Positions 1 to 64,000 of a stretch of 64,000 nt of DNA are shown one piece after another (position 1 is the stretch's first letter; every line of letters begins with the position of its first letter). The position numbers and the translations under genes are program-made. The DNA comes from Candidatus Hodarchaeota archaeon. Its GTDB lineage: Archaea; Asgardarchaeota; Heimdallarchaeia; Hodarchaeales; Hodarchaeaceae. The notes beneath the pieces were generated by a model that worked only from the letters and a program-made list of their open reading frames with translations, had not been told where the DNA came from and did no database searches. The stretch is from contig JAEOTM010000057.1 in NCBI GenBank assembly GCA_016839815.1, positions 26,346-90,345 of the forward strand, in the 5' to 3' direction.

Positions 1-388
1 TCTGTACACCATAAATTTCTATGGGGTTAGGAACTTCATATCCGCCTATTTTTGCATACTTTAAAACCGGTAATACTCCAACCCCATGAGAAGAAAATCC
101 TCCCGCATCTTTAACGTCAACATCGTGTAAATTTCCTAAATAGAAAATATCTCCAGGTTTCAATCCTTGATCAGCCATGGAAGCTGCATCAACTATAATA
201 GCGTGGTCAAATCCATCTATTGCATCAAGAATATCCAATCCACCTGTATTTAAATATTGAAATGAAATTCCCATCTTTAGTAATTCTTCATCCTGTTCTA
301 ATTGCTCGACTACTCGAATTCCTGCTCCATCATCCATTCTTATTGAGTTCCCCACTCCCAGAATTACTAATCTTTTCGAATTGTTCAT
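1..388 (-). CDS. Hydrogenase maturation protease (HycI/HyaD family), truncated by the window edge
   Basis: Not in the ORF track. Manual translation from ATG 388 gives MNNSKRLVILGVGNSIRMDDGAGIRVVEQL...GGLDILDAIDGFDHAIIVDAA...FSSHGVG, with the GxGN..xDDGxG, IVDA and SSH motifs. Confidence 0.92.
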   Translation of the reverse strand, partial: MNNSKRLVILGVGNSIRMDDGAGIRVVEQLEQDEELLKMGISFQYLNTGGLDILDAIDGFDHAIIVDAASMADQGLKPGDIFYLGNLHDVDVKDAGGFSSHGVGVLPVLKYAKIGGYEVPNPIEIYGVQ

Positions 389-663
389 TAAATATCGTTG
401 ATATTCATTGATTTTAAGAAGTACTTGAGTGGAGAAAATTAAATGCTTATGATGTGAATCTTTGTCCTGTCACATTAATCACCACTCATGAATAAATGAG
501 ACCTAACTTAGTAATCATTTTTGTATCATTATTCCGCAATTACCAAGATAGTGGTACGAAATAAGTTTATTTCTATCTTACAGGGATTCTATATGTGGAT
601 CTGAGCGTTTACTATAAAAAAATTGTATGAATCTCTTAGAAAACCAAGAGATTCGTCTTTGAT

Positions 664-1827
664 TTACACAGTAGCAATCAATCTAGCTTTTTCTTTTATC
701 GAGGCAAAATACACGGCTAGTGGTCGATAAAGCATGTGTGACCATTTTCCAAAAGGTACTTCAATAATCAGCATTGGTCCTGCAATCATCAGATGGATAA
801 CATATATGAAATAACTTGGATAGGTGAAATTCATTAGACGGAATAAGTGTAGGAAGATACCTGTAACTGCAGTTAAGAAAAGTAGAATCAGGAATAGCCA
901 ATCAGATAGATGAGAAAATTTGTGTAATTGTTCTTTCTTTTTATACCGACTCCACATTGCTTCAAGAGTGACAAATAAGAGAGCTACAGTGCCATAATAA
1001 CCGAGAAGTGAGGTAATATCCCAACGTGTATCATCCACTTGGAAAATATCGATAAAGACTACAACGAGAGTAAAAATTGTTACATATCCAGTGACTAAGA
1101 ATACATGTTTTAACCAGCGGAATTTATTATCACAATTCCTCCAGCGAATTTGAAACGGAAAACTTAGCGCTGTTTCAATAATTCCTTTAAATTCTGTAAA
1201 ATACAGTTTGATAGGTACTTTCACACTTTTATCGCTTAGAATTATGTAATAATACATTCTAAATGCATTTGTAAGCAATAGAAAAGCTAACGTTCCTCCC
1301 AGTACTAGGTCACCAATGTGAATCCATTCTTTAGGTGCAAAACTGTCAATTGAGACATTACTACCTTCCATTGTACTGATTCCAGTCAGATTTGCTACTA
1401 GAAAGATTCCCAAAATTAATAATGCTAATGCAATTAAAGCTCCAAATTCCCATTTATGAGAAAGATATAATCTTTTAGATAATCCTGTCCAGTCATATCT
1501 CGCAGTAAGATATCTACGAGTAGCCATCATAAATTCACCAGGTTCTGCTTGACTAGGACATGAAGTGGAACAATCTCCACAATAATAACACAACCATGGT
1601 TCGGCATGAGTTAAGATTTTTTCTTCTAAGCCTAGTTTCGCATATCTGATAAATCTACGAGGAAAATCATTACCACTGACTGAAAGAGGACACGAAACAG
1701 TGCATTGACCACATGAAAAGCATGCAGATACGTCAAATGCTCCAAACTTCTTGATAGTTTTAAATACATCAGGTTTAACATTAAGAACCTTTTCTGTACC
1801 AGTATGTGCAGTTACCATGATAATCAC
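664..1827 (-). CDS. qmoC: QmoC-like protein: N-terminal 2x[4Fe-4S] domain plus di-heme cytochrome b (NarI/HdrE-like) membrane domain
   Basis: CFSCGQCTVSCP and CYYCGDCSTSCP, then multiple TM helices with His residues and a PFGKWSH motif. Confidence 0.8.
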   Translation of the reverse strand: MIIMVTAHTGTEKVLNVKPDVFKTIKKFGAFDVSACFSCGQCTVSCPLSVSGNDFPRRFIRYAKLGLEEKILTHAEPWLCYYCGDCSTSCPSQAEPGEFMMATRRYLTARYDWTGLSKRLYLSHKWEFGALIALALLILGIFLVANLTGISTMEGSNVSIDSFAPKEWIHIGDLVLGGTLAFLLLTNAFRMYYYIILSDKSVKVPIKLYFTEFKGIIETALSFPFQIRWRNCDNKFRWLKHVFLVTGYVTIFTLVVVFIDIFQVDDTRWDITSLLGYYGTVALLFVTLEAMWSRYKKKEQLHKFSHLSDWLFLILLFLTAVTGIFLHLFRLMNFTYPSYFIYVIHLMIAGPMLIIEVPFGKWSHMLYRPLAVYFASIKEKARLIATV

Positions 1828-2270
1828 CTTTTCTTTATTGGACCTAACTCCTTTATTTGATCAGTAAACTCGGTCATAATTTGAGCAAAACGCTTTCCTT
1901 CAGAGGCTGAAATCCATTCTAACCGTAAGCGATCAGTTTCCCAGCCTAATATATCAAAAGCCTCTTTCGTATTTTTAATTCGAACCTCAGCGCTCAAATT
2001 TCCTTCAAGATAGTGGCAATCTCCCGGGTGACATCCGGCTACGATAACTCCATCAGCCCCTTTAAGAAACGCCTTCATAATAAAAGCAGGATCAACACGT
2101 CCAGAACACATAACACGAACTATCCGGATATTTGAGGGATATTTCAATCTTGAAACACCAGCTAAGTCAGCTCCCGCATATGAACACCAATTACACGCTA
2201 TACAAATAATGGTTGGTTCAAATGATCCTTCTGTTTTTTCAGTTTGAATTTCTGTTGTTGTTTGAGTCAT
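1824..2270 (-). CDS. mvhD: Methyl-viologen-reducing hydrogenase delta subunit (MvhD/FlpD, [2Fe-2S])
   Basis: CNWCSYAGAD, RVMCSGRVDP, GCHPGDCHY, WISASEG. Confidence 0.95.
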   Translation of the reverse strand: MTQTTTEIQTEKTEGSFEPTIICIACNWCSYAGADLAGVSRLKYPSNIRIVRVMCSGRVDPAFIMKAFLKGADGVIVAGCHPGDCHYLEGNLSAEVRIKNTKEAFDILGWETDRLRLEWISASEGKRFAQIMTEFTDQIKELGPIKKR

Positions 2271-2287
2271 TTCCTATCACTACTCCT

Positions 2288-5200
2288 TTAGGGTGCCTCC
2301 ACAGGTGGTTGTTCGACGCCTTCGATACTCGGTTCAGATTTTGAAAGTATAGCTTCAATCTGAGCATTAATCGTTTCATTTTGGAAGTGGCTAATTGTGA
2401 TTGCACTAACGGGACACGTTACTACGCATAAACCACAACCTTTGCAAACTCCTGGATTGACAAAGGCTTTTACTGTCTTTATGGTAGTTGTTTCCATACT
2501 AATTTCCTTCTCGTGAAGTTCTATGGCCTTATAAGGACATATTTCTTCACATCGTCCACATCCTCGACACATTTCCTCATTCACTTCAGAAATGGCTCCT
2601 TCAGATAATAGATAACCTGGTGCCAGTAATGCCATTACTCGAACAGCTGCTCCACTTGCTTGATATATACTTTCATAGGTAAATTTCGGGTAATGAGCTG
2701 TTCCTGCAAGAAAAACTCCGTCAGTGGCAAAATCCAAAGGTCTTAATTTGACATGTGCTTCAAGGAAGAACTTATCTGCACCTCTTGGAACTTTGAACAT
2801 TTGACTTAGCTCTTCGTTGGGTTTAGGGACAAGAGGAGTGCTAAGAAGAATTGTATCAACATCCTGAATTCGTAGCTTTTCACCCAGTGTGATATCCAAT
2901 ACTTCCACTGATCCATCAGAATTTATTGTTGGTTTGTTATCATCATTGTAACCTATGAAAACTGTTCCCAATTTCCGGGTTTTGAGATATAACTCCTCAA
3001 GATCACCATAAGTACGGACATCTTTATAGAGAATGAATACATTTGCATCTGGATCTCTTTCTTTAATTCTAATGCTGTTCTTAATTGCGGTGGTACAGCA
3101 AATTCTAGAACAATACGTTCTAGGAGCTTCATCTTCACGTGAACCCACACACTGGATCATTACAACTGTTTTTGGGTCTGTTTGGTCAAATTCTAGCTCA
3201 AATTCTCTTTGTGTTTTCACCCGAGTATCATTCCCATATTCATAGTATCCTTCTGGGATGAATGGTCGTGCCCCAGTTGCTAGCACTGCTGCACCAAACT
3301 TTATCTCCTGTCCATTAACAATACCTGTAAATTTACCTACCGCTCCAGTCAAAGATTCGAGATTTGCCCCTGTGAATACCGTGATATTTTCTTCATCATT
3401 TACTTGGTTTGCTAATTCTTTAACAATATCTTCCCCCTGAAGCTCATTATGGAGACGTGGTATCTCCAGTAATTCACCCCCAAGCTGATTTTCCTTTTCA
3501 ACAAGGTAAACAGGATACCCTCCACGGGCTATATCTAGTGCCGCAGTCATTCCAGAGATTCCCCCTCCAACAACTAATGCCTTCTGGTCAATAGGAATTT
3601 TCTCTTTCAGTAATGGTTCTAGTCGACAAGTTCGTGCGATGGCACCACGTAACATATCTTTTGCTTTCTCTGTTGCTTCACCTTTTTCATGGGGATGAAC
3701 CCAGGAGATATGTTCTCTTAGATTTGTTAACTCGAAAAGAAATTCATTTAATCCTGCTTCTTTTAATGTACTTCTAAATAGTGGTTCATGAGTTCGAGGA
3801 GTACAGGAGGCGACTATGATTCGATTTAGGTTGTGCTCTTTGATTTTTTCTTTAATTGTAAGTTGTGTATCAGCAGCACATGCATAAAGAGGATCATCAG
3901 CGAATTTCACATTCGGAAAAGTCCGAGCATATTCTGCTACCTCTTTAACATCTACTACCGAAGCAATGTTATGGCCACAGTGGCACACAAATACACCTAT
4001 TCGCGATTCATCAGCTGAATCAACAGCTATTGCACGGGGATACTTCTTTTCTTTTACTTCAGTTCCCCTAACATCTTTGAGTAAGATAGCTGCTTTTGCG
4101 GCCGCTCCACTAGCTTGTGCAACGGTATCAGGTATATCTTTTGGCCCTGATGCTACTCCACAAACATAGACCCCAGGTTTACTTGTCTCAATTGGTTTCA
4201 AAGGATCTGAAACTACAAATCCATTATGATCTAATTCCAGATGAAGTTGGTTCTGCAAAAAGTCTGTTTGAGACGTGGTATCCATCCCTGTAGATAAGAC
4301 TACCATATCCATTTCCTTTGTTGTAATTGAAGGAGAGTCCATAAATTGCTCAAATTTTAAAATAAGATTCTGATTCTCAGGATTTTCTTCTATTTCGTAA
4401 ATTCTAGAGTTAATGAATTTGATCCCAAACTCATTGATGGCTCTTTTATAGAATTCCTCAAACCCCTTTCCAAATGCTCTTATATCCATATAGAAAATGT
4501 AGGCTTCGACATCTGGATCGTGTTCTTTTGCCATAATTGCCTCTTTTATCGCATACATACAACAGGCTGCCGAACAGTACTCTTTATTGATTGATAAGTC
4601 ACGTGAACCAACACATTGAAGAAATGCAATTTTCTTTGGATGTTTCCCGTCTGAGCGACGGACAACTTCTCCTTCAGTTGGACCTGAAGCATTGAGAAGT
4701 CTTTCAAATTGCAAAGTTGTAAACACGTTTGGATACTCCTCGAAATGCAGTCTCTCAATTTCCTTAGCATCAAAAGGATCAAAACCAGTGGTAGTAATTA
4801 CTGCACCAACATTGACAGAGCATTCCTCATCCTTTTGAGTATAATCGATAGCTCCTGGACCACATTTCTTCTCACATATCTTACACTTACCTTCCTGAAA
4901 ATATCTACACGTATCATGCTCTAAATATGCAACCTTTGGAACCGCCTGTGGAAATGGAATTGAAATATTCTTCCTACCAGCTTTTTCTCTCCCTTTTTTA
5001 TCTTTTTTAGTTAATCCTGCATTAAAATCATCCTCAATCCAGACTGGACATTTTTCTTCACAAATTCCACAACCTGTACAGAGCTCCTCATCTACATAAC
5101 GTGCTTTTTTCGTATATTTGAGAGTAAAATTTCCAGCAGATCCTTCTAAATCCACGGGATCACAGTAAGATAACAATTCGATGTTTGGATGTCTTTCTAC

Positions 5201-5407
5201 TTCTACTAGTTTTGGCCCTAAAATACACATCGCACAATCTAAAGTTGGAAATGTTTTATCCAGCTGAACCATTCTCCCACCGATGCTTGGGTTGCTTTCT
5301 AGCAAATAAACTTTAAATCCTTGATCTGCTAAGTCAAGAGATGACTGTATTCCTGCAATTCCACCGCCAATTATCGCAACTGATCCTCTTTTTTCTGCTT
5401 CTGTCAT
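2288..5407 (-). CDS. hdrA: Heterodisulfide reductase subunit A family protein with two FAD modules (HdrA/QmoAB-like fusion)
   Basis: Two GGGxxG FAD motifs, DKTFPTLDCAMC, CSAACC and CSRICC, GVFVCHCG, inserted and C-terminal ferredoxin motifs. Confidence 0.93.
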   Translation of the reverse strand: MTEAEKRGSVAIIGGGIAGIQSSLDLADQGFKVYLLESNPSIGGRMVQLDKTFPTLDCAMCILGPKLVEVERHPNIELLSYCDPVDLEGSAGNFTLKYTKKARYVDEELCTGCGICEEKCPVWIEDDFNAGLTKKDKKGREKAGRKNISIPFPQAVPKVAYLEHDTCRYFQEGKCKICEKKCGPGAIDYTQKDEECSVNVGAVITTTGFDPFDAKEIERLHFEEYPNVFTTLQFERLLNASGPTEGEVVRRSDGKHPKKIAFLQCVGSRDLSINKEYCSAACCMYAIKEAIMAKEHDPDVEAYIFYMDIRAFGKGFEEFYKRAINEFGIKFINSRIYEIEENPENQNLILKFEQFMDSPSITTKEMDMVVLSTGMDTTSQTDFLQNQLHLELDHNGFVVSDPLKPIETSKPGVYVCGVASGPKDIPDTVAQASGAAAKAAILLKDVRGTEVKEKKYPRAIAVDSADESRIGVFVCHCGHNIASVVDVKEVAEYARTFPNVKFADDPLYACAADTQLTIKEKIKEHNLNRIIVASCTPRTHEPLFRSTLKEAGLNEFLFELTNLREHISWVHPHEKGEATEKAKDMLRGAIARTCRLEPLLKEKIPIDQKALVVGGGISGMTAALDIARGGYPVYLVEKENQLGGELLEIPRLHNELQGEDIVKELANQVNDEENITVFTGANLESLTGAVGKFTGIVNGQEIKFGAAVLATGARPFIPEGYYEYGNDTRVKTQREFELEFDQTDPKTVVMIQCVGSREDEAPRTYCSRICCTTAIKNSIRIKERDPDANVFILYKDVRTYGDLEELYLKTRKLGTVFIGYNDDNKPTINSDGSVEVLDITLGEKLRIQDVDTILLSTPLVPKPNEELSQMFKVPRGADKFFLEAHVKLRPLDFATDGVFLAGTAHYPKFTYESIYQASGAAVRVMALLAPGYLLSEGAISEVNEEMCRGCGRCEEICPYKAIELHEKEISMETTTIKTVKAFVNPGVCKGCGLCVVTCPVSAITISHFQNETINAQIEAILSKSEPSIEGVEQPPVEAP

Positions 5408-5424
5408 TTTTTCTTCCTCACATA

Positions 5425-6552
5425 TTATTTACTTGATGTAGATTCATCTACTATCATTCCAAGCTCCTTAATTTTAATTTGGAAGTTGTGTTGAGGTTTT
5501 CTATCTTCCATTACGCAATTTAAATGCGCAAAACATTTTGTGCATCCGACAGCAAGAGTTCCTTCATCTCCTACTACGTCTTTAGTTTCTTCTAACTTTC
5601 TTAGCATTATTGCGCGTGAGTTATCATCACATTTGAGCCATGCAGACACACCACAGCACTTCGTATGTTGTTTATTCAAGGTAAATTCTTTTATATTACC
5701 ACCAGCAGCTTTTAACACAGATCTAGGTGTATCATACTCGTTCATGTATCGACCTAATCTACAGGCATCATGATAGGCTACATCATAACTATCTCCCTTG
5801 AAATCTAATTTCTCCTTATTCTCTTCAATGAATTGAGCGATATGTTGAACTCGAACGTTGAGATCATACAATTTCTCAAAAGAATAGTAGCATTCTGCAC
5901 ACGAAACAACAAGGGTTGTTATTCCTGCTTCCTTAATGTATTGGGTATTATACTCACGTACTTTCTCATAGGCGTCTTCGTCACCCGTCCAGTACGCATC
6001 ATGACCACAACATTTAAGAGATATCAGATTAGGACTCACTCCCGCTTTATTCATGAGATTGATAGCACTTTGACCAATCTGATGAAAATTAGTTTCTTCT
6101 AAATCTAAAAATTTGTCAAACAGGTCAATACAACCAGGGAAATATGCAATCTTTGATTCAGGATTCGTTTGACCTTCATACTCAAACTTCATCCCTGAAT
6201 CAGTCATTTCACCCATAAATACTTGCAGTAAATTAAAGATATTATGATGAGCAAATTTATCTTCACTAATTCCTTTTTTTCTGGATAATCGTATAAATTC
6301 AGGAAAATCAACTTCTTGGGGACATATTTCTAAGCAGAGTCCACATGTTAAACAGGAAGTTAGTTCATCCTCGGTCACTGAGTCGTATATCTTGAAATTG
6401 TGAATGATTCTTCTTGGGTTAAATTTTGATACTCTACGGACTGGACATACACTTACACAGGATGAACATTGATAACAAGCTAATAATATTGATTTCAGTT
6501 CATCGGAATTTATATCAAATTCATATTTCGGTTGACTCTCTGATAGTACCAT
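5425..6552 (-). CDS. hdrD: HdrD/GlpC-like Fe-S oxidoreductase (HdrC-like ferredoxin plus two CCG domains)
   Basis: CYQCSSCVSVCP, CLTCGLCLEICP, YFPGC, KCCGH, YHDACRLGR, KCCGV. Confidence 0.8.
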   Translation of the reverse strand: MVLSESQPKYEFDINSDELKSILLACYQCSSCVSVCPVRRVSKFNPRRIIHNFKIYDSVTEDELTSCLTCGLCLEICPQEVDFPEFIRLSRKKGISEDKFAHHNIFNLLQVFMGEMTDSGMKFEYEGQTNPESKIAYFPGCIDLFDKFLDLEETNFHQIGQSAINLMNKAGVSPNLISLKCCGHDAYWTGDEDAYEKVREYNTQYIKEAGITTLVVSCAECYYSFEKLYDLNVRVQHIAQFIEENKEKLDFKGDSYDVAYHDACRLGRYMNEYDTPRSVLKAAGGNIKEFTLNKQHTKCCGVSAWLKCDDNSRAIMLRKLEETKDVVGDEGTLAVGCTKCFAHLNCVMEDRKPQHNFQIKIKELGMIVDESTSSK

Positions 6553-6930
6553 AAGTTTGTCTCCTCACACTATTATTGATTTCTTTTTTGAATTCGGTCT
6601 CAACGGATTGTCAAAATATCTAAAACACTTTATTAGTTGTGAACTGCCCTCTCCAGTAACCACTTCATTGTTAGAATATAAACTAGCATTATATAAACTA
6701 ATGGTCAATAATGGCATTAAAATCACAACTCTTAGTCCTACGGTGGACTAAAAGGAAGTTGTCAACAGTTTTGATTACTGGCTTTATATATTCTTTGATA
6801 AGTGATCGTTTTGTAGCCAAAAGTTAACCAAAGATAACAATAGAAAAGAATTTAAGAATTAAAAAATGTTTTAAGCACATAATCACCCACCCTCTTAAAC
6901 ATATTAGTTTTTGAAAAGGAAGTAAAAAAT

Positions 6931-7314
6931 ATGTCCCCCGAAGTAGATGATTCTTGTAAATACTATAAAGAACACCAATGGGTAAGAGTGGAAGATGGTA
7001 TATGCTTAGTCGGAATTTCCGATTTTGCTCAAGATTCTTTAAAAGATGTCGTAATGGTTGAACTCCCTGAGGTTGGAGATTCTGTTACACAAGGTGAAGT
7101 ATTCACCTCTATCGAAAGCGTAAAAGCTGTAAGTGATGTCTTCAGTCCAATCTCAGGAGAAATTATTGAGGTCAATGAAGAGCTAGAAGACACTCCAGAG
7201 AATGTCAATGAAGATCCTTATGGAAGTTGGCTTGTGAAAGTCAAACCATCGAATCTTGATGCTGATTTAGCTAATTTAATGAGTCCTGCAGAATATGAAG
7301 ATTTCTGCGGTTAG
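6931..7314 (+). CDS. gcvH: Glycine cleavage system H protein (lipoyl carrier)
   Basis: HQWV, GISDFAQ, lipoyl-Lys motif IESVKAVSD, NEDPYGSWL. Confidence 0.96.
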   Translation: MSPEVDDSCKYYKEHQWVRVEDGICLVGISDFAQDSLKDVVMVELPEVGDSVTQGEVFTSIESVKAVSDVFSPISGEIIEVNEELEDTPENVNEDPYGSWLVKVKPSNLDADLANLMSPAEYEDFCG

Positions 7315-7340
7315 AGTTTAATCTTCCTATTCATTTCATG

Positions 7341-7378
7341 CCCTATGGAGTTTTTCCTCCCTGGGAAACCTTTTTTTT
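7341..7378 (+). terminator. Putative terminator between convergent gcvH and ccmB
   Basis: Imperfect hairpin (ggag...ctcc flanked by ccc/ggg) followed by a T8 run. Confidence 0.45.
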
Positions 7379-7408
7379 ATTATTAGACCTTCTAGTCGAT
7401 TTTAAAAT

Positions 7409-8098
7409 TTATTCTGAGATCAAATCCTCTACAAGTAAAAGTGTTAACACTGCTATTATGATAGCATGGAGAAATAAAATTAGCGCATTACTAAGTGCAG
7501 CCATAGGATCGTAATAAAATGTTAGATTTTTAGTTGCATCTGCTGCAATAATTATTGAGGGAATTATTAGAGGAAAGAATAGAATTGGAACAGCTAATGT
7601 TTTTGATTTCGCATAAACTGTTAACAATGAGACTATACACCCTGCAACAGTAAGGTCCACTGTTCCCAGTACTAATACAAGGATAAATACTGCCATACTT
7701 CCTTGAATAGAAATATTTAGAAAAATAATTGCCACAATAAAGGCAAAAAATTCTACAACCCCCACTATCACCAGCAGATAGAGAAGTTTGGACAAAAATA
7801 TTGCCTGAGGTTTTACGGGTAATGATAACAGGGAATAAAGAGAATTTTTTTGTGTTTCACGTGAAAACACCGAATTAACCCCAAGCATAATTGTAAAGGT
7901 AATAATAAACCACATTGCTGCTGTTGAGATGGTATACTGGGCTTCAAGGGTAACATCTTCAATAAGTTTGAACAAGGAAGAAAATATTAATACAGCGGCA
8001 AATGAAAATAACCCCATTGAAAAAAGAGTTTCTTTAGTTCTGAATTCTAAAACTAAATCTTTTTTCATCATATTCAATGTATCACTGATTATAGACAT
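7409..8098 (-). CDS. ccmB: Heme exporter permease CcmB
   Basis: KDLxLEFRT start, about 6 TM helices, FSRE, PILFFPLIIP; located next to ccmA. Confidence 0.9.
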   Translation of the reverse strand: MSIISDTLNMMKKDLVLEFRTKETLFSMGLFSFAAVLIFSSLFKLIEDVTLEAQYTISTAAMWFIITFTIMLGVNSVFSRETQKNSLYSLLSLPVKPQAIFLSKLLYLLVIVGVVEFFAFIVAIIFLNISIQGSMAVFILVLVLGTVDLTVAGCIVSLLTVYAKSKTLAVPILFFPLIIPSIIIAADATKNLTFYYDPMAALSNALILFLHAIIIAVLTLLLVEDLISE

Positions 8099-8123
8099 TG
8101 TGATTCAACAGCTAACTATTTTT

Positions 8124-8825
8124 TTATTTCTTTAAACTTAAAAATTGATCATAATCGGTTGGTAAATAGGAATGAATGATTTTACCTTTTTCTAAATAAT
8201 AAACACGATTGCATAATTGGGCTATAGCCTCAAAATCATGAGAACATATTATTATTGTATTATCTGGATTCTTTTCTTTAATTATTTTGTACAACATCTC
8301 CCGATTCTCAACATCTAATCCACTAAAAGGTTCGTCAAGAAGTAACACTCCAGGTAACGTTGGATATGAAGCGCGGAGGATTTCTAACTTCTTTGCCATA
8401 CCGGTGGAATACTCCCTTACGGGTCGATCAATGAAGAGTTTTAGCTTGAATGTCTTAATAATCTCCTTGACAGCCTGTTTAGGATTTTTAACACGTTTAC
8501 TCATTTTGAAATAATATTCAAGGTTTTCTCTACCAGTAAGATCATCAAATAAGAATGCTTGGCTTAATAATACTTCCATATTCTTTTTAAGATCAGATTT
8601 ACGTTCTTTGATATCCACACCATCAATTTCTAATATTCCAGAAGATGGAGATATGAGCAGTGCAATAATTTTGAGTAAAGTACTTTTACCTGCTCCATTA
8701 TGACCAATTAATCCAATCGTTTCTCCCAGTTCAATGGTTAAATCTATATTTTTGAGTGCTGTTGTAAATACAAATGTTTTATTGATTTTTGAAAGCTTTA
8801 CAACGGGTTGTGGAATTTTAACCAT
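8124..8825 (-). CDS. ccmA: Heme exporter ABC ATPase CcmA
   Basis: GHNGAGKST, YSTGM, LLLDEPFSGLD; lies between ccmC/D and ccmB. Confidence 0.85.
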   Translation of the reverse strand: MVKIPQPVVKLSKINKTFVFTTALKNIDLTIELGETIGLIGHNGAGKSTLLKIIALLISPSSGILEIDGVDIKERKSDLKKNMEVLLSQAFLFDDLTGRENLEYYFKMSKRVKNPKQAVKEIIKTFKLKLFIDRPVREYSTGMAKKLEILRASYPTLPGVLLLDEPFSGLDVENREMLYKIIKEKNPDNTIIICSHDFEAIAQLCNRVYYLEKGKIIHSYLPTDYDQFLSLKK

Positions 8826-8871
8826 TGGAAATCCCTTGTAAAAGTAGAAGTAGTTTCTTGTTATGAGAAGT

Positions 8872-9030
8872 TTAGTCGTCCTTTAGACTCTCAAGTTCCA
8901 ATTCTAATTTCCTCACTCTATTATTAGTGTAATAGAGATAATAGAAAATTATTAACCATACCACTACTGAAATAAAAAATAGTAGACTTAGTTCGGATCC
9001 CAATAAATCATCAAAAATATCTGTTATCAT
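8872..9030 (-). CDS. ccmD: CcmD-like small membrane protein (52 aa)
   Basis: Not in the ORF track. MITDIFDDLLGSELSLLFFISVVVWLIIFYYLYYTNNRVRKLELELESLKDD* has one TM helix and a charged helical tail. It sits directly downstream of ccmC with a purine-rich AAGGA upstream. Confidence 0.75.
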   Translation of the reverse strand: MITDIFDDLLGSELSLLFFISVVVWLIIFYYLYYTNNRVRKLELELESLKDD

Positions 9031-9060
9031 ATTGATTCCTTCTATCTGTACGCTTATCTC

Positions 9061-9834
9061 TTAAGCTTCCTCCATTTTTATCTTTCTTATCCTCTGGAGT
9101 TCAAATTCTATCCTGTTAGTTCGATACGCCTGCAGGATAAGAAAAATCGCGAATGCACTAATGAAGACAAAATTTATCATTAAAAATACCCCGGCACCTG
9201 TACTATACCCAGTTTCTGAAGGATTCGGATGTATTATCCCCACAATGAAATATGATAGGGGAATAGAGACAAATGCAAGTATTCCAAAAATCGCGGATAT
9301 AGTTGCCCTTCTTTCATGATTATCCACCTCTAACATATCACGAAATATTAGTAATCCAACATATATTAACCACATTATTAAGGTTATCGTCTCACGAGGA
9401 TTCCAATCCCAAAAAGCTCCCCATTCAACTTTTGCCCACATCATTCCTATTATGATAGTAATTGCTCCCAACATAACCCCCACCTGAGCACTTGAAAGTA
9501 GTATCAAGTCTAATCTAATATCCTTTCTCCAGATCAAATATAAGATTCCACTTATGAGAGTAATCCCGAAACAGAAATAGGTTGCAAACGCAAAAGGAAC
9601 CATTAGAAAGACAGGGCGTGGACTGACACTATAATAATCAGCATATTTAAATTGGATTACCAGATAAATTATAAAAAAATTCATCAGTAAAAAACTGGGA
9701 AGAAAGGTTAAAAGAATCCATTTCTCATATTTTCTAAAGGTTAAAAGAATCCATTTCTCATATTTTCTAAAGCTTAAAAGAATCCTTTCCGCGTATTTTC
9801 GTATACTTTCCAACATCATGAGTAGATCTCTCAT
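9061..9834 (-). CDS. ccmC: Cytochrome c biogenesis protein CcmC
   Basis: WWD motif WAKVEWGAFWDWNPRET, multiple TM helices, second His retained (IIHP). Confidence 0.9.
   Translation of the reverse strand: MRDLLMMLESIRKYAERILLSFRKYEKWILLTFRKYEKWILLTFLPSFLLMNFFIIYLVIQFKYADYYSVSPRPVFLMVPFAFATYFCFGITLISGILYLIWRKDIRLDLILLSSAQVGVMLGAITIIIGMMWAKVEWGAFWDWNPRETITLIMWLIYVGLLIFRDMLEVDNHERRATISAIFGILAFVSIPLSYFIVGIIHPNPSETGYSTGAGVFLMINFVFISAFAIFLILQAYRTNRIEFELQRIRKIKMEEA
9703..9801. repeat. 33-bp tandem repeat (2 exact copies plus 1 degenerate) in the ccmC 5' coding region
   Basis: aaaggttaaaagaatccatttctcatattttct x2, then aaagcttaaaagaatcctttccgcgtattttcg. Encodes RKYAERILLSF-RKYEKWILLTF-RKYEKWILLTF. 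Confidence 0.95.
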
Positions 9835-10261
9835 CTAGTGAATAATTTTTTAGTATTAAGCTCAATAAATCTTAGGGAGGAAATATCTTCATTTTTGTAA
9901 AACTCTATTATTACTTTTGTAAGTCTTTCTTGAAGGAAAATTGAAAAGTAAGATAGGTTCACTATAGTAAATATTTGTACACATTGTAGTATTAATCAAG
10001 TCTCATCTGATTTAGAACTATTTCCAAAAATCTCAACAAAAGTATCCTTAGCTTTCATCCTAGTGTAGTATACAACAGAAAATATCTCCTCCTCAATTTC
10101 ATCGTCCTAACATATTATGTATATGAAATAAATTAAAAACTTAAAAACCATTAATACTTATTAATTCATAGGAGGCAATGGACAGGTTTTTTGTATTCGA
10201 TCATTGTCTACACACTGAAAGATATCTAAAAATATAAATAAATTAAAAGGTCCGCTTAAAT

Positions 10262-10945
10262 TTGGAACTAGAAGCAACTGCATCCTCAAAAGATAAAATA
10301 TTGCAGTACTTATTGCTCAGTGGATCTACCGCTGAGGAATCATGTACTGTAAAAGAAATTGCTAATCATTTGAATATCAGTATTAATGCTACTCGTCAGT
10401 ATTTAATTGTTTTAGAAAAAGAAGGCTTGGTGGTACGAACCACTCAAAAAAGTACCACAGGTAGACCTGCAATTCTCTACTCATTACATCCAGATGCTAT
10501 CGAAGAATTTCCAAAACAATACCGAGATTTTTCTGTAAAATTATTAGCTGAGGTTCAAGAAAGGATTGGGACTCAAGCTACTATCGACCTTTTAAGAGAA
10601 GTTGGTAAACAGATAGCTCAGGAAGTACAACCTTATGTCTTAGCAAATCTAGAGCCTGGAGGCTCCTATGAGTCTTTGAGAGATAGACTACATAGTGTGG
10701 TAAAGGTTTATCACCAGTATGGTAAGTATCCTGAATTATTAGAAGATGATGCATCTTTCGCACTTAAAAATTATAACTGTCTAATATTCGGAGTTGCTAA
10801 GGAAAACAGCCTCGCTTGTACAGTTGATGAGTCAATAGTAACTGAATTAGTAGGAGCACCCGCAGTAAAAGAGAAGTGTATTCGCGAAGGCGACGAGTGC
10901 TGCTTATATCGGATTAAAAAAACTGAATTCTCAGGTAAAGCTTAG
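10262..10945 (+). CDS. ArsR/SufR-like wHTH transcriptional regulator with Cys-rich sensor domain
   Basis: HTH (VKEIANHLNISINATRQYL..LEKEGLV), GRPAILY, C-terminal NC..AC..C..GDECC. Confidence 0.8.
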   Translation: MELEATASSKDKILQYLLLSGSTAEESCTVKEIANHLNISINATRQYLIVLEKEGLVVRTTQKSTTGRPAILYSLHPDAIEEFPKQYRDFSVKLLAEVQERIGTQATIDLLREVGKQIAQEVQPYVLANLEPGGSYESLRDRLHSVVKVYHQYGKYPELLEDDASFALKNYNCLIFGVAKENSLACTVDESIVTELVGAPAVKEKCIREGDECCLYRIKKTEFSGKA

Positions 10946-11473
10946 TTTGTGGAATATTTTCAGAATAAACGACATCCAGAGTCAAGAGAAATATCCGACT
11001 CTCTAGTCGAAGACATCTACTTATGTTTTTTTAAAAGGAAAACTAATCCCACCTCTATTCCCCTACCTTCAAATCCTAAATGATTGAACATACTTCTGCA
11101 TTCCTGCTTCAATCATTTTTCTAGGATTTCTTTGTGTAATTCCATTTTTTCATCTGTACATTGCGTATGTTTTGTAACTTTTTGATGTAAAAACATAGAT
11201 ATACTTTTTAACATTATTAATTGTTTGTACTTTTGTATTCAGATACAGATGAGCGTCTTTATCGGCGGTAATACACAGATTTCACAAAATTGACTATTAG
11301 TTCCTATTAGCTATTACTAGAGTAGACGGAATATACCACAGATATCAAATCTAAATCGCTTTGAGAATACAAGATGAAACAGAAATAAAAAGACGCAATG
11401 TAGAAATTAATAATAATCATCTCGCATAAAGTAGGTAGAGAGATAACAGTATTATTGCAAGAGTGTTAAAGAA

Positions 11474-12352
11474 ATGAAACTCACTAAAAAGAAAATTATA
11501 ATGATTACGTTTATTGCATTTTTATCCTTTGGTTCCATTGGGTCTAGCGTCTTGGGAGGAACGGTATCGGTTACTCAATCCACATCCGGATTTGTTGCAC
11601 CGATAGCTCCCTCAGATTTAAGTCTGGTTGACGGTCAAATCGCAGATTTTTGGATCAACGTCACCTCTTATCAAAACATTTCAGAATTCGGAGAAGGAGG
11701 ATATGTCAAATTTGCAAATAATGAAACACATCTTTATTCGTTACTTGTATTCCCATCAGATAGTGATTGGGTTTCAGTTGAATTTCAACCAGAACCTGAT
11801 GCATGTATGACTAACCTAAATGATGGATGGAGCCTGTATGTGACAGAAAATCCCGATACAGTCGAAGCTAAAGATATTAAATTTGTCGGGGTTGTAATGC
11901 CAGACGATGATGCCCAAAAAGATATTACAATTGAAAGTGTATTCGAGGGAAGTATGACATACGTGGAGTTAGTTCGGCCATTTGATACTGGAGATACAGA
12001 CGGTTATGATATTGTTTATACAAACGGAAGTTTAAATATGATGCAGTTTGCCTCAGCTTCGGATCATATTGGAGCTCATACTGATTATTATTTGCTTATT
12101 ACTGATTCCCTTGCAGGAGATGTTCCCACTAATCCTTCCGTTGATATTCCAACAGGTGCCAATCTTGGACAGATAAAATTCCTCTTATTAGGTGTAACTC
12201 CAGTGGGTGTCGTCGTTTTCATTCTTTTCCATGCATTCCGTAGAGTATATTCAAGTCCTATTAAACACGAATTCAATAGAGTTGTTGGTAATTCTCATAA
12301 ACCCCCAACATTTATGGAACGTTGGAGAGAAACTTTTGGATCAAAGCAATAA
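11474..12352 (+). CDS. Secreted, membrane-anchored DOMON-like (putative heme b-binding) protein
   Basis: Signal peptide, DGQIADFW, ELVRPFDTGDxDxYDI (DOMON/EBDH-gamma-like), candidate Met/His ligands, C-terminal TM. Confidence 0.55.
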   Translation: MKLTKKKIIMITFIAFLSFGSIGSSVLGGTVSVTQSTSGFVAPIAPSDLSLVDGQIADFWINVTSYQNISEFGEGGYVKFANNETHLYSLLVFPSDSDWVSVEFQPEPDACMTNLNDGWSLYVTENPDTVEAKDIKFVGVVMPDDDAQKDITIESVFEGSMTYVELVRPFDTGDTDGYDIVYTNGSLNMMQFASASDHIGAHTDYYLLITDSLAGDVPTNPSVDIPTGANLGQIKFLLLGVTPVGVVVFILFHAFRRVYSSPIKHEFNRVVGNSHKPPTFMERWRETFGSKQ

Positions 12353-12405
12353 ACTCTGAAGTCAATCCTCCCAACAATCTTAATCGACCAGTTAACAAGT
12401 AAGAT

Positions 12406-13131
12406 GTGGCGAACATGTCTGAAACAGCGAAATCTAGCACAGAAGTACAAACTAAATTTAAACTTCTCATTGTCGAACGATATAAGCGATCTCAGCGAAT
12501 TCATCACTGGATCCATGTCATATTTATGATTTTTTTCCTATTCACAGGTCTCGAACTGATCCTTAAGATGTATTTTGTTGGAGATTACTTCTTTACTCGA
12601 GATTTACACCTAGCATCTGGTATTTTTATAGGGTTCTGGGACCTTATTATCTTCCCTGCTATTGTGGTAAAATTCAAAAAGTATGGAGAATTGATACCTA
12701 CTCCAAGAGATTTCCTGGATATGGTCATAATATTTCTATGTGCAATCAGAATTCTTCCTGATGAAAAATATCCACATTATGACTATTATAACCCTGAAGA
12801 AAAGAAATACATCATGAAATATCACCCTGCTCAAAAAGTACTCTCTTTAACGAATCTACTAGCCATATTTGCTATGGGAGTTACAGGAATTGTTCTTTCA
12901 AAAACAACTCATCCTGACAAATTACCAGTGATTGTTGTTGACATTTTTTCAGCGATCGCTAGTCCGTTAGACGCTCTCTTTATTGATATCCGTTTTGTTC
13001 ACTTTTTGGTCTTTCTATACTTTATTATGACAACTATGATTCACTTTTATTTCGCAATTATTCCACAGAATCGTGAGCGTCTCCGAGGTATGGTCACAGG
13101 AAAGGAACGAATTCCACTCGAGAAAAAATGA
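12406..13131 (+). CDS. Di-heme cytochrome b (FdnI/HyaC-like) membrane protein
   Basis: RxQRIHHW, LHLASG, KYHPAQK, RFVHF, IHFYFA, LRGMVTG. Confidence 0.85.
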   Translation: MANMSETAKSSTEVQTKFKLLIVERYKRSQRIHHWIHVIFMIFFLFTGLELILKMYFVGDYFFTRDLHLASGIFIGFWDLIIFPAIVVKFKKYGELIPTPRDFLDMVIIFLCAIRILPDEKYPHYDYYNPEEKKYIMKYHPAQKVLSLTNLLAIFAMGVTGIVLSKTTHPDKLPVIVVDIFSAIASPLDALFIDIRFVHFLVFLYFIMTTMIHFYFAIIPQNRERLRGMVTGKERIPLEKK

Positions 13132-13294
13132 ATTTCTGATTCATTGTTTCTCTCGAATGTTTCTTTCTTACTTCTTTTGATGAATGCAATTCTTTACAAA
13201 GTTTACACTGAAATATATGAAAAAAGTATTAAAAATGTGTAAACCGCCAGTAGACCTTATATAGAACCCTTTCCCAACTATTACATGATTTATA

Positions 13295-13960
13295 GTGTTT
13301 ATCAGGGAAAAAGAAGTCAATTTTTCAGATTATAATGTCAAATTTCTTCTAGCTTTTCTTTTTGCAGTAATTCTACCTTTCTTGATGGTAAGCACTCTAA
13401 TCATTAATATCTCTTTTAACATTATTTTTTTCCCGTTTACTGTTATCCATGAAGTAGGTCATTTTATTGTAGCTATACTGCTCTTTCCTGAACAAAATCC
13501 TCAATTAAAATTACTTACCTTTAAAGAAGGATTAAAATGCGGATGTGTGACCCTTGGTGGATTAGAAATCTCTTGGGGAACAATTATTCTATTACTATCT
13601 GGATCTGTACTTGTAATATTAACTGTAACAATGGGGATGTGTATTTTAAGCCGCAAAAATAACAAACTAAACCCATACATTCAAAAATATCTTCTATTCG
13701 GCTTACTCTGCGATCTTCCCAATCTTTTTCCTACCTATCCTTCTGAGGGGGTTGTAACCGATGGCTTTCGTACTTGGTTATTTCTTCATGATCTTATCAA
13801 TCTTCCCTACCCAACTCCCCAATTTTCTCTGATCTTTACAGCAATTGCTTCAGTTATAATATTCTATTCTTCCTTTTATCTTGGACTCTTTTTATTTGAA
13901 ATTCTACTAAATTCCGTTGGAAAATGGCAAAACCAGTCAATATATCCTTCGGTATCCTGA
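13295..13960 (+). CDS. Membrane Zn-metallopeptidase-like protein (M50B-like)
   Basis: HEVGH within TM context; NLFP...TDG motif. Confidence 0.65.
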   Translation: MFIREKEVNFSDYNVKFLLAFLFAVILPFLMVSTLIINISFNIIFFPFTVIHEVGHFIVAILLFPEQNPQLKLLTFKEGLKCGCVTLGGLEISWGTIILLLSGSVLVILTVTMGMCILSRKNNKLNPYIQKYLLFGLLCDLPNLFPTYPSEGVVTDGFRTWLFLHDLINLPYPTPQFSLIFTAIASVIIFYSSFYLGLFLFEILLNSVGKWQNQSIYPSVS

Positions 13961-14136
13961 TAATCAGTATCTTCACTCTTTTCGGAAACAAAAATTTATG
14001 ATCTGAATGATTTCGTACAAGAATGAGATTCTTATCCCATTTCGTTTGAAAAATTACCCGAAATCTGTAAAAATTTAGTGCAAACTTAGTAAAGTTAAGT
14101 ATATTCACCGAACAGAAGAGAAATTCGTGAACTGTT

Positions 14137-14613
14137 ATGCCATCAGAGGATTATATTATTTCTATGTTCAGGAAAGATGATTGTAAACGGCTTATTCGGT
14201 CTAAACTAAATGCTTTATCTGAATCGGCAACCATACGAGAAGCAATTGATGCACTTCGGTCTCAATGGTCAAGTTATGTCTGTGTATTGGATGAAGAACA
14301 AAATTTAAAGGGAATCATAACAGAGCGGGATATTCTTCGCTTTATTGGGTCAGGTTCATTGGATGAGACTGCTCTCGCAACTACTATCATGAATAGCGAC
14401 TACCATACAATTGAATGTAGAGAATCCATTGCTCAGATCGCTTTAACTCTTTATAAAAATACATTTATGCATTTGCCTATTTTAGATGAAGGAAAGCTTG
14501 TCGGAATTGTCTCTGCACGCGATTTTATACACTATCTAGTCGAATATTTTGCGGAAAGCGTCCATACACTCAAACCAGCTCAACCAACCCAAGAAAGACG
14601 CGAAGGAGCATAA
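14137..14613 (+). CDS. CBS domain pair protein
   Basis: GIITERDIL, HLPILDEGKLVGIVSARD. Confidence 0.9.
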   Translation: MPSEDYIISMFRKDDCKRLIRSKLNALSESATIREAIDALRSQWSSYVCVLDEEQNLKGIITERDILRFIGSGSLDETALATTIMNSDYHTIECRESIAQIALTLYKNTFMHLPILDEGKLVGIVSARDFIHYLVEYFAESVHTLKPAQPTQERREGA

Positions 14614-14654
14614 ATAGCTTCTATATTATTGAGATTATTAATAGAGGAAAATCG

Positions 14655-16556
14655 ATGACTGAGGTCCAAAAACTCGAAAAACGGAAAAAAGGATTTCCTA
14701 AAAAATCTAAAAAAGAACTAGATAGAGTGGTTATTCGTCTAGCGGGTGATAGTGGGGATGGAATGCAACTAGCCGGCTTGAAATTCACTTCCGCATCTGT
14801 AATGTTAGGCAATGATGTTTCTACTTTTCCTGATTATCCTGCAGAGATCCGAGCTCCTCAAGGAACTTTAGCAGGTGTCTCTGGATTTCAGGTACACTTT
14901 TCTGCCACAGAAATTTATACTCCAGGAGATTCCTTGGATACACTCGTTGCAATGAACCCCGCAGCGTTGAAAGTTAACATTCAGGATTTAAAACCAAGTG
15001 GAATATTAATAATTAACAAGGATTCTTTTACTCCAAGAAATTTAACAAAGGCTGGATATTCAACTAGTCCATTAGAGGATGGATCGTTGGAAAATTTCCG
15101 TGTATATCCTGTTAATATAACAAAACTGAATAAAGAGGCAGTAAGCAAAATAGAAGGGATGTCAGGTAAGCAGATCAATCTCACTAGAAATTTCTTTGCA
15201 TTAGGATTAATATCATGGTTGTATGATAGGCCTCTTGACACGACAATCACTTGGATTTCGCAGAAATTTAAAAATCGTCCAACTATCGTAAAAGCTAACA
15301 CAGAAACACTAAAAGCTGGTTTTTACTTTGGGGAGACTAACGAATTTGTACCTGTCCAATACACTGTTCCAAAGGCAATGATGGACCCAGGTTTCTATCG
15401 ATATATTTCAGGGACTCAAGCACTAAGTTTGGGGTTAGCCACTGCTGCTCAACTTGCGAAACGGGAATTATTTTTCGGTGCTTATCCAATCACGCCAGCA
15501 AGTGATTTATTACATGAATTAGTACGGTTAAAGGGGTATGGGATAAAAACCTTTCAAGCTGAAGATGAAATAGCTGCTATTGGCTCAATAATTGGCGCTG
15601 CTTTTGGGGGAAGTATTGGAGTTACTGGAACTTCAGGACCTGGCCTAGCTTTAATGAGTGAAGCACTTGGACTTGCAGTAATTACCGAACTACCACTAGT
15701 TCTAGTGAATGTGCAACGTGCTGGCCCTAGCACAGGAATGCCTACAAAACCCGAACAGAGTGATCTGCTTCAAGTGCTCTTTGGTAGAAATGGAGAATCC
15801 CCACTTCCCGTTTTTGCTCCTGAAACTCCAGGAGATTGTTTTACTCTCGCTATAGAAGCAGTACGAATTGCTTTCAAGTACATGACTCCTGTGGTACTAC
15901 TATCAGATGCGTATTTAGCTAATAATATTGATCCATGGAAGATTCCAAACATCAGTAAATATCCCACAATTGAGATTGTCAATCCAACTGATGCCCCTCA
16001 AGACTCTGAAGGAAGGTACACACCTTATACAAGAGATGAAAATTTAGCACGTCCATATGTTATTCCTGGAACTAAGGGCTTGGAACACAGAATTGGAGGG
16101 CTTGAAAAAGAACAAGTAACTGGAAACGTGAGTTATGATCCAGTAAATCATGAAGAGATGGTAACCCTCAGAGACCAGAAAATCCTTGGTATTTCCCGAG
16201 ATATTCCTCTCCAGACCATTAATGGGCCTTCTGAAGGTGATGTTCTTGTCTTGTCTTGGGGTTCAACTTATGGTGCAGCACATACTGCGTGTGAGAATCT
16301 AAGAAAAAAAGGACTTTCTGTTGCAGATACTAACTTAAGATATCTTAATCCGTTCCCTTCAAATCTCAGAGAGATTGTGAAATCCTACAAACAAATTCTT
16401 ATCCCTGAAATGAACAAAGGACAGTTACAATTCCTTATTCAAGCTCGTTATGCTATCAAAACAGAAAGCATGACAAAAGTGCAAGGAAAACCATTTTATA
16501 TTGAAGAAATTGAAAATAAAATAGAAAAACTTATTATGGGGCTAAATCATGACTAA
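14655..16556 (+). CDS. korA: 2-oxoacid:ferredoxin oxidoreductase alpha (fused gamma-alpha)
   Basis: AGDSGDGMQL, YPITPAS, QAEDEIAA, TSGPG, QRAGPSTG. Confidence 0.95.
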   Translation: MTEVQKLEKRKKGFPKKSKKELDRVVIRLAGDSGDGMQLAGLKFTSASVMLGNDVSTFPDYPAEIRAPQGTLAGVSGFQVHFSATEIYTPGDSLDTLVAMNPAALKVNIQDLKPSGILIINKDSFTPRNLTKAGYSTSPLEDGSLENFRVYPVNITKLNKEAVSKIEGMSGKQINLTRNFFALGLISWLYDRPLDTTITWISQKFKNRPTIVKANTETLKAGFYFGETNEFVPVQYTVPKAMMDPGFYRYISGTQALSLGLATAAQLAKRELFFGAYPITPASDLLHELVRLKGYGIKTFQAEDEIAAIGSIIGAAFGGSIGVTGTSGPGLALMSEALGLAVITELPLVLVNVQRAGPSTGMPTKPEQSDLLQVLFGRNGESPLPVFAPETPGDCFTLAIEAVRIAFKYMTPVVLLSDAYLANNIDPWKIPNISKYPTIEIVNPTDAPQDSEGRYTPYTRDENLARPYVIPGTKGLEHRIGGLEKEQVTGNVSYDPVNHEEMVTLRDQKILGISRDIPLQTINGPSEGDVLVLSWGSTYGAAHTACENLRKKGLSVADTNLRYLNPFPSNLREIVKSYKQILIPEMNKGQLQFLIQARYAIKTESMTKVQGKPFYIEEIENKIEKLIMGLNHD

Positions 16557-17580
16557 GGACGAAAGTATTACAACTGATTCCTTGTTATCACCGAAGGATT
16601 TTGATTCAGGATTTGATGTACGATGGTGTCCAGGTTGTGGAGATTACGCAATTTTAGCGAATTTAAAGCGAGTTTTTCCTACTTTGGGTATTCCTAAAGA
16701 GAATTTTGTTATAATTAGTGGAATTGGATGTAGTAGTCGATTTCCGTATTATATGGACACATATGGTATGCATACAATCCACGGGAGAGCTCCAACAATT
16801 GCAACGGGACTTAAATGTAGTAGACCTGATCTTTCAGTCTGGGTAGTTACTGGTGATGGTGACGGTTTATCTATTGGAGGAAACCATTTAATGCATGCAA
16901 TTCGGAGAAATATCGATATCAAAATCATTCTCTTTAACAATCAAATATATGGATTAACCAAAGGACAGTATTCTCCAACGACAAAACAATCTAAACGCAC
17001 GAAATCATCCCCCACAGGATCCATAGATTACCCTGTGAATCCAATTTCATGGGCATTAGGAGCTGAGGCTACATTTATCGCTCGAACGATATTCCAGTAC
17101 CCAGATCATATGCAATACGTTCTCCGTCGTGCGGCTGAACATAAGGGAGTCAGTTTTGTCGAAATTTATCAAAACTGTGTGATTTTTAATGATGGAGCTT
17201 TCCAGTATGCTACTGATAAAGAGATGCGGTATGATAATATCTTTGAATTAGAACATGGAAAACCCATGAAATTTGGCCGTGATCAAGAAAAAGGTATATT
17301 TCTCCATGGATTAACACCCAAAGTTATTAATTATAAACAAGCAGGTTTTGAAGAAACAGATTTACTCCACCACGATGAGAGTGTCCAAGAATCAACATTA
17401 GCGTTTTTTCTTTCACGAATGCGCTATCCTGAATTTCCTGAACCAATTGGAATCTTTCGTGCTATTCAAAAACCAACCTATAATGATCTCCTGAGTAAAC
17501 AGATGGAAGAAGCAAAACAAGGTGTTAATAGGCCTCTTCAAGAAGTTATAAATGGAGAAGAAAATTGGACGGTTACATAA
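16549..17580 (+). CDS. korB: 2-oxoacid:ferredoxin oxidoreductase beta
   Basis: WCPGCG, SGIGCS, HGRA, GDGD, YGLTKGQYSPT. Confidence 0.95.
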   Translation: MTKDESITTDSLLSPKDFDSGFDVRWCPGCGDYAILANLKRVFPTLGIPKENFVIISGIGCSSRFPYYMDTYGMHTIHGRAPTIATGLKCSRPDLSVWVVTGDGDGLSIGGNHLMHAIRRNIDIKIILFNNQIYGLTKGQYSPTTKQSKRTKSSPTGSIDYPVNPISWALGAEATFIARTIFQYPDHMQYVLRRAAEHKGVSFVEIYQNCVIFNDGAFQYATDKEMRYDNIFELEHGKPMKFGRDQEKGIFLHGLTPKVINYKQAGFEETDLLHHDESVQESTLAFFLSRMRYPEFPEPIGIFRAIQKPTYNDLLSKQMEEAKQGVNRPLQEVINGEENWTVT

Positions 17581-17635
17581 TCCTTTGTAAAATGACATTT
17601 AACTAATATAAACAGCGGTATAGGAAGAAACTAGT

Positions 17636-18148
17636 ATGAAATGTCCAGCGTGTGGATATACAAATTTACCTGGAGCATCAGTATGCGAGAATTGTAGTAC
17701 TGACTTGACATATTTTGAGGAACCAAAAATCGTTACAGAATCCAAAATAGAAAAAGCTATCATGAAAGATACGCTTGATCATATCTGCAAAGAAAAATCT
17801 ATTGCAATTAAAGTTACACCCACAATGTCGATACGAGAAGTAATCGATCTAATGTTGAAAAACCAAAAATGTTCAGTTGTCATTATGGAGGAGGAGAAGA
17901 TTGTAGGAATATTTACAGAAAGGTCATTACTTAAACGTGTCTGCGGAGAATCACCTATTAATGTAGATCGACCAATATCAGAAGCCATGCTTTGCGATCC
18001 CGAAATCTTGAATTCTAATAATTGTGTAGCGGATGCTTTACACATGATGGAAGCGGGTGGATATACTTATGCTATTGTAGAAGGGAATCCTTTACGAGTA
18101 TTAAATATCAAAGATATCTTAGAGTATATTATCGAACTAGAAGTCTGA
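17636..18148 (+). CDS. Zinc-ribbon plus CBS domain protein
   Basis: CPACG...CENC N-terminus; GIFTERSLL CBS motif. Confidence 0.85.
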   Translation: MKCPACGYTNLPGASVCENCSTDLTYFEEPKIVTESKIEKAIMKDTLDHICKEKSIAIKVTPTMSIREVIDLMLKNQKCSVVIMEEEKIVGIFTERSLLKRVCGESPINVDRPISEAMLCDPEILNSNNCVADALHMMEAGGYTYAIVEGNPLRVLNIKDILEYIIELEV

Positions 18149-18172
18149 AGAATAGCTTGTAGATGAAATTCT

Positions 18173-18583
18173 ATGAATAAAAAAGTCAATTCCTCTGAAG
18201 AGGAATGGAGAGAGAAGTTATCTCTTAACCAATTTCGAATTCTTCGAGAAAAAGGTACTGAACCAGCTTTTACTGGTGAATTTTGGAATCATTTTGAAGA
18301 TGGACAATACATATGTGCAGGTTGTGATACAATTTTATTCGTTTCTGATACGAAATTTGAATCTAATTGTGGATGGCCAAGCTTCTCAGTTCCAGCAGAT
18401 GACGTTATTGATGAAAAAAAAGATGTTAGTCATGGAATGATCAGGACAGAAGTATTATGCAAAAACTGTGGTGGTCACCTTGGACATGTTTTTAATGATG
18501 GCCCCAAAGATAAAGGTGGTCTACGCTATTGTATCAATTCCCTCTCACTTATTTTTAAAGACAAGAAATCCAACTCTGATTAG
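18173..18583 (+). CDS. msrB: Peptide-methionine (R)-S-oxide reductase
   Basis: [28 protein letters not shown]. Confidence 0.97.
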
Positions 18584-18637
18584 TCTAAGATCCTGTCAAA
18601 TTAAATTCCTTAGTACTCAAAGGATAAGAAATGCGGT

Positions 18638-19996
18638 TTAATACTGATTTCTCTTTTTTCTATACCTGTACAGAACGAGTGCTATAAGAAAAACATAAGG
18701 GAGAATTTGGCTAGAGGTCAAGTAAGGGAAACTATCACTTGTCATTTCTGTACTGGTGTCATTACTTTGAGTAGAAGATGCATTATATGGAGTACTTAAT
18801 GGATATGGATCAGAATTTTCGGCTTCTCCATGTATATTATAAGGGAAATCGACATAATTATCACTATCATCGTCCGGGATTGTCCAATCATCCCAGAAAT
18901 TATGAATAAATGTATTTCCAAAACCAGAGTCAAACGCCTGAGCCGTATTTGTTATGGAATTAACGAAAAAATTATTGTAGGATACATGGTTATTTGAGGT
19001 TGAATTAGTAAGTGATAATCCGTAGTTCTGAGAGTATTCAATGTTGTTTCGAATAATTGTTATATTATGGCAATCTTCAAGGGCACCTATACCATAATTA
19101 CTGTGTTGGGAGATCGAGTTGTTCTCAATTCTGAAGTTGGATGCCCATAAAATCTCAATTCCACTTATTCCATTGTAATAGATCAGATTATCGGTAATTG
19201 TGGAATTTCCAAATGCAAATTCATACTGAATTCCATTCATTTCATTGTGGTGAATTCTGTTTTTAGTAATATTTACAAGAAAATTGTCACCAAGGAAGAT
19301 ACCACATCGAGTATTATCATGAATATCATTTTCATATACTTCTGTATCACGAGTAAACATTAGAAATTCCAACCCCTCTCCATTCTCATAGACATTATTT
19401 CTAATAATTTTTACATGTTCAAAATCTTCTATACCTATTCCTTTCCAGGAATTCCTTGTGATTTCATTCTCAAATATTAGCGCGGCTCCATGGCCGAACA
19501 TTTCTATTCCCACATCATTATCTTCAATTACATTGTTCGATATAGTGGTATTCGAACCTTGCAGGAGAATCCCTGACCAAGCGTTATTGAAAATATGATT
19601 CATAGAAACTTTTATATTGTATGTATTCAAAAGTGATATTCCTAATTCTCCACCAGACAATTCATTTTTCTCGATAGTTACATGCAGTGATGTTCCTTCT
19701 ATCCTAATGAGTCTCTCATCAGCTTGAGAGATTGATAGATTTGAAATAATAAAAGGTGTGTTCGATGACCCATCACGAGTTCCATTTAAATCCCAGTTCT
19801 CAGCCCGAGCTTTAGATCTAAGATCTTCGTTATTTGTAATGTGAATAGGATCATGAACTTTAAAGTCTGCTGGTGAGTTAATGGACTGATTTTTAGAGCC
19901 TGAATTGATCAATAAATTTCCACTGTGTAAATTAATTACAATTACGGTACAAATACAGAGAATTAACAAATACTTTCGAGACACTACCTCGTCCAC
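18638..19996 (-). CDS. Right-handed parallel beta-helix (NosD/CASH-like) surface protein
   Basis: N-terminal hydrophobic signal, Asn-rich NxIxxN repeats, HNFWDD/DPYPL cap, S/T linker, TM and basic tail. Confidence 0.85.
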   Translation of the reverse strand: MDEVVSRKYLLILCICTVIVINLHSGNLLINSGSKNQSINSPADFKVHDPIHITNNEDLRSKARAENWDLNGTRDGSSNTPFIISNLSISQADERLIRIEGTSLHVTIEKNELSGGELGISLLNTYNIKVSMNHIFNNAWSGILLQGSNTTISNNVIEDNDVGIEMFGHGAALIFENEITRNSWKGIGIEDFEHVKIIRNNVYENGEGLEFLMFTRDTEVYENDIHDNTRCGIFLGDNFLVNITKNRIHHNEMNGIQYEFAFGNSTITDNLIYYNGISGIEILWASNFRIENNSISQHSNYGIGALEDCHNITIIRNNIEYSQNYGLSLTNSTSNNHVSYNNFFVNSITNTAQAFDSGFGNTFIHNFWDDWTIPDDDSDNYVDFPYNIHGEAENSDPYPLSTPYNASSTQSNDTSTEMTSDSFPYLTSSQILPYVFLIALVLYRYRKKRNQY

Positions 19997-20123
19997 TCCA
20001 ATCTATTCTTACCAAGTTCTTTTATTGGGAGAATGAAAGATATGACCTTTTCTGGATATTAATAGTTTATCTTTCTATGCAACACTTTTGACCGAAGAAG
20101 GTCTACGACTGAAAAAATGTTTT

Positions 20124-20274
20124 CTAGTCAAATTTAGGTTTAGATGCTTTCAATATAAGCATTAAAGGAATTTTTGGATATTTGTCAGGAAGTTGCCACC
20201 ACCTCTCTCTCTTCCAGAAAAGGATACATTTCCCAAGAGATAAATGGAGATTCAAGGATAAAATCTATTCTCAT
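20124..20274 (-). pseudogene. Frameshifted relic copy of the 3' end of the methyltransferase at 21308-22126
   Basis: Reads MRIDFILESPFISWEMYPFLEERE/(2-nt deletion)/WWQLPDKYPKIPLMLILKASKPKFD*. The intact gene reads ...IEFIHEFPFISWEMYPFLEEREGWWHLPDKFQKIPLMFSLKATKPK*. Confidence 0.85.
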
Positions 20275-20315
20275 CAAATTTTGAAGAAGAAAAAGTATTA
20301 GAAATATTGCATTAC

Positions 20316-21161
20316 TTAACCTGCTAATCTCCAAACAATTGCTTTCTTCTCCTTTGAAAGCCGTTTTACAACTCTATTTTCTTTCTCTAAGACAACTAAT
20401 GCGTTAGGAATACGATCTTTACAGTCATGTGAGATGACGGATGCTTTATCAATAATCTCTGCAGTAGTGGCTTCACCTAAGTCTTCTAGGATGGTAGATA
20501 TTGTGATTTTAGGATCAGGAAGTTTATTCATCAATCTTGTAGCCTCTATTACGAGAGTAATTCCAAGAATAACTTCAACCAACACAGCAATAAACACGCC
20601 GAGAGAAGAAAACCAGGTAAAACTAGGAAAAAATATGTGAGTCAGACTTTCTAGGAGATAACCCATAGATCCTCCTAATACTAGGAAGATACCTAAAAAA
20701 CTACTAAGGAATAATCCAAAAAAACGGGATTTGAAAGTTAAAAGTCCAATAAATATAAGATAGAACCCATAAACAATATGTGCTAGAAGAAACATGTTTA
20801 TAAAAAGCTTGATGTCAGCTAGAAGAAATACCATGCTAATAGTAAAAAGAATAACCTCTATAGACCTTGAAACTGAAGCAAATAATGAAAGTTTTCTACT
20901 TACAGACTTAAAAACATTGAAACCTGCTACAGTGACCATCAAATTAAAAAATAATATAATAAGCAAAGAAAATATTAGAACAAGAAAGATTAATCCATTA
21001 TCTACAAGATTCGCGACTGTTGTTCGGGTAGATTCTATCGGTACTGTAAATATCGTATCTAGAGAAAATAGTATGAGGAAAGTAAGAAAAGAGCTACCCA
21101 ATAATCCAATTCCCACGTTTCTCGCACACATTCGTCTTGTTAAAGGTATCTCTTGATTCAA
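20316..21161 (-). CDS. DUF4386-like membrane protein fused to a C-terminal winged helix
   Basis: Multiple TM helices with FKSVSRKLSLFASVSRSIE; C-terminal ILEDLGEATTAEII...LEKENRV...IVWRL. Confidence 0.6.
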   Translation of the reverse strand: MNQEIPLTRRMCARNVGIGLLGSSFLTFLILFSLDTIFTVPIESTRTTVANLVDNGLIFLVLIFSLLIILFFNLMVTVAGFNVFKSVSRKLSLFASVSRSIEVILFTISMVFLLADIKLFINMFLLAHIVYGFYLIFIGLLTFKSRFFGLFLSSFLGIFLVLGGSMGYLLESLTHIFFPSFTWFSSLGVFIAVLVEVILGITLVIEATRLMNKLPDPKITISTILEDLGEATTAEIIDKASVISHDCKDRIPNALVVLEKENRVVKRLSKEKKAIVWRLAG

Positions 21162-21307
21162 TTATTATCCTCTCTTTCTTAGTTAGAACCTTTGAGTGAA
21201 TCTTTGATTCGGATTGAATGTAAACTAGAATTTAAATATGGGTAAATAGGAACTCTCAGAGACATTAGAACATAGATCCTGAGGATCAATCAGATTTGAT
21301 TGATTCT

Positions 21308-22126
21308 TTACTTTGGTTTGGTAGCTTTTAAAGAAAACATTAGGGGAATCTTCTGAAATTTGTCAGGTAGGTGCCACCACCCCTCTCTTTCTTCCAGAAA
21401 AGGATACATTTCCCAAGAAATAAATGGAAATTCATGAATAAATTCAATCTGCAGGCCAGCATCTATTAAATTATTCACAATATATCCTAAATCATGTACC
21501 CAACCATATTCTCTAGTATTTTTTATTTTAACATCTCCACTCGCATAGGAGGAATCATAATCAAATGCTAAAGGTTCATCTTGATGAAAATAAGGATATC
21601 GAACCCGTAGTTCTGATTCATGTTCATCATCGAAAATTAACGCAGTAGGATGGCCTTCAGCAATATAAAAGAAACCACCTGGCTTTAAGTAATATGCAAT
21701 CATTTCAGCCCATTTCTTCAACTCTGGAAGCCAATAAATTGCCCCATGACTTGTGAACACAATATCAAACGACTCTTTAGTAAGGTCTGTCTGATCTAAT
21801 TTTTGTATTTCTGTTTGAATAAAGGTAGCATTGATCTCTAGTTCTTTACTGAGCTCTGAAGCTAGTCTGATCGCATTAGAGGAGAAATCAACACCTGTTA
21901 CACTCGCTCCAAGTCTTGCCCAAGATAATGTGTCTTTTCCAAAATGACATTGGAAATGTAATAATTTTTTTCCTTCTACATCTCCAACTTCTTTAACTTC
22001 CAAATCACTAATTGATATCCCTCCTTCTCGGAATTTCTTAATGTTATAAAATTCACTATCAAAATGAACTTCCGCGAGTTCTTCCCATCGTTTTTTATTC
22101 TCTTGAATGTAGTCTTTCATAACCAT
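21308..22126 (-). CDS. Class I SAM-dependent methyltransferase
   Basis: LLHFQCHFG motif I variant, GVDFS, FDIVF, LKPGG. Confidence 0.9.
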   Translation of the reverse strand: MVMKDYIQENKKRWEELAEVHFDSEFYNIKKFREGGISISDLEVKEVGDVEGKKLLHFQCHFGKDTLSWARLGASVTGVDFSSNAIRLASELSKELEINATFIQTEIQKLDQTDLTKESFDIVFTSHGAIYWLPELKKWAEMIAYYLKPGGFFYIAEGHPTALIFDDEHESELRVRYPYFHQDEPLAFDYDSSYASGDVKIKNTREYGWVHDLGYIVNNLIDAGLQIEFIHEFPFISWEMYPFLEEREGWWHLPDKFQKIPLMFSLKATKPK

Positions 22127-22153
22127 TCTCCAAAAATTTTTTCTCTTTTGTCA

Positions 22154-22708
22154 CTAAAGGATAGGTTTCAATTTGTGATTAAATTTCTGACGGATCTTTG
22201 ATATTTTAGGTGATATAACAAACGAGCAATAGGCTTGTGTAGGATTATTTTTGTAATAATCTTGATGATAATCCTCGGCAGGATAGAAAATGTTAAATGG
22301 AGTTAATTCTGTGACAATTGGATCCTTCCAAATCTTTTTTTGTTCTAGAGATTTGATTGCATATGCAGCCTCTTCCCATTGACTATCAGAATGAAAAAAA
22401 ATCACTGATCGATACTGTGTTCCAATATCATTTCCTTGTCTATTGAGCTGTGTGGGATCATGTATAGCAAAGAAGATTTCTAAGATTTCATTAAAGGAAA
22501 TAACTTTTGGATCAAACGAAATTTGTACAACTTCCGCATGACCCGTTGTCCCTGTGCATACTTGTTCATATGTAGGGTTATTAACTTTCCCACCCGAATA
22601 ACCAGAAATTACCTTGGTAACTCCTTGAATTTCCGAAAAAATTGCTTCAAGACACCAAAAACAACCTCCTCCCAGAATAGCTACTGATTTAGATCCATCG
22701 GTGGGCAT
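22154..22708 (-). CDS. msrA: Peptide-methionine (S)-S-oxide reductase
   Basis: GGCFWC, TGHAE, GTQYRS, AEDYHQ. Confidence 0.97.
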
Positions 22709-22800
22709 ACCAATTCACTTCTTGCTATATGAATCAGTAATTCATATGTGTAAATCCAATTTTCTCCGATTTTCATATTTCTTGTATCTTTACGGAATCA

Positions 22801-23772
22801 TTACTCTATCGCAACAACTATTCTCCCCTTAGCATGACCTGTTTCGTAATGTCGATGAGCATCAGCAATTTGATGTAAGGGATACACTTTGTCAATGACT
22901 GATTTGATCTTGCCTTTTTCAATCCATTCCCTTAGCAAATTAAGATCATCAAAATTTCCCAACATCCCTGATTTAATTTTCTTGTTAGTAAATTTACTAG
23001 TAATCATTTGAAGTAGGTGCTTTTTTGGGTTATAAAAATCAACAGTTATGTAAACTCCTTTTTCTGTTAGAGAATTCTTACACTTTGAGAATGTACTTTT
23101 TCCAACAGCATCGAATATAGTATCATAGACTTGACCATTTTTAGTGAAATCCTCTTCTCTATAATCAATTACATAATCTGCACCAAGGTCTTTTACCATA
23201 CTCAGATTACTTGTCCCACATACACCAGTAACTTCAGTTTCATATACATGTTTAGCAATTTGTACAGCAAGAGTACCAATTCCACCTGAAGCACCATTGA
23301 TAAGAATAGTTTGACCTGGCTTAATTTTCGCCAAATCTTTAAGAGCAGCTAATGCAGGTATCGCACCACCGACTACTGAGGCAGCTTCTTGAAAACTCAT
23401 GTTGGAGGGTTTTATGGCTAACTCCGCATTGGCGGAAATAGTCATATATTCAGCACACGCACCACCTTTCTTGGAAAGTCCATAAACCTGATCACCTTTC
23501 TTGTAATTTGTCACTTTATTCCCTACAGAAACAATTTCACCCGAAAAATCTAACCCTGGGATCTTCACTCGCGGTTTACGGATTCCGCTCATGAATATTC
23601 TATCAATTCCTGAAAGTACCTTTCTTCCACTTCGAAACGTAATATCCATCGCTTGCATTGCTGATGCATAATTTCTTATTAGCACTTCATTCTCTTTGGG
23701 GGTTGGTTTCTCTAAATCCTTTATTTTTAAAACTTCAGGAGGACCAAAATTTTCACAAACTATACCTTTCAT
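22801..23772 (-). CDS. MDR-family NAD(P)-dependent oxidoreductase (Zn-independent)
   Basis: PGLDFSGEI, INGASGGIG, GADYVIDY, GHAKGRIV. Confidence 0.9.
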   Translation of the reverse strand: MKGIVCENFGPPEVLKIKDLEKPTPKENEVLIRNYASAMQAMDITFRSGRKVLSGIDRIFMSGIRKPRVKIPGLDFSGEIVSVGNKVTNYKKGDQVYGLSKKGGACAEYMTISANAELAIKPSNMSFQEAASVVGGAIPALAALKDLAKIKPGQTILINGASGGIGTLAVQIAKHVYETEVTGVCGTSNLSMVKDLGADYVIDYREEDFTKNGQVYDTIFDAVGKSTFSKCKNSLTEKGVYITVDFYNPKKHLLQMITSKFTNKKIKSGMLGNFDDLNLLREWIEKGKIKSVIDKVYPLHQIADAHRHYETGHAKGRIVVAIE

Positions 23773-23774
23773 TT

Positions 23775-24518
23775 TTATTCTTCTCCTATCGTTTTTCCTT
23801 TCAGTTGTTTACTTCTTAAAAATATAGCTATCAAATCTAAGGTATTTGTAACAATCGTTTCTTCTTCCAAACCAATTCTCTTTAACATTGGTTTATTTAA
23901 ATCCATTCCAAAAACTATTCCAGAAATCATCACATAAAGATGATTAACAGCCTGTTCAGCTTCTAGTTCATTGTCGATACTACCATCCTTTTTTCCATTT
24001 TTAACAGCTCTGATCCATAATTCAGCGTTTTTAGCAAGTCCTATATAGAAATTTATCATGTTAAGTTCTTCTAAATAACTAACCACTTTTTCTGTTTTTC
24101 TAGTTCCCTTACTTTCAACGACATACTCATGTATATCTTCGATGGGTATATCTTTATCAGTAATGTACTTATAGAACTCTGCTAATATAGAAAAGAATAC
24201 TAGCATCTCACGTCTTCCTTTGAAAGAATTATCACAAAAGAATAATAGTTGTTCAATACCAGTTAATTGAGAGGGAAAATTATTTTCAGTGTATTCATTC
24301 GCATCTTGAAGTATTTGTGCACCTAAACCAAAAAAAATGTCATTCTTGTTTTTAAAATAATTATATATCGTTTTTCTACTTACAAATGCTTCTTCGGCGA
24401 TATCCTCTACTGTGACATCATTAATTTGTTTTTCTAAGAGAAGTTCATGTGTAACTTTCAGGATTTCCATTCCAGTCCTTTCTTTTTTTCTATTACGTAA
24501 CTTTTGTTTCTTTGACAC
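23775..24518 (-). CDS. TetR/AcrR family regulator
   Basis: VTVEDIAEEAFVSRKTIYNYFKNK. GTG start at 24518 is preceded by GAGG; the ORF track uses TTG at 24539. Confidence 0.88.
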   Translation of the reverse strand: MSKKQKLRNRKKERTGMEILKVTHELLLEKQINDVTVEDIAEEAFVSRKTIYNYFKNKNDIFFGLGAQILQDANEYTENNFPSQLTGIEQLLFFCDNSFKGRREMLVFFSILAEFYKYITDKDIPIEDIHEYVVESKGTRKTEKVVSYLEELNMINFYIGLAKNAELWIRAVKNGKKDGSIDNELEAEQAVNHLYVMISGIVFGMDLNKPMLKRIGLEEETIVTNTLDLIAIFLRSKQLKGKTIGEE

Positions 24519-24623
24519 TGATTTTACTTCCTCTCGCAATTATAACAATACAGTCAACGTAAAATTCACAGTATATATAAAGTTTCACATCCAAAGTATT
24601 TATATACTTATTGTGAAAATTTA

Positions 24624-24636
24624 TACATGCCATGTA
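24624..24636. promoter_or_regulatory. Candidate TetR operator (6-1-6 inverted repeat)
   Basis: TACATG-C-CATGTA between the divergent tetR and DUF4386 genes. Confidence 0.35.
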
Positions 24637-24663
24637 AACTTTGGTTTCAATTTGGTGAGTATC

Positions 24664-25326
24664 ATGAATGTTAATCAAACTTGGAAAAATTTGTATAAAG
24701 CAAGTGGGCTTTCTCTGTTCACATCTGCTTTAATTGTAATTATATTCGTACTATTTGTAATTGGTACGCAACAAACCCTTCCACTCCCTGCAGAGGAAAC
24801 CCTTGAAGATCCTGTCTTTCCAATCGCTCTTTTCATTTTTGCCGTGATTGGAGAGATGCTTTTGATGCTTGGAATGCTAGGGCTATACTCTTCTCTGAAA
24901 GATGATAACCAGACTTCCATGTTATTTGCAGCCACATTATGGATAACAGCAGTCATCATGTTCCTAGTTTCCCGTGGTTTAATCATTACACTTCTTTCGG
25001 TAAGCGATATGTACATTTCTGCTGCGAGTGAAAGCATGAAAACCTCATATTTGGCATTGGCCGAATATACAATAGAGTTACAAAACACTTTCGCAACAAT
25101 GGCTTTAATTCTCCTTAATGCTGCAACTATAATTATAGGTTGGGTTATGCTGAAAACAAAAATATTTGGTGAACGTTTAGGTTACTTGACTGTCATTGCT
25201 GGCATATATACTCTCTTTACGCCATTCCTAGTTATTATGGGTTTTCCTATACTGGGATTTATTGGCTTAGTGTTATCATTCGCTTGGCAAGCGTTTGCAG
25301 GTTTCAAACTCTATAAACTCGGTTAG
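24664..25326 (+). CDS. DUF4386-like membrane protein
   Basis: ATG 24664 (MNVNQTW) after GGTGA; multiple TM helices. The ORF-track extension to 24412 overlaps tetR. Confidence 0.65.
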   Translation: MNVNQTWKNLYKASGLSLFTSALIVIIFVLFVIGTQQTLPLPAEETLEDPVFPIALFIFAVIGEMLLMLGMLGLYSSLKDDNQTSMLFAATLWITAVIMFLVSRGLIITLLSVSDMYISAASESMKTSYLALAEYTIELQNTFATMALILLNAATIIIGWVMLKTKIFGERLGYLTVIAGIYTLFTPFLVIMGFPILGFIGLVLSFAWQAFAGFKLYKLG

Positions 25327-25437
25327 GATATCTTCACCTTCTTTTTTTTATTTCCATCTATGCTTCATATATCAAACTGTAAAAGAATTACCAGTTTCAT
25401 TTCATATATAATCTAACTCAAAGTTTCCTCTCTAACT

Positions 25438-27336
25438 ATGAATTCTCTTCACGAACCAGAGAAAAATCCAAATAACTTACATTCCGATCAAACCGCTGAC
25501 TTAAAAACAGTTCTCATGATTGCTATTCCTTTTGGACTCTTCTTCAACTTTATTAATTTGTACCTATCAATTTCCATGGGTTTCATCTCCATTGGTTTGG
25601 GGGGAATCTTTGCTTTGTTACTAGGGAAATTCATTCTTAGTAAGAAAGGAATTGATAAACGATCAAATTTAACTCTTATTGCAATCGCCTTTGGTGCTAG
25701 CCTTTCAGCTGAAGCTAGTCGTACATTACTGTTTTTAATCTGGCTTGCATTGAATGCGGATGGAATTGGTGATTTTGGTTTTGAACGTCCCTCCTGGTTA
25801 CTCCCTGGAGATGAGATTATATCCAATACGATTATATTTAGCGATACTTGGATTCAACCTATCTTATTACATTGGTTTTTAATGCTTGTACCAGGTGTTA
25901 TGGGTATCTTTCTTGGATTGTTGTTGAAAAATCGATTTATTCATGATGATGAAGAATATCCATTCCCAGATCAGATAATCCAAACCGAAGTTATTAATGT
26001 GTTGACAGAACAAACTGAAAAATTACCTCTTTTCGCAAAATCTGCATTAATTGGATTTATAGTGAGTGCAGGAACATTATTTCTAGGTTTTAGTTATATT
26101 GATATTTCTCAACCTCAGAATGGGTGGATCTTAGGACTATCACTTGGGATCATAGGAGTTGCTTTGTTTTCAGTTGGATTCATCATTAATAGACCAAAAA
26201 TGACCTTCGCAGCAGGTATTGCGTCTATCTGTATCTATGGCCCTGTGTTAGGCCCATTACTTTTGGAAAAGTCCCCTGAAGGAACTGAATTTTATACTTT
26301 TTTTGTCTCGGGGTTGGAGGATGTGTATTTATCATTTACGATTGGTTTTTTACTTGGAGCATTAATATTATCTGGGATTTTCTACTCTATAATCAAGAAG
26401 ATCTTCCCTAAGTTAGTAAAAAATAACACATCGAAAAAAAATAACTCTATCGATTCTTGTTCTGAAACCTTAACCGATGAAGAGGAGAAGGATGAAATCG
26501 ATACTCCTCAAATTTATACAGGTAAAGAGAGCAATTGGAAAGACACGATTCTCACGGTGAGGACCCTAAACTTTATCTTGGTGTATGGTGTTTTACTCCT
26601 TCTGTGCGTTGCATTTGTGTATTACTTCAGAATTCTTGGAGATAATCTTCTTATAACATTTTTAGTCGTGTTTTGGATAATGGGGATCGGTTCTGTAGTC
26701 ACTTTCTACATATCTATCTCAAGTGCTGCAAAATCATCAACTTCTATCTCTCCTCCATTTATCTTCGATTTATTACCCATTTATCTTGTGGGTATTCGTA
26801 ATAAGTATACACCATTTATAGCTACACCTGTACCAGAAATTCGAGAGGGAAGAACTCTTGTGGTTGCATATAAATTGGCACAGATGACAAAAACTGATGA
26901 CATATTTGTCCTAAAGACTTTCTTTGTGGGTTACCTTGCCGCAGCGATGACAACTCCCTTCTTTGCTTTGATTCTGTGGTCTACAATCGGTATTGGAACT
27001 CCAGAATTTCCTGCACCTACATTTCCGTTTGAAGCTGCTCTATTATCAGTGTTTGCATCAGGAGACATAGGCGCTGTCATTGAACTTGGTGAATTGTTAC
27101 TAGGAGGTCTTTTGGGTATGTTGGCTGGGGCTAATATGGGATTAGGTTTTGTATTAGCCTTTTTCTTTCCTCCACACATGGCTATTCCCATTACCCTGGG
27201 AGGAGTGCTGAGAGTATTAGCAAACAAACAATATGGTATAGAAAAAGTGAAAGATAAAGGAGTTACCATCTTGACAGGAGTTAGTGTAGGTGCAAGTGCA
27301 GTATTAATCCCCTTAGTAATACTAAGTCTCTTGTGA
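25438..27336 (+). CDS. OPT/YSL-family oligopeptide transporter
   Basis: NLYLSISMG, YPFP, FPAP motif; many TM helices. Confidence 0.75.
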   Translation: MNSLHEPEKNPNNLHSDQTADLKTVLMIAIPFGLFFNFINLYLSISMGFISIGLGGIFALLLGKFILSKKGIDKRSNLTLIAIAFGASLSAEASRTLLFLIWLALNADGIGDFGFERPSWLLPGDEIISNTIIFSDTWIQPILLHWFLMLVPGVMGIFLGLLLKNRFIHDDEEYPFPDQIIQTEVINVLTEQTEKLPLFAKSALIGFIVSAGTLFLGFSYIDISQPQNGWILGLSLGIIGVALFSVGFIINRPKMTFAAGIASICIYGPVLGPLLLEKSPEGTEFYTFFVSGLEDVYLSFTIGFLLGALILSGIFYSIIKKIFPKLVKNNTSKKNNSIDSCSETLTDEEEKDEIDTPQIYTGKESNWKDTILTVRTLNFILVYGVLLLLCVAFVYYFRILGDNLLITFLVVFWIMGIGSVVTFYISISSAAKSSTSISPPFIFDLLPIYLVGIRNKYTPFIATPVPEIREGRTLVVAYKLAQMTKTDDIFVLKTFFVGYLAAAMTTPFFALILWSTIGIGTPEFPAPTFPFEAALLSVFASGDIGAVIELGELLLGGLLGMLAGANMGLGFVLAFFFPPHMAIPITLGGVLRVLANKQYGIEKVKDKGVTILTGVSVGASAVLIPLVILSLL

Positions 27337-27381
27337 ATAATTTTATAGTTACAACTGAGTAGAGGTGAGAGTCAATAGAAA

Positions 27382-28431
27382 GTGATTCTCATGCAGGAAA
27401 ATACGATCCTTGAGCTATATGAGTCGATGTATCGCAGTCGGTATTTAGAGGAAAAAATTGCTCATCTTTGGTATGATGGACTTATTTATGGGGAAATGCA
27501 TCTTGGTATTGGAGAAGAAGCAATCATTGCTGGGGTTATATCACACTTAATTCCAGGTGATGCCATTGCGACGGATCATCGGAGTACTCCACCATTTGTG
27601 ATGAGAGGGGTTGACCTCAAAACCCTATTACTAGAGCTACTAGGACATCCTAAAGGATTATGTTTAGGATTGGGAGGACACATGCACTTATTTGATAAAG
27701 AACGTTTATTAACATCATCAGGAATTGTAGGATCATCTGGACCTTCCGCAGCGGGTTTTGCACTTGCTGCAAAATATAAGAAAACCAAAAATATTGCTGT
27801 GGCATTTTTTGGAGAGGGAAGTATGAATCAAGGAATGTTATTGGAATCAATGAACCTTGCTGCTAGTATGCAACTTCCAGTGTTGTTCGTCTGTAAAGAT
27901 AATAATTGGGCTATTACAACGCGTTCCAATGAGGTCACAGGTGGCGTGTTATTAGATCGAGTACGAGGATTTGGTATAGAGGCAAGGGAAGTAGATGGTT
28001 CAGATGTGTCTGCAGTGTGGAAATCGGTTCAAACTGCTATTCCAAGGCTACGGAATAATCCTAAGTCTCCCTATTTTATTCAAGCCTACTGTACTCACCA
28101 CGAGGGTCATTTTCTAGGTGATCCACTGCTCAGGTTTCATCGTGCACCTAAAAAAGAATTTGGTGCAGTTACAGGTCCGCTAACAAGATCAATGCTCCAT
28201 TATAAAGGAGGTCGCATAGATAAAAGGATTGGTAGTGTAACGAAAGTCCTTTCGTTGATTGCAAAGGCAAGATCACAGTTAAAAGAATCGAACGATCCGA
28301 TACTACTCTTGGAAAATGAACAAAAAGCTCTTGGAGAGCAATTTGCACTAATAAAAACCAAGATCTCGACTGAGATCAATTCACTTATAGATGAAATAGA
28401 AGTGATGATACAGGAGGAAAGAGCATTATGA
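27382..28431 (+). CDS. ThDP-dependent dehydrogenase E1 alpha (acetoin/pyruvate DH type)
   Basis: HLGIGEEA, DHR, GGHMH, FGEGSMNQG...KDNN. Confidence 0.9.
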   Translation: MILMQENTILELYESMYRSRYLEEKIAHLWYDGLIYGEMHLGIGEEAIIAGVISHLIPGDAIATDHRSTPPFVMRGVDLKTLLLELLGHPKGLCLGLGGHMHLFDKERLLTSSGIVGSSGPSAAGFALAAKYKKTKNIAVAFFGEGSMNQGMLLESMNLAASMQLPVLFVCKDNNWAITTRSNEVTGGVLLDRVRGFGIEAREVDGSDVSAVWKSVQTAIPRLRNNPKSPYFIQAYCTHHEGHFLGDPLLRFHRAPKKEFGAVTGPLTRSMLHYKGGRIDKRIGSVTKVLSLIAKARSQLKESNDPILLLENEQKALGEQFALIKTKISTEINSLIDEIEVMIQEERAL

Positions 28432-29444
28432 GGAAGATGAGTTTTGCAGATGCTATAGAAAGTGCTCTAAAGCAAGTAATGAAGAATGATCCCAAAATTT
28501 TCCTCATAGGAGAAGATTTGCATACACTACGAGTTAATCTTTTAGCTCAATTTGGTAAAGAGCGAGTTATTTCCGCTCCCATTAGTGAAAGTGCATTTTT
28601 AGGTGCCGGAGTTACAGCTGCCATGGCAGGCCTTCATCCGATTGTAGAAATCATGTTAATTGATTTTATTGGGGTAGCTATTGATGCTTTACTCAATCAT
28701 GCAGCAAAAATAAGGACTTTTTCAGGGAATAAGTGGAATGTTCCATTAGTAGTTCGAGCAAGTTGTGGGGGAGGTTATGGAGATGGTGGACAGCATGAAC
28801 AATCATTATGGGGATGGCTTGCTCATATTCCTGGACTTAACGTTGTTGTACCATCTAATCCGTCCGATGCAGGAAGATTACTTCTTTCCGCGATAGAAGA
28901 TGAAGATCCAGTTGTTTATCTCGAACACAAAATGCTCGCTGATTATTGGCTAGATTACATGGGAACTGGAGGTCGAGAGAAGATAACTTTCAACGTTCCT
29001 GCATTGGGAGCATTTGGAGATGTTCCAGATAAATGGACAGCTCTTCCTATAGGTAAAGGAAAAGTTGTTCGAGAGGGATCAGACCTTTCATTGATTAGTC
29101 TAGGGGTCTCAGTACACAGATGTTTAGAAGTTGCTGAATTATTTGCAGAGAAAGGAGTTTCTATTGAAGTTATTGACCTATTATGGGTTTCACCTCTTGA
29201 TAAAAGACTGATAATTAATTCTGTATCAAAAACCAAGCGGGTTATTGTAGTAGATGAGGATTATTTGCAATTTGGATTATCAGGAGAAGTCGCAGCTGTC
29301 TTAGCCGAAGAACTTGAATTCAAATATCAATTTGGAAGGGTTTGCACCGAATATACTATTCCTTTTAATCGAACCTTAGAAGACAATATCTTACCAAATG
29401 TAAATCGTATTCTCGAAGTTGCTAACGGATTCACATATGAATAA
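28428..29444 (+). CDS. ThDP-dependent dehydrogenase E1 beta
   Basis: IGED, APISESA, EIMLIDF, GQHEQ, LEHK, VDE. Confidence 0.9.
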   Translation: MRKMSFADAIESALKQVMKNDPKIFLIGEDLHTLRVNLLAQFGKERVISAPISESAFLGAGVTAAMAGLHPIVEIMLIDFIGVAIDALLNHAAKIRTFSGNKWNVPLVVRASCGGGYGDGGQHEQSLWGWLAHIPGLNVVVPSNPSDAGRLLLSAIEDEDPVVYLEHKMLADYWLDYMGTGGREKITFNVPALGAFGDVPDKWTALPIGKGKVVREGSDLSLISLGVSVHRCLEVAELFAEKGVSIEVIDLLWVSPLDKRLIINSVSKTKRVIVVDEDYLQFGLSGEVAAVLAEELEFKYQFGRVCTEYTIPFNRTLEDNILPNVNRILEVANGFTYE

Positions 29445-29480
29445 ATACAATGAAAGTAGGGATAGTTTGGGTGATTATGG

Positions 29481-29690
29481 TTGGAACCAATAGATTATGA
29501 AGCAGAATACGAAGAGATCAAGCGTGTTTTACAAGAACATGGAGGGGAATTAGAATATCGTACACTAAATGAAATATTAGCCGATAAATTCGAAGGTATT
29601 CGTTTACGACTCAAAACGATGAAGGAAAAGGGATTTGTCGACTTTGAAGGTGTTGTACCATCCTTTGATTCAAAAATACGGTTAGTCTAA
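29481..29690 (+). CDS. Small winged-helix-like hypothetical protein
   Basis: GGTGA upstream of a TTG start; helix-helix-helix-wing pattern (LKTMKEKGFVDF). Confidence 0.6.
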   Translation: MEPIDYEAEYEEIKRVLQEHGGELEYRTLNEILADKFEGIRLRLKTMKEKGFVDFEGVVPSFDSKIRLV

Positions 29691-29698
29691 CAAAAAAA

Positions 29699-30727
29699 TT
29701 ATAGACTTGGCTCCTCTGAAATTTTTATTATGAGTTTACCTTTGTTGGAACCGTCAAAAAGTTTGTTGAGGGATTTAGGAGCATTTTCTAGCCCATCAAT
29801 AATTTCTTCTCTGTAGTGCAATCTCCCTTTAGCATACCAACTGTACAAATTCTTAAATGCTTCATCCATTCGCTTAAAATAATCGGTAACAATGAATCCT
29901 GTCACTGTAGCCCGTTTAGTTAAGATATTAGGGAAATTGTATGGGCCTGGAACTCTTTCAGTCGCGTTGTACTGCGAAATGAGTCCACATAAGATTATTC
30001 GGGCATGGAGTCTTAAGTTTCCTAGGGCTGCATCCAGTATTTTCCCCCCAACGTTTGCGAAGAAAATGTCAATACCTTCGGGAGCTAATTCTTTCAAACG
30101 ATTAAAAACTGACTCCGTCTTATAATTGATTGCAGCGTCAAATTCTAAGGTTTGAGTCAACCAATTGCATTTTTCTTCTGTTCCAGCAATTCCAATCACA
30201 CGACAGTCTTGGATTTTACCTATTTGACCAACTAATGATCCAACTGCACCAGCAGCAGCAGAGATTACAAGGGTTTCTCCTTCCTTGGGTTTTCCAATAT
30301 CCATTAGCCCAAAATATGCAGTTAAGCCAATCATTCCGAACAAATTCAGGTATGCAGACAGGGGAACATTAGAAAATGAAGGTATTTTGGTCATCCAACC
30401 TGATCCATCACTAACAAAATAATCTTGCCAGCCTAGTAATCCAGTAACTATATCTCCCGCTTTGAACTCAGCATTGTTACTTTCCTTAACTATTCCAAGT
30501 CCAATTCCTCTCATCACACTACCAAGTTTGACAGGAGGGACATATGTTTCAACAGGATTCATCCATCCCCTATTTGTCGGATCAAGGGATAAGTACAGGT
30601 TTTGAATCAGAAATTCTCCCGTTTTCAATTCTGGAATACTACTCTCTATCATATCAAAGTCTGATTCCTGTATTAAGCCAACTGGACGACTTCTCAAGAG
30701 CCATTGACGGTTGATGTCCTTAGTCAT
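29699..30727 (-). CDS. NADP-dependent alkenal/prostaglandin reductase family (CurA/PTGR-like)
   Basis: YLSLDP, GLTAYFGL, SAAAGAVGS, CGLISQYN, GSNKGKL. Confidence 0.92.
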   Translation of the reverse strand: MTKDINRQWLLRSRPVGLIQESDFDMIESSIPELKTGEFLIQNLYLSLDPTNRGWMNPVETYVPPVKLGSVMRGIGLGIVKESNNAEFKAGDIVTGLLGWQDYFVSDGSGWMTKIPSFSNVPLSAYLNLFGMIGLTAYFGLMDIGKPKEGETLVISAAAGAVGSLVGQIGKIQDCRVIGIAGTEEKCNWLTQTLEFDAAINYKTESVFNRLKELAPEGIDIFFANVGGKILDAALGNLRLHARIILCGLISQYNATERVPGPYNFPNILTKRATVTGFIVTDYFKRMDEAFKNLYSWYAKGRLHYREEIIDGLENAPKSLNKLFDGSNKGKLIIKISEEPSL

Positions 30728-30989
30728 ACTTCAATCTCCAATAAAATGGATATAAAGATAATCTAGCAATTCGACTATAATTCTTTTTTAAATTCACTTC
30801 GTAGAATGACATCCCGTAATTTTAGGTAATTAAGTAATTTCCGCATATTTTCTTCAAAAAAATCAGTAGAGGAATTTAAAGGATTAAACGAACCAAACTC
30901 TTTTATTGTTCTTAACTTACCAGAAAGTAAGTTGAGTTTTTAAAAAGAAATATAGAGATAGGAGAGAATGAATAATACCAATGTAAAAA

Positions 30990-31583
30990 TTGAGGAGAAT
31001 AGACTTGGTTAAAAAAATAACTCGTATCAGTTTTATCGGGCTCTTCGGAGCTTTTATAATCTTAATTGGGGGAATCTTTGTCATCCAAGCAACTTCATCA
31101 CCCTATCAGCTTAATTATCAATCAGCTTCCCAATCAGTGGAACAAGATGCATGCTGTGGACATACAGATACCACAGAACCTGTAATAAGACTTATTACAC
31201 CTGGAAATAATTCAGTTCTTCTAGCTGATTATGTAATTGCATTTGAAATAACAGATGACAATCCTATGGATGATTTACTGCCTACAGAAGTACTATTTAA
31301 TTGGGATGGCAGTAGTAATATCACACTAAACGCTCCATACAATATTAGTATGACAGGTACCGATGGGGAACATGTATTGAATATTTTCGCAACGGATGCA
31401 AAAGAAAATTGGGCTGGAGCAAAATTTATTTTTACAACCACCTCTGATCCAGATGCAGTTGTGATAATAGGAGTAGATTATACAAAAACAACAATCCCAC
31501 GAAGATCAGATGGATTTCTTTTTCTAACAACATTTTCCGTGCTTATTCTTGGTGTGATGTTTTTAACAAAAAGAAAACTTTGA
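30990..31583 (+). CDS. Secreted Ig-like domain protein with C-terminal anchor
   Basis: Signal/TM, DTTEPVI...GEHVLNIFATDAKEN (Ig-like), SDGF plus TM plus KRK. Confidence 0.7.
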   Translation: MRRIDLVKKITRISFIGLFGAFIILIGGIFVIQATSSPYQLNYQSASQSVEQDACCGHTDTTEPVIRLITPGNNSVLLADYVIAFEITDDNPMDDLLPTEVLFNWDGSSNITLNAPYNISMTGTDGEHVLNIFATDAKENWAGAKFIFTTTSDPDAVVIIGVDYTKTTIPRRSDGFLFLTTFSVLILGVMFLTKRKL

Positions 31584-32013
31584 ACTGTATCAAATCTCAT
31601 GTCAATAGTGAATTAGCAATAGTTAATTCACTTTGATCCCTTTTTCCTCAAATATCTTGTATCTTTTCCTTGATTTATAGAAAGAAAAACATCTAAGACA
31701 TGATAATTCTTTAATAAATCCAAAGAAACCACATATACTACAGAAAACGAAATATACATTTGTTAGAATGCGAAATAGTAAAGAAAGTAATTTTTCGTAG
31801 ATTGCCTCCCCTTTTTCAACTTTACAGCCTAATTCATCGGAAGTTGTCCAAAAGTTATCGGGTTGGTTAAAGCATAGGAAAATTAATAAAGCTGGTTTTC
31901 TCCTAGATTGGAGCTGTGTTTGCTAGTGAAATTCTGTTTAAACTGGCAACATTTTAAAAAAATACAAGGAAGAAGATTCTGGTGAATCTTTTTCTCTAAT
32001 GGCGGTATTTTGA

Positions 32014-33423
32014 ATGAACGATGAAAATGATATCTTACTTCGTCAAAGCAAGTGGAATGGACGTAGAGTAGTTTTATTCTACTGGTTTGCCATTGCCTTT
32101 ATGGGTACTGCTGTGGCCGTTGGGTTAGGAACCTCAATTCTTGAACCTACATTCAAGTATGAGGCATTTGACCATAGCACTATCACAGACCCTTGGCATC
32201 CTGAAGACTGTTCTCCTTGTCACGATGAAACAATTGATACATGGAACAACACTTGGCATTCGACCTATGTCGGTGATAAGTTAGTTGTGAATGAAACCCA
32301 TGTCATCCGCTATGGTAACAATCCCTTCATGCCTCCCAGTGTATGGACACTTGAAGAGTTTGCTGCCGAAGGCGGTTGCTGTATGGTAACAAGATGGGAA
32401 AATACTACCCAACCTGGCGATTTAGAACCTTCTGGTGACTTTTGGGATTATGGTATTACCTGTGCTGCCTGTCATGATGAACCTGGAGTTGTTAATGAAG
32501 ATCCTTCCGTCTGTGCTGGTTGTCACCTTCCTGGTGGAAATCAATACGCAGCGTGGGCTCAAAGTGCGCACTCTGATTCACTTGAAGATCTTTTGGCAAG
32601 TCCAGGTGCATCGTCCTACTGTCTTCATTGTATGGCTGGACAAGGTACCTACGCAAACTTAACTGGGGTCGATCCTACTGATTCTAGTCTATCAAGTATT
32701 TACTGTGCTACCTGTCACGATCCTCATGACGCTTCTACAAACTATGATGAAGCATCCGATCATATGGGTCCAAATGGTCATCAATTGAGAGCTGCTACTA
32801 CTAATGAACTTTGTGGAAAATGTCATAGTCAATATGAGTTTATTTCCTCTACGAGTCCAATGAGTATCCATAATGACACTCTGTCGTGTACAGATTGTCA
32901 CGGCTATCGATGGCTCCCAGCATACAATTCTACAGATCGATTCGGAAATCCTGTTGTAGTTCCAGCTGGCTTTGCAAGTATAAACCATACTTGGGAATTT
33001 AGTCCATTCCCTGAGGCTTGTGGTTTATGTCATGGCAATGATAATGCCACAGTTTATGCAACCATGGAAGGTTATATCGGTGATGTTGAAACTTTAATCG
33101 CGCAGTATGATACACTGTTTGAAAACGTTTCAGCAAAAGTCGATGAAGCCAATGATACAAAAGGTGTCGATCAAGCGGAAGTAGACAAAGCCTATGCACT
33201 TCTAGATGAAGCGAAAGACTTGGCTAAAGCATATGATACGGCATTCCACAATCCTGAACTTGCCAAACAAAAAGTACAACTGGCACTGACAAAATTAGAT
33301 GAAGCATATACCATTGCTGTTGATGCAATGGATGCTGCAGATTCAGCGCCTGGATTTGGTTGGATTCTTGGTTTATCTGTATTCGCTGTATTTGCTTTCG
33401 TTATTCGTAAGAAACGACGCTAA
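32014..33423 (+). CDS. Surface multiheme c-type cytochrome with PGF-CTERM-like anchor
   Basis: 7 CXXCH (CSPCH, CAACH, CAGCH, CATCH, CGKCH, CTDCH, CGLCH) plus CLHCM and GGCCM; helical C-terminal domain with FHNP; APGF-TM-RKKRR. Confidence 0.92.
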   Translation: MNDENDILLRQSKWNGRRVVLFYWFAIAFMGTAVAVGLGTSILEPTFKYEAFDHSTITDPWHPEDCSPCHDETIDTWNNTWHSTYVGDKLVVNETHVIRYGNNPFMPPSVWTLEEFAAEGGCCMVTRWENTTQPGDLEPSGDFWDYGITCAACHDEPGVVNEDPSVCAGCHLPGGNQYAAWAQSAHSDSLEDLLASPGASSYCLHCMAGQGTYANLTGVDPTDSSLSSIYCATCHDPHDASTNYDEASDHMGPNGHQLRAATTNELCGKCHSQYEFISSTSPMSIHNDTLSCTDCHGYRWLPAYNSTDRFGNPVVVPAGFASINHTWEFSPFPEACGLCHGNDNATVYATMEGYIGDVETLIAQYDTLFENVSAKVDEANDTKGVDQAEVDKAYALLDEAKDLAKAYDTAFHNPELAKQKVQLALTKLDEAYTIAVDAMDAADSAPGFGWILGLSVFAVFAFVIRKKRR

Positions 33424-33458
33424 GCTAGGGTTGAATAAAAACACTGTACAAGCACAAG

Positions 33459-33495
33459 AACAGTCCTTTTGGACTGTTTCTTTTGTTTTTTTTTT
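33459..33495 (+). terminator. Stem-loop plus poly-T terminator after the cytochrome gene
   Basis: aacagtcc-tttt-ggactgtt followed by long T tracts. Confidence 0.75.
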
Positions 33496-33699
33496 ATTAC
33501 TAGTTGGGGACTGTGAGAGTTATTTTCCTATTTTGTTGCTTAAGTCAAAATCCATGATTTTGAAGCATGAACAATCGTTCATATGATTTCTCACCCCTAA
33601 CCTATCAGTAATCAGTACATAAATAAAATCAACAAATATCTTCCCCAATATCGAGTAAATACACTTTAGAAATTTAAAAATGAAAAAAGATGGAAATCC

Positions 33700-35922
33700 A
33701 TGTCGAAGCAATTATCTCTACGTCCTAATAGAAAAGAATGGGCAATATACTCGTTCCTAACACTCTTCATTCTTGGAGCGTTCCTTCCAAGTTTTCTTAC
33801 TCTTAATTCCTTTCCAACTACTACTAAATCAGAACTAACCCAGTCCTTAAGTCCTTTAGATCATCCAGATCGAACATCTATTGATATTCCCTCTTCCTCT
33901 TTTAAATTAAGTAAGATTTCTCAAGAAGAACCCGAAGCCTACTTTCCTAACTTTCTATATTACTCAATTGAAGTAGCAAATGCCATGATCGATCATTTAT
34001 TTGACAATGACTCTGGTGGATTCTTTACCTCCAAAGATCAGCATTGGCAAGAATCTAGTGTTAATAGTGAAAAAAAGACCTATGACAATGCTCAGGCAAT
34101 CCTTGCTCTTCTCAAACTTGCTGATGCAGTGATAAATAACACTGAGCGAGATTTTGCTCTTGAAATCGCTGATAAAACTGGAACCAACATGATTAATGAA
34201 TTATATGACACAATTTTTGACGGGTTTTTCTTTAGCCAATCTATTCGTTATAAAAGGCCTGGTGTGCAAGGTAAAGCCATCCAAGCTCTCCTTTCTCTTG
34301 CAGAGGCAACTGGAAATCAAACTTATCGAGATTATGCAGTTAGTACGTTTAATTTTATGGATAGATATGGTTGGAATAGCACAGATGGCTATTATTACTA
34401 TATACTTTCACATTCTGGATTTATTCCTGTTGTTAATCCAAGCGCAGAGGATCCTTACGTTCCTTGGGCTCCAAGAGCAGACCATAATGCCATTTTTGGA
34501 GATGCTTTGCTTGATCTTTATGAATATGAATCGAATACAACCTATCTAAATAGAGCCGTTGATATATACAACTTCTTTAACACTACTTGTCGCAATATGA
34601 CAAATGGCTTATTTTATACAGGACTTAATAGTACCTATCATGTGGTCGATCCTGATAGTGCTGATATCTTCATTAATTCTCTTATCCTTGAGTTTCTCGC
34701 CCATTTATATAATGTAACTGGGAACCAAGTGTATTATGATGATTTCTTTCTCCTTCTAAATAGTGTTCTCTTAAATTACTGGGATCAGAGATATGGGGGT
34801 TTTTACGCAACAATTTCTCTGAATACTGGAGGTTCTGTTGATTATAAAAAATATACAGAAAGACAATTTTATGCTATCAGAGCATTAGACAGAGCGTACA
34901 AACTATCGGATAATAGTTTGTTTTATAATCTCATTTTAGATGCATTAGAATTTCTTAATGATAAGCTATACGATAATGATCATGGCGGATATTATCAATT
35001 ATCCAATGAGGATGGGACTGGTGGATTCGAAACATCTTGGAATGATAAGTTTACTGTTACCCAATCACTCTCCATTTATGCCCTCTCAAATCTATGGCTT
35101 TATAGTAAGCCAGGTGTTCTTAATGCATTATGGTCTCCTTCCGCTCCACGGCCAACGGATCCTGTAACTATTCTAATTGCTGCATTTGACTCAGATGGAA
35201 TTTCTAATGTTTTGTTCAACTATTCCATAAATAAGGAGCCATATCATGCAGTCGAAATGGTTCCCCACTCTTTGGTGGGAAACATGTACAATACATCCTT
35301 AGATCCTCACGCTGATAGTACAAGTGTGAATTTCAATATAATTGTTAACGACACATTGGGAAACCAAGTTGTTCGTGGCAATTATTTCTTTGTGTGGCAG
35401 GCTGATCTTTTTCCTCCGAATGTTGTCGAAATTGGTTTTTTTCCATCATTAGAAATCCCTGTACATAAAGAATTTTCGATTACTGTAAGTGCTCAAGATG
35501 TTCCTTCTCAAGGAAGAGTTAGGTACGTACGTATACGCTACCATCGCTCGGGTCAATCTGAGAAGTCAGAATCCCTTGTACAAATTGATACTCATATTTG
35601 GCAGATTACATTCCCAGAAGGTTTACCAACCCCAGGGACTTATGCTTATTACTTTGAATCCACTGATGATATGTTAAATACTGGGTGGAGTCATAAAAGC
35701 TATTTCTATATTCTCGGCCATCAAGAATCCACACCTTTTGAGCTGGTGATTGGTTTGCTAGCCGTTGTAGGTATTTTTATCCCTGCTGGACTATATACAT
35801 ACGTGGAATATAAGAAAAAAGATGCTCGTAAGACTCTCAAGAGCAGAAGAGAGGTTAGATATAGAAAACGAAGTACTTCAAGTATAAATAAAAGAACACG
35901 ACGAGGTACAAAAAGAATATAA
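33700..35922 (+). CDS. Membrane-anchored (alpha/alpha)6-barrel protein (AGE/GH76-like) with Ig-like domains
   Basis: Repeated D...GGF/Y helical units, KxxYDNAQAI, beta-rich C-terminal domains, TM and basic tail. Confidence 0.6.
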   Translation: MSKQLSLRPNRKEWAIYSFLTLFILGAFLPSFLTLNSFPTTTKSELTQSLSPLDHPDRTSIDIPSSSFKLSKISQEEPEAYFPNFLYYSIEVANAMIDHLFDNDSGGFFTSKDQHWQESSVNSEKKTYDNAQAILALLKLADAVINNTERDFALEIADKTGTNMINELYDTIFDGFFFSQSIRYKRPGVQGKAIQALLSLAEATGNQTYRDYAVSTFNFMDRYGWNSTDGYYYYILSHSGFIPVVNPSAEDPYVPWAPRADHNAIFGDALLDLYEYESNTTYLNRAVDIYNFFNTTCRNMTNGLFYTGLNSTYHVVDPDSADIFINSLILEFLAHLYNVTGNQVYYDDFFLLLNSVLLNYWDQRYGGFYATISLNTGGSVDYKKYTERQFYAIRALDRAYKLSDNSLFYNLILDALEFLNDKLYDNDHGGYYQLSNEDGTGGFETSWNDKFTVTQSLSIYALSNLWLYSKPGVLNALWSPSAPRPTDPVTILIAAFDSDGISNVLFNYSINKEPYHAVEMVPHSLVGNMYNTSLDPHADSTSVNFNIIVNDTLGNQVVRGNYFFVWQADLFPPNVVEIGFFPSLEIPVHKEFSITVSAQDVPSQGRVRYVRIRYHRSGQSEKSESLVQIDTHIWQITFPEGLPTPGTYAYYFESTDDMLNTGWSHKSYFYILGHQESTPFELVIGLLAVVGIFIPAGLYTYVEYKKKDARKTLKSRREVRYRKRSTSSINKRTRRGTKRI

Positions 35923-35940
35923 AACTTTGGAGATATTACA

Positions 35941-38289
35941 ATGATTTACATTGGTTTTGGAACGTTTGGTATAGATTTAGGGGCGATTATTCTAGTCATC
36001 AGCTTAGTTGCGTTTATTCTTGATGCCGTATTTGTCTTACTTGGTAAATATGTTGAAAAATGGGAAATATATTCTGAGATGAGTTTGTCTACTGGGATGG
36101 TTGCCCTTCTCATTGCATTTCTTTATTTCGCTTTTTCTGTCGTGACAAACGATTATACCTTTTTCTATGTCAGTGAATATGTAAATAATGATATGGATTT
36201 CTTCTTCAAATTATCCGCCCTCTGGAGTGGACAAGCAGGAAGTTATTTCTTTTGGGCATTCCTTATTGGTGTAGCCTACTATATCTTCAGATTGCTATTT
36301 CGTGAATATGCTCATGAACCCCTCTTTTGGCGAGCTTTTGCATTAGCTGCAATTCAAGTTGCTGTGTTATTGCTGTTAGCTGTAATGAGTAACCCTTTCA
36401 AGCTAAATAAATCCATTCGCTCGGATGGACTTGGACTTAATCCCTTTTTAATGAATATCTGGAATGTTATTCACCCGCCTGTTATCTTCATTGGATATGC
36501 TTTATGTTTAATTCCCATGGTGATCGCTATTGCTCGAATATCACTGCTTGAAGACGGAAAGGTTCCTGACTTCGAAGGTAAACAAAAATTGGACTCTTTC
36601 TTTGAATTTACAGTCTCTGCTGCTTGGTTAATCTTGAGTTCTGGAATCATTGTTGGGGGGTACTGGGCATATATTACCCTTGGATGGGGTGGATTCTGGG
36701 CCTGGGATCCTGTAGAAACAGCCTCCCTTGTTCCTTGGTTATTTATCACACTCTATTATCACGGAAAACCATTTTTACGGAAACATGAATATTTAAATAA
36801 CTATATTGTCAGTATGAGCTACGTGGGTGCATTATTTGTTACATACATTACACGGGGTGGAATAATTAATAGTGTCCACGCTTTCGTTCCAGGAGCAGGA
36901 CTTGAAACAATATTAGAACACCCATTTTCAATCTTGAAAGACATCCCATTCTTGGATATACTCCATCCATTACTCAAGGATATTCCTTTTATTCCTAGAA
37001 ATAGTTTCATTATGAGCTTTATTCTCCGATTCATTCCTGAAGAACGAATATTGATTCTTTTCATACTTATTCTTACATCATTTCTCCTTCCTCATATCCT
37101 TGGATTTACTAGAAGAGAGATAGGTACAATTCCCAGATTAATTGGAAGAGATGACTTAAAAGCTTCTCGTACGCGAATGACTGCCATAAAAATATCGTTT
37201 ATTGCAGGTTTAATTGGCACTTATGTTATCGTTTTTGCTCTGATTACTCCTGTTATCTATGATATGTTGGGATATTTAGTCACACTCAGCAATGATGGTT
37301 TCAATGGAAGAATTATCATCGACAAACCGATTTACAATACAATAATTGCAGTGTTTGGAGGTGCTATGCTACTTGCTCAATTCTTCTGTACGTTTTTCCC
37401 ACGAATATCCATCAACAGAAAATTCCAATTATTGACTGGAGGAGTCGCTGCAGGTATTATTTTCTCTGTTACTGGCTATTTCTATAGGACGGGCTCATTC
37501 AAATCTTTCTTTAGCTCTAGTAATCCTATTGTATCCATTTTAAGTAACTTCTGGACCTCAAGTGAAAAAGCAAACTTAGTTCTACCCTTAATCATTATTG
37601 GGATTATTGGATTAATCTGGGAGTTTATTCAGGTGGCTTTGAAAGAAGAAAAACATTTTATCCGGAAAACTTCCCAAGTAATGCTCCACTTGTCCTTTCT
37701 AGTTATTATTCTTGGTGCTTTAATGAGTGCAAATATGACCAATTCGCAATTAGTTATTGGTTATAATGGTGATCAGATTGAAATTACTGGTTCTTCATTA
37801 ACAATAACGATCTTAGATTTAGAAAGGATTATTCCTGAATCTGGACAACATAGTGTTGAATATAATACACGATTTATGATATCCTCAGGTTCAAATGTGA
37901 TTGGATTTGGAATTAGCTCCCTTTATTGGGATACGGCCTATGAAAGGTTTGGGATCAACAATCGTCAAGGACAGGACGTGACAATTATCACCAATTTATT
38001 CTCCGACATTTATGTTGTGTCAGTTTGGGATCCCAATTTAGATTTAAACCTATATAATCATCCTCTCTTTGGTTTCACTGGTGTTGCACTGCAGGTCAAG
38101 ATCATCCCATATGTGAATATTCTCTGGGCTGGATGTATTCTATTGCATTTTGCTATCATCCCCCTGACGGTGGGAAGATTTTTTTCTTTGAAAGATATTA
38201 TGAAACCCAAGGATGAGCAAGAGAAAAACATTAAACAAAATGAAGGAGACGGAACGAATTCAGCAAATGGTGATATAAAAAATGGCTAG
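35941..38289 (+). CDS. ccmF: Cytochrome c heme lyase CcmF
   Basis: WSGQAGS, GLNP...IHPP, WAYITLGWGGFWAWDPVET, SVHAF. Confidence 0.93.
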   Translation: MIYIGFGTFGIDLGAIILVISLVAFILDAVFVLLGKYVEKWEIYSEMSLSTGMVALLIAFLYFAFSVVTNDYTFFYVSEYVNNDMDFFFKLSALWSGQAGSYFFWAFLIGVAYYIFRLLFREYAHEPLFWRAFALAAIQVAVLLLLAVMSNPFKLNKSIRSDGLGLNPFLMNIWNVIHPPVIFIGYALCLIPMVIAIARISLLEDGKVPDFEGKQKLDSFFEFTVSAAWLILSSGIIVGGYWAYITLGWGGFWAWDPVETASLVPWLFITLYYHGKPFLRKHEYLNNYIVSMSYVGALFVTYITRGGIINSVHAFVPGAGLETILEHPFSILKDIPFLDILHPLLKDIPFIPRNSFIMSFILRFIPEERILILFILILTSFLLPHILGFTRREIGTIPRLIGRDDLKASRTRMTAIKISFIAGLIGTYVIVFALITPVIYDMLGYLVTLSNDGFNGRIIIDKPIYNTIIAVFGGAMLLAQFFCTFFPRISINRKFQLLTGGVAAGIIFSVTGYFYRTGSFKSFFSSSNPIVSILSNFWTSSEKANLVLPLIIIGIIGLIWEFIQVALKEEKHFIRKTSQVMLHLSFLVIILGALMSANMTNSQLVIGYNGDQIEITGSSLTITILDLERIIPESGQHSVEYNTRFMISSGSNVIGFGISSLYWDTAYERFGINNRQGQDVTIITNLFSDIYVVSVWDPNLDLNLYNHPLFGFTGVALQVKIIPYVNILWAGCILLHFAIIPLTVGRFFSLKDIMKPKDEQEKNIKQNEGDGTNSANGDIKNG

Positions 38290-38674
38290 TACAAAAAATA
38301 TCATCTTAGCGGGTGGTATAATCGCATTATGCGCTGGTTCACTATTTATCTTATTTGTTGGATCCTCAGTTCCGATCTACAGTGTGAAGGAATTAATGGA
38401 TGATCCAAATGCAGAATCCTATATTGATCGAAGAATTCAAATTGTAGGTAATGTGACTACAATAACAAATATCACCCATTTCACCATTACTGATCCTGAG
38501 ATTGTAGATCCTTCGTTAAAGATTCAAGTTGTAGCACCAGTCACTGTTGTAAGGCCACAAAGATTTGCCCTAGATAAAACAGTAGTGGTGGAAGGAAAAC
38601 TCCTCTCTATTGATGGTATCTGGTTATTCAAAGCTTCCATGATAAGTACAAAGTGCCCATCGAAGTATGAGTGA
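38282..38674 (+). CDS. ccmE: Heme chaperone CcmE (CXXXY variant)
   Basis: N-terminal TM, VVVEG, KCPSKYE. Confidence 0.92.
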   Translation: MASTKNIILAGGIIALCAGSLFILFVGSSVPIYSVKELMDDPNAESYIDRRIQIVGNVTTITNITHFTITDPEIVDPSLKIQVVAPVTVVRPQRFALDKTVVVEGKLLSIDGIWLFKASMISTKCPSKYE

Positions 38675-38775
38675 TCTTAGACATTCAATTGACTTGTCAA
38701 TTACTCTTCCCAGAAGTAAACCTTAATAAATATACTAAATCTGTATTTAATTACATACTAATGGAGCAAAAGACA

Positions 38776-38877
38776 ATGCCTCGACCAGTTAAAAGAGTAG
38801 ACACAGAATCAAAGGAAAAAGCAACTGAAGATGCTGAAAAGAATAAAGACACGGTACCTATTTCAAAACATTATTAA
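38776..38877 (+). CDS. Putative 33-aa charged peptide heading the JAB-E1-E2-E2 operon
   Basis: MPRPVKRVDTESKEKATEDAEKNKDTVPISKHY*. GGAG lies 9 nt before ATG 38776 (alternative ATG 38761) and a TATA-like ttaataaa is at about 38723. Confidence 0.55.
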   Translation: MPRPVKRVDTESKEKATEDAEKNKDTVPISKHY

Positions 38878-38924
38878 CTAGATCTCTTCTTATCTAATTC
38901 TGATCCTTAAAGGGGATTTACTTA

Positions 38925-39872
38925 TTGCATTCATATCAAGGGGAATCCATATTTATCCAAATTGATCAGGATGTGTACGATGAGATGGTTAAGGAGGGTT
39001 TACAGTGGCCACGTATCGAAACAGGAGGGATGCTATTCGGAAATCTCATTGAAGATGAGAATCATTTAGTAATTGAAATTCTTAAAACACAGATACCTTC
39101 CGATGAAAACTGTATCCGTGAATCAGCATATTTTGAGATTAATCCCGATTACGCCAAGCAAATCTTATCTCAGGAAGAACTTGACTATTTAGGGAATTGG
39201 CATAAGCATCCTGGATATGGTGGACCGTCTCATGGTGATCACCAACAGATTCATGATTTTTTCCTTAATAATCCCCACTTAGATGTTATATTGACTTTTA
39301 TCCTAAATTTCCATTCCGAACGAGAGTATGAACCGATAATTGAAGTTTACTTTAGAGAGAAGCAGAATATGGTTGAAACTTCCTTCATCACAAGATCAGT
39401 ACCACCAAGTAATCTTAGTTTTACTCCTACTACTATACATGAACGAACACCAGTAATCAGAGAAAAAGGAGTATCAACGGATATTCTATCGAGAGTAAAA
39501 CACGAATTAGTGAACATTTTTGACCATCTTTCGGCAATTCACGATATACAGGATTATCCTGGTCAAGCTCCAGATGAGAAAGTCTTATCATTCCCCTATC
39601 AATGCCAAATTAGTCATTTAGATCAATTAATATACGTAAATCTTATGATATCAATTTCTTTTCCCCCTGAATTCCCTAAGGGTAAGCTTTACTTTGATAT
39701 TTCATCAGAGGACATGTCAAAAAATTTTACTTTTAAAACTCATACCGCGGAAACCTTAAATGATATGGAACTTGTACATCCATTTCTATCTCTTTTAAAA
39801 TCTGATATTGAAGATGATTTACCTGTACTCCTTGAAAAGCCCTTATGGAGAGTAATACAAAATAATTTGTGA
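38925..39872 (+). CDS. JAB/MPN+ metallo-isopeptidase fused to a C-terminal UBC/RWD-like domain
   Basis: IETGGMLFG...YLGNWHKHPGYGGPSHGD (intact E-HxH-S-D); C-terminal ISISFPPEFPKG. Confidence 0.88.
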   Translation: MHSYQGESIFIQIDQDVYDEMVKEGLQWPRIETGGMLFGNLIEDENHLVIEILKTQIPSDENCIRESAYFEINPDYAKQILSQEELDYLGNWHKHPGYGGPSHGDHQQIHDFFLNNPHLDVILTFILNFHSEREYEPIIEVYFREKQNMVETSFITRSVPPSNLSFTPTTIHERTPVIREKGVSTDILSRVKHELVNIFDHLSAIHDIQDYPGQAPDEKVLSFPYQCQISHLDQLIYVNLMISISFPPEFPKGKLYFDISSEDMSKNFTFKTHTAETLNDMELVHPFLSLLKSDIEDDLPVLLEKPLWRVIQNNL

Positions 39873-41113
39873 TAAAAATGAAATTTTTACTCTATCCAGA
39901 ACTTGAAGCACGATTAAAAAACATACCTTTCCAAGAGGATCCTTTACCCCTATTTGGACGGTCTTTTGATGATTTTACTGTATTTCATTTGGTTGATTTG
40001 ACATCTACCAGCAATGATATTTATCAAATCGGATATCTCTCGACAGAAACAACAAATTCCAATTTTTCCATGACTTTTCCCTTTATTAATCTGACTCTTG
40101 ATAATAAAACATTTAAGATAACAAAGATCACCATTCATAGAAATAAAGACAATATTGAATCATTAGATGAGTTTGAAATAGAATCCATTGATCTTGAACG
40201 ACTATTTGTACGTATTGATCAAGAAGAAACCCCTTTAAATATATTAAGAACAAAAACGGTCGCCATTATTGGAATGGGATCAGGTGGTTCCCTTTTGGCT
40301 TTATATCTGGCAAAAACAGGTATTAAGAGCTTTATCCTCATCGATGATGACCAACTTGAAGTCCATAATATTATACGTCACATTTCTGATCTTTCCCAGC
40401 TCGGTAGGTACAAAACTAAAGCAGTTAAAGACTTTATTCGAAAGAGATTACCAGAAACTCAAATAAAAACTATAGAACGAAAATTTGTATTGCACACAAG
40501 AGCTGATGCAGACTTTTTCCTTGAGATCTTCAAAGATATTGATCTACTAATTGCTGTTTCCGGAGAACACGACGTTAACTTTGCAATCAACGATTTTGTA
40601 CATATAAATGACTTGAAATTTCCTGTTATCTATGCAGGAACATTTGATGGAGTAAAAGGGGGATTAATGTTCAAAGTGGATAAGCGTGAAGATGATCTCT
40701 GTTATCATTGCGTTTATGCTGATACTTTAACTTATCCTTTGTCAGACGGTGACCCTCAAGGAAGTATTCCGACAACAAGTGAGCTAGAGAAGAAGATTGT
40801 ATATGATCGGACCATGCAAGAACAACTTGCTCAACCAGGATTAGGATTAGATATTGATAACATAACTCTCCTCCTCTCAAAATTTTGCTTGGATACTCTG
40901 CTTAAGGGTCATGAACATGGATTATATCACTTCCCTTTCAATTTTTATCTCTGGTATAACAGAACTATCTTAAAACCTGATTCAGAGGAGATTAAGTTTG
41001 AAGGACTCGAATTGTGTTACTATGAGGATTTAGAGAAGAGTAAGGAATGTCCCTTCCACGGAAATCAGGTTGGATCAGATTCAGACACTGATAAAACTGA
41101 ATTTAATCGTTAA
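39869..41113 (+). CDS. ThiF/MoeB/E1-family adenylyltransferase
   Basis: IIGMGSGGS, LIDDDQLEVHNIIRH, GRYKT, Zn site CYHC...CPFH, QPGLGLDI. Confidence 0.92.
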   Translation: MIKMKFLLYPELEARLKNIPFQEDPLPLFGRSFDDFTVFHLVDLTSTSNDIYQIGYLSTETTNSNFSMTFPFINLTLDNKTFKITKITIHRNKDNIESLDEFEIESIDLERLFVRIDQEETPLNILRTKTVAIIGMGSGGSLLALYLAKTGIKSFILIDDDQLEVHNIIRHISDLSQLGRYKTKAVKDFIRKRLPETQIKTIERKFVLHTRADADFFLEIFKDIDLLIAVSGEHDVNFAINDFVHINDLKFPVIYAGTFDGVKGGLMFKVDKREDDLCYHCVYADTLTYPLSDGDPQGSIPTTSELEKKIVYDRTMQEQLAQPGLGLDIDNITLLLSKFCLDTLLKGHEHGLYHFPFNFYLWYNRTILKPDSEEIKFEGLELCYYEDLEKSKECPFHGNQVGSDSDTDKTEFNR

Positions 41114-41141
41114 AATAAAAATTAATAGAAGTTGAGAGAGC

Positions 41142-41576
41142 TTGTCACTTAGAGGTAACTTAGTCGATAGGGAATTGGAAAGTTTACGGAAAATTTTTCC
41201 TGATATACATAAGAAAGACTTTCTTCAGCTGAAAAACAAGAATAAATGTGTACAAGTCAGCTTTATTACTACAGGCAAATATGCCTGTGGACATTTCGAT
41301 GTACTTATCGAATTTCCTTATAATTATCCAGTAGGATCACCCCTTGTGTGGGTTCAAAGACCCCGAATCCCAAAAAATACGCCACACGTATATGGATGGG
41401 ATAAAGATGGACACGCAAGTATTTGTTATCTTAGACCCAAGAAAGATTGGCGTATGCACTATAGTTCATATGAAACAGCTCTCATGGTAGAAGCTTGGTT
41501 GAAGACATATTGCAGATGGACAAAAACAAGCATTTGGGATTGGCCAGAAGCAGGTGTACTTGATCACATATTTTAA
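41142..41576 (+). CDS. E2/UBC-fold conjugating enzyme (paralog 1)
   Basis: LIEFPYNYPVGSPLVW, PHVY...SICYLRPKKDW with catalytic Cys. Confidence 0.85.
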   Translation: MSLRGNLVDRELESLRKIFPDIHKKDFLQLKNKNKCVQVSFITTGKYACGHFDVLIEFPYNYPVGSPLVWVQRPRIPKNTPHVYGWDKDGHASICYLRPKKDWRMHYSSYETALMVEAWLKTYCRWTKTSIWDWPEAGVLDHIF

Positions 41577-41607
41577 TAAATGAAATACTGAATAGGGAAA
41601 TACCAAA

Positions 41608-42012
41608 TTGAGACGGACAGTTGAGAATGAATTACATGAACTAAAGGGAGTATTTCCAGGATTAACTCGTAAAGATTTCTACTATCTTGACAATGGAAAT
41701 ATTGCTGTACAGGTAAAGTATTCCACCACTGGACAGTATGCTCATGGTACATTTACTGTATTGATTGAGTTCCCCCATAATTATCCGAATGCTCCACCCC
41801 GAGCTTGGATTATGGAACCAACCATTTCCAGTCGTACACATCATATCTATGGACGAGATAAGTACGGACATACTGAAATATGTTACCTTCGACCTCAAAA
41901 AGATTGGCACTTCACCTTTACATCTTATGATGCAGCAATTATGATTCAAACTTGGATTTGGGCATACTGTCGATGGAGAAAGGTTGGTATTTGGGATTGG
42001 AAAGAAGCTTAA
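41608..42012 (+). CDS. E2/UBC-fold conjugating enzyme (paralog 2)
   Basis: LIEFPHNYPNAPPRAW, HHIY...EICYLRPQKDW with catalytic Cys. Confidence 0.85.
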   Translation: MRRTVENELHELKGVFPGLTRKDFYYLDNGNIAVQVKYSTTGQYAHGTFTVLIEFPHNYPNAPPRAWIMEPTISSRTHHIYGRDKYGHTEICYLRPQKDWHFTFTSYDAAIMIQTWIWAYCRWRKVGIWDWKEA

Positions 42013-42047
42013 CTGATAATTTTTTCCTCATTAAAGCCTAGCTCCTC

Positions 42048-42067
42048 TTTCTGATAATTATCAGAAA
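42048..42067. promoter_or_regulatory. Perfect 20-bp palindrome between the E2 operon and moxR
   Basis: tttctgataa|ttatcagaaa. Confidence 0.5.
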
Positions 42068-42390
42068 AATTTAATTTAATTTCGAAAATTAGTAAATATT
42101 TTCACATAAAGACTTCACATAACTTCGCCTGCACTATATAAGTCGAAACACTTCTCGTTTCTCAAAAGAAATGTGAACAGACAACTTAAGATACTAGAAA
42201 CACCAAATTATTGACAATAATTCCCATTATTAGGTAGAAAATCATTAACTTTTCTTTTAATGATTAATTATTAAATTTACATCCAAAGATTTATTCTTTT
42301 GAATTAATTTCAAGCAATTCCTAAATGCATCTGCCGAAATCCTGAAAATCCTCTCTCAGTAAAAGCCTAATATAGGAGGATCCTCCCTCA

Positions 42391-43350
42391 ATGAATATCC
42401 AAGAAGCCGTTGACACTTGTAACACCATTTTAAGTGAAGTAAACAAACATATAATTGGGAAGGACTCAGTTTTAAAACATGTTATGCTTTGTTTACTCGC
42501 AGATGGGCATATATTATTTGAAGATTATCCAGGACTAGCTAAAACCATGATCTGTAGATCTTTTGCCTCTGTTCTTGGATGTGACTTTAATCGGATTCAA
42601 TTTACGCCGGATCTTTTACCCCAAGATCTTACTGGGTCTGAAATTTATAATCAAAAGTCAAATGACTTTGAATTCAAACCTGGTCCCTTATTTGCTGATA
42701 TTATTTTAGCCGATGAAATCAACAGAGCAACTCCAAAGACTCAGAGTGCTTTATTGGAAGCTATGGGTGAATACCAAGTGTCTATTGGAGGTAATACACA
42801 TCAGCTTATTAGTGATGAGAAACCTTTCGTAGTAGTTGCAACACAGAATCCACTTGAATTAGAAGGAACATTTGCTCTTCCTGAGGCTCAAGTCGATCGA
42901 TTTCTAGCTAAGATTCGAATTGGTTATCCATCAAAACTTGATGAAGCGAAAATTCTTACTAATCGCATTGATCGGAAATCTAAATCCTTTACTCTCCCCC
43001 AAATTATTACAAAAGGTGTGTTTCGTGAAATGCAAAAGGTTGTAGAAACTGTCTCTGTTTCTGATGAGATCAAATCTTATATCGTAGATATCGTTGATTA
43101 TACTCGAAAAGCTCCTCAGGTAAGAGTAGGAGCTTCTCCACGCGGATCGTTAGATCTTATGTCATTAGCTAGAGCTAATGCAGTACTAAAGGGGAGAGAT
43201 TACGTTATTCCTCACGATGTCAAAGAATTAGCCACTCTAACCTTAGCTCATCGGATTATCCTAGACATCGGATCATTTATTGCAGGTGGTTCTTCAGAAG
43301 AAATTGTTTCAAGGATTTTAACAAAAGTTGACGCACCCAGGAAAGAGTAG
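42391..43350 (+). CDS. moxR: MoxR-family AAA+ ATPase
   Basis: EDYPGLAKT, RIQFTPDLLP, DEINRA, ATQNPLE, GASPRGS. Confidence 0.95.
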   Translation: MNIQEAVDTCNTILSEVNKHIIGKDSVLKHVMLCLLADGHILFEDYPGLAKTMICRSFASVLGCDFNRIQFTPDLLPQDLTGSEIYNQKSNDFEFKPGPLFADIILADEINRATPKTQSALLEAMGEYQVSIGGNTHQLISDEKPFVVVATQNPLELEGTFALPEAQVDRFLAKIRIGYPSKLDEAKILTNRIDRKSKSFTLPQIITKGVFREMQKVVETVSVSDEIKSYIVDIVDYTRKAPQVRVGASPRGSLDLMSLARANAVLKGRDYVIPHDVKELATLTLAHRIILDIGSFIAGGSSEEIVSRILTKVDAPRKE

Positions 43351-43352
43351 TT

Positions 43353-44246
43353 GTGGTTGATAAGAGATTCGAACCGCTGAGAAGAAAGGAAACTGTGCTC
43401 TTCTTTTTCCTCCTTCTATGCTTGGCGATTTTCCAAATAACTATGGAATTATTACATGGGAGAAGGCAAGAAAATCCAATTCTCCAGTTTGATCTTCCTA
43501 TCTTCGAGATAATTGCCATAGCGATTCCACTCTTAATTCTAATTTGGATTTTATTAAAATTAGAATTCCCCTTTCGAGTCTTCAAACCGATTTCAATCTG
43601 GTTAGTCGTAATGCTGCTCGTATTCATGATGGCATCATTGATAACAGGTTCAGATTATACTCCACAGGACTTCAACCCTTTTGAGACATCAACCGAAGAT
43701 ATCACTCAAGTAACAACGTTTATTACAGAAAATCCCACGGAGACCGATATATCCGAGACAACAACCACTACTCGAAAAACACGATCACCACTTTTGACCT
43801 TACCGATGCTTGAAGATATTCAAAACTCATTCTTTATCATCCTGATTTTGATATCAGCTGTTATTATCCTTCGAACAGATAGAAAAAGGAAGATGATGCC
43901 TCCTAAATCCACCCATTCTATAGAAGAATTTCAGAAGGTACGTAAAGAATTCGAAGGTGCTCCCAGAAACATAATTGAGTGCTATTATCAAGCTTCTGAC
44001 CACTTAGAAGGAAAAGGTGCAGATAAATCCTACCATCTAACTCCATTCGAATTTAAGGATGACGTAGGGGAGAAAAAATTAATTTCCGATGATAGCTTCA
44101 ATGAGTTAACAAATTTATTTACCGAAGCGAAATTTTCAGAACATGAGATATCAAACATAACTGTCCATCGAGCCAAAGAGGTCTCGCAGCATATTATTTT
44201 TGAATCCTCTCAGAACGATACAGATACTTCGGAGGAAGAAGAATGA
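43353..44246 (+). CDS. DUF4129-like membrane protein
   Basis: TM helices and T-rich linker; C-terminal LTPFEF...LTNLFTEAKFS; MoxR operon context. Confidence 0.75.
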   Translation: MVDKRFEPLRRKETVLFFFLLLCLAIFQITMELLHGRRQENPILQFDLPIFEIIAIAIPLLILIWILLKLEFPFRVFKPISIWLVVMLLVFMMASLITGSDYTPQDFNPFETSTEDITQVTTFITENPTETDISETTTTTRKTRSPLLTLPMLEDIQNSFFIILILISAVIILRTDRKRKMMPPKSTHSIEEFQKVRKEFEGAPRNIIECYYQASDHLEGKGADKSYHLTPFEFKDDVGEKKLISDDSFNELTNLFTEAKFSEHEISNITVHRAKEVSQHIIFESSQNDTDTSEEEE

Positions 44247-44842
44247 GTTTGACCTTTGATATAGTAGATTTCTTATTCTCATTCTATTTTTACATCTTTC
44301 TTTGGATTTTATTAGTAATTTTAACCTTTTTTCTATTGAGAAAACTCCTACAAGATTATAAACATCAACGATTAATAACGAATTCAAAAAACCTGGTTGA
44401 ATCCGAAGATAAGAAATTGAAATTGTCAGAAATTAGATTTTTCCTTGAGCAAGATAGTCATTTCCTTGATAAGCAATTCAAAAAAGGGATGAGTGAGTAC
44501 AAAGATCGTTCTTTAACAAATAGCCCCTTATTTGAGAATATATTTGACCTTTTAAATACGAGAAATATCAAGAAAGACTTTGTAATTCTGCTAGCAACTG
44601 AAATGAAAAAATTGAGAGGCAGAAATGACTTTTTGACTGATGCACTAGGGTCTGAATTAAATTTATTTATTGATAACCCTGATTCGTGGATAGAACGCTT
44701 CATAATTGAATCTTCTAATACGAAAGAGCAGGAAGACCAGTTAAGAAAGGTTAGGGCTATCTTAAATCAGTATATAAAAAAGTTTATCGAAACAATGAAG
44801 ATCCCCGAATTGAATTTTTATTTACAAAAAGACCTAACATGA
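44243..44842 (+). CDS. Hypothetical single-TM protein of the MoxR operon
   Basis: Overlapping start/stop with the upstream gene; N-terminal TM. Confidence 0.7.
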   Translation: MSLTFDIVDFLFSFYFYIFLWILLVILTFFLLRKLLQDYKHQRLITNSKNLVESEDKKLKLSEIRFFLEQDSHFLDKQFKKGMSEYKDRSLTNSPLFENIFDLLNTRNIKKDFVILLATEMKKLRGRNDFLTDALGSELNLFIDNPDSWIERFIIESSNTKEQEDQLRKVRAILNQYIKKFIETMKIPELNFYLQKDLT

Positions 44843-44851
44843 GGTAATCCC

Positions 44852-46144
44852 TTGAACAACTACAAACAAATTTTGTTTTTAACGACCTCATTACTGATCA
44901 TTGTACTTCTCTCTTTATTAACAGGGGCTCCAACCCTATCTGGTATTGCTTTACCGATATTGTGTTATCTTTTCTTCTTTTTGTTAACCCAAGAGGTCAC
45001 CATTGATAAAGTTCAGATTACTCGGACTATTTCATCAGACCGGTGTTATATCGGTGATGAGATTGAAGTAAAACTGACCATCACAAATAACGGTCCTGCT
45101 ATTCCTTTACTCGAAATAGTTGATCTGACTGCGGAAAGATGTACAATCTCCTCTGGAAGTAATCATTTACAGATCCAAATTGAAGAAAATGAGACAATTG
45201 AACGGACATATAAATTGAAACTTCATCATCGGGGAAGATACGCAATCGGTCCTCTTTTTCTGAAGGGAAGTGATCTTTTTGACAAAAAGTCAAATTATCG
45301 AAAAATCAGTTCGGTTCAATTAGTTACATGTGTACCTGACTTCGTAAAGCTACAAACTCTACCAATTTCACGTGATAAACTGCTACCATTAGGAGGGTCT
45401 ATTCCTTCCCGTATCTATAAGGGAAGAGACTTTGATTTCCAAGGAGTGAGACCTTATCAACCAAATGATGAATTACGCTCAATAAATTGGAGAGTCACTG
45501 CAAAATATAATACTCTGGCCACGAATGAGTATGCACTAAATCAACAATCTCATATCATTATTATTCTGGATCATTCTTCTTCAACAGAGCATATACTCGA
45601 AATAGCTATCAAAGCTACTCTTTCTATAGCGGAATGGGGAATTAGACAACGATCAAAAGTAGAGCTTCTAGCTATTGGAGATTATGTTCGAATTATTAAA
45701 CCATCAGCAAACAAACGCCAGCTTTTATTAATTACTGAACGTTTAGTAGATCTAGAAGCAATTTCTCCACAGTTTGACAATATTATCGAACCTCAAATTA
45801 AGAATAGAGTCTTTCCGAGGTTAGACCAACCTGGTATTCTATTTATTATCTCTCCTTTAGCAGATAGGGCAATCAACAATTCTGTTAAGAAGATAATAGA
45901 ATCAAGAAAGCAAGTAATATGGGTTAATCCAAGATTAGATTATGTTTATGAAACAATAGATGCATCTAAACTCCAAAGAAAAGTTTCAAAAGAGTTGGTT
46001 GAATCTTTCACAAATGTTTTACTGAATCTCATTAGAATCAACACTCAACATGAGTTTGAAAAGATACCTAGATTTAACTGGTATCCCGAAGGTCCTGATT
46101 ACGACTCTCTGAGTTCATTAAGTAAACTGGGTGCACAAAATTGA
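44852..46144 (+). CDS. DUF58 (vWA-like) protein
   Basis: DFQGVRPYQPNDELRSINWRVTAK, ILDHSSS. Confidence 0.9.
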   Translation: MNNYKQILFLTTSLLIIVLLSLLTGAPTLSGIALPILCYLFFFLLTQEVTIDKVQITRTISSDRCYIGDEIEVKLTITNNGPAIPLLEIVDLTAERCTISSGSNHLQIQIEENETIERTYKLKLHHRGRYAIGPLFLKGSDLFDKKSNYRKISSVQLVTCVPDFVKLQTLPISRDKLLPLGGSIPSRIYKGRDFDFQGVRPYQPNDELRSINWRVTAKYNTLATNEYALNQQSHIIIILDHSSSTEHILEIAIKATLSIAEWGIRQRSKVELLAIGDYVRIIKPSANKRQLLLITERLVDLEAISPQFDNIIEPQIKNRVFPRLDQPGILFIISPLADRAINNSVKKIIESRKQVIWVNPRLDYVYETIDASKLQRKVSKELVESFTNVLLNLIRINTQHEFEKIPRFNWYPEGPDYDSLSSLSKLGAQN

Positions 46145-46737
46145 GATTATCCATCAAATTGTTATTAAGTAAACTACTTCTGTTGGCAACGTGGTTGCCA
46201 TTTGGGTATTTCCCACTTTTTATTGGTTTGAGTAACTATATCTGGACTAGGGGATCAGATTTGTTACCAGTATTCTTAACTGAAGCATTCTTGATTGCGC
46301 TCGGGGTTAATGGAATATCAGGACTTATTACCTTTAAGAAACAACTCTATGCGAAAGAGATGGCACTCGCTATCCTAATAATAGGAATCATCCCAAATCT
46401 CCAAACATCATTACTTGCAGCATTAAATGTGACATTAGTTTTCTTTTTTTGGAATATATGGGTATTGGGGGAAAAATATGCCCAATTTAATAGTGAATAT
46501 AATTATCCACAGGGAAGTATTGAGAAACAAGATATTAATATCGCCTATCAGCAACAGCTCCAAGGTTTTTTTATTATTGGCTGGTTGATTCTATTAGGGT
46601 CATGGATGATTATTTTTATCAGTGAAACCATCGTTGTAGATCTTGGTGCAACAATGACCATTTCATTCTTTTTAGGTGCAATTATCCTTCTTCTTATATT
46701 ACTCTCAGAACGCTTAGCACTATTTCCCAAACTCTAG
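46141..46737 (+). CDS. Hypothetical multi-TM protein
   Basis: Multiple hydrophobic helices; translationally coupled to DUF58. Confidence 0.7.
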   Translation: MRLSIKLLLSKLLLLATWLPFGYFPLFIGLSNYIWTRGSDLLPVFLTEAFLIALGVNGISGLITFKKQLYAKEMALAILIIGIIPNLQTSLLAALNVTLVFFFWNIWVLGEKYAQFNSEYNYPQGSIEKQDINIAYQQQLQGFFIIGWLILLGSWMIIFISETIVVDLGATMTISFFLGAIILLLILLSERLALFPKL

Positions 46738-46832
46738 ATCAGATGATCTTGAGTTTAGATATATTTTTATCACATTCCTAATGGAATCAATGGTAGTACT
46801 TTCTTAATAAATGACAATTTAGGGTATGTTGA

Positions 46833-48206
46833 ATGTCTTGGGCTTTAGAAAAGGTAAGTGAATTTCAAGTCTTAATTTACGTTCCAGATGAAGAGGGGAA
46901 GTTGACTCTTTCAAGGCATAAAATCTTAGTTCTTGCTTTGTATATTAGTGCATTTATACTCACATTCTTCCATTTTGCCAATATTCCCCCTGAAGTAGTA
47001 CAAGATATCCAAGCTTCAGCAGCTGGTGGTACATCCATCACTATACCTTCTTCTCCCCGATTGGGGCTAGCTATGCTCTTTTATTTTTACATCTCATTCA
47101 TTGCTTTTATGACAATATTTAAAGGTGGATCAGTACCGAATCTCCTATCCCGTCCTCATTTTCCAGCCATGAGAAGGCGTTATAAGATCTTATCCGTCAT
47201 CATCGGGTTTATCTTTCTTAATGCCATTCTCTTCATTGTATATTTAGCTCTTGTCTCTTCCTCCTTTGTGATTATACTGACTGGTCCAGTTCTATATATT
47301 CTCTGGACTGTTTTAGAGCCATTTTTCCTACTAAGTGGACTGATGGCGATAATTAGAATTATTGAGGCTGATTATCCCCAATCAGGTTTCTCACCTAGGG
47401 GAAAACGGGCATTACTTCTGGTTTTTATCCTAGGCTATCTAACTCCAATCATCTTTACGCTATTTCTCCTTATGACGTCTACAGGAACAGAATTTAGTGA
47501 AGTAACAATTTTTGGACAAACTTTTTCTTTTTACAATCCTGCAATTGATTCATTTTCCCGAACATTCACTTCTATCTTATCCATTACTCTCCTCTTTCTA
47601 ATAATATGGTGGATCAAAGATAAATTTCGAGGTTCCTCCCCTATTCGTGAGAGGAAAAAAGGGATGCTTCCTTGGTTTTTAGGGTTAACACTTATTCTGA
47701 TCATGATTACGGTAGTTCCCCTAATTGCTTCGACTCGAGGTTCACTACAGGACCTTACAAGTATCTTGGATCTTCTTGGTTTATTTGCTGCAGTGATTAT
47801 GGGAGTATGGAATGCAGTAGGTGTGGAAAGAGTTGTTGATCCTTTACGTGGTATTAAACGGTTGAATCCACTAGAATATATCAGTCGCTTACATCCATAT
47901 ACGAAAGCTTTGTTCCTCCTGATCATTTCACTGTTTGCATTCTATGCTTCGCTTGAAAGTAGCACAGTGGCTTTTATAACAGGGAATCCAGATGATTTAA
48001 AATTACAAAAATTAAATTTACTTGCGGCTTTTATTGGTGCGGCATATCTAGTTCTGTTATGGCGCTACAAAGGACAACCACGATCAACAACACCTGGGTT
48101 ACTAAGAAGTACACAAAATCATCTAGAAGGAGGACTTCTTAAAATCCGTTCACTGATTAGTAATGAGACACGAACCCCAGTAAGCCTTTCAATTGAGGAA
48201 GAATGA
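46833..48206 (+). CDS. Hypothetical polytopic membrane protein
   Basis: 457-aa ORF with about 10 TM segments; no recognised family. Confidence 0.75.
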   Translation: MSWALEKVSEFQVLIYVPDEEGKLTLSRHKILVLALYISAFILTFFHFANIPPEVVQDIQASAAGGTSITIPSSPRLGLAMLFYFYISFIAFMTIFKGGSVPNLLSRPHFPAMRRRYKILSVIIGFIFLNAILFIVYLALVSSSFVIILTGPVLYILWTVLEPFFLLSGLMAIIRIIEADYPQSGFSPRGKRALLLVFILGYLTPIIFTLFLLMTSTGTEFSEVTIFGQTFSFYNPAIDSFSRTFTSILSITLLFLIIWWIKDKFRGSSPIRERKKGMLPWFLGLTLILIMITVVPLIASTRGSLQDLTSILDLLGLFAAVIMGVWNAVGVERVVDPLRGIKRLNPLEYISRLHPYTKALFLLIISLFAFYASLESSTVAFITGNPDDLKLQKLNLLAAFIGAAYLVLLWRYKGQPRSTTPGLLRSTQNHLEGGLLKIRSLISNETRTPVSLSIEEE

Positions 48207-48245
48207 TTAATTTACACTATAAAATTAGTTTCTAAATCTAATTCC

Positions 48246-48836
48246 TCATTTTTTCTTTGCCATGGTAAGGTAGGTCCCCTCATCAAGGTAAGCTTGTCTA
48301 ATTATATGCAGATTAGCTTTTCTATGTAATGTACGCATTTCTACCGGAGTAAAAAATGTTGAACCCATCCGAAAGAATTTTTCCATTGATTTAATATAAT
48401 GTCCGAGAATTCTAGAAGGATCAAACTCAACAATGATTGAAAAACCGTGAGTTGGTTCAAGAACTCGCTCAATCTCCTTTAATCCCTCTAATTGATTATC
48501 CCAATGGTGCAAAGAGTCAACAGCAATTATCCGATCAAAATAGAATCCTTCTTCAAAAGGTAAATTTTCTGCATATGCTAGAACAGGTTGGGCATTTGGA
48601 AATTTTTGAATAGCTTGCTGAAGCATCGGTTGTGAAGGGTCTAGAAGCCAAACACGCTGTGCTAAGGAAATTATGGAGGCAATACTCCTTCCAGTACCAG
48701 CACCAATTTCAAGTACCCTCTCTCGGCCTGTTAATTTGAGAGCATCAATAATCTTTTTAGTTGGATCATCCCGGATAAGAAAGTCATAGAGCGGACTAAT
48801 CAAGTCAAAAAACCGTTTGGGAATCCTATATACCAT
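48246..48836 (-). CDS. Class I SAM-dependent methyltransferase (UbiE-like)
   Basis: VLEIGAGTG, AENLPF, SLHHW. Confidence 0.88.
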   Translation of the reverse strand: MVYRIPKRFFDLISPLYDFLIRDDPTKKIIDALKLTGRERVLEIGAGTGRSIASIISLAQRVWLLDPSQPMLQQAIQKFPNAQPVLAYAENLPFEEGFYFDRIIAVDSLHHWDNQLEGLKEIERVLEPTHGFSIIVEFDPSRILGHYIKSMEKFFRMGSTFFTPVEMRTLHRKANLHIIRQAYLDEGTYLTMAKKK

Positions 48837-48877
48837 CCTCTTGAATATTTATGTCTATCAGGATTAAATTAAATTAG

Positions 48878-50212
48878 TTAATTAGCGTTTGTTGTTTCAA
48901 GTAGCCTATTGGTAATTCTTTGTGCTTCATCTTGAACTCTTTTTACATCCAATGTTAGAAATTTACCTTCCTGATACACGATTGACCCATCAATTACTGT
49001 CATAACTACATTTTCTCGTCCTATAGCGTAACAAAGATGACTAACTGGATCAATAATAGGAGTTGTTCCAGGGGAGTCTAGATCAAGAACTACAAGATCT
49101 GCTGAAGTATCTTTTAATAAAGTTCCTGAATAAACGTCTTTAGGAAAAAGACTATGTGCATTACACGTAGCCATCCTGACTACTTCAGTAGAAGTGACAA
49201 CAGTTGGATCTTTATAAACAGCTTTGTGAATTAAAGCTTCAAATGACATTTCCTCAAACATATCTAGTTTATTGTTACTAGCTTGACCATCGGTTGCTAG
49301 ACAAACATTCACATCTTCCTTGAGGAGACGAGGTGTGTCAGCAAATCCAGTACCAATCTTAGCGTTACTTTTTGGGCAATGAAGTACATTTACATTATAT
49401 TTTCTCAATAAATCATATTCAGATTGCGATAGATGCACACAATGAGCTGCACTGTTAATGGTATCCAAAACTCCTATTTGTTCCATCCATTCTACAGGTC
49501 TAACTGAATGTGCTCTTTCTGATTCCCCAACTTCATACTCGGTTTCATTCAAATGTGTATGGATTGTTGTTTCTCTTTCGCGCGCTTCATCTGCAATAGC
49601 TTGAAACCACTCTTTTTCTACTGTATAGGGAGCGTGGGGGCCAAATGCGATCCAAAGGCGATTATTATCTCCATTCCATTTGGTATGAACATTTTTTGCA
49701 TGATTGAAGGCCTCTTCCATTGAGCTAGCCTCGGGATTTCCAGCAAAAAATATACTAGGAGCAAGAATAGCTTTTACCCCTGTTTCATGAACAGCATGGG
49801 CAATTTGATCAGAATAAAAATATTGATCATTAAATCCAACCGTTCCACTGGCAACCATTTCCGCAATACCTAACATTGCTCCCCAATATGCATCTTTTGG
49901 AACTAAGTGTGGTTCTATACTCCAAATGTGTTCTAACCATGTTTGTAGAGGTTTATTTTCAGAAATCCCTCTCTGTAAAGTCATGGGGATATGCGTATGA
50001 GCATTAACCAGACCTGGAATAATTAATCCCTTTTCAAAATTATAATATTCATGACCGGCTTTCTTGTTACTTCCCTCGCCTTGTCTTGGGCCAGAATATG
50101 CAATTTTATTTCCTTCAATAACTATACGTCCATCAGTAAGGACTTTTCCAGATTGAGGATAATAAAGCCATTTTCCATCTATCACTAGATCCATATGTGA
50201 TTTCATTATCAT
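48878..50212 (-). CDS. mtaD: Amidohydrolase, 5'-methylthioadenosine/SAH deaminase-like
   Basis: PGLVNAHTH, PHAPYT, HTHLNET, AAHCV, TDGQASNN. Confidence 0.8.
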   Translation of the reverse strand: MIMKSHMDLVIDGKWLYYPQSGKVLTDGRIVIEGNKIAYSGPRQGEGSNKKAGHEYYNFEKGLIIPGLVNAHTHIPMTLQRGISENKPLQTWLEHIWSIEPHLVPKDAYWGAMLGIAEMVASGTVGFNDQYFYSDQIAHAVHETGVKAILAPSIFFAGNPEASSMEEAFNHAKNVHTKWNGDNNRLWIAFGPHAPYTVEKEWFQAIADEARERETTIHTHLNETEYEVGESERAHSVRPVEWMEQIGVLDTINSAAHCVHLSQSEYDLLRKYNVNVLHCPKSNAKIGTGFADTPRLLKEDVNVCLATDGQASNNKLDMFEEMSFEALIHKAVYKDPTVVTSTEVVRMATCNAHSLFPKDVYSGTLLKDTSADLVVLDLDSPGTTPIIDPVSHLCYAIGRENVVMTVIDGSIVYQEGKFLTLDVKRVQDEAQRITNRLLETTNAN

Positions 50213-50347
50213 TGATTATTTTTTCTTCATATGATGTATGTGACATTTTTGCCCCTATCTTTCTTTTTATAAAATCTAATTACTTCCAAGTCTCATTCTA
50301 CAGAATTTCCTATTGGGAATTTCTAGTTCATTGTAGGTGTAACGCGA

Positions 50348-51745
50348 GTGGATACTAAAATTAAAGGATTTTATGGCTTAATTCTTCTTTTATTGCTTTC
50401 TTTCAACTTAGGATTAGTTATGTGTAATCTAAATCCAGAGAATCTTGGGAAGCGATATGGAAAAACTATCTCTTCCTCTGAAAAAATTGAAACTCTTCTT
50501 TGGAGAAATACTGACCCAGCAGCTTATATTCATCATGTAGTAGTGGGAGATTTGAATAACGATGGAATTGATGACGTAGTCGCCAGAGATCATGAAACAC
50601 ATGTTTATGCTATCAATGGTTATACAGGTGAAATGTCCTGGATAAATTATGCACCCACAGATATGATTAGATCAATTTCGATAGGGGACTTTGATAACGA
50701 TGGATCTGCTGATGCATTAGTAGGGGAGTTGGGAGGAATGGTTTATGCTGTTGAAGGGGAGTCTGGAACGATTTTATGGAATAATACAGATACAAGTCAA
50801 AAAGCATTTTCTCTAGCGGTTGCAGATTTTAATCAAGATGGAACTGAAGATGCACTAGTAGGAAGTTGGGGAAAAAAGGTATTAGCAATTAATGGGAGGA
50901 ACGGTACTACGTTATGGAACTATACAAATATTTCAGAGTATATTTTGCCTGTAATTGTTGGGAACCTCAGTAGGGATGGGGTGGATGCAATCGCAGGTAG
51001 TTTGGATGGCAAAATATATGCAATAAATGGTAGTAATGGTGAAATTCTTTGGGTAAATTCTGATCAGGATAAATCTACAATTGCCCTTGCTATTGGAAAG
51101 TTCAACAATGACCAAATTGATGATGTTTTATGTGGTTGTTATTCTAATCTAAGATTATATACAATTGATGGAGAAACTGGGGAAACAATTTGGAATAACA
51201 CAGAAATTGGATCAGTTACCTCAGTAGTTGCTAGAGATTTTAATAATGATGGCGTGGATGATGCAATAGTAGGAAGCAGTGATACTAACGTTTATGTATT
51301 CGATGGTCTTACAGGTAGTCAAATATGGAACAACACCACACCTGAAAATGAAGTAATATCTGTTTCAATTGGCGATTTTGATGGTGATGGACAGGAAGAA
51401 GTACTAGCAGGTTCATATGATTCAAATATTTACGTTTTCAATGGAAATGACGGTGAATTAATGTGGAAAATGGAGGAACCTTCTGATTGGGTAGTATCAG
51501 TAGCTGTTGGAAATTTCAATGGTGATAGTATTGATGATATAGTCGCTGGAAGTTATGATAAATCTATATACGCGTATTCACTTCTTGAACCTGTTACTAC
51601 TTGGGATTATAGTACTACATCGGAAGTTTCAACAACGAGTGATGTTGATAAAACTACAGATTCCTTACAAACAAGTAGCTGGTCATTTCCCCTAATCAGT
51701 TTAGCTCTTGTTGTAATAGTATTGACTAAACGTAAATTTAATTAA
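50348..51745 (+). CDS. Membrane-anchored FG-GAP/PQQ-like beta-propeller
   Basis: Eight GDxxxDGxxD-type repeats alternating with AINGxxGxxxW; S/T linker, TM and KRK. Confidence 0.88.
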   Translation: MDTKIKGFYGLILLLLLSFNLGLVMCNLNPENLGKRYGKTISSSEKIETLLWRNTDPAAYIHHVVVGDLNNDGIDDVVARDHETHVYAINGYTGEMSWINYAPTDMIRSISIGDFDNDGSADALVGELGGMVYAVEGESGTILWNNTDTSQKAFSLAVADFNQDGTEDALVGSWGKKVLAINGRNGTTLWNYTNISEYILPVIVGNLSRDGVDAIAGSLDGKIYAINGSNGEILWVNSDQDKSTIALAIGKFNNDQIDDVLCGCYSNLRLYTIDGETGETIWNNTEIGSVTSVVARDFNNDGVDDAIVGSSDTNVYVFDGLTGSQIWNNTTPENEVISVSIGDFDGDGQEEVLAGSYDSNIYVFNGNDGELMWKMEEPSDWVVSVAVGNFNGDSIDDIVAGSYDKSIYAYSLLEPVTTWDYSTTSEVSTTSDVDKTTDSLQTSSWSFPLISLALVVIVLTKRKFN

Positions 51746-51893
51746 GTTACTTCTGTTTCTCACCCCCGTAGATTCAATTCGATCAAAGTTATAAAGATAT
51801 AAATAGAAATATAACTCGTTTATTGATAATCAAAAGAAATCAGATCAATAGTTCGAAACACTAATCTACTCCTTTCTCACCTGTGATTATACA

Positions 51894-52448
51894 ATGTTAA
51901 ATCGAGAAGATCTTGAAAAATTGTCAGAAGCTGAACTAGAGAAGCTATATCAGGAGAAAAAATCAGAGTACGATGAACGCTCAAGTAAATATAAAAGGAT
52001 TCAAGATTTATTAAGAAACAAAATTACATCAAAACAGAAAACGATCCAAGAATATCAATCAGAAATCGATCTACTCCGAATAAAACACCCAAATGTCAAC
52101 ATCGCCAAACAAGAGTTTGACGACGATCCTCAATTTCTACGTGAAAGCATCCAAAAGCATACCACTGCTCTTCTAAATCTTCAAACTCAGCAAATAGGAC
52201 TGAAAAAAGAAATAAAAGAACTTGATATGGGATACGTGAAGCTTCAAGCTCAAGAGAAATTTCTTCAGAACGAGGTAGATGAATTAATAGCACTCAATGC
52301 TGAATTAGACCAGAAATCAGGTGAGGGTCAATCTGAAAAAATGCAACTCGCGGTTATTACTTCTGAATATCAAACCACTCATGACCTTCTTGACACTTTA
52401 ACCTTGGAGATTGAACATCTACATAAACGATTGCACGACAGGAGCTAA
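51894..52448 (+). CDS. Coiled-coil hypothetical protein
   Basis: Heptad-rich E/K/Q/L composition. Confidence 0.75.
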   Translation: MLNREDLEKLSEAELEKLYQEKKSEYDERSSKYKRIQDLLRNKITSKQKTIQEYQSEIDLLRIKHPNVNIAKQEFDDDPQFLRESIQKHTTALLNLQTQQIGLKKEIKELDMGYVKLQAQEKFLQNEVDELIALNAELDQKSGEGQSEKMQLAVITSEYQTTHDLLDTLTLEIEHLHKRLHDRS

Positions 52449-52454
52449 GAAGAG

Positions 52455-53435
52455 ATGTCTTCAACTATAGATGATCTATTGGCGCTGTATACACGGATGG
52501 AGAAATTATCATCCACTCATATTCAAACCAAGTTTGATTTATCTCAAGATCTAAAGGAGTTATTTCAGAAAGAAAAATCGTTTAAAATCCAAGTGATGAA
52601 GCTCCAAGAGGCAGTGGATCTGCAACAAGCAGATTCAAAGCCCAAAAGAAAGGTAGAAGATATCACCCAGTTAATAACGACAATTAATAGTCTTGAGAGT
52701 GAAATTTCCAATAATGAATTGCAAAATTCCGAATTAGAATCACAACTAACAATTAAAAAGACTGAGCATGGAATATTATCCAATAAACTTACAATGTTAC
52801 AAAATGAGAAAGAGCAGCTAGTAATAACTAACAATCAAAGAAAAGCAGAACAAACCCGAGCAAAAAAAGACAGTGCCAAAGTAAAAAGTGAAAGAGCAAG
52901 ATTAGATAAACTCAGAAAACAAATTGAAAATAAAGAGGAGGTAAAGAAAAACTTGGAAGCCGCTACGCAAACAGTAACACAGATTGAACAGGTAATCGTA
53001 ACTTCTTCCCCAACAACTGATTCGGAGAAGGGAGATATATCTCAAGAAATTTCTAAAGAGGTTGAAGAGTTGATATTTGCATCTAAACGTACTTTCGATG
53101 AAGCACAAACCAAATTTTCATCTACAGACCTGACTCCTTATTTAATCGATGCTGACAAGGCATATAAACTCGGTGTGAAAGCATTCATACTGTTAAGTGA
53201 AAGATTGGATGATACTATTACCTCCAAACCTTTTACTGATCAAGTTTTTGAAATTGTAAATTATGGACTTGTGCTGAATACTCGTCATTTGAGTGCAGTA
53301 GAAGGAATGCTTCAGAAGTTGGAAAAGGGAGTGGAAATTTCACCATTAGCGAGTTTTGCTAATGAAGTTCGAGATTACTTTGTAGAAAATTTAATACTTT
53401 TAGGGGTTACAGGAGTAATTCTTGAGATTGATTAA
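52455..53435 (+). CDS. Coiled-coil protein with C-terminal helical (possibly degenerate HEPN-like) domain
   Basis: Long heptad region, then ASKRTFDEAQTKFSSTDL...ADKAYKLGVKAFILL. Confidence 0.7.
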   Translation: MSSTIDDLLALYTRMEKLSSTHIQTKFDLSQDLKELFQKEKSFKIQVMKLQEAVDLQQADSKPKRKVEDITQLITTINSLESEISNNELQNSELESQLTIKKTEHGILSNKLTMLQNEKEQLVITNNQRKAEQTRAKKDSAKVKSERARLDKLRKQIENKEEVKKNLEAATQTVTQIEQVIVTSSPTTDSEKGDISQEISKEVEELIFASKRTFDEAQTKFSSTDLTPYLIDADKAYKLGVKAFILLSERLDDTITSKPFTDQVFEIVNYGLVLNTRHLSAVEGMLQKLEKGVEISPLASFANEVRDYFVENLILLGVTGVILEID

Positions 53436-53455
53436 GAAAAAAAGTAGAAAGGAAA

Positions 53456-54547
53456 TCAGATCAATGATTTCCTATCACTTGTCTGCCAAGCTCCAAATTT
53501 AAATACATCATAGAGCGCGGACAGAAAAGAGATCACAGCAGCAACACCAAAAATTACTCTTAAGAATAAATCCGAATTCTGGATAAACCAAAAGACATCA
53601 GGATCCGCTAAAAGGTCTGCAGGGGCATTAGCAGTAATTGCTAAGGCTAATGTAAATGGAAAATAAAGTACAACTACGACAGCTGAAGCTCCACTTACAA
53701 TGTTCTTAAGTGCTGAGGCTAAGCGAGTAACTCTAATCCGACCAAATAGTACAAGAAAAGCATTGTAGGCAATACTTACAACTAATGAGAAGTAAACTGC
53801 AAATCCAGCAATTAAGTACCAATTCTCATTGAAAATCGGAATATCGGAGATTTCTAAGTAAAGTAAAAATACAATACCGATTACTGCAAATACACCTCCA
53901 AAGAAACCACCAATATGTGGTCCGAAGGCGGACCAAAAACCAACTTCAGATTTTCTCGGTTCCTCCTTCACGTAATAGACATCTAAAGACTTTTTTGGTA
54001 CAGGAGTAGTTCTTTTATTGAATTCTGTTCGGATATCCTCATAGGATTTCTGAAATGATACCCTTAGCTTCATCATTTGCTCTTTGAAAGTCTTTTCGTC
54101 TGTAATGTACAAAGCCATGATGAAAAAGGCTATTCCAATCAAACCCATAACCAGAGAGAGAAAAGAGATGAAAGGATCATCTGTTGCAATCTGAATTATC
54201 CATGCTATCATCATAATTCCTACAAATCCCGCTAAAGCAAGGATTACAAATTGCTCATTCTGTATCTTTGATTCAGGTCGAGTTAAGGGGGTTTTCCATT
54301 CCGTAGCAATATTGGATTCCTCCTCCAAAAATTTCGAAGCTAAAGATTTTGGATCCTCCATAATCATTAGTGCCTGTTCAAAAGCTTCGTGAATGGTTAT
54401 CCCTTTTTCTTTTTCTGATATATTGTGGGCAAGATCCCAGATATGTGCTTGTAATTCCTTCAATATTTGTTCTTTATCAGCTAAAGGGTCTAAATATCTA
54501 CCTACTTCAGCTAAGTAGTCATCAATTTCTTTATATGTCGTATTCAT
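53456..54547 (-). CDS. HAAS/DUF1700-like PadR-associated membrane protein
   Basis: IDDYLAEV...ILKELQAHI...EDPKSLA, then TM helices; coupled to padR. Confidence 0.7.
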   Translation of the reverse strand: MNTTYKEIDDYLAEVGRYLDPLADKEQILKELQAHIWDLAHNISEKEKGITIHEAFEQALMIMEDPKSLASKFLEEESNIATEWKTPLTRPESKIQNEQFVILALAGFVGIMMIAWIIQIATDDPFISFLSLVMGLIGIAFFIMALYITDEKTFKEQMMKLRVSFQKSYEDIRTEFNKRTTPVPKKSLDVYYVKEEPRKSEVGFWSAFGPHIGGFFGGVFAVIGIVFLLYLEISDIPIFNENWYLIAGFAVYFSLVVSIAYNAFLVLFGRIRVTRLASALKNIVSGASAVVVVLYFPFTLALAITANAPADLLADPDVFWFIQNSDLFLRVIFGVAAVISFLSALYDVFKFGAWQTSDRKSLI

Positions 54548-54930
54548 TTAAATTCCTTCTCAGTAGTTTCTATTAAATCGCCAAGGATTCCATAGTAGTG
54601 AATCCAATTTTGCCAAAGAGCTTGATATGCCCGTTCCCCTTTTTGAGTTAAACGATAGTGTTTACGTGCAGGTCCAGAAGAGGAAACTTTTAATTGGTGT
54701 TCCACCATTTGTTCTTTTTCGAATCTACGTAATATCGCATAAAAAGTTGCCTTTGTACCATCAAGCTCTCCTTGTGTGGCCTCTATTAATTTTTCTCCAA
54801 TGAGATAACCATAAATCCCATCATCTTGATACTCTTTAATAATAGCGAGTATTGCAAGACGATTGACACTGTTTAGAAGATTATTAATTTCTTTCGTTAC
54901 CCATTGAGTTATTTCATTAGTTTCTGTCAA
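54544..54930 (-). CDS. PadR family transcriptional regulator
   Basis: YGYLI, TFYAILRRFEK, GPARKHYRLTQKG. Confidence 0.92.
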   Translation of the reverse strand: MTETNEITQWVTKEINNLLNSVNRLAILAIIKEYQDDGIYGYLIGEKLIEATQGELDGTKATFYAILRRFEKEQMVEHQLKVSSSGPARKHYRLTQKGERAYQALWQNWIHYYGILGDLIETTEKEFK

Positions 54931-54943
54931 GGCATACTACCTC

Positions 54944-54984
54944 TGATAGTATTATCAACTACTAATAGCATCACTAATATTAGT
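54944..54984. promoter_or_regulatory. Candidate PadR operator palindromes
   Basis: tgatagt/attatca (1 mismatch) and perfect actaatattagt just upstream of padR. Confidence 0.35.
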
Positions 54985-55060
54985 TTATAACTCGATCGGA
55001 TATGGCACAAATTCCTGATTAATATTGATTTAAATAGTTACAACAGAATACCATATTAGA

Positions 55061-56404
55061 ATGCTCCGATTCTCTTTATTAACTCCATATTCCATTTATT
55101 TTGTCTTTATCTCTCTCATTTTCTTTCAAACCACAGGTTGCAGTTATCCAACAACAAATTCAAGTTCAAATGAGCAAACTATCCTTCCCTACAGAGGGGT
55201 CGATATCTCTTTTCTACCAGAAATTGAAGATAATGGAGGCATATACAATATGAATGGAGAAACAACCGACTTATTGCAAATTTTAAGAAGTAACGGTATT
55301 AACTCTATTCGATTGCGAATTTGGAATGATCCAGTTGATGGGTATTGTGGTAGAAATCAGACACTCTCTTTTGCAAGAAGAATTACTGATATGGGATTCA
55401 ACTTATTACTAGATTTTCATTATTCAGATACTTGGGCCGATCCAGGTCATCAAACAAAACCTGTAGCTTGGAATAATTTATCTTTTAATGTACTTGAAAC
55501 CGCCATTTACACATATACTCACGAAATCATTTCAACTTTACGGAATCAAGGCTCCTTACCTCGTATTGTACAAATTGGTAACGAGATCACAGGAGGGATG
55601 TTATGGGATGAAGGAAAAGTTGGAGGAACATTCAATAATATATCTCAATGGACTCAGTTTACCTCTCTTTTAAAATCTGGTATTCAAGGGGTTCACGACG
55701 CTGCTTTAACGGATTCAATTGAGATCATGATTCACTCAGATAGGGGTGGGGATAATGCAGGGTGTAGATGGTTTTATAATAATCTAGCCAATTACAATGT
55801 GTCCTTTGATATTATTGGACTATCATTTTATCCTTGGTGGCATGGAACGTTAACAAATCTAAAAGAAAATCTGGTTGATTTAAGTTCAAGATATAATCAG
55901 AAAATTTGTGTGGTTGAAACAGCTTATCCTTGGACACTCGATTGGAACGATGATAAGACAAATACAATTGGTCTCGAGAGTCAGCTTCATGAGGGATACC
56001 CAGCAACGGTTCAGGGACAGTATAGTTTCTTAAAGGATCTTTCTCGTATTGTGATGAATTCAACAAATTCAAAGGGTATCGGTGTATACTATTGGGCTCC
56101 TGAAGTTATCTCAACTCCGACACGAGGATCAACAAGAGAAAATTTAGGATTTTTTGATTTTTCGGGTAATATTCTTGATTCTATCCAAGTTTTCTTACAA
56201 TCGTCAACCACTAGCTATTTATCAACAACGGCTATAAACATTCCACAAACCAATACAACAACAGTTTCAGAGAATTCCTCAACAACAATCATTTCAACAA
56301 GTAAGTCTATAGGAGAAAGTCGCTCTCTACTCATTCTATTAACATCATTCCCTCTGCTATTGTTCCAAAAAAGACGGAAGAAATCAAGAACTACAAAGGA
56401 GTAA
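55061..56404 (+). CDS. GH53 endo-beta-1,4-galactanase, membrane anchored
   Basis: GVDIS, RLRIW, DFHYSDTWADPGHQ, catalytic QIGNE and VVETAYP; S/T linker and TM. Confidence 0.93.
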   Translation: MLRFSLLTPYSIYFVFISLIFFQTTGCSYPTTNSSSNEQTILPYRGVDISFLPEIEDNGGIYNMNGETTDLLQILRSNGINSIRLRIWNDPVDGYCGRNQTLSFARRITDMGFNLLLDFHYSDTWADPGHQTKPVAWNNLSFNVLETAIYTYTHEIISTLRNQGSLPRIVQIGNEITGGMLWDEGKVGGTFNNISQWTQFTSLLKSGIQGVHDAALTDSIEIMIHSDRGGDNAGCRWFYNNLANYNVSFDIIGLSFYPWWHGTLTNLKENLVDLSSRYNQKICVVETAYPWTLDWNDDKTNTIGLESQLHEGYPATVQGQYSFLKDLSRIVMNSTNSKGIGVYYWAPEVISTPTRGSTRENLGFFDFSGNILDSIQVFLQSSTTSYLSTTAINIPQTNTTTVSENSSTTIISTSKSIGESRSLLILLTSFPLLLFQKRRKKSRTTKE

Positions 56405-56409
56405 ATTAT

Positions 56410-57048
56410 ATGATTCAAAAACCTCCTAAATTAACCCCTAAAATTATATTAGAAGGGACCCGGCTTACTCAGAAGACTGAAATTGCCTTCATGCTGAATG
56501 AACACCCTAGAATTGTAGGTCCACGAAAATATCGCTATCATTCTCCAATTATTTCTGCTGAATGGTGTGGATTTACTAATTTTCCTTGGGGACGTGGATT
56601 AATCAATTTTAGTCCCTCTGAAGAGGCACAAGCTATAGAAACCTATGAAACATGGATTAAATTATTTGAGCTTCAGCGTTACTATTCATGGATTGTTGAT
56701 AGGTTCCATATTAGCACAATTGTATACCAGAGGCAACAAGGCAGACAAATTGATTTTCAATGGTTAGAAAAAAGATTAATTCCCCTTGGATTCTGTATTA
56801 TTTTATGTAAAAGGAATAAAAATAGTTTTAACCAGGCTAAAATGAGGCGATTAAAAGTTTCAGGCAACCCCCCTCAATATGATAATCTAAATATCTTTAT
56901 ACAAGAACAGGAACTGTTCAGGAAAGAAGTAAAGAAATCGATCCTTCCTCATATTGAGATTGATATCTCTAGTAATAATCTAGAACAAGTATGTACAAAC
57001 ATTGCGGATTTTCTGGAGGATAACAACTTACTGGGGCTGTTTGAGTGA
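56410..57048 (+). CDS. P-loop NMP-kinase-like protein with degenerate Walker A
   Basis: IILEGTRLTQKTE and IVDRFHISTIVYQ (thymidylate kinase-like DR motif). Confidence 0.6.
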   Translation: MIQKPPKLTPKIILEGTRLTQKTEIAFMLNEHPRIVGPRKYRYHSPIISAEWCGFTNFPWGRGLINFSPSEEAQAIETYETWIKLFELQRYYSWIVDRFHISTIVYQRQQGRQIDFQWLEKRLIPLGFCIILCKRNKNSFNQAKMRRLKVSGNPPQYDNLNIFIQEQELFRKEVKKSILPHIEIDISSNNLEQVCTNIADFLEDNNLLGLFE

Positions 57049-57115
57049 ACTTTGTCTAATAAATTGAATAAACTAATGTTTATTATTCACTGGAAGAATG
57101 ATACCATGAATCCAA

Positions 57116-59443
57116 GTGCGTCTCCAGAAACCCTCTCTTAATGTTGTCACTATCATCTTAATCGGCACAGTATTACCTATTATTTTAGGGACATTATTTG
57201 GAGTAATAGTCTATTCGGGAACCGTAAACCGTGCAAACACTCTTGCTAGTAATTCTCTTTCTCAAACAGCACACAAAGAATTAAACAATACCGTATCAGC
57301 TCAAACTGAATTACTTGATGATTTTTTTCACGATTTCGAATCTCTGATTATAAATGCTCATGACTATTTGGAAAATCTAGTATCATATCCTAATACGAAT
57401 TCTCGATGGAATAATTCTTGGTTCAATCGAAATGAGCTTGGTATAACGGGTTTAACAACTGATTTAGGATACGGGGATGTATTCATCTTTCCTGGGGTAG
57501 AAATGAATAGTACAGTAAATGCTACTATTGATTTTCTATCATTAGGAGCACCATATTTTAATTCTATAGTTCGATCCAGTTCAGTTTTACATGCTTACTT
57601 TTCAACAGAGAATGGTGTCAATTGGGTCTATCCGTTCATTAATGCGTTCTCATTTCTATCTCCTAATACTACAGCTCATCAACGTCCTTGGTATCAAGCT
57701 GCACTTCAAAATGATACTGTTCATTGGTCAATTTATACGGATGCATTTACAGGAAATTGGACGGCTACAGTCTCCATACCTTTCTATAATGGGTCTGAGT
57801 TATTTGGAGTGGCAGGATTGGATATTTCGCTTACAAAAATTGAATCTGAACTTAGTTCATTTTCATATAGCGAAACAAGTTATGCTCTCTTATTGAATCG
57901 TTCTCTTGCAATTATTGCTCGTTCTGATGTGTTGCCTAGTGATCCTGGATACGATGAGTTAATCAACTCTACGAGTGTTTCTCCTGGTAAGTTCTCACAA
58001 CTTCATTATGCTTTGATTGATGCTTTCAAAAATCAATCAGGATTCATAGAATTAAATTTAAACACTGGACCTAATTTCACAGAAGAGGAATCAAAATTTT
58101 TATTTTACAAGTCATTAGAAACAGTGGATCTTCTCTTTTGTATTGTTTTAAGTCAAGGTGATATCAATACAATAGCCGCTTCGATTCTTGATCTTTATAA
58201 CTCTTCAGCAGGTCAATTTGTGCTTAGTCAAATCATAACAATCATTATTATATTCTTTTTAACCTTTTTACTCGCGTTTATTGGTTATAGTTATGGAATA
58301 AGAGGGATTTTTCGGACACGAACTCGAATCACTGAAGCACGATTAGAAAAATCAGAAAAAGATTACCAAGATTTATTCGAAGAGACCCCCCTTGGTTTAT
58401 ACCGGTCAACTCCTGGAGGTCAGTTTATAGCAGCTAATAAAGCCTTCGTCAACCTACTTGGAGCTAAATCGTTTGAAGATCTCCAAAAATGGAATATAAA
58501 TGACTTAACAAAGGAGATTGAATATCCACGAGTTGATTTTACGCATAAATTAGCTAGAAGTAGGGAAACAAAAACCTTTGAGTATCGTATCAAACGTTTA
58601 GATGGTTCTCACATTTATATACGAGAACACTCACGTGCTGTCCTTGACGAGAATGGAACCATTCTATTCTATGAAGGTTCAATGGAAGATATTTCTAAAC
58701 AAAGAGCTGCTGAATTTGCGCAGACCATTTTAGAACAAAAAAGATCTGATTTTATATCTATGACAACACATGAGTTAAGAACACCATTGACATCAATTAA
58801 AGGATTTACTGATATTCTTGAAAGGGCTGGTGAATCAGATATTGAGGATGATAAGCGTGTTCAGATTTATTCTTTAATTAGAAAAAATGTCTACCGTCTT
58901 GAAAGATTAGTACAAGGGGTCAGTGATCTTACTAGAATAGAACAGGGGATATTTGATTTGCTAAAAGAGGAGTTTAAGCTGTGTGATTACCTTAAGAATC
59001 TCATTCCTCTTTTTGAAACACTGCTTGGACATCCTATGCAAATTATCCAACATTCTCCTGAGAAAATCTGCTGGGTAAGTGCAGACAAAGATCGGATAGA
59101 ACAAATTCTAATGAATTTAATTGATAATGCCATTAAACATACCCCTGAAGAGAATAGGCAGATTATCCTAGAAACTGAAATTATAGATGATGTAATTCAA
59201 CTTAAAATTGTAGATAATGGCTGTGGAATCTCAACAGAAAATCTAGAAATCATTTTTGATCAATTTGTGTCCCTACCAACCCAATATTCAGTTGGAGGAA
59301 CAGGTATTGGTCTTTATGTGTCTAGATTATTGGCTGAAGCTCAAGGTGGTTCCCTTCGGGCTGAAAGTGATGGGGCAGGAATGGGTTCAACATTCATTTT
59401 GGAATTACCACTTTTAAAAGATAAAATCGCTTCTACCGAGTAG
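57116..59443 (+). CDS. Sensor histidine kinase (TM-dCache-TM-PAS-HisKA-HATPase)
   Basis: RPWY...YTDA Cache motif, PAS, THELRTPLT, NLIDNAIKH, DNGCGI, GTGIGL. Confidence 0.93.
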   Translation: MRLQKPSLNVVTIILIGTVLPIILGTLFGVIVYSGTVNRANTLASNSLSQTAHKELNNTVSAQTELLDDFFHDFESLIINAHDYLENLVSYPNTNSRWNNSWFNRNELGITGLTTDLGYGDVFIFPGVEMNSTVNATIDFLSLGAPYFNSIVRSSSVLHAYFSTENGVNWVYPFINAFSFLSPNTTAHQRPWYQAALQNDTVHWSIYTDAFTGNWTATVSIPFYNGSELFGVAGLDISLTKIESELSSFSYSETSYALLLNRSLAIIARSDVLPSDPGYDELINSTSVSPGKFSQLHYALIDAFKNQSGFIELNLNTGPNFTEEESKFLFYKSLETVDLLFCIVLSQGDINTIAASILDLYNSSAGQFVLSQIITIIIIFFLTFLLAFIGYSYGIRGIFRTRTRITEARLEKSEKDYQDLFEETPLGLYRSTPGGQFIAANKAFVNLLGAKSFEDLQKWNINDLTKEIEYPRVDFTHKLARSRETKTFEYRIKRLDGSHIYIREHSRAVLDENGTILFYEGSMEDISKQRAAEFAQTILEQKRSDFISMTTHELRTPLTSIKGFTDILERAGESDIEDDKRVQIYSLIRKNVYRLERLVQGVSDLTRIEQGIFDLLKEEFKLCDYLKNLIPLFETLLGHPMQIIQHSPEKICWVSADKDRIEQILMNLIDNAIKHTPEENRQIILETEIIDDVIQLKIVDNGCGISTENLEIIFDQFVSLPTQYSVGGTGIGLYVSRLLAEAQGGSLRAESDGAGMGSTFILELPLLKDKIASTE

Positions 59444-59595
59444 TCGTTCAAAACTAGTTGATATTGGACCGTTAGATAAATCTTAGTTCCCTATTAATCC
59501 CTAACATTGATTGACACTAAAGATCCCTTACCTCATTATGCACTTTTTTAAATCAATTCAAGGTTACTACTTAAATTGTAACTAAATCTCAATAA

Positions 59596-60540
59596 TTGGC
59601 TGTAAGAACCATGAGTACAGAAATAATTACTACAGACCATCTTTCGAAATTTTATGGATCTGTGCGTGGCATTCATGAGGTTTCAATTAAGGTACCAGCT
59701 GGAGGGGTTGGATTTCTTGGCCCCAATGGAGCAGGAAAAACTACATTGATACGCACCCTGTTAGGAATCATCCGTCCGACCAAAGGAAGTGCACAAGTAC
59801 TCGGATATGATATTAAATCAGATATTAACCAAGTTAGAGATCGGATTGGATATATCCCAGAATTTAACACTTCTTTCATTCCTGATATGACAGCAATGAA
59901 GTTTGTAGCTTTCTGTGGACGGATGAATGGATTAGCAAATTCCGAATCCAAGCAAAGGGCAAGTGATTCTTTGTATTACGTCGGGCTTGGGGAAGAAAGA
60001 TATCGCAAATTAGGAACTTTTTCTCTCGGTATGAAACAAAAAGTTAAGCTTGCTTCTGCCTTGGTTCACGATCCTGAAATCATCATCGCGGATGAACCTA
60101 CAAATGGCTTGGATCCTACTGGCCGTAATCAGATGTTAGAACTAATACGAAATTTGCAAACTGATCAAACTAAGCACGTTATTTTAAGCTCCCACTTGCT
60201 TAGAGATGTTGAACAGACAACAGACTATGCTATTGTCTTTTCTGAAGGAGAAATTCTAGCCCAAGGCAAAATTAAAGAGTTAACTTCGGGTCGTAGAACT
60301 TCTGTGAGTGTGAAAGTAAAATATAATGAGGAAGAGTTTGTTAGGATATTAAAAAGCAAAGGATTCGAGGTGTGGGATGAAGGCGGTTTTATCGAAGTCA
60401 AGAAGTCCAATGATACAGAGAAATCCATATTTAGTACCGCCTATGAAGCTGGAACTGAAATTAGATATCTGGGCAGTCGATCTAGCACACTCGAAGATGT
60501 ATTTGTGGATTTATTCCGAAATAAGGAGGGAATTAAATGA
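59596..60540 (+). CDS. ABC exporter ATP-binding protein
   Basis: GPNGAGKTT, FSLGMKQ, DEPTNGLDP. Confidence 0.93.
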   Translation: MAVRTMSTEIITTDHLSKFYGSVRGIHEVSIKVPAGGVGFLGPNGAGKTTLIRTLLGIIRPTKGSAQVLGYDIKSDINQVRDRIGYIPEFNTSFIPDMTAMKFVAFCGRMNGLANSESKQRASDSLYYVGLGEERYRKLGTFSLGMKQKVKLASALVHDPEIIIADEPTNGLDPTGRNQMLELIRNLQTDQTKHVILSSHLLRDVEQTTDYAIVFSEGEILAQGKIKELTSGRRTSVSVKVKYNEEEFVRILKSKGFEVWDEGGFIEVKKSNDTEKSIFSTAYEAGTEIRYLGSRSSTLEDVFVDLFRNKEGIK

Positions 60541-61550
60541 GTGATCATCCAAACCCTAATGGTGCTTATGTAAAGAAATTCTCTTTTCGACCTTTTACAG
60601 GATTCCGACGAGGAAGAATATACCGTATCTGGTCAATTTCGTGGCAATGGTGGATCCACGAATGGAGCAGATCTAGAGCTGTGAAAGTTCTTATAGGATT
60701 TCAAGTTTTTACATTGCTTATTACCAACCTATTTGTTCTCACAACGAAAGATTTCCTAATGATTACCGATCCTAGCTTAACAACTGAACAGATACTGGAA
60801 AATACACTGATTCCTTTGATTCGGGGGATTGTAAGCTTTGAAACCGAAATTCGGGGTGGAGATAACCATGGTGATAACGGTTTCGGAGACGGTACGTTTT
60901 CAATAGGAGGGACTAGCCTATTTATATTACTACTTGCGGTTCTTGTTGGTTCGGGTTTAATTGCCGACGATATTTCCAATAAGACAAATGAAATTTATTA
61001 TGCAAAATTAGAGAAATATGAATATATCCTCGGTAAGTTTGGAGCATTCTTCATATTTGGCAATGTAATTATTACCATTCCTTATGTCTTAGAGTTTGGA
61101 TTACTCTATATAGGATTAGGAAATATTGATCTCATATCAGTTCTGCCCCTACTTGCTCATGTCATCATTTTTACTGAAATTGTCAATTTAACGTATGCCG
61201 CCATCATCCTAGCCTTCTCTTCATTGACGAGTCGACGTTTATACGCAGGACTCACTTCATTCATGCTCTTATTCCTTGCCAACATGATCATCCCAGCCTT
61301 AGCCTTTACTGAAGGTGGAGAAATTGGTCTTCAATTACTAGGTGACGTACTGACACTTCTACTAATATTCTCTTATATTCTAGATGGTGAAACTATAATC
61401 AGGTTAAATTTACTTGGTCAAGATCACATATTGAGACTTGCGGATGGTGTTGGTATTGAATCATGGATGATACTAGGTAGTTTAGGTGTTATAATTCTCT
61501 TTGGGATCCTAATTGTAATAATACAAGTCTATAGGAGGCACAGCGCTTGA
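60537..61550 (+). CDS. ABC-2 type permease
   Basis: GSGLIADD...YILGK; multiple TM helices. Confidence 0.85.
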   Translation: MSDHPNPNGAYVKKFSFRPFTGFRRGRIYRIWSISWQWWIHEWSRSRAVKVLIGFQVFTLLITNLFVLTTKDFLMITDPSLTTEQILENTLIPLIRGIVSFETEIRGGDNHGDNGFGDGTFSIGGTSLFILLLAVLVGSGLIADDISNKTNEIYYAKLEKYEYILGKFGAFFIFGNVIITIPYVLEFGLLYIGLGNIDLISVLPLLAHVIIFTEIVNLTYAAIILAFSSLTSRRLYAGLTSFMLLFLANMIIPALAFTEGGEIGLQLLGDVLTLLLIFSYILDGETIIRLNLLGQDHILRLADGVGIESWMILGSLGVIILFGILIVIIQVYRRHSA

Positions 61551-62467
61551 TAGAAATAGAAAATGTATCAAAATCATTTGGGGACGTTGTAGCAATATCC
61601 AACATGAGTATGCATGTTAAATCAGGCTCCATAACAGGATTCTTAGGTCCAAATGGGGCAGGGAAAAGTACAACGTTGAAAGTAATAATAGGAGAACTCT
61701 ATCCAGATTTAGGAACTGTAACTGTTCTTGGGGAAAACCCTATTAATAATAGTAAACTTAAACAAGAGATTGGCTATGTTTCAGAGCATGATGACTTGTA
61801 TCCATGGATGAAAGGAAAACAATTCATTACTTCTCTTGCCAAACTACTTTTACCACGAGAAGAAGCAGAAAAATCAGCAAAAGAAGCATTAAAGAAAGTT
61901 GGTTTAGCTGTAAAGGGTAAAAAGATAAAGGCCTACTCCAAAGGAATGAAACAACGATTAAAAGTAGCGGCAGCTATCGTTCATAATCCAGACTTACTTA
62001 TTCTAGATGAACCTTTTGGTGGTTTGGATCCCCTTGGTCGACGAGAAATGAAAAAATTAGTCTCAGATCTTAATCAGGATGGAGTTACAGTCCTTATTTC
62101 CAGTCACATTCTTTATGAGCTTGATCAGATGAGTAATCGTATGATTCTCATTCATAGAGGACAAACCTTGGCAGAAGGAGCTCCATCTGAAATTCTAGAG
62201 CTAATTGATCAATTTCCCCATCAAATATTAATACAAGCTCCCGACGATCAACTCAAAAGTTTATCAAAGCTAATGATTGACGAATCAATTGTAAGTTCCC
62301 TTAATTTCAAGACTGGAGAAATATCTACTGATTTAATTGCCATAACGAATAATCCAAAACAGTTTTATCCTAAAATTACCCAGCTGGTTGCCGAGAAGAA
62401 CTTATCTATTGATCACCTTGAAAGTACAACAGATAACATTGAGGCAATCTTTGAATATTTAACTTAA
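61547..62467 (+). CDS. ABC exporter ATP-binding protein
   Basis: GPNGAGKST, YSKGMKQ, DEPFGGLDP. Confidence 0.93.
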   Translation: MIEIENVSKSFGDVVAISNMSMHVKSGSITGFLGPNGAGKSTTLKVIIGELYPDLGTVTVLGENPINNSKLKQEIGYVSEHDDLYPWMKGKQFITSLAKLLLPREEAEKSAKEALKKVGLAVKGKKIKAYSKGMKQRLKVAAAIVHNPDLLILDEPFGGLDPLGRREMKKLVSDLNQDGVTVLISSHILYELDQMSNRMILIHRGQTLAEGAPSEILELIDQFPHQILIQAPDDQLKSLSKLMIDESIVSSLNFKTGEISTDLIAITNNPKQFYPKITQLVAEKNLSIDHLESTTDNIEAIFEYLT

Positions 62468-62480
62468 TGGAGGTAAAAAA

Positions 62481-63293
62481 ATGTCAGTCATTCAAAAGAG
62501 AGTAAAATATGATTATAGCCCAACTTTTGTTTCGAGGAGTTCAATTTTAATTCAACTATTCTTGAATAAGTATATATACGATAAAAAGACATATATCTTA
62601 ATTTTAATAAGTTTCCTCCCACTGTTAAGAACTGGTAGTCTTAGAAATCCTGGAATTGATGAATTTGTTGACCTAATCGGGCCTATGTCAATTGTTAGTT
62701 TCATCATCATGCCTTTGATATCTTTAATCTTAGGTGTTTCAGCAATTTCAGATGAAAAAGAAAATAAAACCATTAGTCAACTTCTAGCTCGGCCTGTGAA
62801 AAGAGAAGAAATTGTAATAACTAAATGGATCACAATTATGATAATTGGGTTAATTATCATTGCTATAAATAGCCTAATCTTGTATATCGGATTTAACGTA
62901 CTTTTACCAGGATCTTTCGAACTTTTTGGCAATTTGTCTGTCCTAATAGGCACATGGTTATATTTGAGTCTTTGGTATGCAGTATACGCTACAATATTCC
63001 TATTCCTTGGTGTATTTTTTGACAAGAATGCCTTAGGACTTGGTCTAGCAATTGCATATTTTGAAGCATTTTTCGGACAGTTCATCTTTGGGGCATTTTC
63101 AGGAGGAGGTGGATCTCCATTTTCTGTGGCAAATCACGTCAATTATGTTGCCTCGGAGTATTTCCTAAGTGAGTATTTATCTTATAGAATTTCACATTTT
63201 GAACCATTCAATTCTATCTTAGTGTGTATAGGATTAGTTTTGGGATTCTTAGGTCTCGCAGCATTTACAATGCGGAGAAAAGATTTCCCCTAA
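62481..63293 (+). CDS. ABC-2 type permease
   Basis: ISDEKENKTI..LLARPVKREEIVITK; C-terminal RRKDF. Confidence 0.88.
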   Translation: MSVIQKRVKYDYSPTFVSRSSILIQLFLNKYIYDKKTYILILISFLPLLRTGSLRNPGIDEFVDLIGPMSIVSFIIMPLISLILGVSAISDEKENKTISQLLARPVKREEIVITKWITIMIIGLIIIAINSLILYIGFNVLLPGSFELFGNLSVLIGTWLYLSLWYAVYATIFLFLGVFFDKNALGLGLAIAYFEAFFGQFIFGAFSGGGGSPFSVANHVNYVASEYFLSEYLSYRISHFEPFNSILVCIGLVLGFLGLAAFTMRRKDFP

Positions 63294-63304
63294 TTCCCTT
63301 TTTA

Positions 63305-64000
63305 TTAACCAATAAAATTCCGAATTCGTTTGAATGCTTCTTTAATTTCTTCCTCAGATCTTGAAAACGCTACACGGAAATATCCATCTGCTGACTCACC
63401 AAATGCAGTACCAGGAATAGTGGCTACGTTAGCGTTGTTTAAAATCTCCATTGCAACAGTTTCAGAAGATTTATCGGTATACGTATACTTGATAAAACCA
63501 TAAAATGCACCATCTATACTAGAGAGTGACAAACCATCAATCGTTTCTACTTCATCAAGTAATAACTGTCTACGTGCTGGAAATACATTCTCAATAACTT
63601 TTTGCGCATCAAATCTGTGATCCAGTGCAGAAACTGCACCCCACTGACAAAAAGTTGTAGCACAGCTTGTGCTAGCTTGTACAAAACGTAGAATGCCTTG
63701 AGATAATTCTTTATTGGCTAAAGAATACCCGAGACGAAAACCAGTCATACTATATGTTTTAGAAAATCCATTTACAACAATGATGTTATCTCGCCAGTCT
63801 TTCAATTCGGTGATAAGAGTTTTGAATGAACTGGGAACATACATGTAATCATTATAGATTTCGTCTGCAATTATCATAAGATTAGAATCTTCGATTAGAT
63901 CCTTAACAAAAGTCAACTCTTGTGAGGAGAGCATATGGCCAGTCGGATTATTGGGTGTGTTCACCAATAGAGCTTTGACTTGTGTATTCGATAATATTCC
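63305..64000 (-). CDS. PLP-dependent class I/II (aspartate-type) aminotransferase, 5'-truncated by the window edge
   Basis: NTPNNPTG, DEIY, NGFSKTYSMTGFRLGY, PGTAFG; frame open to the window end. Confidence 0.93.
   Translation of the reverse strand, partial: GILSNTQVKALLVNTPNNPTGHMLSSQELTFVKDLIEDSNLMIIADEIYNDYMYVPSSFKTLITELKDWRDNIIVVNGFSKTYSMTGFRLGYSLANKELSQGILRFVQASTSCATTFCQWGAVSALDHRFDAQKVIENVFPARRQLLLDEVETIDGLSLSSIDGAFYGFIKYTYTDKSSETVAMEILNNANVATIPGTAFGESADGYFRVAFSRSEEEIKEAFKRIRNFIG

Follow-up and report, generated by a model that had tools for sequence, protein, structure and literature searches.

A putative E1/E2/JAB conjugation cassette with a candidate 33-residue peptide modifier in Candidatus Hodarchaeum

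What could a set of ubiquitin-like conjugation enzymes attach when no ubiquitin is encoded beside it? This question is raised by a cassette in the window (the whole 64,000-nucleotide stretch of DNA analysed here), in which a short peptide gene is followed, in the same orientation, by genes for a JAB peptidase, an E1 and two E2s:

38716..38733, + strand: BRE/TATA-like element, an A-rich run and TTAATAAAT, recognized by eye in 15 of 15 loci
38763..38766, + strand: ribosome-binding site GGAG, present in 15 of 15 loci
38776..38877, + strand: candidate modifier peptide gene (ORF), 33 amino acids, charged, with the C terminus Lys-His-Tyr
38925..39872, + strand: JAB/MPN+ metallopeptidase (approximately residues 1–172) with a C-terminal alpha/beta domain, from the invariant motif, profiles and fold
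39878..41113, + strand: ThiF/E1 adenylase (39869 is an alternative start), from profiles and orthologue alignment
41142..41576, + strand: E2a, E2-CBASS type, catalytic Cys codon 41424–41426, from profiles and the invariant Cys
41608..42012, + strand: E2b, E2-CBASS type, catalytic Cys92 codon 41881–41883, without an HPN motif, from a profile and the invariant Cys

The five co-oriented ORFs lie where an earlier note on this DNA had placed them, and the GC content of the cassette matches that of the window. The order peptide, JAB, E1, E2, E2 is identical in about 20 loci, far more often than chance would allow. The earlier note had the E1 gene overlapping the JAB gene; because E1 orthologues begin at the Met encoded at 39878, this is the probable start, and the E1 gene probably begins 5 nt 3′ of the JAB stop codon instead. 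Neither a ubiquitin-like protein (Ubl) nor a CD-NTase is present in the locus, as had been claimed, and no RING protein occurs among the ORFs listed near it. The earlier note had also proposed comparing homologous loci, on the view that a Ubl or CD-NTase found consistently in them would mark this copy as degenerate; the gene order recurs, and loci of the same type carry neither. The BRE/TATA-like element stands approximately 45 nt 5′ of the peptide start in all 15 loci despite differing flanking genes, and would thus be the cassette’s own conserved promoter. The GGAG is placed 7–13 nt 5′ of the peptide start in each of these loci. Matches in a sigma-70 promoter scan were no better than chance.

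The peptide is a real gene. Across its 33 codon columns in 15 loci, 9, 4 and 30 columns vary at codon positions 1, 2 and 3, respectively; mean dN is 0.062 and mean dS is 1.98 (dN/dS of about 0.03), and among the reading frames of the region only that of the peptide is open in all 15 loci. It is this excess of third-position changes, the low dN relative to dS and the single open frame, together with the upstream TATA-like element and GGAG, that identify the gene. Given the codon substitution pattern, this region is coding, and it is neither a structured RNA nor an ORF of the opposite strand. The peptide has no match in Pfam, NCBIfam, PADLOC or Rfam; 15 of its 33 residues are charged, six residues are Lys, and its 33 amino acids are too few to form a beta-grasp fold. 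With 79–100% identity among close orthologues, it is the best-conserved gene of the cassette (JAB, 43–68%; E1, 54–76%). One copy occurs in each of 12 genomes, every one an E2 carrier, and in the remaining 2 E2-carrier genomes the contigs stop short of the peptide position; the peptide is therefore strictly confined to genomes with cassette E2s. Conservation spans the whole peptide and not only its end, which a pure tag would not need.

The two terminal residues, His-Tyr, are invariant, and in six relatives the Tyr is followed by unrelated extra tails of 1–6 residues. This is the pattern of precursors trimmed by a JAB, and it indicates a processed C terminus. BilA similarly has a variable tail after a conserved Gly, and a JAB exposes its reactive end (bioRxiv 2023.09.26.559546). 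On these grounds of gene content and conservation, we consider it somewhat probable that the cassette is a write/erase system resembling Cap2/Cap3, in which the free 33-residue peptide would be the tag in place of a CD-NTase tail. This reading is favoured by the conservation of the peptide, higher than that of any other gene of the cassette, by its strict co-occurrence with the E2s and by the invariant His-Tyr with variable tails behind it.

The identification of the third gene as a ThiF/E1 adenylase is confirmed by its match to the ThiF profile (E = 2e-24). Its best PADLOC profiles are those of CBASS E1–E2 (E 4e-29), and its best Foldseek matches are Cap2 7TO3 and BubCD, from a model with a pLDDT of only 58 and a poor C-terminal half. 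The protein has an N-terminal domain of about 110 amino acids, a Zn site (CxxC...CxxH) and a crossover Tyr (codon 40802–40804). The N-terminal domain yielded only sub-threshold ESM Atlas leads (Cap2 linker cluster, 0.77), and profile comparison of the E1 N terminus with JAB gave no match. The earlier note, correct as to the enzyme, had passed over two of its traits, the lack of a thioester Cys and the presence of the crossover Tyr. The crossover-loop Cys is absent in 76 of 76 homologues, whereas the host ubiquitin E1 (contig C135) has one; the Tyr is aligned in 68 of the 76, and offset yet present in the other 8. The ATP-site residues R113, GxGxxG, D157, R168 and K180 are retained, but 66 of the 76 homologues have Gly where the Mg-binding Asp usually stands. 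Conjugation by BubCD requires the crossover Tyr (bioRxiv 2024.11.21.623953). Cap2, which activates a disordered, non-beta-grasp tail, can dispense with its E1 Cys in vitro, where C548A transfers directly (bioRxiv 2022.03.31.486616). The Cys of the E2s here may thus be chargeable by either route. Complex prediction for an E1 dimer with ATP and the peptide scored 0.37, and a control scored 0.44.

The best matches of the E1 profile among PDB sequences include PaaA and MccB, peptide-modifying ThiF enzymes, at E values of about 1e-9, approximately level with ThiF and Cap2. They raise the alternative of a RiPP-like pathway, in which the ThiF enzyme would activate the peptide C terminus and the product would be a cyclised peptide or a conjugate with a lipid or small molecule, and would not be a reversible protein tag. 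The peptide is indeed short and precursor-like, and tandem copies occur in one distant locus. However, the E1 clusters with Cap2-type fusions, the cassette has no conserved exporter or tailoring enzyme near it, and the two Cys-bearing E2s and the JAB found in nearly every locus suit transfer and removal, so we regard such a pathway as unlikely.

E2a and E2b, both assigned to the precomputed family PF26395 (E2-CBASS), are 52% identical, and their catalytic Cys is invariant in 30 sequences, in agreement with their earlier description as paralogues with a catalytic Cys; E2a has a short conserved C-terminal extension. The JAB is likewise intact, as first described: its motif (E32, H93, H95, S102 and D105) is invariant in 11 orthologues, it matches the Prok-JAB profile (E = 5e-7) and CBASS JAB profiles (E of about 1e-12), and its fold matches Rpn11 (Z 13.8) and Cap3 9ILD (Z 13.2). 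The UBC/RWD label given to its C-terminal part fares less well. HHalign gives a weak colinear match of this domain to the E2s (E = 0.011, probability 3.7%), and the domain model (helix, four strands, helix) has a best VIA Z of 6.8, with no UBC fold among the VIA matches listed and nothing in the ESM Atlas. This alpha/beta domain has no conserved Cys and may be a Cys-less E2-like module (pseudo-E2).

More distant E1/E2 relatives, in Asgard genomes and on metagenome contigs, adjoin short peptides of different sequence whose last residue but one is aromatic. These end in Trp-Tyr (L087 and L111) or Phe-Ala (L118), or have Trp-Ala or Trp-Gly followed by tails (L135, L113, L130, L132 and L133); the peptide is fused to an E2 in L114 and L178, and L116 has three tandem copies. 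Four peptide families have an aromatic residue plus X at the natural stop and a hydrophobe at −7, a pattern found in 3.2% of host ORFs. In the fused or tailed distant peptides the cut points were picked after the data were seen, and the sequences are not independent. The closest Asgard relatives of the E1 that lack a peptide are E2–E1 fusions beside CD-NTases, which are true type II CBASS loci. These CD-NTases end in aromatic-Gly/Ala, often with a short tail, an ending that the distant short peptides resemble, and the eight fusions examined have an E1 loop with Tyr and without Cys; as this loop also occurs in Asgard CBASS, Bub-type chemistry may be commoner than described. In a midpoint-rooted E1 tree, which left out L119, L120, L171 and one host E1 (motif unmatched) and holds no eukaryotic or characterised Cap2 sequences, the window E1, most peptide-linked E1s and the Asgard CBASS fusions form one clade (97/98), with the host ubiquitin E1s and the enzymes of L115–L117 outside it. 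From this shared clade, it seems that a single lineage of enzymes takes either the peptide or the CD-NTase tail as its substrate.

The same kinship could mean that the cassette is a degenerate CBASS system that has lost its cyclase and effector, as its nearest peptide-less E1 relatives are CBASS fusions. Yet genes and motifs are intact in about 20 loci, the peptide is under strong purifying selection behind a conserved promoter of its own, and identities track the host marker MetRS. In addition, the profiles used for SMODS and cyclases matched nothing in the source genome (89.5% complete) or in other carriers. Degeneration is largely refuted, and we consider it very improbable. It is also conceivable that the peptide is an acceptor or sensor, and that some other cellular or viral protein donates its C-terminal tail: the peptide offers six Lys, and Cap2-type E1s read tails, not folds. 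We consider this quite improbable, because the processing pattern is located at the peptide’s own C terminus and no other host ORF with a peptide-like terminal tail was found. Viral contigs yielded no relative of the peptide or the E2s and a single weak ThiF fragment.

The genome does encode other modifiers. Contig C135 carries a ubiquitin–E1 cluster with an E2 and a RING-like gene, and contig C7 a Ubl–Ubl–E1–E2–JAB cluster; ubiquitin-family matches occur only on these two contigs, and four ThiS/MoaD matches lie on four others. With these proteins available, and ubiquitin found in all 22 genomes of the genus, a Ubl or SAMP from another locus might be what the cassette enzymes charge, while the peptide acts as an adaptor, inhibitor or regulator, and its full-length conservation would suit a binding partner. 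However, the ubiquitin and Ubl genes of the host sit in separate operons with E1 and E2 genes of their own, and the tails after His-Tyr and the peptide–E2 fusions indicate a processed C terminus. Charging of a modifier from elsewhere therefore seems rather improbable to us.

Among known systems, the closest is type II CBASS Cap2/Cap3 (operon class 6b; Iyer et al. 2006, PMC1779556). Profiles, fold and tree all support this likeness, which comprises a homodimeric ThiF-type E1 with an extra N-terminal domain, an E2 without HPN, a JAB and no E3. Cap2, however, is an E2–linker–E1 fusion, whereas the cassette has separate E1 and E2 genes and two E2s; type II CBASS has a CD-NTase and a cyclic-nucleotide effector, neither of which is present in the cassette loci read; and E. 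cloacae Cap2 has the crossover C548, which the cassette E1 lacks, as do the eight Asgard fusions. The substrate of Cap2 is a CD-NTase tail, and in its stead the cassette has a free 33-residue peptide ending in Tyr. Bub (6E/DUF6527; bioRxiv 2024.11.21.623953) shares the E1 loop with Tyr and without Cys and, as proposed here, the processing by a JAB, and its type I Ubl–E2 fusion (BubAB) parallels the peptide–E2 fusions of L114 and L178. The E2s of Bub, however, are of the Ser type, and Bub includes BubE (DUF6527) and a beta-grasp Ubl; the cassette keeps the E2 Cys and has neither Ubl nor BubE. BilABCD also combines an E1, an E2 and a JAB, without an E3, with a modifier that has a conserved terminal residue and a variable tail, but BilA is a beta-grasp protein ending in Gly and BilD an IAD-AAD-CYS protein with a catalytic Cys, and the cassette lacks both features. 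The 6A-MBL system is an E2–E1–JAB fusion with a metallo-beta-lactamase, whereas the cassette has separate genes, no metallo-beta-lactamase and its own peptide gene; its JAB, its E1 and its two E2s each align with part of NF058523 (6A-MBL), at 12–61 bits against a cut-off of 320. The archaeal ubiquitin–E1–E2–RING–Rpn11 system (PMC5654768) has an E1, a Cys-type E2 and a JAB in common with the cassette, which is without its ubiquitin, RING, E1 crossover Cys and E2 HPN; the host has operons of this kind at other sites, and their E1s branch apart. The tandem peptide copies of L116 compare with polyubiquitin. No operon class of Iyer et al. 2006 (PMC1779556) has such a peptide, and a Ubl is not listed for class 6a.

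The cassette thus appears closest in working to Cap2/Cap3, with a Bub-type E1 loop, and yet to belong to none of the CBASS, Bub, Bil, 6A-MBL and archaeal ubiquitin systems. The earlier note held that the layout matches no known system; this goes too far for the enzymes, which are related to CBASS Cap2/Cap3, and the novelty lies in the candidate modifier. Its proposal of a self-contained write/erase module with a non-canonical modifier stands as far as the E1/E2/JAB module and a candidate other than ubiquitin are concerned, and peptide and enzymes travel together. No published description of the system was found in a search that took in a small part of the subscription literature. We judge the cassette to be real and intact, a form of prokaryotic E1/E2/JAB conjugation that has apparently not been described before, with the peptide as a strong candidate modifier.

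Gene content, motifs, conservation and co-occurrence are what we observed, and from them we infer each chemical step of the following route. The JAB would trim any tail and expose the carboxylate of Tyr33, which the E1 dimer would adenylate with ATP. The acyl group would then move onto the catalytic Cys of either E2, by way of an oxyester on the E1 crossover Tyr (the Bub route) or without this intermediate, of which Cap2 C548A is capable. The E2s would transfer the peptide to amines of target proteins without an E3, chains being possible given its six Lys, and the JAB would later remove it. The E2-fused and tandem peptides, the CD-NTase tails of CBASS relatives, the precedents of Cap2 and BubCD and the retained ATP-site residues all favour the peptide as the tag. 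Against it we count the C-terminal Tyr, which is without precedent, the replacement of the Mg-binding Asp mostly by Gly, the lack of an adjoining conserved effector or defence gene, and the conservation of the peptide over its full length. Activation of a C-terminal Tyr is not known to us from any E1/E2 system, and the E1/E2 modifiers known to us are beta-grasp proteins or a CD-NTase tail, all ending in Gly or Ala. Pup and UBact are small, charged and probably disordered tags, which the peptide resembles, but their ligases are glutamine-synthetase-like (PafA and Dop) and not of the E1/E2/JAB type.

If the peptide is a tag, an E1/E2 cascade needs only a tail, the chemistry of E1s is widened, and Hodarchaeales gain a further tagging code beside ubiquitin. 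The system has five small genes and could give a compact peptide ligase/protease pair. More tentatively, the cassette may represent a broad undescribed class of E1/E2/JAB systems with short unfolded peptide tags, in which, here, the terminal Tyr would pass through an E1 Tyr oxyester and E2 Cys thioesters to proteins, beside canonical ubiquitin, in archaea that are the nearest relatives of eukaryotes known; we hold this generalization to be possible but doubtful.

In the genus Ca. Hodarchaeum, 14 of the 22 genomes carry E2 orthologues, and close relatives are otherwise scarce across 400 Asgard genomes. The earlier note had placed the cassette in a lineage relevant to the origin of eukaryotic ubiquitylation. 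This link is unsupported, because the E1 falls outside the host ubiquitin E1s and the cassette is patchy whereas ubiquitin is present in all 22 genomes of the genus. Identity of E2b is 93–98% in the near group, against 85–87% for MetRS, and 74–79% in the remaining genomes, against 69–73%; this tracking of a host marker agrees with vertical inheritance accompanied by rearrangements and losses. The internal gene order is fixed, but the surroundings differ: ccmE and moxR are neighbours of this copy, and those of other copies include pyrimidine genes and a TPR gene. No neighbour beyond the five genes, whether effector, defence gene, exporter or tailoring enzyme, is conserved in the Hodarchaeum loci. 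In an empty-site comparison with the close relative G013, orthologues of the cassette-flanking genes were likewise absent from the assembly.

If the system does conjugate the peptide, antiviral tagging would be a strong possibility, just short of probable, and is favoured by the kinship with CBASS, the patchy distribution and the defence-type neighbours of distant loci (cas1/cas2, a repeat array and PIN genes adjoin L115–L117). A domesticated cellular or stress tag would be a serious possibility too, and some other role unlikely. In Hodarchaeum the cassette is flanked by housekeeping genes, which, with vertical descent and a peptide that is near-invariant throughout, favours domestication.

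Eight Asgard E2–E1 fusions of the type II CBASS type (loci L119, L120 and L170-L175) lack the Cys of the E1 crossover loop and carry a Tyr there. Because Bub, a bacterial system, likewise has a crossover Tyr and no Cys, these sequences suggest that Bub-like chemistry may occur within CBASS. Several CD-NTases of the same loci end in an aromatic residue and Gly followed by 1–2 extra residues.

A peptide gene comes first, ahead of E2–E1–JAB, at Asgard loci L115, L116 and L117, and peptide-like segments are also found fused to E2s:

L115:6172-6354, peptide gene, one copy
L116:6127-6528 (genome G347), peptide gene, triple tandem copy
L117:3618-3761, peptide gene, one copy
L114:3710-4282, E2 with N-terminal peptide-like segment
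L178:2107-3228, E2 with N-terminal peptide-like segment

With three copies in tandem within one gene, L116 resembles a polyubiquitin precursor. CARF-like, PIN or cas1/cas2 genes, or a repeat array, neighbour the L115-L117 peptide loci. In the L178 fusion, Cys-rich zinc-finger-like repeats precede the peptide-like segment.

The E2 family of the cassette also occurs in two other proteins:

L086:6498-7898 (genome G278), protein kinase joined to an E2-like domain, clustered with FHA, vWA and phosphatase genes
L088:749-1753, protein whose C-terminus is a copy lacking the Cys; its neighbour on this short metagenome contig is an intact E2

Immediately upstream of the cassette lies a block that is not conserved with it:

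Window 32014-38674, genes for a multiheme cytochrome c, a GH76-like membrane protein, a CcmF-like protein and CcmE

Elsewhere, the host genome (G000) encodes ubiquitin and, in a second operon, two Ubls:

L043:6574-13641 (contig C135), ubiquitin with E1
L044:6378-11122 (contig C7), two Ubls, E1, E2, JAB and membrane protein

The ubiquitin ends in Gly-Gly plus a three-residue tail; genes for a small GTPase, a canonical E2 and a RING-like protein lie close by. Each of the two Ubls has only one terminal Gly, followed in one of them by a two-residue tail, and the membrane protein has a RING-like end.

Follow-up and report, generated by a model that had tools for sequence, protein, structure and literature searches.

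A glycine-free 33-residue peptide as candidate protein tag of an E1-E2-JAB operon in Hodarchaeales archaea

A five-gene operon from an archaeon of the Hodarchaeales, often regarded as the Asgard lineage nearest to eukaryotes, begins with a 33-aa open reading frame (ORF) that codon comparisons confirm as a real protein-coding gene under strong purifying selection. By analogy with CBASS, we judge it probable, with considerable room for doubt, that the encoded peptide is a stand-alone, fold-less, Gly-free tag that works with its neighboring enzymes as the CD-NTase tail does on Cap2/Cap3.

RESULTS

The peptide ORF is a conserved gene

Within the 64,000-nucleotide stretch analyzed here (the window), five co-oriented genes were found in the order peptide, JAB (315 aa), E1/ThiF (414 aa), E2-like a (144 aa), and E2-like b (134 aa) (Table 1). 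Since short ORFs preceded by GGAG are common by chance in this genome (~8.6 per 64 kb), the gene is proved by conservation and not by local signals. The peptide was 85-100% identical across 12 Hodarchaeales genomes of the genus, each copy lying directly 5' of the JAB gene, and its neighbors were less conserved (JAB, 44-68%; E1, 54-76% identity). For the two genus genomes with the E1 and no peptide match (G017 and G014), the contigs end inside the operon. At codon positions 1, 2, and 3 of the genus homologs, 7, 4, and 30 of 33 columns varied, with mismatch rates of 0.10, 0.07, and 0.45, respectively. The NG86 method gave a dN of 0.097, a dS of 1.65, and a dN/dS of ~0.06 (85 computable pairs, 15 sequences), and the peptide frame was the sole frame free of stops in all 15 sequences.

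The start codon was ATG among the genus homologs, with TTG in G009, and the TATA-like box was kept as AAAGATTAATAAAT or near variants in 12 genus genomes despite diverging flanks. An earlier note on this DNA had described a small, operon-first ORF with its own GGAG and TATA-like box, and the conservation of start, GGAG, and box bears this out. A sigma-70 promoter scan was at chance level, with a model that does not cover archaeal promoters. A longer start (68-aa or MEQKT-extended form) was rejected, as relatives do not share the ATG found in frame 15 nt farther 5' and G018 carries a TGA in that frame at the same place; the start is therefore set at 38776.

The peptide is 45% charged, and its hydropathy of 0.33, against a boundary of 0.42, puts it on the disordered side of a charge-hydropathy prediction. 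It had been rightly characterized beforehand as charged, disordered-looking, and ending in VPISKHY instead of GG. Searches of Pfam, NCBIfam, and PADLOC returned no match for the peptide and the ESM Atlas no usable match, which alone is not evidence of novelty. A non-coding reading of the segment, as a conserved leader, a structured RNA, or a chance ORF, could draw on this lack of matches in Pfam, NCBIfam, and PADLOC and on the chance frequency of GGAG-preceded ORFs. It is opposed by the third-position excess of mismatches, the low dN/dS, the single frame open in 15 of 15 sequences, and a protein-level motif preserved across several archaeal lineages. The codon pattern already refutes it, and we assign it next to no probability.

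Table 1. Features of the operon (window positions) and tails assigned by eye at related Tyr-type E1 loci
Feature	Location	Strand	Remarks
Archaeal promoter-like box, AAA then TTAATAAAT	38718..38731 (TTAATAAAT at 38723-38731)	+	~45 nt 5' of the ATG; putative
Shine-Dalgarno GGAG	38763..38766	+	~10 nt 5' of the start in 12/12 genus homologs
33-aa peptide ORF, candidate modifier tag	38776..38877	+	ATG start; ends VPISKHY; Gly-free; predicted disordered
JAB/MPN+ metallopeptidase with Cys-less C-terminal alpha/beta domain (FPPEFP motif)	38925..39872	+	Pfam Prok-JAB 5e-7; start approximate
E1/ThiF adenylase	39869..41113	+	Pfam ThiF 2e-24; beta-rich N-terminal domain of ~105 aa
E2-like protein a (His82, Cys95)	41142..41576	+	Weak UQ_con/RWD matches; PADLOC E2 1e-7; homologs with Pfam E2-CBASS
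E2-like protein b, paralog of a (His79, Cys92)	41608..42012	+	UQ_con 3e-5; PADLOC E2 6.5e-9
Free tail TWY	L116
Free tail AWY+A	L110, L119
Free tail TFY+6	L089
Free tail GFF+1-4	L096, L104, L108, L123, L130
Free tail RFA+S	L052		62-aa peptide
Free tail EWG+GA	L107
Free tail GEY	L161		Mesorhizobium plasmid
Candidate tag at E2 N terminus, WY tail	L053:2357-2920, L103:198-1286, L105:2404-3660
Candidate tag at E1 N terminus, GFF	L102:78-1391
Candidate tag at E1 N terminus, MFA	L088:3497-4909
Candidate tag at E1 N terminus, MFS	L160:3437-4888

Enzymes and surroundings of the operon

The JAB, the E1, and the E2s retain their key residues. In the JAB, E32, H93, H95, S102, and D105 were invariant in an alignment with 17 homologs (A6); its closest homologs come from Heimdallarchaeota B3_Heim and Hodarchaeota metagenome-assembled genomes. 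The AlphaFold model (pLDDT 87.5) matched Rpn11/BRCC36-type JAMMs in Foldseek, and the C-terminal domain appears E2/RWD-like, by motif only. In the E1, the nucleotide loop, the N-x-x-R-H motif, the Lys, and the Zn site are intact. The crossover-loop Cys is missing, with none between the Zn motif and PGLGLD, and Tyr312 in this loop was invariant in alignments A1 and A3; in the wider alignment A5 of 139 sequences, 90% or more have it. The E1 model is of low confidence at the crossover loop (pLDDT under 50 at residues 309-314); the N-terminal domain was modeled mostly as strands with one helix, and the structural matches span residues 113-403. CBASS Cap2 was the top match of the E1 both among PDB sequences and in Foldseek; MccB and PaaA were also among the PDB sequence matches. 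In a wider structural search, UBA5, UBA3, MoeB, Atg7, MccB, and Cap2 ranked so closely that the fold alone cannot separate a tag from a RiPP. The His and Cys of both E2s are conserved, likewise in E2s across the E1 clade.

The cassette lies here between ccmF/ccmE-like genes and a MoxR ATPase gene; its neighbors differ among relatives and, in Hodarchaeales, are variable housekeeping genes. No conserved effector or target gene was found in the operon across 12 Hodarchaeales loci and the distant clade loci. Positions 32014-38674 of the window encode a multiheme cytochrome c with several CxxCH motifs, then a 740-aa protein that looks secreted, a CcmF-like protein, and CcmE, the last ending in a CPSKY motif, and ccmA/ccmB-like genes are located near 7409-8870. 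Positions 42391-46737 contain the MoxR AAA ATPase gene, followed by genes for membrane proteins and a DUF58-like gene. This MoxR/DUF58-like block is also found 3' of the cassette in G002 and G018 and is absent there in more distant members of the genus.

Distribution and C-terminal motif of the peptide

In the tree, the E1 of the locus falls in a tight clade (support 100/100), which a score gap in profile searches separates from a much larger family, with roughly 2,500 related E1s. Within the Asgard phylum, the clade was found only in this genus (400 genomes searched). It was also present in another archaeal class (4 genomes out of 301, of which three carry archaeal amoA and are thus ammonia oxidizers), on three very acidic contigs (L060, L061, and L163) labeled halophile-like from acidic composition alone, and on several other contigs. 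A search of viral contigs with the E1 query found no E1 of the peptide-linked clade, and a search of plasmids yielded distant family members alone.

Of the clade loci, 23 have 1.5 kb or more of upstream DNA, and every one of these has the peptide 5' of the JAB gene (22 recognized by pattern and L060 by HMM and gene map); the set is partly redundant and represents ~6 lineages. A search for a small ORF with a conserved C-terminal motif upstream of homologous JAB-E1 genes had been proposed with the earlier note, and its outcome was positive in these loci. The homologs are 32-54 aa long, with a middle part that varies in length and sequence across lineages. In an 11-sequence alignment, the N-terminal MPR, one central Asp, and a His followed by Tyr or Phe were invariant; the C-terminal motif of the peptide is P-x-x-[KED]-H-Y. 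Many homologs end exactly at His-Tyr, others carry 1-6 further variable residues (S, RN, GN, RQ, SA, FLL, KLIHHV, or LRYHEP after the His-aromatic pair), and none has a stop before this pair. The presence of 0-6 variable residues after an invariant His-aromatic pair suggests a modifier precursor trimmed by the JAB, as with precursors of ubiquitin-like proteins (Ubls). From these sequences we infer a JAB cut site after His-Tyr/Phe, with cleavage between His and Tyr as the alternative. A genome-wide scan detected the tail motif once, in the peptide itself. Neither the variable extensions nor the Tyr-for-Cys swap in the E1 had been pointed out in the earlier note.

Two variant arrangements were observed. 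In the halophile-like L061 and L163, three E2 paralogs on the opposite strand flank both sides of the peptide-JAB-E1 unit. In L051 (132-2162), a 676-aa JAB-E1 fusion directly follows a peptide ending in KHY+RQ.

Tails in the wider Tyr-type E1 family

Related Tyr-type E1 loci carry small non-ubiquitin proteins with their own short tails, either free or as candidate tags fused to an E2 or E1 N terminus (Table 1). In L103 and L105, the tag part has Cys-rich zinc-finger-like repeats. Tail type tracks the E1 tree (H[YF] clade, 100/100; GFF clade, 99/94), and well-supported groups unite fused and free forms that share a tail: GFF with 99/94 and WY with 89/87, the FA/FS group reaching only 89/63. A tail fused to the N terminus of an E1 or E2 would need a protease cut, as in BubAB. 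These sequence patterns support the reading of the tail as substrate, in which K-H-Y may be aligned, as basic, ring, and terminal residue, with the R-F-A that ends the Enterobacter cloacae CD-NTase tail; the peptide at L052 has RFA as well, followed by S. TIR, nuclease, patatin, or caspase-like genes adjoin E1 members of the wider family.

Three Asgard loci (L148:109-3002, L150, and L151:52-2852, in G193, G185, and G142) are CBASS-like, with a probable CD-NTase C terminus, an E2-E1 fusion, and a JAB. Their E1s have a crossover-loop Tyr and no Cys, the upstream tails end in TYG+EE, RFG+N, and IFG+K, and the proteins may be Cap2 variants using oxyester chemistry. Four wider Tyr-family E1s of a VGL-x-SD subgroup (L109, L127, L132, and L133) are found on contigs without a prokaryote-like operon and could be eukaryotic (animal-associated) sequences.

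Other ubiquitin-type loci and the predicted E1-peptide complex

The genome also encodes ubiquitin-family genes and several GG-type Ubls, so that the enzymes might use a canonical ubiquitin-like protein in trans while the peptide has an unrelated job. However, all three complete other E1s of the genome (3/3) adjoin their own GG-type Ubl and branch apart from the peptide-linked E1 in the tree, and the peptide and its E1 clade co-occur without exception where upstream DNA exists. The dedicated Ubl of each other complete E1, together with the uniqueness of the tail motif in the genome, makes an in-trans Ubl very improbable. The modifier position that the earlier note had assigned to the peptide is upheld by the strict co-occurrence with the E1 clade, the invariant His-aromatic pair, and the GG-type Ubls belonging to the other E1s. 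Three further Ubl/E1 loci were located in the genome (G000), on contigs C7 (about 12400-15200), C122, and C135; the C7 locus comprises two Ubl-like genes ending in STAG+WN and STAG, then an E1 gene, and then an E2-like gene.

A complex of the E1 dimer, ATP, and the peptide was predicted with a score of 0.42 against 0.00 for the best control. The runs agreed on at least 82% of contacts, and the partner pLDDT was at least 42. Among 80 solved pairs, 58 attained the score mark, just 7 of them at 0.60 or under; among 110 mismatched pairs, 2 attained it, both at 0.60 or under. The prediction thus lends weak support to E1-peptide binding, and since it gives no contacts, it does not indicate which peptide end binds.

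DISCUSSION

In the model that we favor, the operon encodes a self-contained E1-E2-JAB conjugation system whose modifier is the peptide, which thereby amounts to a CD-NTase tail that stands alone. The JAB would trim residues beyond His-Tyr/Phe and later take the tag off. The E1 would adenylate the carboxylate of the C-terminal Tyr, and the tag would move via an oxyester on Tyr312, as in Bub, or directly onto the E2 Cys, from which the E2s would ligate it to amines of target proteins in an E3-free manner. The Pro-Arg conserved at the N terminus probably serves in recognition or else accepts chains. The strongest argument against the model is a chemical one, namely the bulky Tyr terminus. To our knowledge, the E1 substrates characterized so far have small terminal residues: Gly, Ala, or, for MccB, Asn. 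In Vibrio cholerae cGAS, a bulky C-terminal residue (G436E) broke function (10.1101/2022.03.31.486616). Together, the small-residue ends and the G436E defect imply that a Tyr terminus would need a remodeled E1 pocket.

The main rival to the tag model is a RiPP-like precursor, for which the E1 would adenylate the C terminus and the product would be the modified peptide itself, cyclized head to tail via the N-terminal Pro, polymerized, or coupled to a lipid, a nucleic acid, or a small molecule. The conservation of both peptide ends (MPR and His-aromatic) is expected of cyclization or of MccB-type N-terminus recognition, and the E1 lacks the catalytic Cys like MccB and PaaA, both among its PDB sequence matches; these two features keep such an outcome in play. 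In addition, the entire peptide is near-invariant within the genus. By contrast, its middle varies across lineages (32-54 aa), the two His/Cys E2s and the intact JAB constitute a transfer-and-removal set absent from MccB/PaaA clusters, conserved genes for export, immunity, or tailoring are missing around the cassette, and Cap2 is the top match of the E1 by sequence and by Foldseek. We regard a RiPP-like product as unlikely, though it deserves to be taken seriously. We give still less credence to a peptide that binds the enzymes untransferred, as a pseudo-substrate, inhibitor, scaffold, or operon leader peptide, with the true substrate elsewhere. A terminal Tyr is indeed unusual in an E1 substrate, the peptide is operon-first with its own ribosome site, and a binder too would co-evolve with the E1. 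Nevertheless, a processed substrate would better explain the tails fused to E1 or E2 and the variable residues that follow an invariant motif, the tail motif was confined to the peptide in the genome-wide scan, and the peptide is retained in the haloarchaea-like and ammonia-oxidizing archaeal versions of the system.

Extended further, the tag model would add to beta-grasp Ubls and Pup a third class of protein tags, a proposal for which we consider the chances evenly balanced. Its members would be fold-less peptides of 30-100 residues with an aromatic-dipeptide end (HY, HF, WY, or FF), matured by a JAB and ligated to proteins through a Tyr-type E1 oxyester and Cys E2s. The class would span bacteria as well as Asgard, ammonia-oxidizing, and halophile-like archaea, and the CBASS CD-NTase tail would be one member of it that is fused to an enzyme. 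Defense or stress signaling is tentatively put forward as the likeliest role: the patchy distribution, the changing neighbors, the kinship with CBASS, and the TIR, nuclease, patatin, and caspase-like genes beside the wider family point in this direction, whereas no effector is conserved in the peptide-linked E1 clade.

Conjugation of the peptide, if it occurs, would mean that E1-E2 chemistry can do without a ubiquitin fold and without a terminal Gly/Ala. A minimal tag under 4 kDa and a mixed relay from Tyr oxyester to Cys thioester would be a combination absent from the papers found. The earlier note considered a disordered tag on an E1-E2 cascade to be new, which stands in part: Cap2 already transfers the disordered CD-NTase tail, and the new element would be a free-standing tail without an enzyme body and with a bulky aromatic end. 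The model also suggests an unannotated peptide substrate in many orphan E1/E2/JAB operons, and its setting in Hodarchaeales, alongside canonical ubiquitin loci, bears on the diversification of protein-tagging systems.

Comparison with known systems

The operon matches none of types 6a-6e of PMC1779556. Literature searches found no description of it; most subscription papers were outside their coverage, so this is no proof of absence. Type II CBASS, with Cap2 (E2-linker-E1) and Cap3 (JAB), corresponds to operon family 6b (PMC1779556), and Cap2 adenylates and transfers a disordered, non-beta-grasp CD-NTase tail, which ends in GRFA in Enterobacter cloacae (10.1101/2022.03.31.486616). In line with type II CBASS, the E1 finds its top PDB sequence and Foldseek matches in Cap2, the JAB and E2s match CBASS PADLOC models, the E2s have homologs with Pfam E2-CBASS, the candidate substrate is a non-beta-grasp tail predicted to be disordered, and no E3 is present. 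Unlike type II CBASS, the locus is without a CD-NTase or effector in the 12 Hodarchaeales loci and the distant clade loci, and the tail is free-standing, 33 aa long, and ends in His-Tyr, whereas the CBASS tail ends in aromatic-Gly/Ala. In contrast to Cap2, the E1 and the two E2s are encoded by separate genes, and the E1 has Tyr in place of the catalytic Cys.

In Bub systems (6E/DUF6527), the E1 uses an invariant crossover Tyr for transfer, with Y370F abolishing conjugation, and the JAB matures the modifier, including from the modifier-E2 fusion BubAB (10.1101/2024.11.21.623953). The E1 described here likewise lacks a crossover Cys, its invariant Tyr312 is a candidate counterpart of BubCD Y370, and the tail fusions to E2 or E1 in related clades mirror the JAB-cleaved BubAB. 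However, the Bub modifier is a Gly-ended beta-grasp Ubl, whereas the peptide, at 33 aa, is too short for a beta-grasp and is Gly-free; and where Bub employs an E2 with Ser and the BubE protease, the present E2s keep Cys and the operon has no DUF6527 or fifth enzyme gene.

Pup and UBact are small, charged, disordered modifiers that end in GG[E/Q], with PafA and Dop as their enzymes. The peptide is similarly small, charged, and predicted to be disordered, but it has no GG[E/Q] and no Gly, and the operon genes are JAB, E1, E2, and E2, with no PafA/Dop within the operon. The label of a Pup/UBact-like tag, proposed in the earlier note, is therefore not sustained. Like the ThiF-like RiPP adenylases MccB and PaaA, the locus pairs a short peptide with a conserved N terminus and a Cys-less E1-like enzyme; unlike their clusters, which combine a precursor having a reactive Asn or Glu core with export/immunity genes, it includes E2s and a JAB, the peptide does not end in Asn, and transporter or immunity genes are not conserved nearby. 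Adenylases of the MccB/PaaA type also carry an N-terminal RRE or peptide clamp, where the model of the present E1 shows mostly strands with one helix. Bil (BilABCD) and the canonical ubiquitin operons of Asgard archaea and Caldiarchaeum use GG-ended beta-grasp Ubls and Cys E1s. Their layout of modifier, JAB, E1, and E2 is shared here, whereas the peptide is not a beta-grasp, the E1 is Cys-less, and the GG-Ubl loci sit separately in the genome. On the sequence features compared, the system is most like a Cap2/Cap3 module with a Bub-type Tyr E1 and falls outside CBASS, Bub, Pup/UBact, and MccB-type clusters.

Follow-up and report, generated by a model that had tools for sequence, protein, structure and literature searches.

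In the textbook ubiquitin-type cascade, the cargo passes from an adenylate to a cysteine of the E1 and from there to a cysteine of the E2. The locus described here, from the Asgard archaeon Candidatus Hodarchaeota archaeon (Hodarchaeales), raises the question of how an E1-like enzyme hands its cargo to cysteine-bearing E2 partners when its own crossover loop holds no cysteine. The window that we analysed is a stretch of 64,000 nucleotides of contig JAEOTM010000057.1 (assembly GCA_016839815.1, positions 26,346 to 90,345 of the forward strand), and all coordinates below are counted from its first letter.

The cassette and its distribution

Four closely spaced genes of the locus lie on the + strand. 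They encode a JAB/JAMM peptidase of 315 aa with a UEV/RWD-like domain at its C-terminus (38925..39872, +; Pfam Prok-JAB, 5.4e-07), an E1-like adenylating enzyme of 414 aa (39869..41113, +; Pfam ThiF, 2.4e-24), E2-A of 144 aa (41142..41576, +) and E2-B of 134 aa (41608..42012, +). The JAB and E1 genes share an overlap of 4 nt, and the two E2s are paralogues. Ahead of them, at 38776..38877 (+), lies a gene for a 33-aa peptide (MPRP...VPISKHY), which is present in a single copy in the host genome. This order (33-aa peptide ending in HY, JAB with UEV-like domain, E1, E2, E2) is that of the Hodarchaeales-type cassette. An identical gene order, flanked by other neighbours, was found in a complete Heimdall-type genome (L001) and on the metagenomic contigs L002-L004, L002 being a divergent cassette with a single E2, and the cassette order also recurs in 12 genomes of the host's genus. 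Of 301 sampled genomes of the phylum, 22 belong to that genus, and 13 of these contain the cassette; no copy was found in the other 279.

Between the CcmE-like and MoxR-type ATPase genes we saw no conserved ORF besides the cassette genes and the 33-aa peptide, and neither strand of 38600-42450 contains a beta-grasp or Gly-Gly ORF. The cassette contains no DUF6527 gene (PF20137), and the host genome, which is 89.5% complete, returned no match to DUF6527 and 0 matches to SMODS. CD-NTase/cyclase genes are likewise absent from the cassette in the 15 loci examined. Outside the Asgard archaea, the pairing of an E1 that carries a Tyr in its loop with a Cys E2 is common in bacteria, in split and in fused forms; in one bacterial operon (L005), a Tyr-loop E1 and a Cys E2 are encoded beside genes for an RWD-like and a cyclase-fold protein.

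The E1 is an adenylating enzyme with a zinc site

The E1 consists of an N-terminal beta-rich domain (residues 1 to ~115) and a ThiF-fold domain (~108-407), with the Pfam ThiF match covering residues 124-286. Its AlphaFold2 (AF2) model has a pLDDT of 80.5. The N-terminal domain (1-115) is confidently modelled, and the structure matches fall mainly on residues 108-407: aligned with VIA-align over residues ~108-407, the model reaches Z 23-24 against UBA3, UBA5, MoeB and ThiF, and Z 22-23 against MccB. Cap2 is the best match in the PDB by sequence (1.6e-14) and also the top Foldseek hit, and MccB (~1e-12) and PaaA (6e-11) are among the other sequence matches. The similarity to BubCD is weak by sequence (2.8e-4), and the PADLOC E1-E2 model matches the E1 at 3.9e-29.

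The ATP-binding loop G135-M-G-S-G-G140 is encoded at 40271..40288 (+), and the additional adenylation residues are R115, D159, R170, K182 and E233. Throughout the close family, the glycines of G135-x-G-x-x-G140 together with D159, R170 and K182 do not vary, and no fewer than 140 of 145 distant sequences keep them. Position 233 holds E or D in 68/69 close homologues, the aligned column being mostly N, S or T in distant ones, and R115 is retained by roughly every second distant sequence. The first zinc pair, C278-Y-H-C281 (40700..40711, +), has Cys at both positions in 208 of 214 aligned sequences. The first-pass annotation had taken the motif C394-P-F-H397 (41048..41059, +) for the second zinc pair, an assignment that conservation bears out: C394 is present in all close homologues that reach this position, and position 397 is His in 61/69 close homologues and Cys (CxxC) in distant members, so that a His replaces the fourth Cys ligand in the close family. 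By its ATP site, its fold and its zinc site, the protein is a member of the E1/ThiF/MoeB adenylating superfamily.

A crossover loop without cysteine

The same annotation had pointed out that the stretch between CYHC and QPGLGLDI lacks a Cys, and translation of 39869-41113 agrees: the crossover loop V282-A321 (40712..40831, +) is 40 residues long and Cys-free. It is followed by QPGLGLDID (40832..40858, +), the start of the loop-closing helix from Q322 on, in which P323, G324, L325 and D328 show little or no variation; the range 40700-40843 thus spans C278 to L325 of the E1. No domain is inserted in the loop, and residues 286-325 of the AF2 model have pLDDT <50, as is usual for a mobile crossover loop. 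The cysteine that conjugating E1s such as UBA1-7, Atg7, UBA5, Cap2 and BilD carry in this loop or in an inserted domain is missing here. The annotation's starting premise, that MoeB/Uba4-type and canonical E1s carry the thioester Cys in this loop, was nevertheless too simple, since E. coli MoeB is not known to require its loop Cys.

With 5 Cys among 414 residues (positions 278, 281, 340, 383 and 394), a Cys-free stretch of 40 residues is expected about 6 times in 10. A single Cys-free loop is therefore not beyond chance, and the weight of the observation comes from the homologues, from the lack of conservation of the other Cys residues and from the other E1s of the genome. We assembled 69 close homologues, nearly all from Heimdall- or Hodarchaeales-type Asgard archaea, out of 5.8 billion clustered proteins; none of the 67 that hold both flanking motifs has a Cys in the loop. 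A HMMER scan of 1.84 billion cluster representatives gave 5,199 relatives at E <0.001, and when the best 150 of these were aligned together with the close homologues, the loop was free of Cys in 195 of the 201 loop-alignable relatives. Three more full-length ThiF/E1 genes of the host genome do have a Cys after the CxxC motif (e.g. ...LGACTLVG...), which argues that the loss of the loop Cys is specific to the cassette and not a trait of the organism.

Could a cysteine elsewhere in the E1, either C340 in the helix past the loop or C383, form an ordinary thioester instead? C340 (KFC) is Cys in 44/69 close homologues, which speaks for it, but it is Ser, Ile or Ala in 23 others and mostly Ala in distant relatives, and it falls within the helix predicted at 327-344. 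Only 14/69 close homologues have a Cys at the position of C383 (ELC). On conservation, we reject both as hidden catalytic residues and find an ordinary thioester at either site scarcely credible. The only conserved Cys residues of the E1 are the zinc ligands C278, C281 and C394, and without a conserved Cys outside the zinc site the enzyme should be unable to form the usual thioester.

Tyr312, the conserved residue of the loop

If the loop Cys is missing, the adenylate might be attacked directly by an E2 Cys or by a Tyr, Ser or Thr of the loop, as the first-pass annotation had proposed. Both routes stand as readings, and the second is now narrowed to Tyr312 (codon TAT, 40802..40804, +; motif I-V-Y-D-R), our candidate catalytic residue, the other Tyr, Ser and Thr residues of the loop not being kept across the whole family. 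The conservation of the loop Tyr, which had been named as a check, proved complete in the sequences aligned. Tyr312 is Tyr in 68/68 aligned close homologues (motif I-x-Y-D-R), and a distal loop Tyr is found in 201/201 loop-alignable relatives (the close homologues plus the best 150 of the 5,199 representatives), 8-12 residues ahead of (E/Q)PGL in 178 of the 201. Tyr312 itself lies ~10 residues ahead of the PGL motif and is the only loop residue retained family-wide; Tyr283 is replaced by other hydrophobic residues in distant relatives, and Tyr289 is unconserved. A Ser or Thr nucleophile was considered and discarded, as P301-T-T is confined to the close family and absent from distant cassettes, e.g. 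L002.

The few relatives with a loop Cys carry it 2 residues past the Tyr (NYGCGEPT, KYNCGMPT), a position which suggests that the Tyr sits at the catalytic tip of the loop. The occurrence of Tyr and a nearby Cys in the same proteins also means that the Tyr could be non-nucleophilic, serving in gating or positioning. An invariant loop Tyr is known from the bacterial Bub systems (formerly 6E), where the E1s BubCD and BubBD lack a loop Cys and carry Y370 and Y342, respectively (Ye, Gong, Chambers, Corbett; bioRxiv 10.1101/2024.11.21.623953; PDB 9ea4, 9eae). Judged by relative loop position only, Tyr312 may be equivalent to BubCD Y370: it lies 10 residues from the loop end, compared with 7 for Y370 in the 347-377 loop of BubCD. 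In PDB sequence searches with two relatives (P0205 and P0122), meant to match Tyr312 to Cap2 C548 or BubCD Y370, the alignments end before the loop, and BubCD is absent from the matches.

The E2s, the JAB peptidase and the likely cargo

Unlike the E1 loop, both E2s keep a Cys. E2-A has the putative catalytic pair H82/C95 (Cys codon 41424-41426) and ends in the tail EAGVLDHIF, and E2-B has H79/C92 (Cys codon 41881-41883) and the C-terminus WDWKEA. When both E2s were aligned with their orthologues and with two E2 domains taken from bacterial E2-E1 fusions, H82, C95, P99 and W103 (E2-A numbering) proved invariant. The AF2 model of E2-A (pLDDT 84) finds its best structural match in the CBASS stand-alone E2 8yjy_B (Z 9.8, 129 residues aligned), followed by the E2 domain of Cap2 (Z 9.6) and then by the Tsg101 UEV, UFC1 and BubB. 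Pfam E2-CBASS matches both E2 orthologues of L001, and the PADLOC E2 model matches at 1.1e-07.

Natural fusions join these parts. At least seven bacterial representatives fuse a single Cys-E2 domain to an E1 with a Cys-less, Tyr-bearing loop, and JAB-UEV-E1 fusions also occur naturally in the family, as do JAB-E1 fusions (P0073). The suggestion that either E2 substitutes for the Cys which the E1 lacks has lost ground, since both the one-E2 cassette L002 and the fusions with a single E2 domain are equally devoid of a loop Cys.

The JAB motif comprises E32 and H93-x-H95...S102-x-x-D105, the latter at 39195-39239, and the protein matches the PADLOC model of CBASS-type JABs at 8.8e-13. From its sequence, its C-terminal domain looks like a UEV/RWD domain (FPPEFP, without the Cys loop). 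Ahead of the JAB gene, L002-L004 and 12 related genomes all carry the peptide gene in nearly letter-identical form, and the peptide is nearly invariant even where the identity of the E1 is only 55-75%. The HY-ended peptide is most likely the cargo of the E1, that is, the tag of the cassette, because the cassette holds no beta-grasp gene, CD-NTase or DUF6527. Certain copies extend beyond HY (HYS, HYRN, HYRQ), and the JAB probably trims the peptide. A complex prediction of E1, E2-A, peptide and ATP scored 0.33, no higher than the controls, one of which reached 0.50, and returned no contacts; it carries no weight either way on binding.

A short, unfolded peptide as the likely substrate, rather than a beta-grasp protein, also recalls the enzymes of RiPP-like pathways. 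The E1 might be a peptide adenylase of the MccB/PaaA type that needs no acyl-carrying residue, in which case the E2-fold proteins would be scaffolds or peptidase/transpeptidase-like enzymes. MccB and PaaA are indeed among the better PDB matches, MccB also by structure, and the CBASS stand-alone E2 8yjy reportedly acts without an E1. We nonetheless consider this reading improbable: JAB, E1 and E2 all match Cap2/Cap3-type conjugation parts best, the His/Cys pair of the E2s is invariant, and the JAB-UEV-E1 and E2-E1 fusions found in nature join the parts as one machine.

How the cargo could reach the E2 cysteine

The reading that we favour, tentatively and with a confidence just short of even, is that Tyr312 relays the adenylated cargo to an E2 Cys without an E1 thioester; every chemical step of it is one that we infer. 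The E1 would bind ATP and adenylate the C-terminus of the cargo, most likely the upstream-encoded 33-residue HY-ended peptide after trimming by the JAB. The hydroxyl of Tyr312, on the mobile loop, would then attack the acyl-adenylate and form a transient tyrosyl ester, after which the loop would swing to a bound E2. There, C95 of E2-A or C92 of E2-B would take the cargo as a thioester, and the E2 thioester would in turn hand it to a target.

This relay is favoured by the absence of the loop Cys, by the lack of conservation of C340 and C383 and by the position of Tyr as the sole family-wide residue of the loop. It is also favoured by the intact adenylation residues and E1 fold and by the invariance of H82 and C95 in the E2s. 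Aryl esters are activated enough for attack by a thiolate, which we count for a Tyr relay. Bub speaks for it as well, since conjugation is lost in BubCD Y370F and in BubBD Y342F, and its authors proposed a Tyr oxyester, on the strength of mutants and models and without trapping it; the Bub E2 uses a Ser (bioRxiv 10.1101/2024.11.21.623953). Against the relay stands that the loop is predicted at pLDDT <50, so that the model does not place Tyr312 relative to the adenylate.

Alternatively, the E1 may form no covalent intermediate at all. An E2 Cys would dock over the adenylation site and attack the acyl-adenylate directly, whereas Tyr312 would shape the channel, hold the His-Tyr of the cargo or belong to the E2 docking surface. 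We regard this as possible, if on the doubtful side. Cap2 provides a precedent: it has a crossover-loop Cys, C548, yet the C548A mutant goes on forming conjugates in vitro, C109 of the E2 being able to take over (Ledvina et al., bioRxiv 10.1101/2022.03.31.486616), so that chemistry alone does not call for a relay residue where a Cys E2 is available. Thioesters were mapped to C493 and C513 of Cap2 (Jenson et al., Nature 2023, PMC10097602). The fusions of a Cys E2 to a Cys-less E1 loop, represented at least seven times in nature, argue in the same direction, and a Tyr beside a loop Cys, as in some relatives, suits a non-nucleophilic Tyr. On the other hand, the conservative Y-to-F exchange abolishes the reaction in Bub, which implicates the hydroxyl itself, and the retention of a Tyr in 201/201 relatives amid variable surroundings would be unusual for a purely structural residue.

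Comparison with known systems

The cassette has a Bub-like loop and Cap2/Cap3-like parts, and is a member of neither group. As in Bub, the crossover loop is devoid of Cys and carries a single invariant Tyr towards its far end, the E1 goes together with a JAB peptidase, and this E1 is of the MoeB/ThiF/UBA5 type, in which no Cys domain is inserted. However, Bub E2s use a Ser (with His/Asp or Lys/His), whereas both E2s here keep an invariant Cys, C95 in E2-A and C92 in E2-B; Bub has a beta-grasp Ubl (BubA) and the DUF6527 protease BubE, in the place of which we find a 33-aa peptide and no DUF6527; and Bub is bacterial while the present host is archaeal. Given the absence of an E2 Ser, of BubE and of a beta-grasp Ubl, the system is not Bub.

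In Type II CBASS (Cap2/Cap3, PDB 7to3), the E1, E2s and JAB all find matches, and the cargo, as here, does not have a ubiquitin fold. Cap2 differs in having a loop Cys (C548 in E. cloacae, C513 in E. coli) and in being a single fused protein, neither of which applies to this locus. The cargo of Cap2, a CD-NTase, is joined through a C-terminal Gly and comes with an effector gene, whereas the likely cargo here ends in His-Tyr. With neither a loop Cys nor a CD-NTase, and with its E1 and E2s unfused, the cassette is not CBASS. E2-A also resembles the E2 of short Type II CBASS (Serratia CdnG-E2, PDB 8yjy/8hsb) in its small UBC-like fold without the last two helices, but no E1 is present in that system and an intact E1 always adjoins the E2s here.

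Among eukaryotic pathways, Atg7-Atg3/Atg10 and UBA5-UFC1 have E1s of the homodimer type whose catalytic residue lies on the crossover loop and not in an inserted domain, as we propose for this cassette, and their adenylation domain matches at Z 22-24, although they have a loop Cys (Atg7 C507, UBA5 C250) and a beta-grasp cargo ending in Gly. MccB and PaaA likewise combine the E1 fold with an extra N-terminal domain, in their case a clamp that binds the precursor peptide; they act on a short ribosomal peptide, as the E1 here may do, and need no acyl-carrying Cys. They differ in having no E2 or JAB partners and in yielding modified peptides, not conjugates. With the 6A-MBL model (NCBIfam NF058523, cap2_3 E2-E1-JAB fusion), the E1, the JAB and E2-A score 61, 39 and 23 bits, respectively, each on its corresponding part of the model, against a cut-off of 320 bits, which indicates distant kinship only. 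A literature search, whose coverage left out most subscription journals, returned no paper on the combination of a Tyr-loop E1 with a Cys E2; on the Asgard cassette, Tyr crossover loops and the mechanism of 6A-MBL, it returned only the Bub preprint and the Cap2 papers.

Implications

The Bub work of 2024 described one bacterial family that does without any Cys. The locus presented here is an intermediate design, in which a Cys-less, Tyr-bearing E1 loop is combined with an ordinary Cys E2, and this design is found in at least 190 cluster representatives from bacteria and an Asgard lineage. No archaeal group is nearer to eukaryotes than that of the host, which encodes Cys-bearing E1s as well, so that the two kinds of E1 can be compared side by side within a single organism. 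With no more than four proteins and a peptide, the system should lend itself readily to reconstitution.

A broader proposal, which we think rather unlikely as a whole, is that Tyr-relay or relay-free E1s prevail in a large Cap2-like clade of prokaryotes, paired there with Cys E2s, and that in one Asgard lineage they activate a 33-residue unfolded peptide via a C-terminal Tyr, which would amount to tagging without ubiquitin, Gly-Gly or an E1 thioester. If Tyr312 does act as a relay, oxyester chemistry would be widespread among E1s and compatible with thioester E2s. If it does not, E1 thioesters would be dispensable in a whole clade, which would bear on how the three-step cascade evolved.

The 33-aa peptide ORF (MPRP...VPISKHY; window 38776-38877) is far more strongly conserved than the enzymes encoded next to it. 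Some orthologues of the peptide carry one or two additional residues past the HY, a hint that the C-terminus is trimmed. A peptide with tyrosine at its C-terminus would be an unusual kind of E1 substrate. The two E2 proteins have different ends, E2-A orthologues terminating in EAG-x-x-D-H-x-(F/L) (E2-A tail, window 41550-41576) and E2-B orthologues in WDW-x-EA. The E2-A ending, a histidine with a hydrophobic residue, resembles the K-H-Y end of the peptide. The E2-A tail could mimic the cargo, either for autoinhibition or for self-loading.

The C-terminal domain of the JAB protein (window 39470-39872) exhibits a UBC/RWD-like FPPEFP motif and is devoid of a Cys loop. In P0073, a metagenomic relative (L004 132-2162), a single 676-aa fusion protein combines JAB, this domain, the N-terminal domain of E1 and E1 itself.

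Relatives of the window E1 are also encoded in Bacteria. The operon L005 (1045-5942) encodes an RWD-like protein of 436 aa, a Cys-bearing E2-CBASS protein, the E1 P0084, which has a Tyr-loop and lacks the loop Cys, an unknown 318-aa protein and one with a guanylate-cyclase fold. The arrangement resembles a split Cap2-type system on a cyclase. P0101 is a bacterial E1-E2 fusion whose C-terminal E2 domain (residues 434-544) reads G-S-I-P at the position of the catalytic Cys and is possibly a Ser-type E2 as in the Bub pathway.

The genome of the window encodes three further full-length E1-like genes, on contigs C135, C7 and C122 (L007, L008 and L009), all of which have retained a Cys in the loop region. 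L008 and L009 look like eukaryote-type E1s; both display an ...ACTLVG...HC... stretch downstream of CxxC and a long C-terminal extension.

In the window, the cassette has CcmF/CcmE-like genes for cytochrome c maturation on one side and a gene for a MoxR-type AAA ATPase on the other. In two related contigs, a TIR-NACHT-pentapeptide gene or a HEPN/nucleotidyltransferase pair is located near the cassette (L002 8809-11173; L003 6755-7622), which suggests a defence-island setting there. In our phylum-wide genome sample, the cassette was detected in 13 of the 22 genomes that belong to the window's genus, with one copy in each, and in none of the 279 other genomes sampled from the phylum. Such a scattered distribution is typical for accessory modules.
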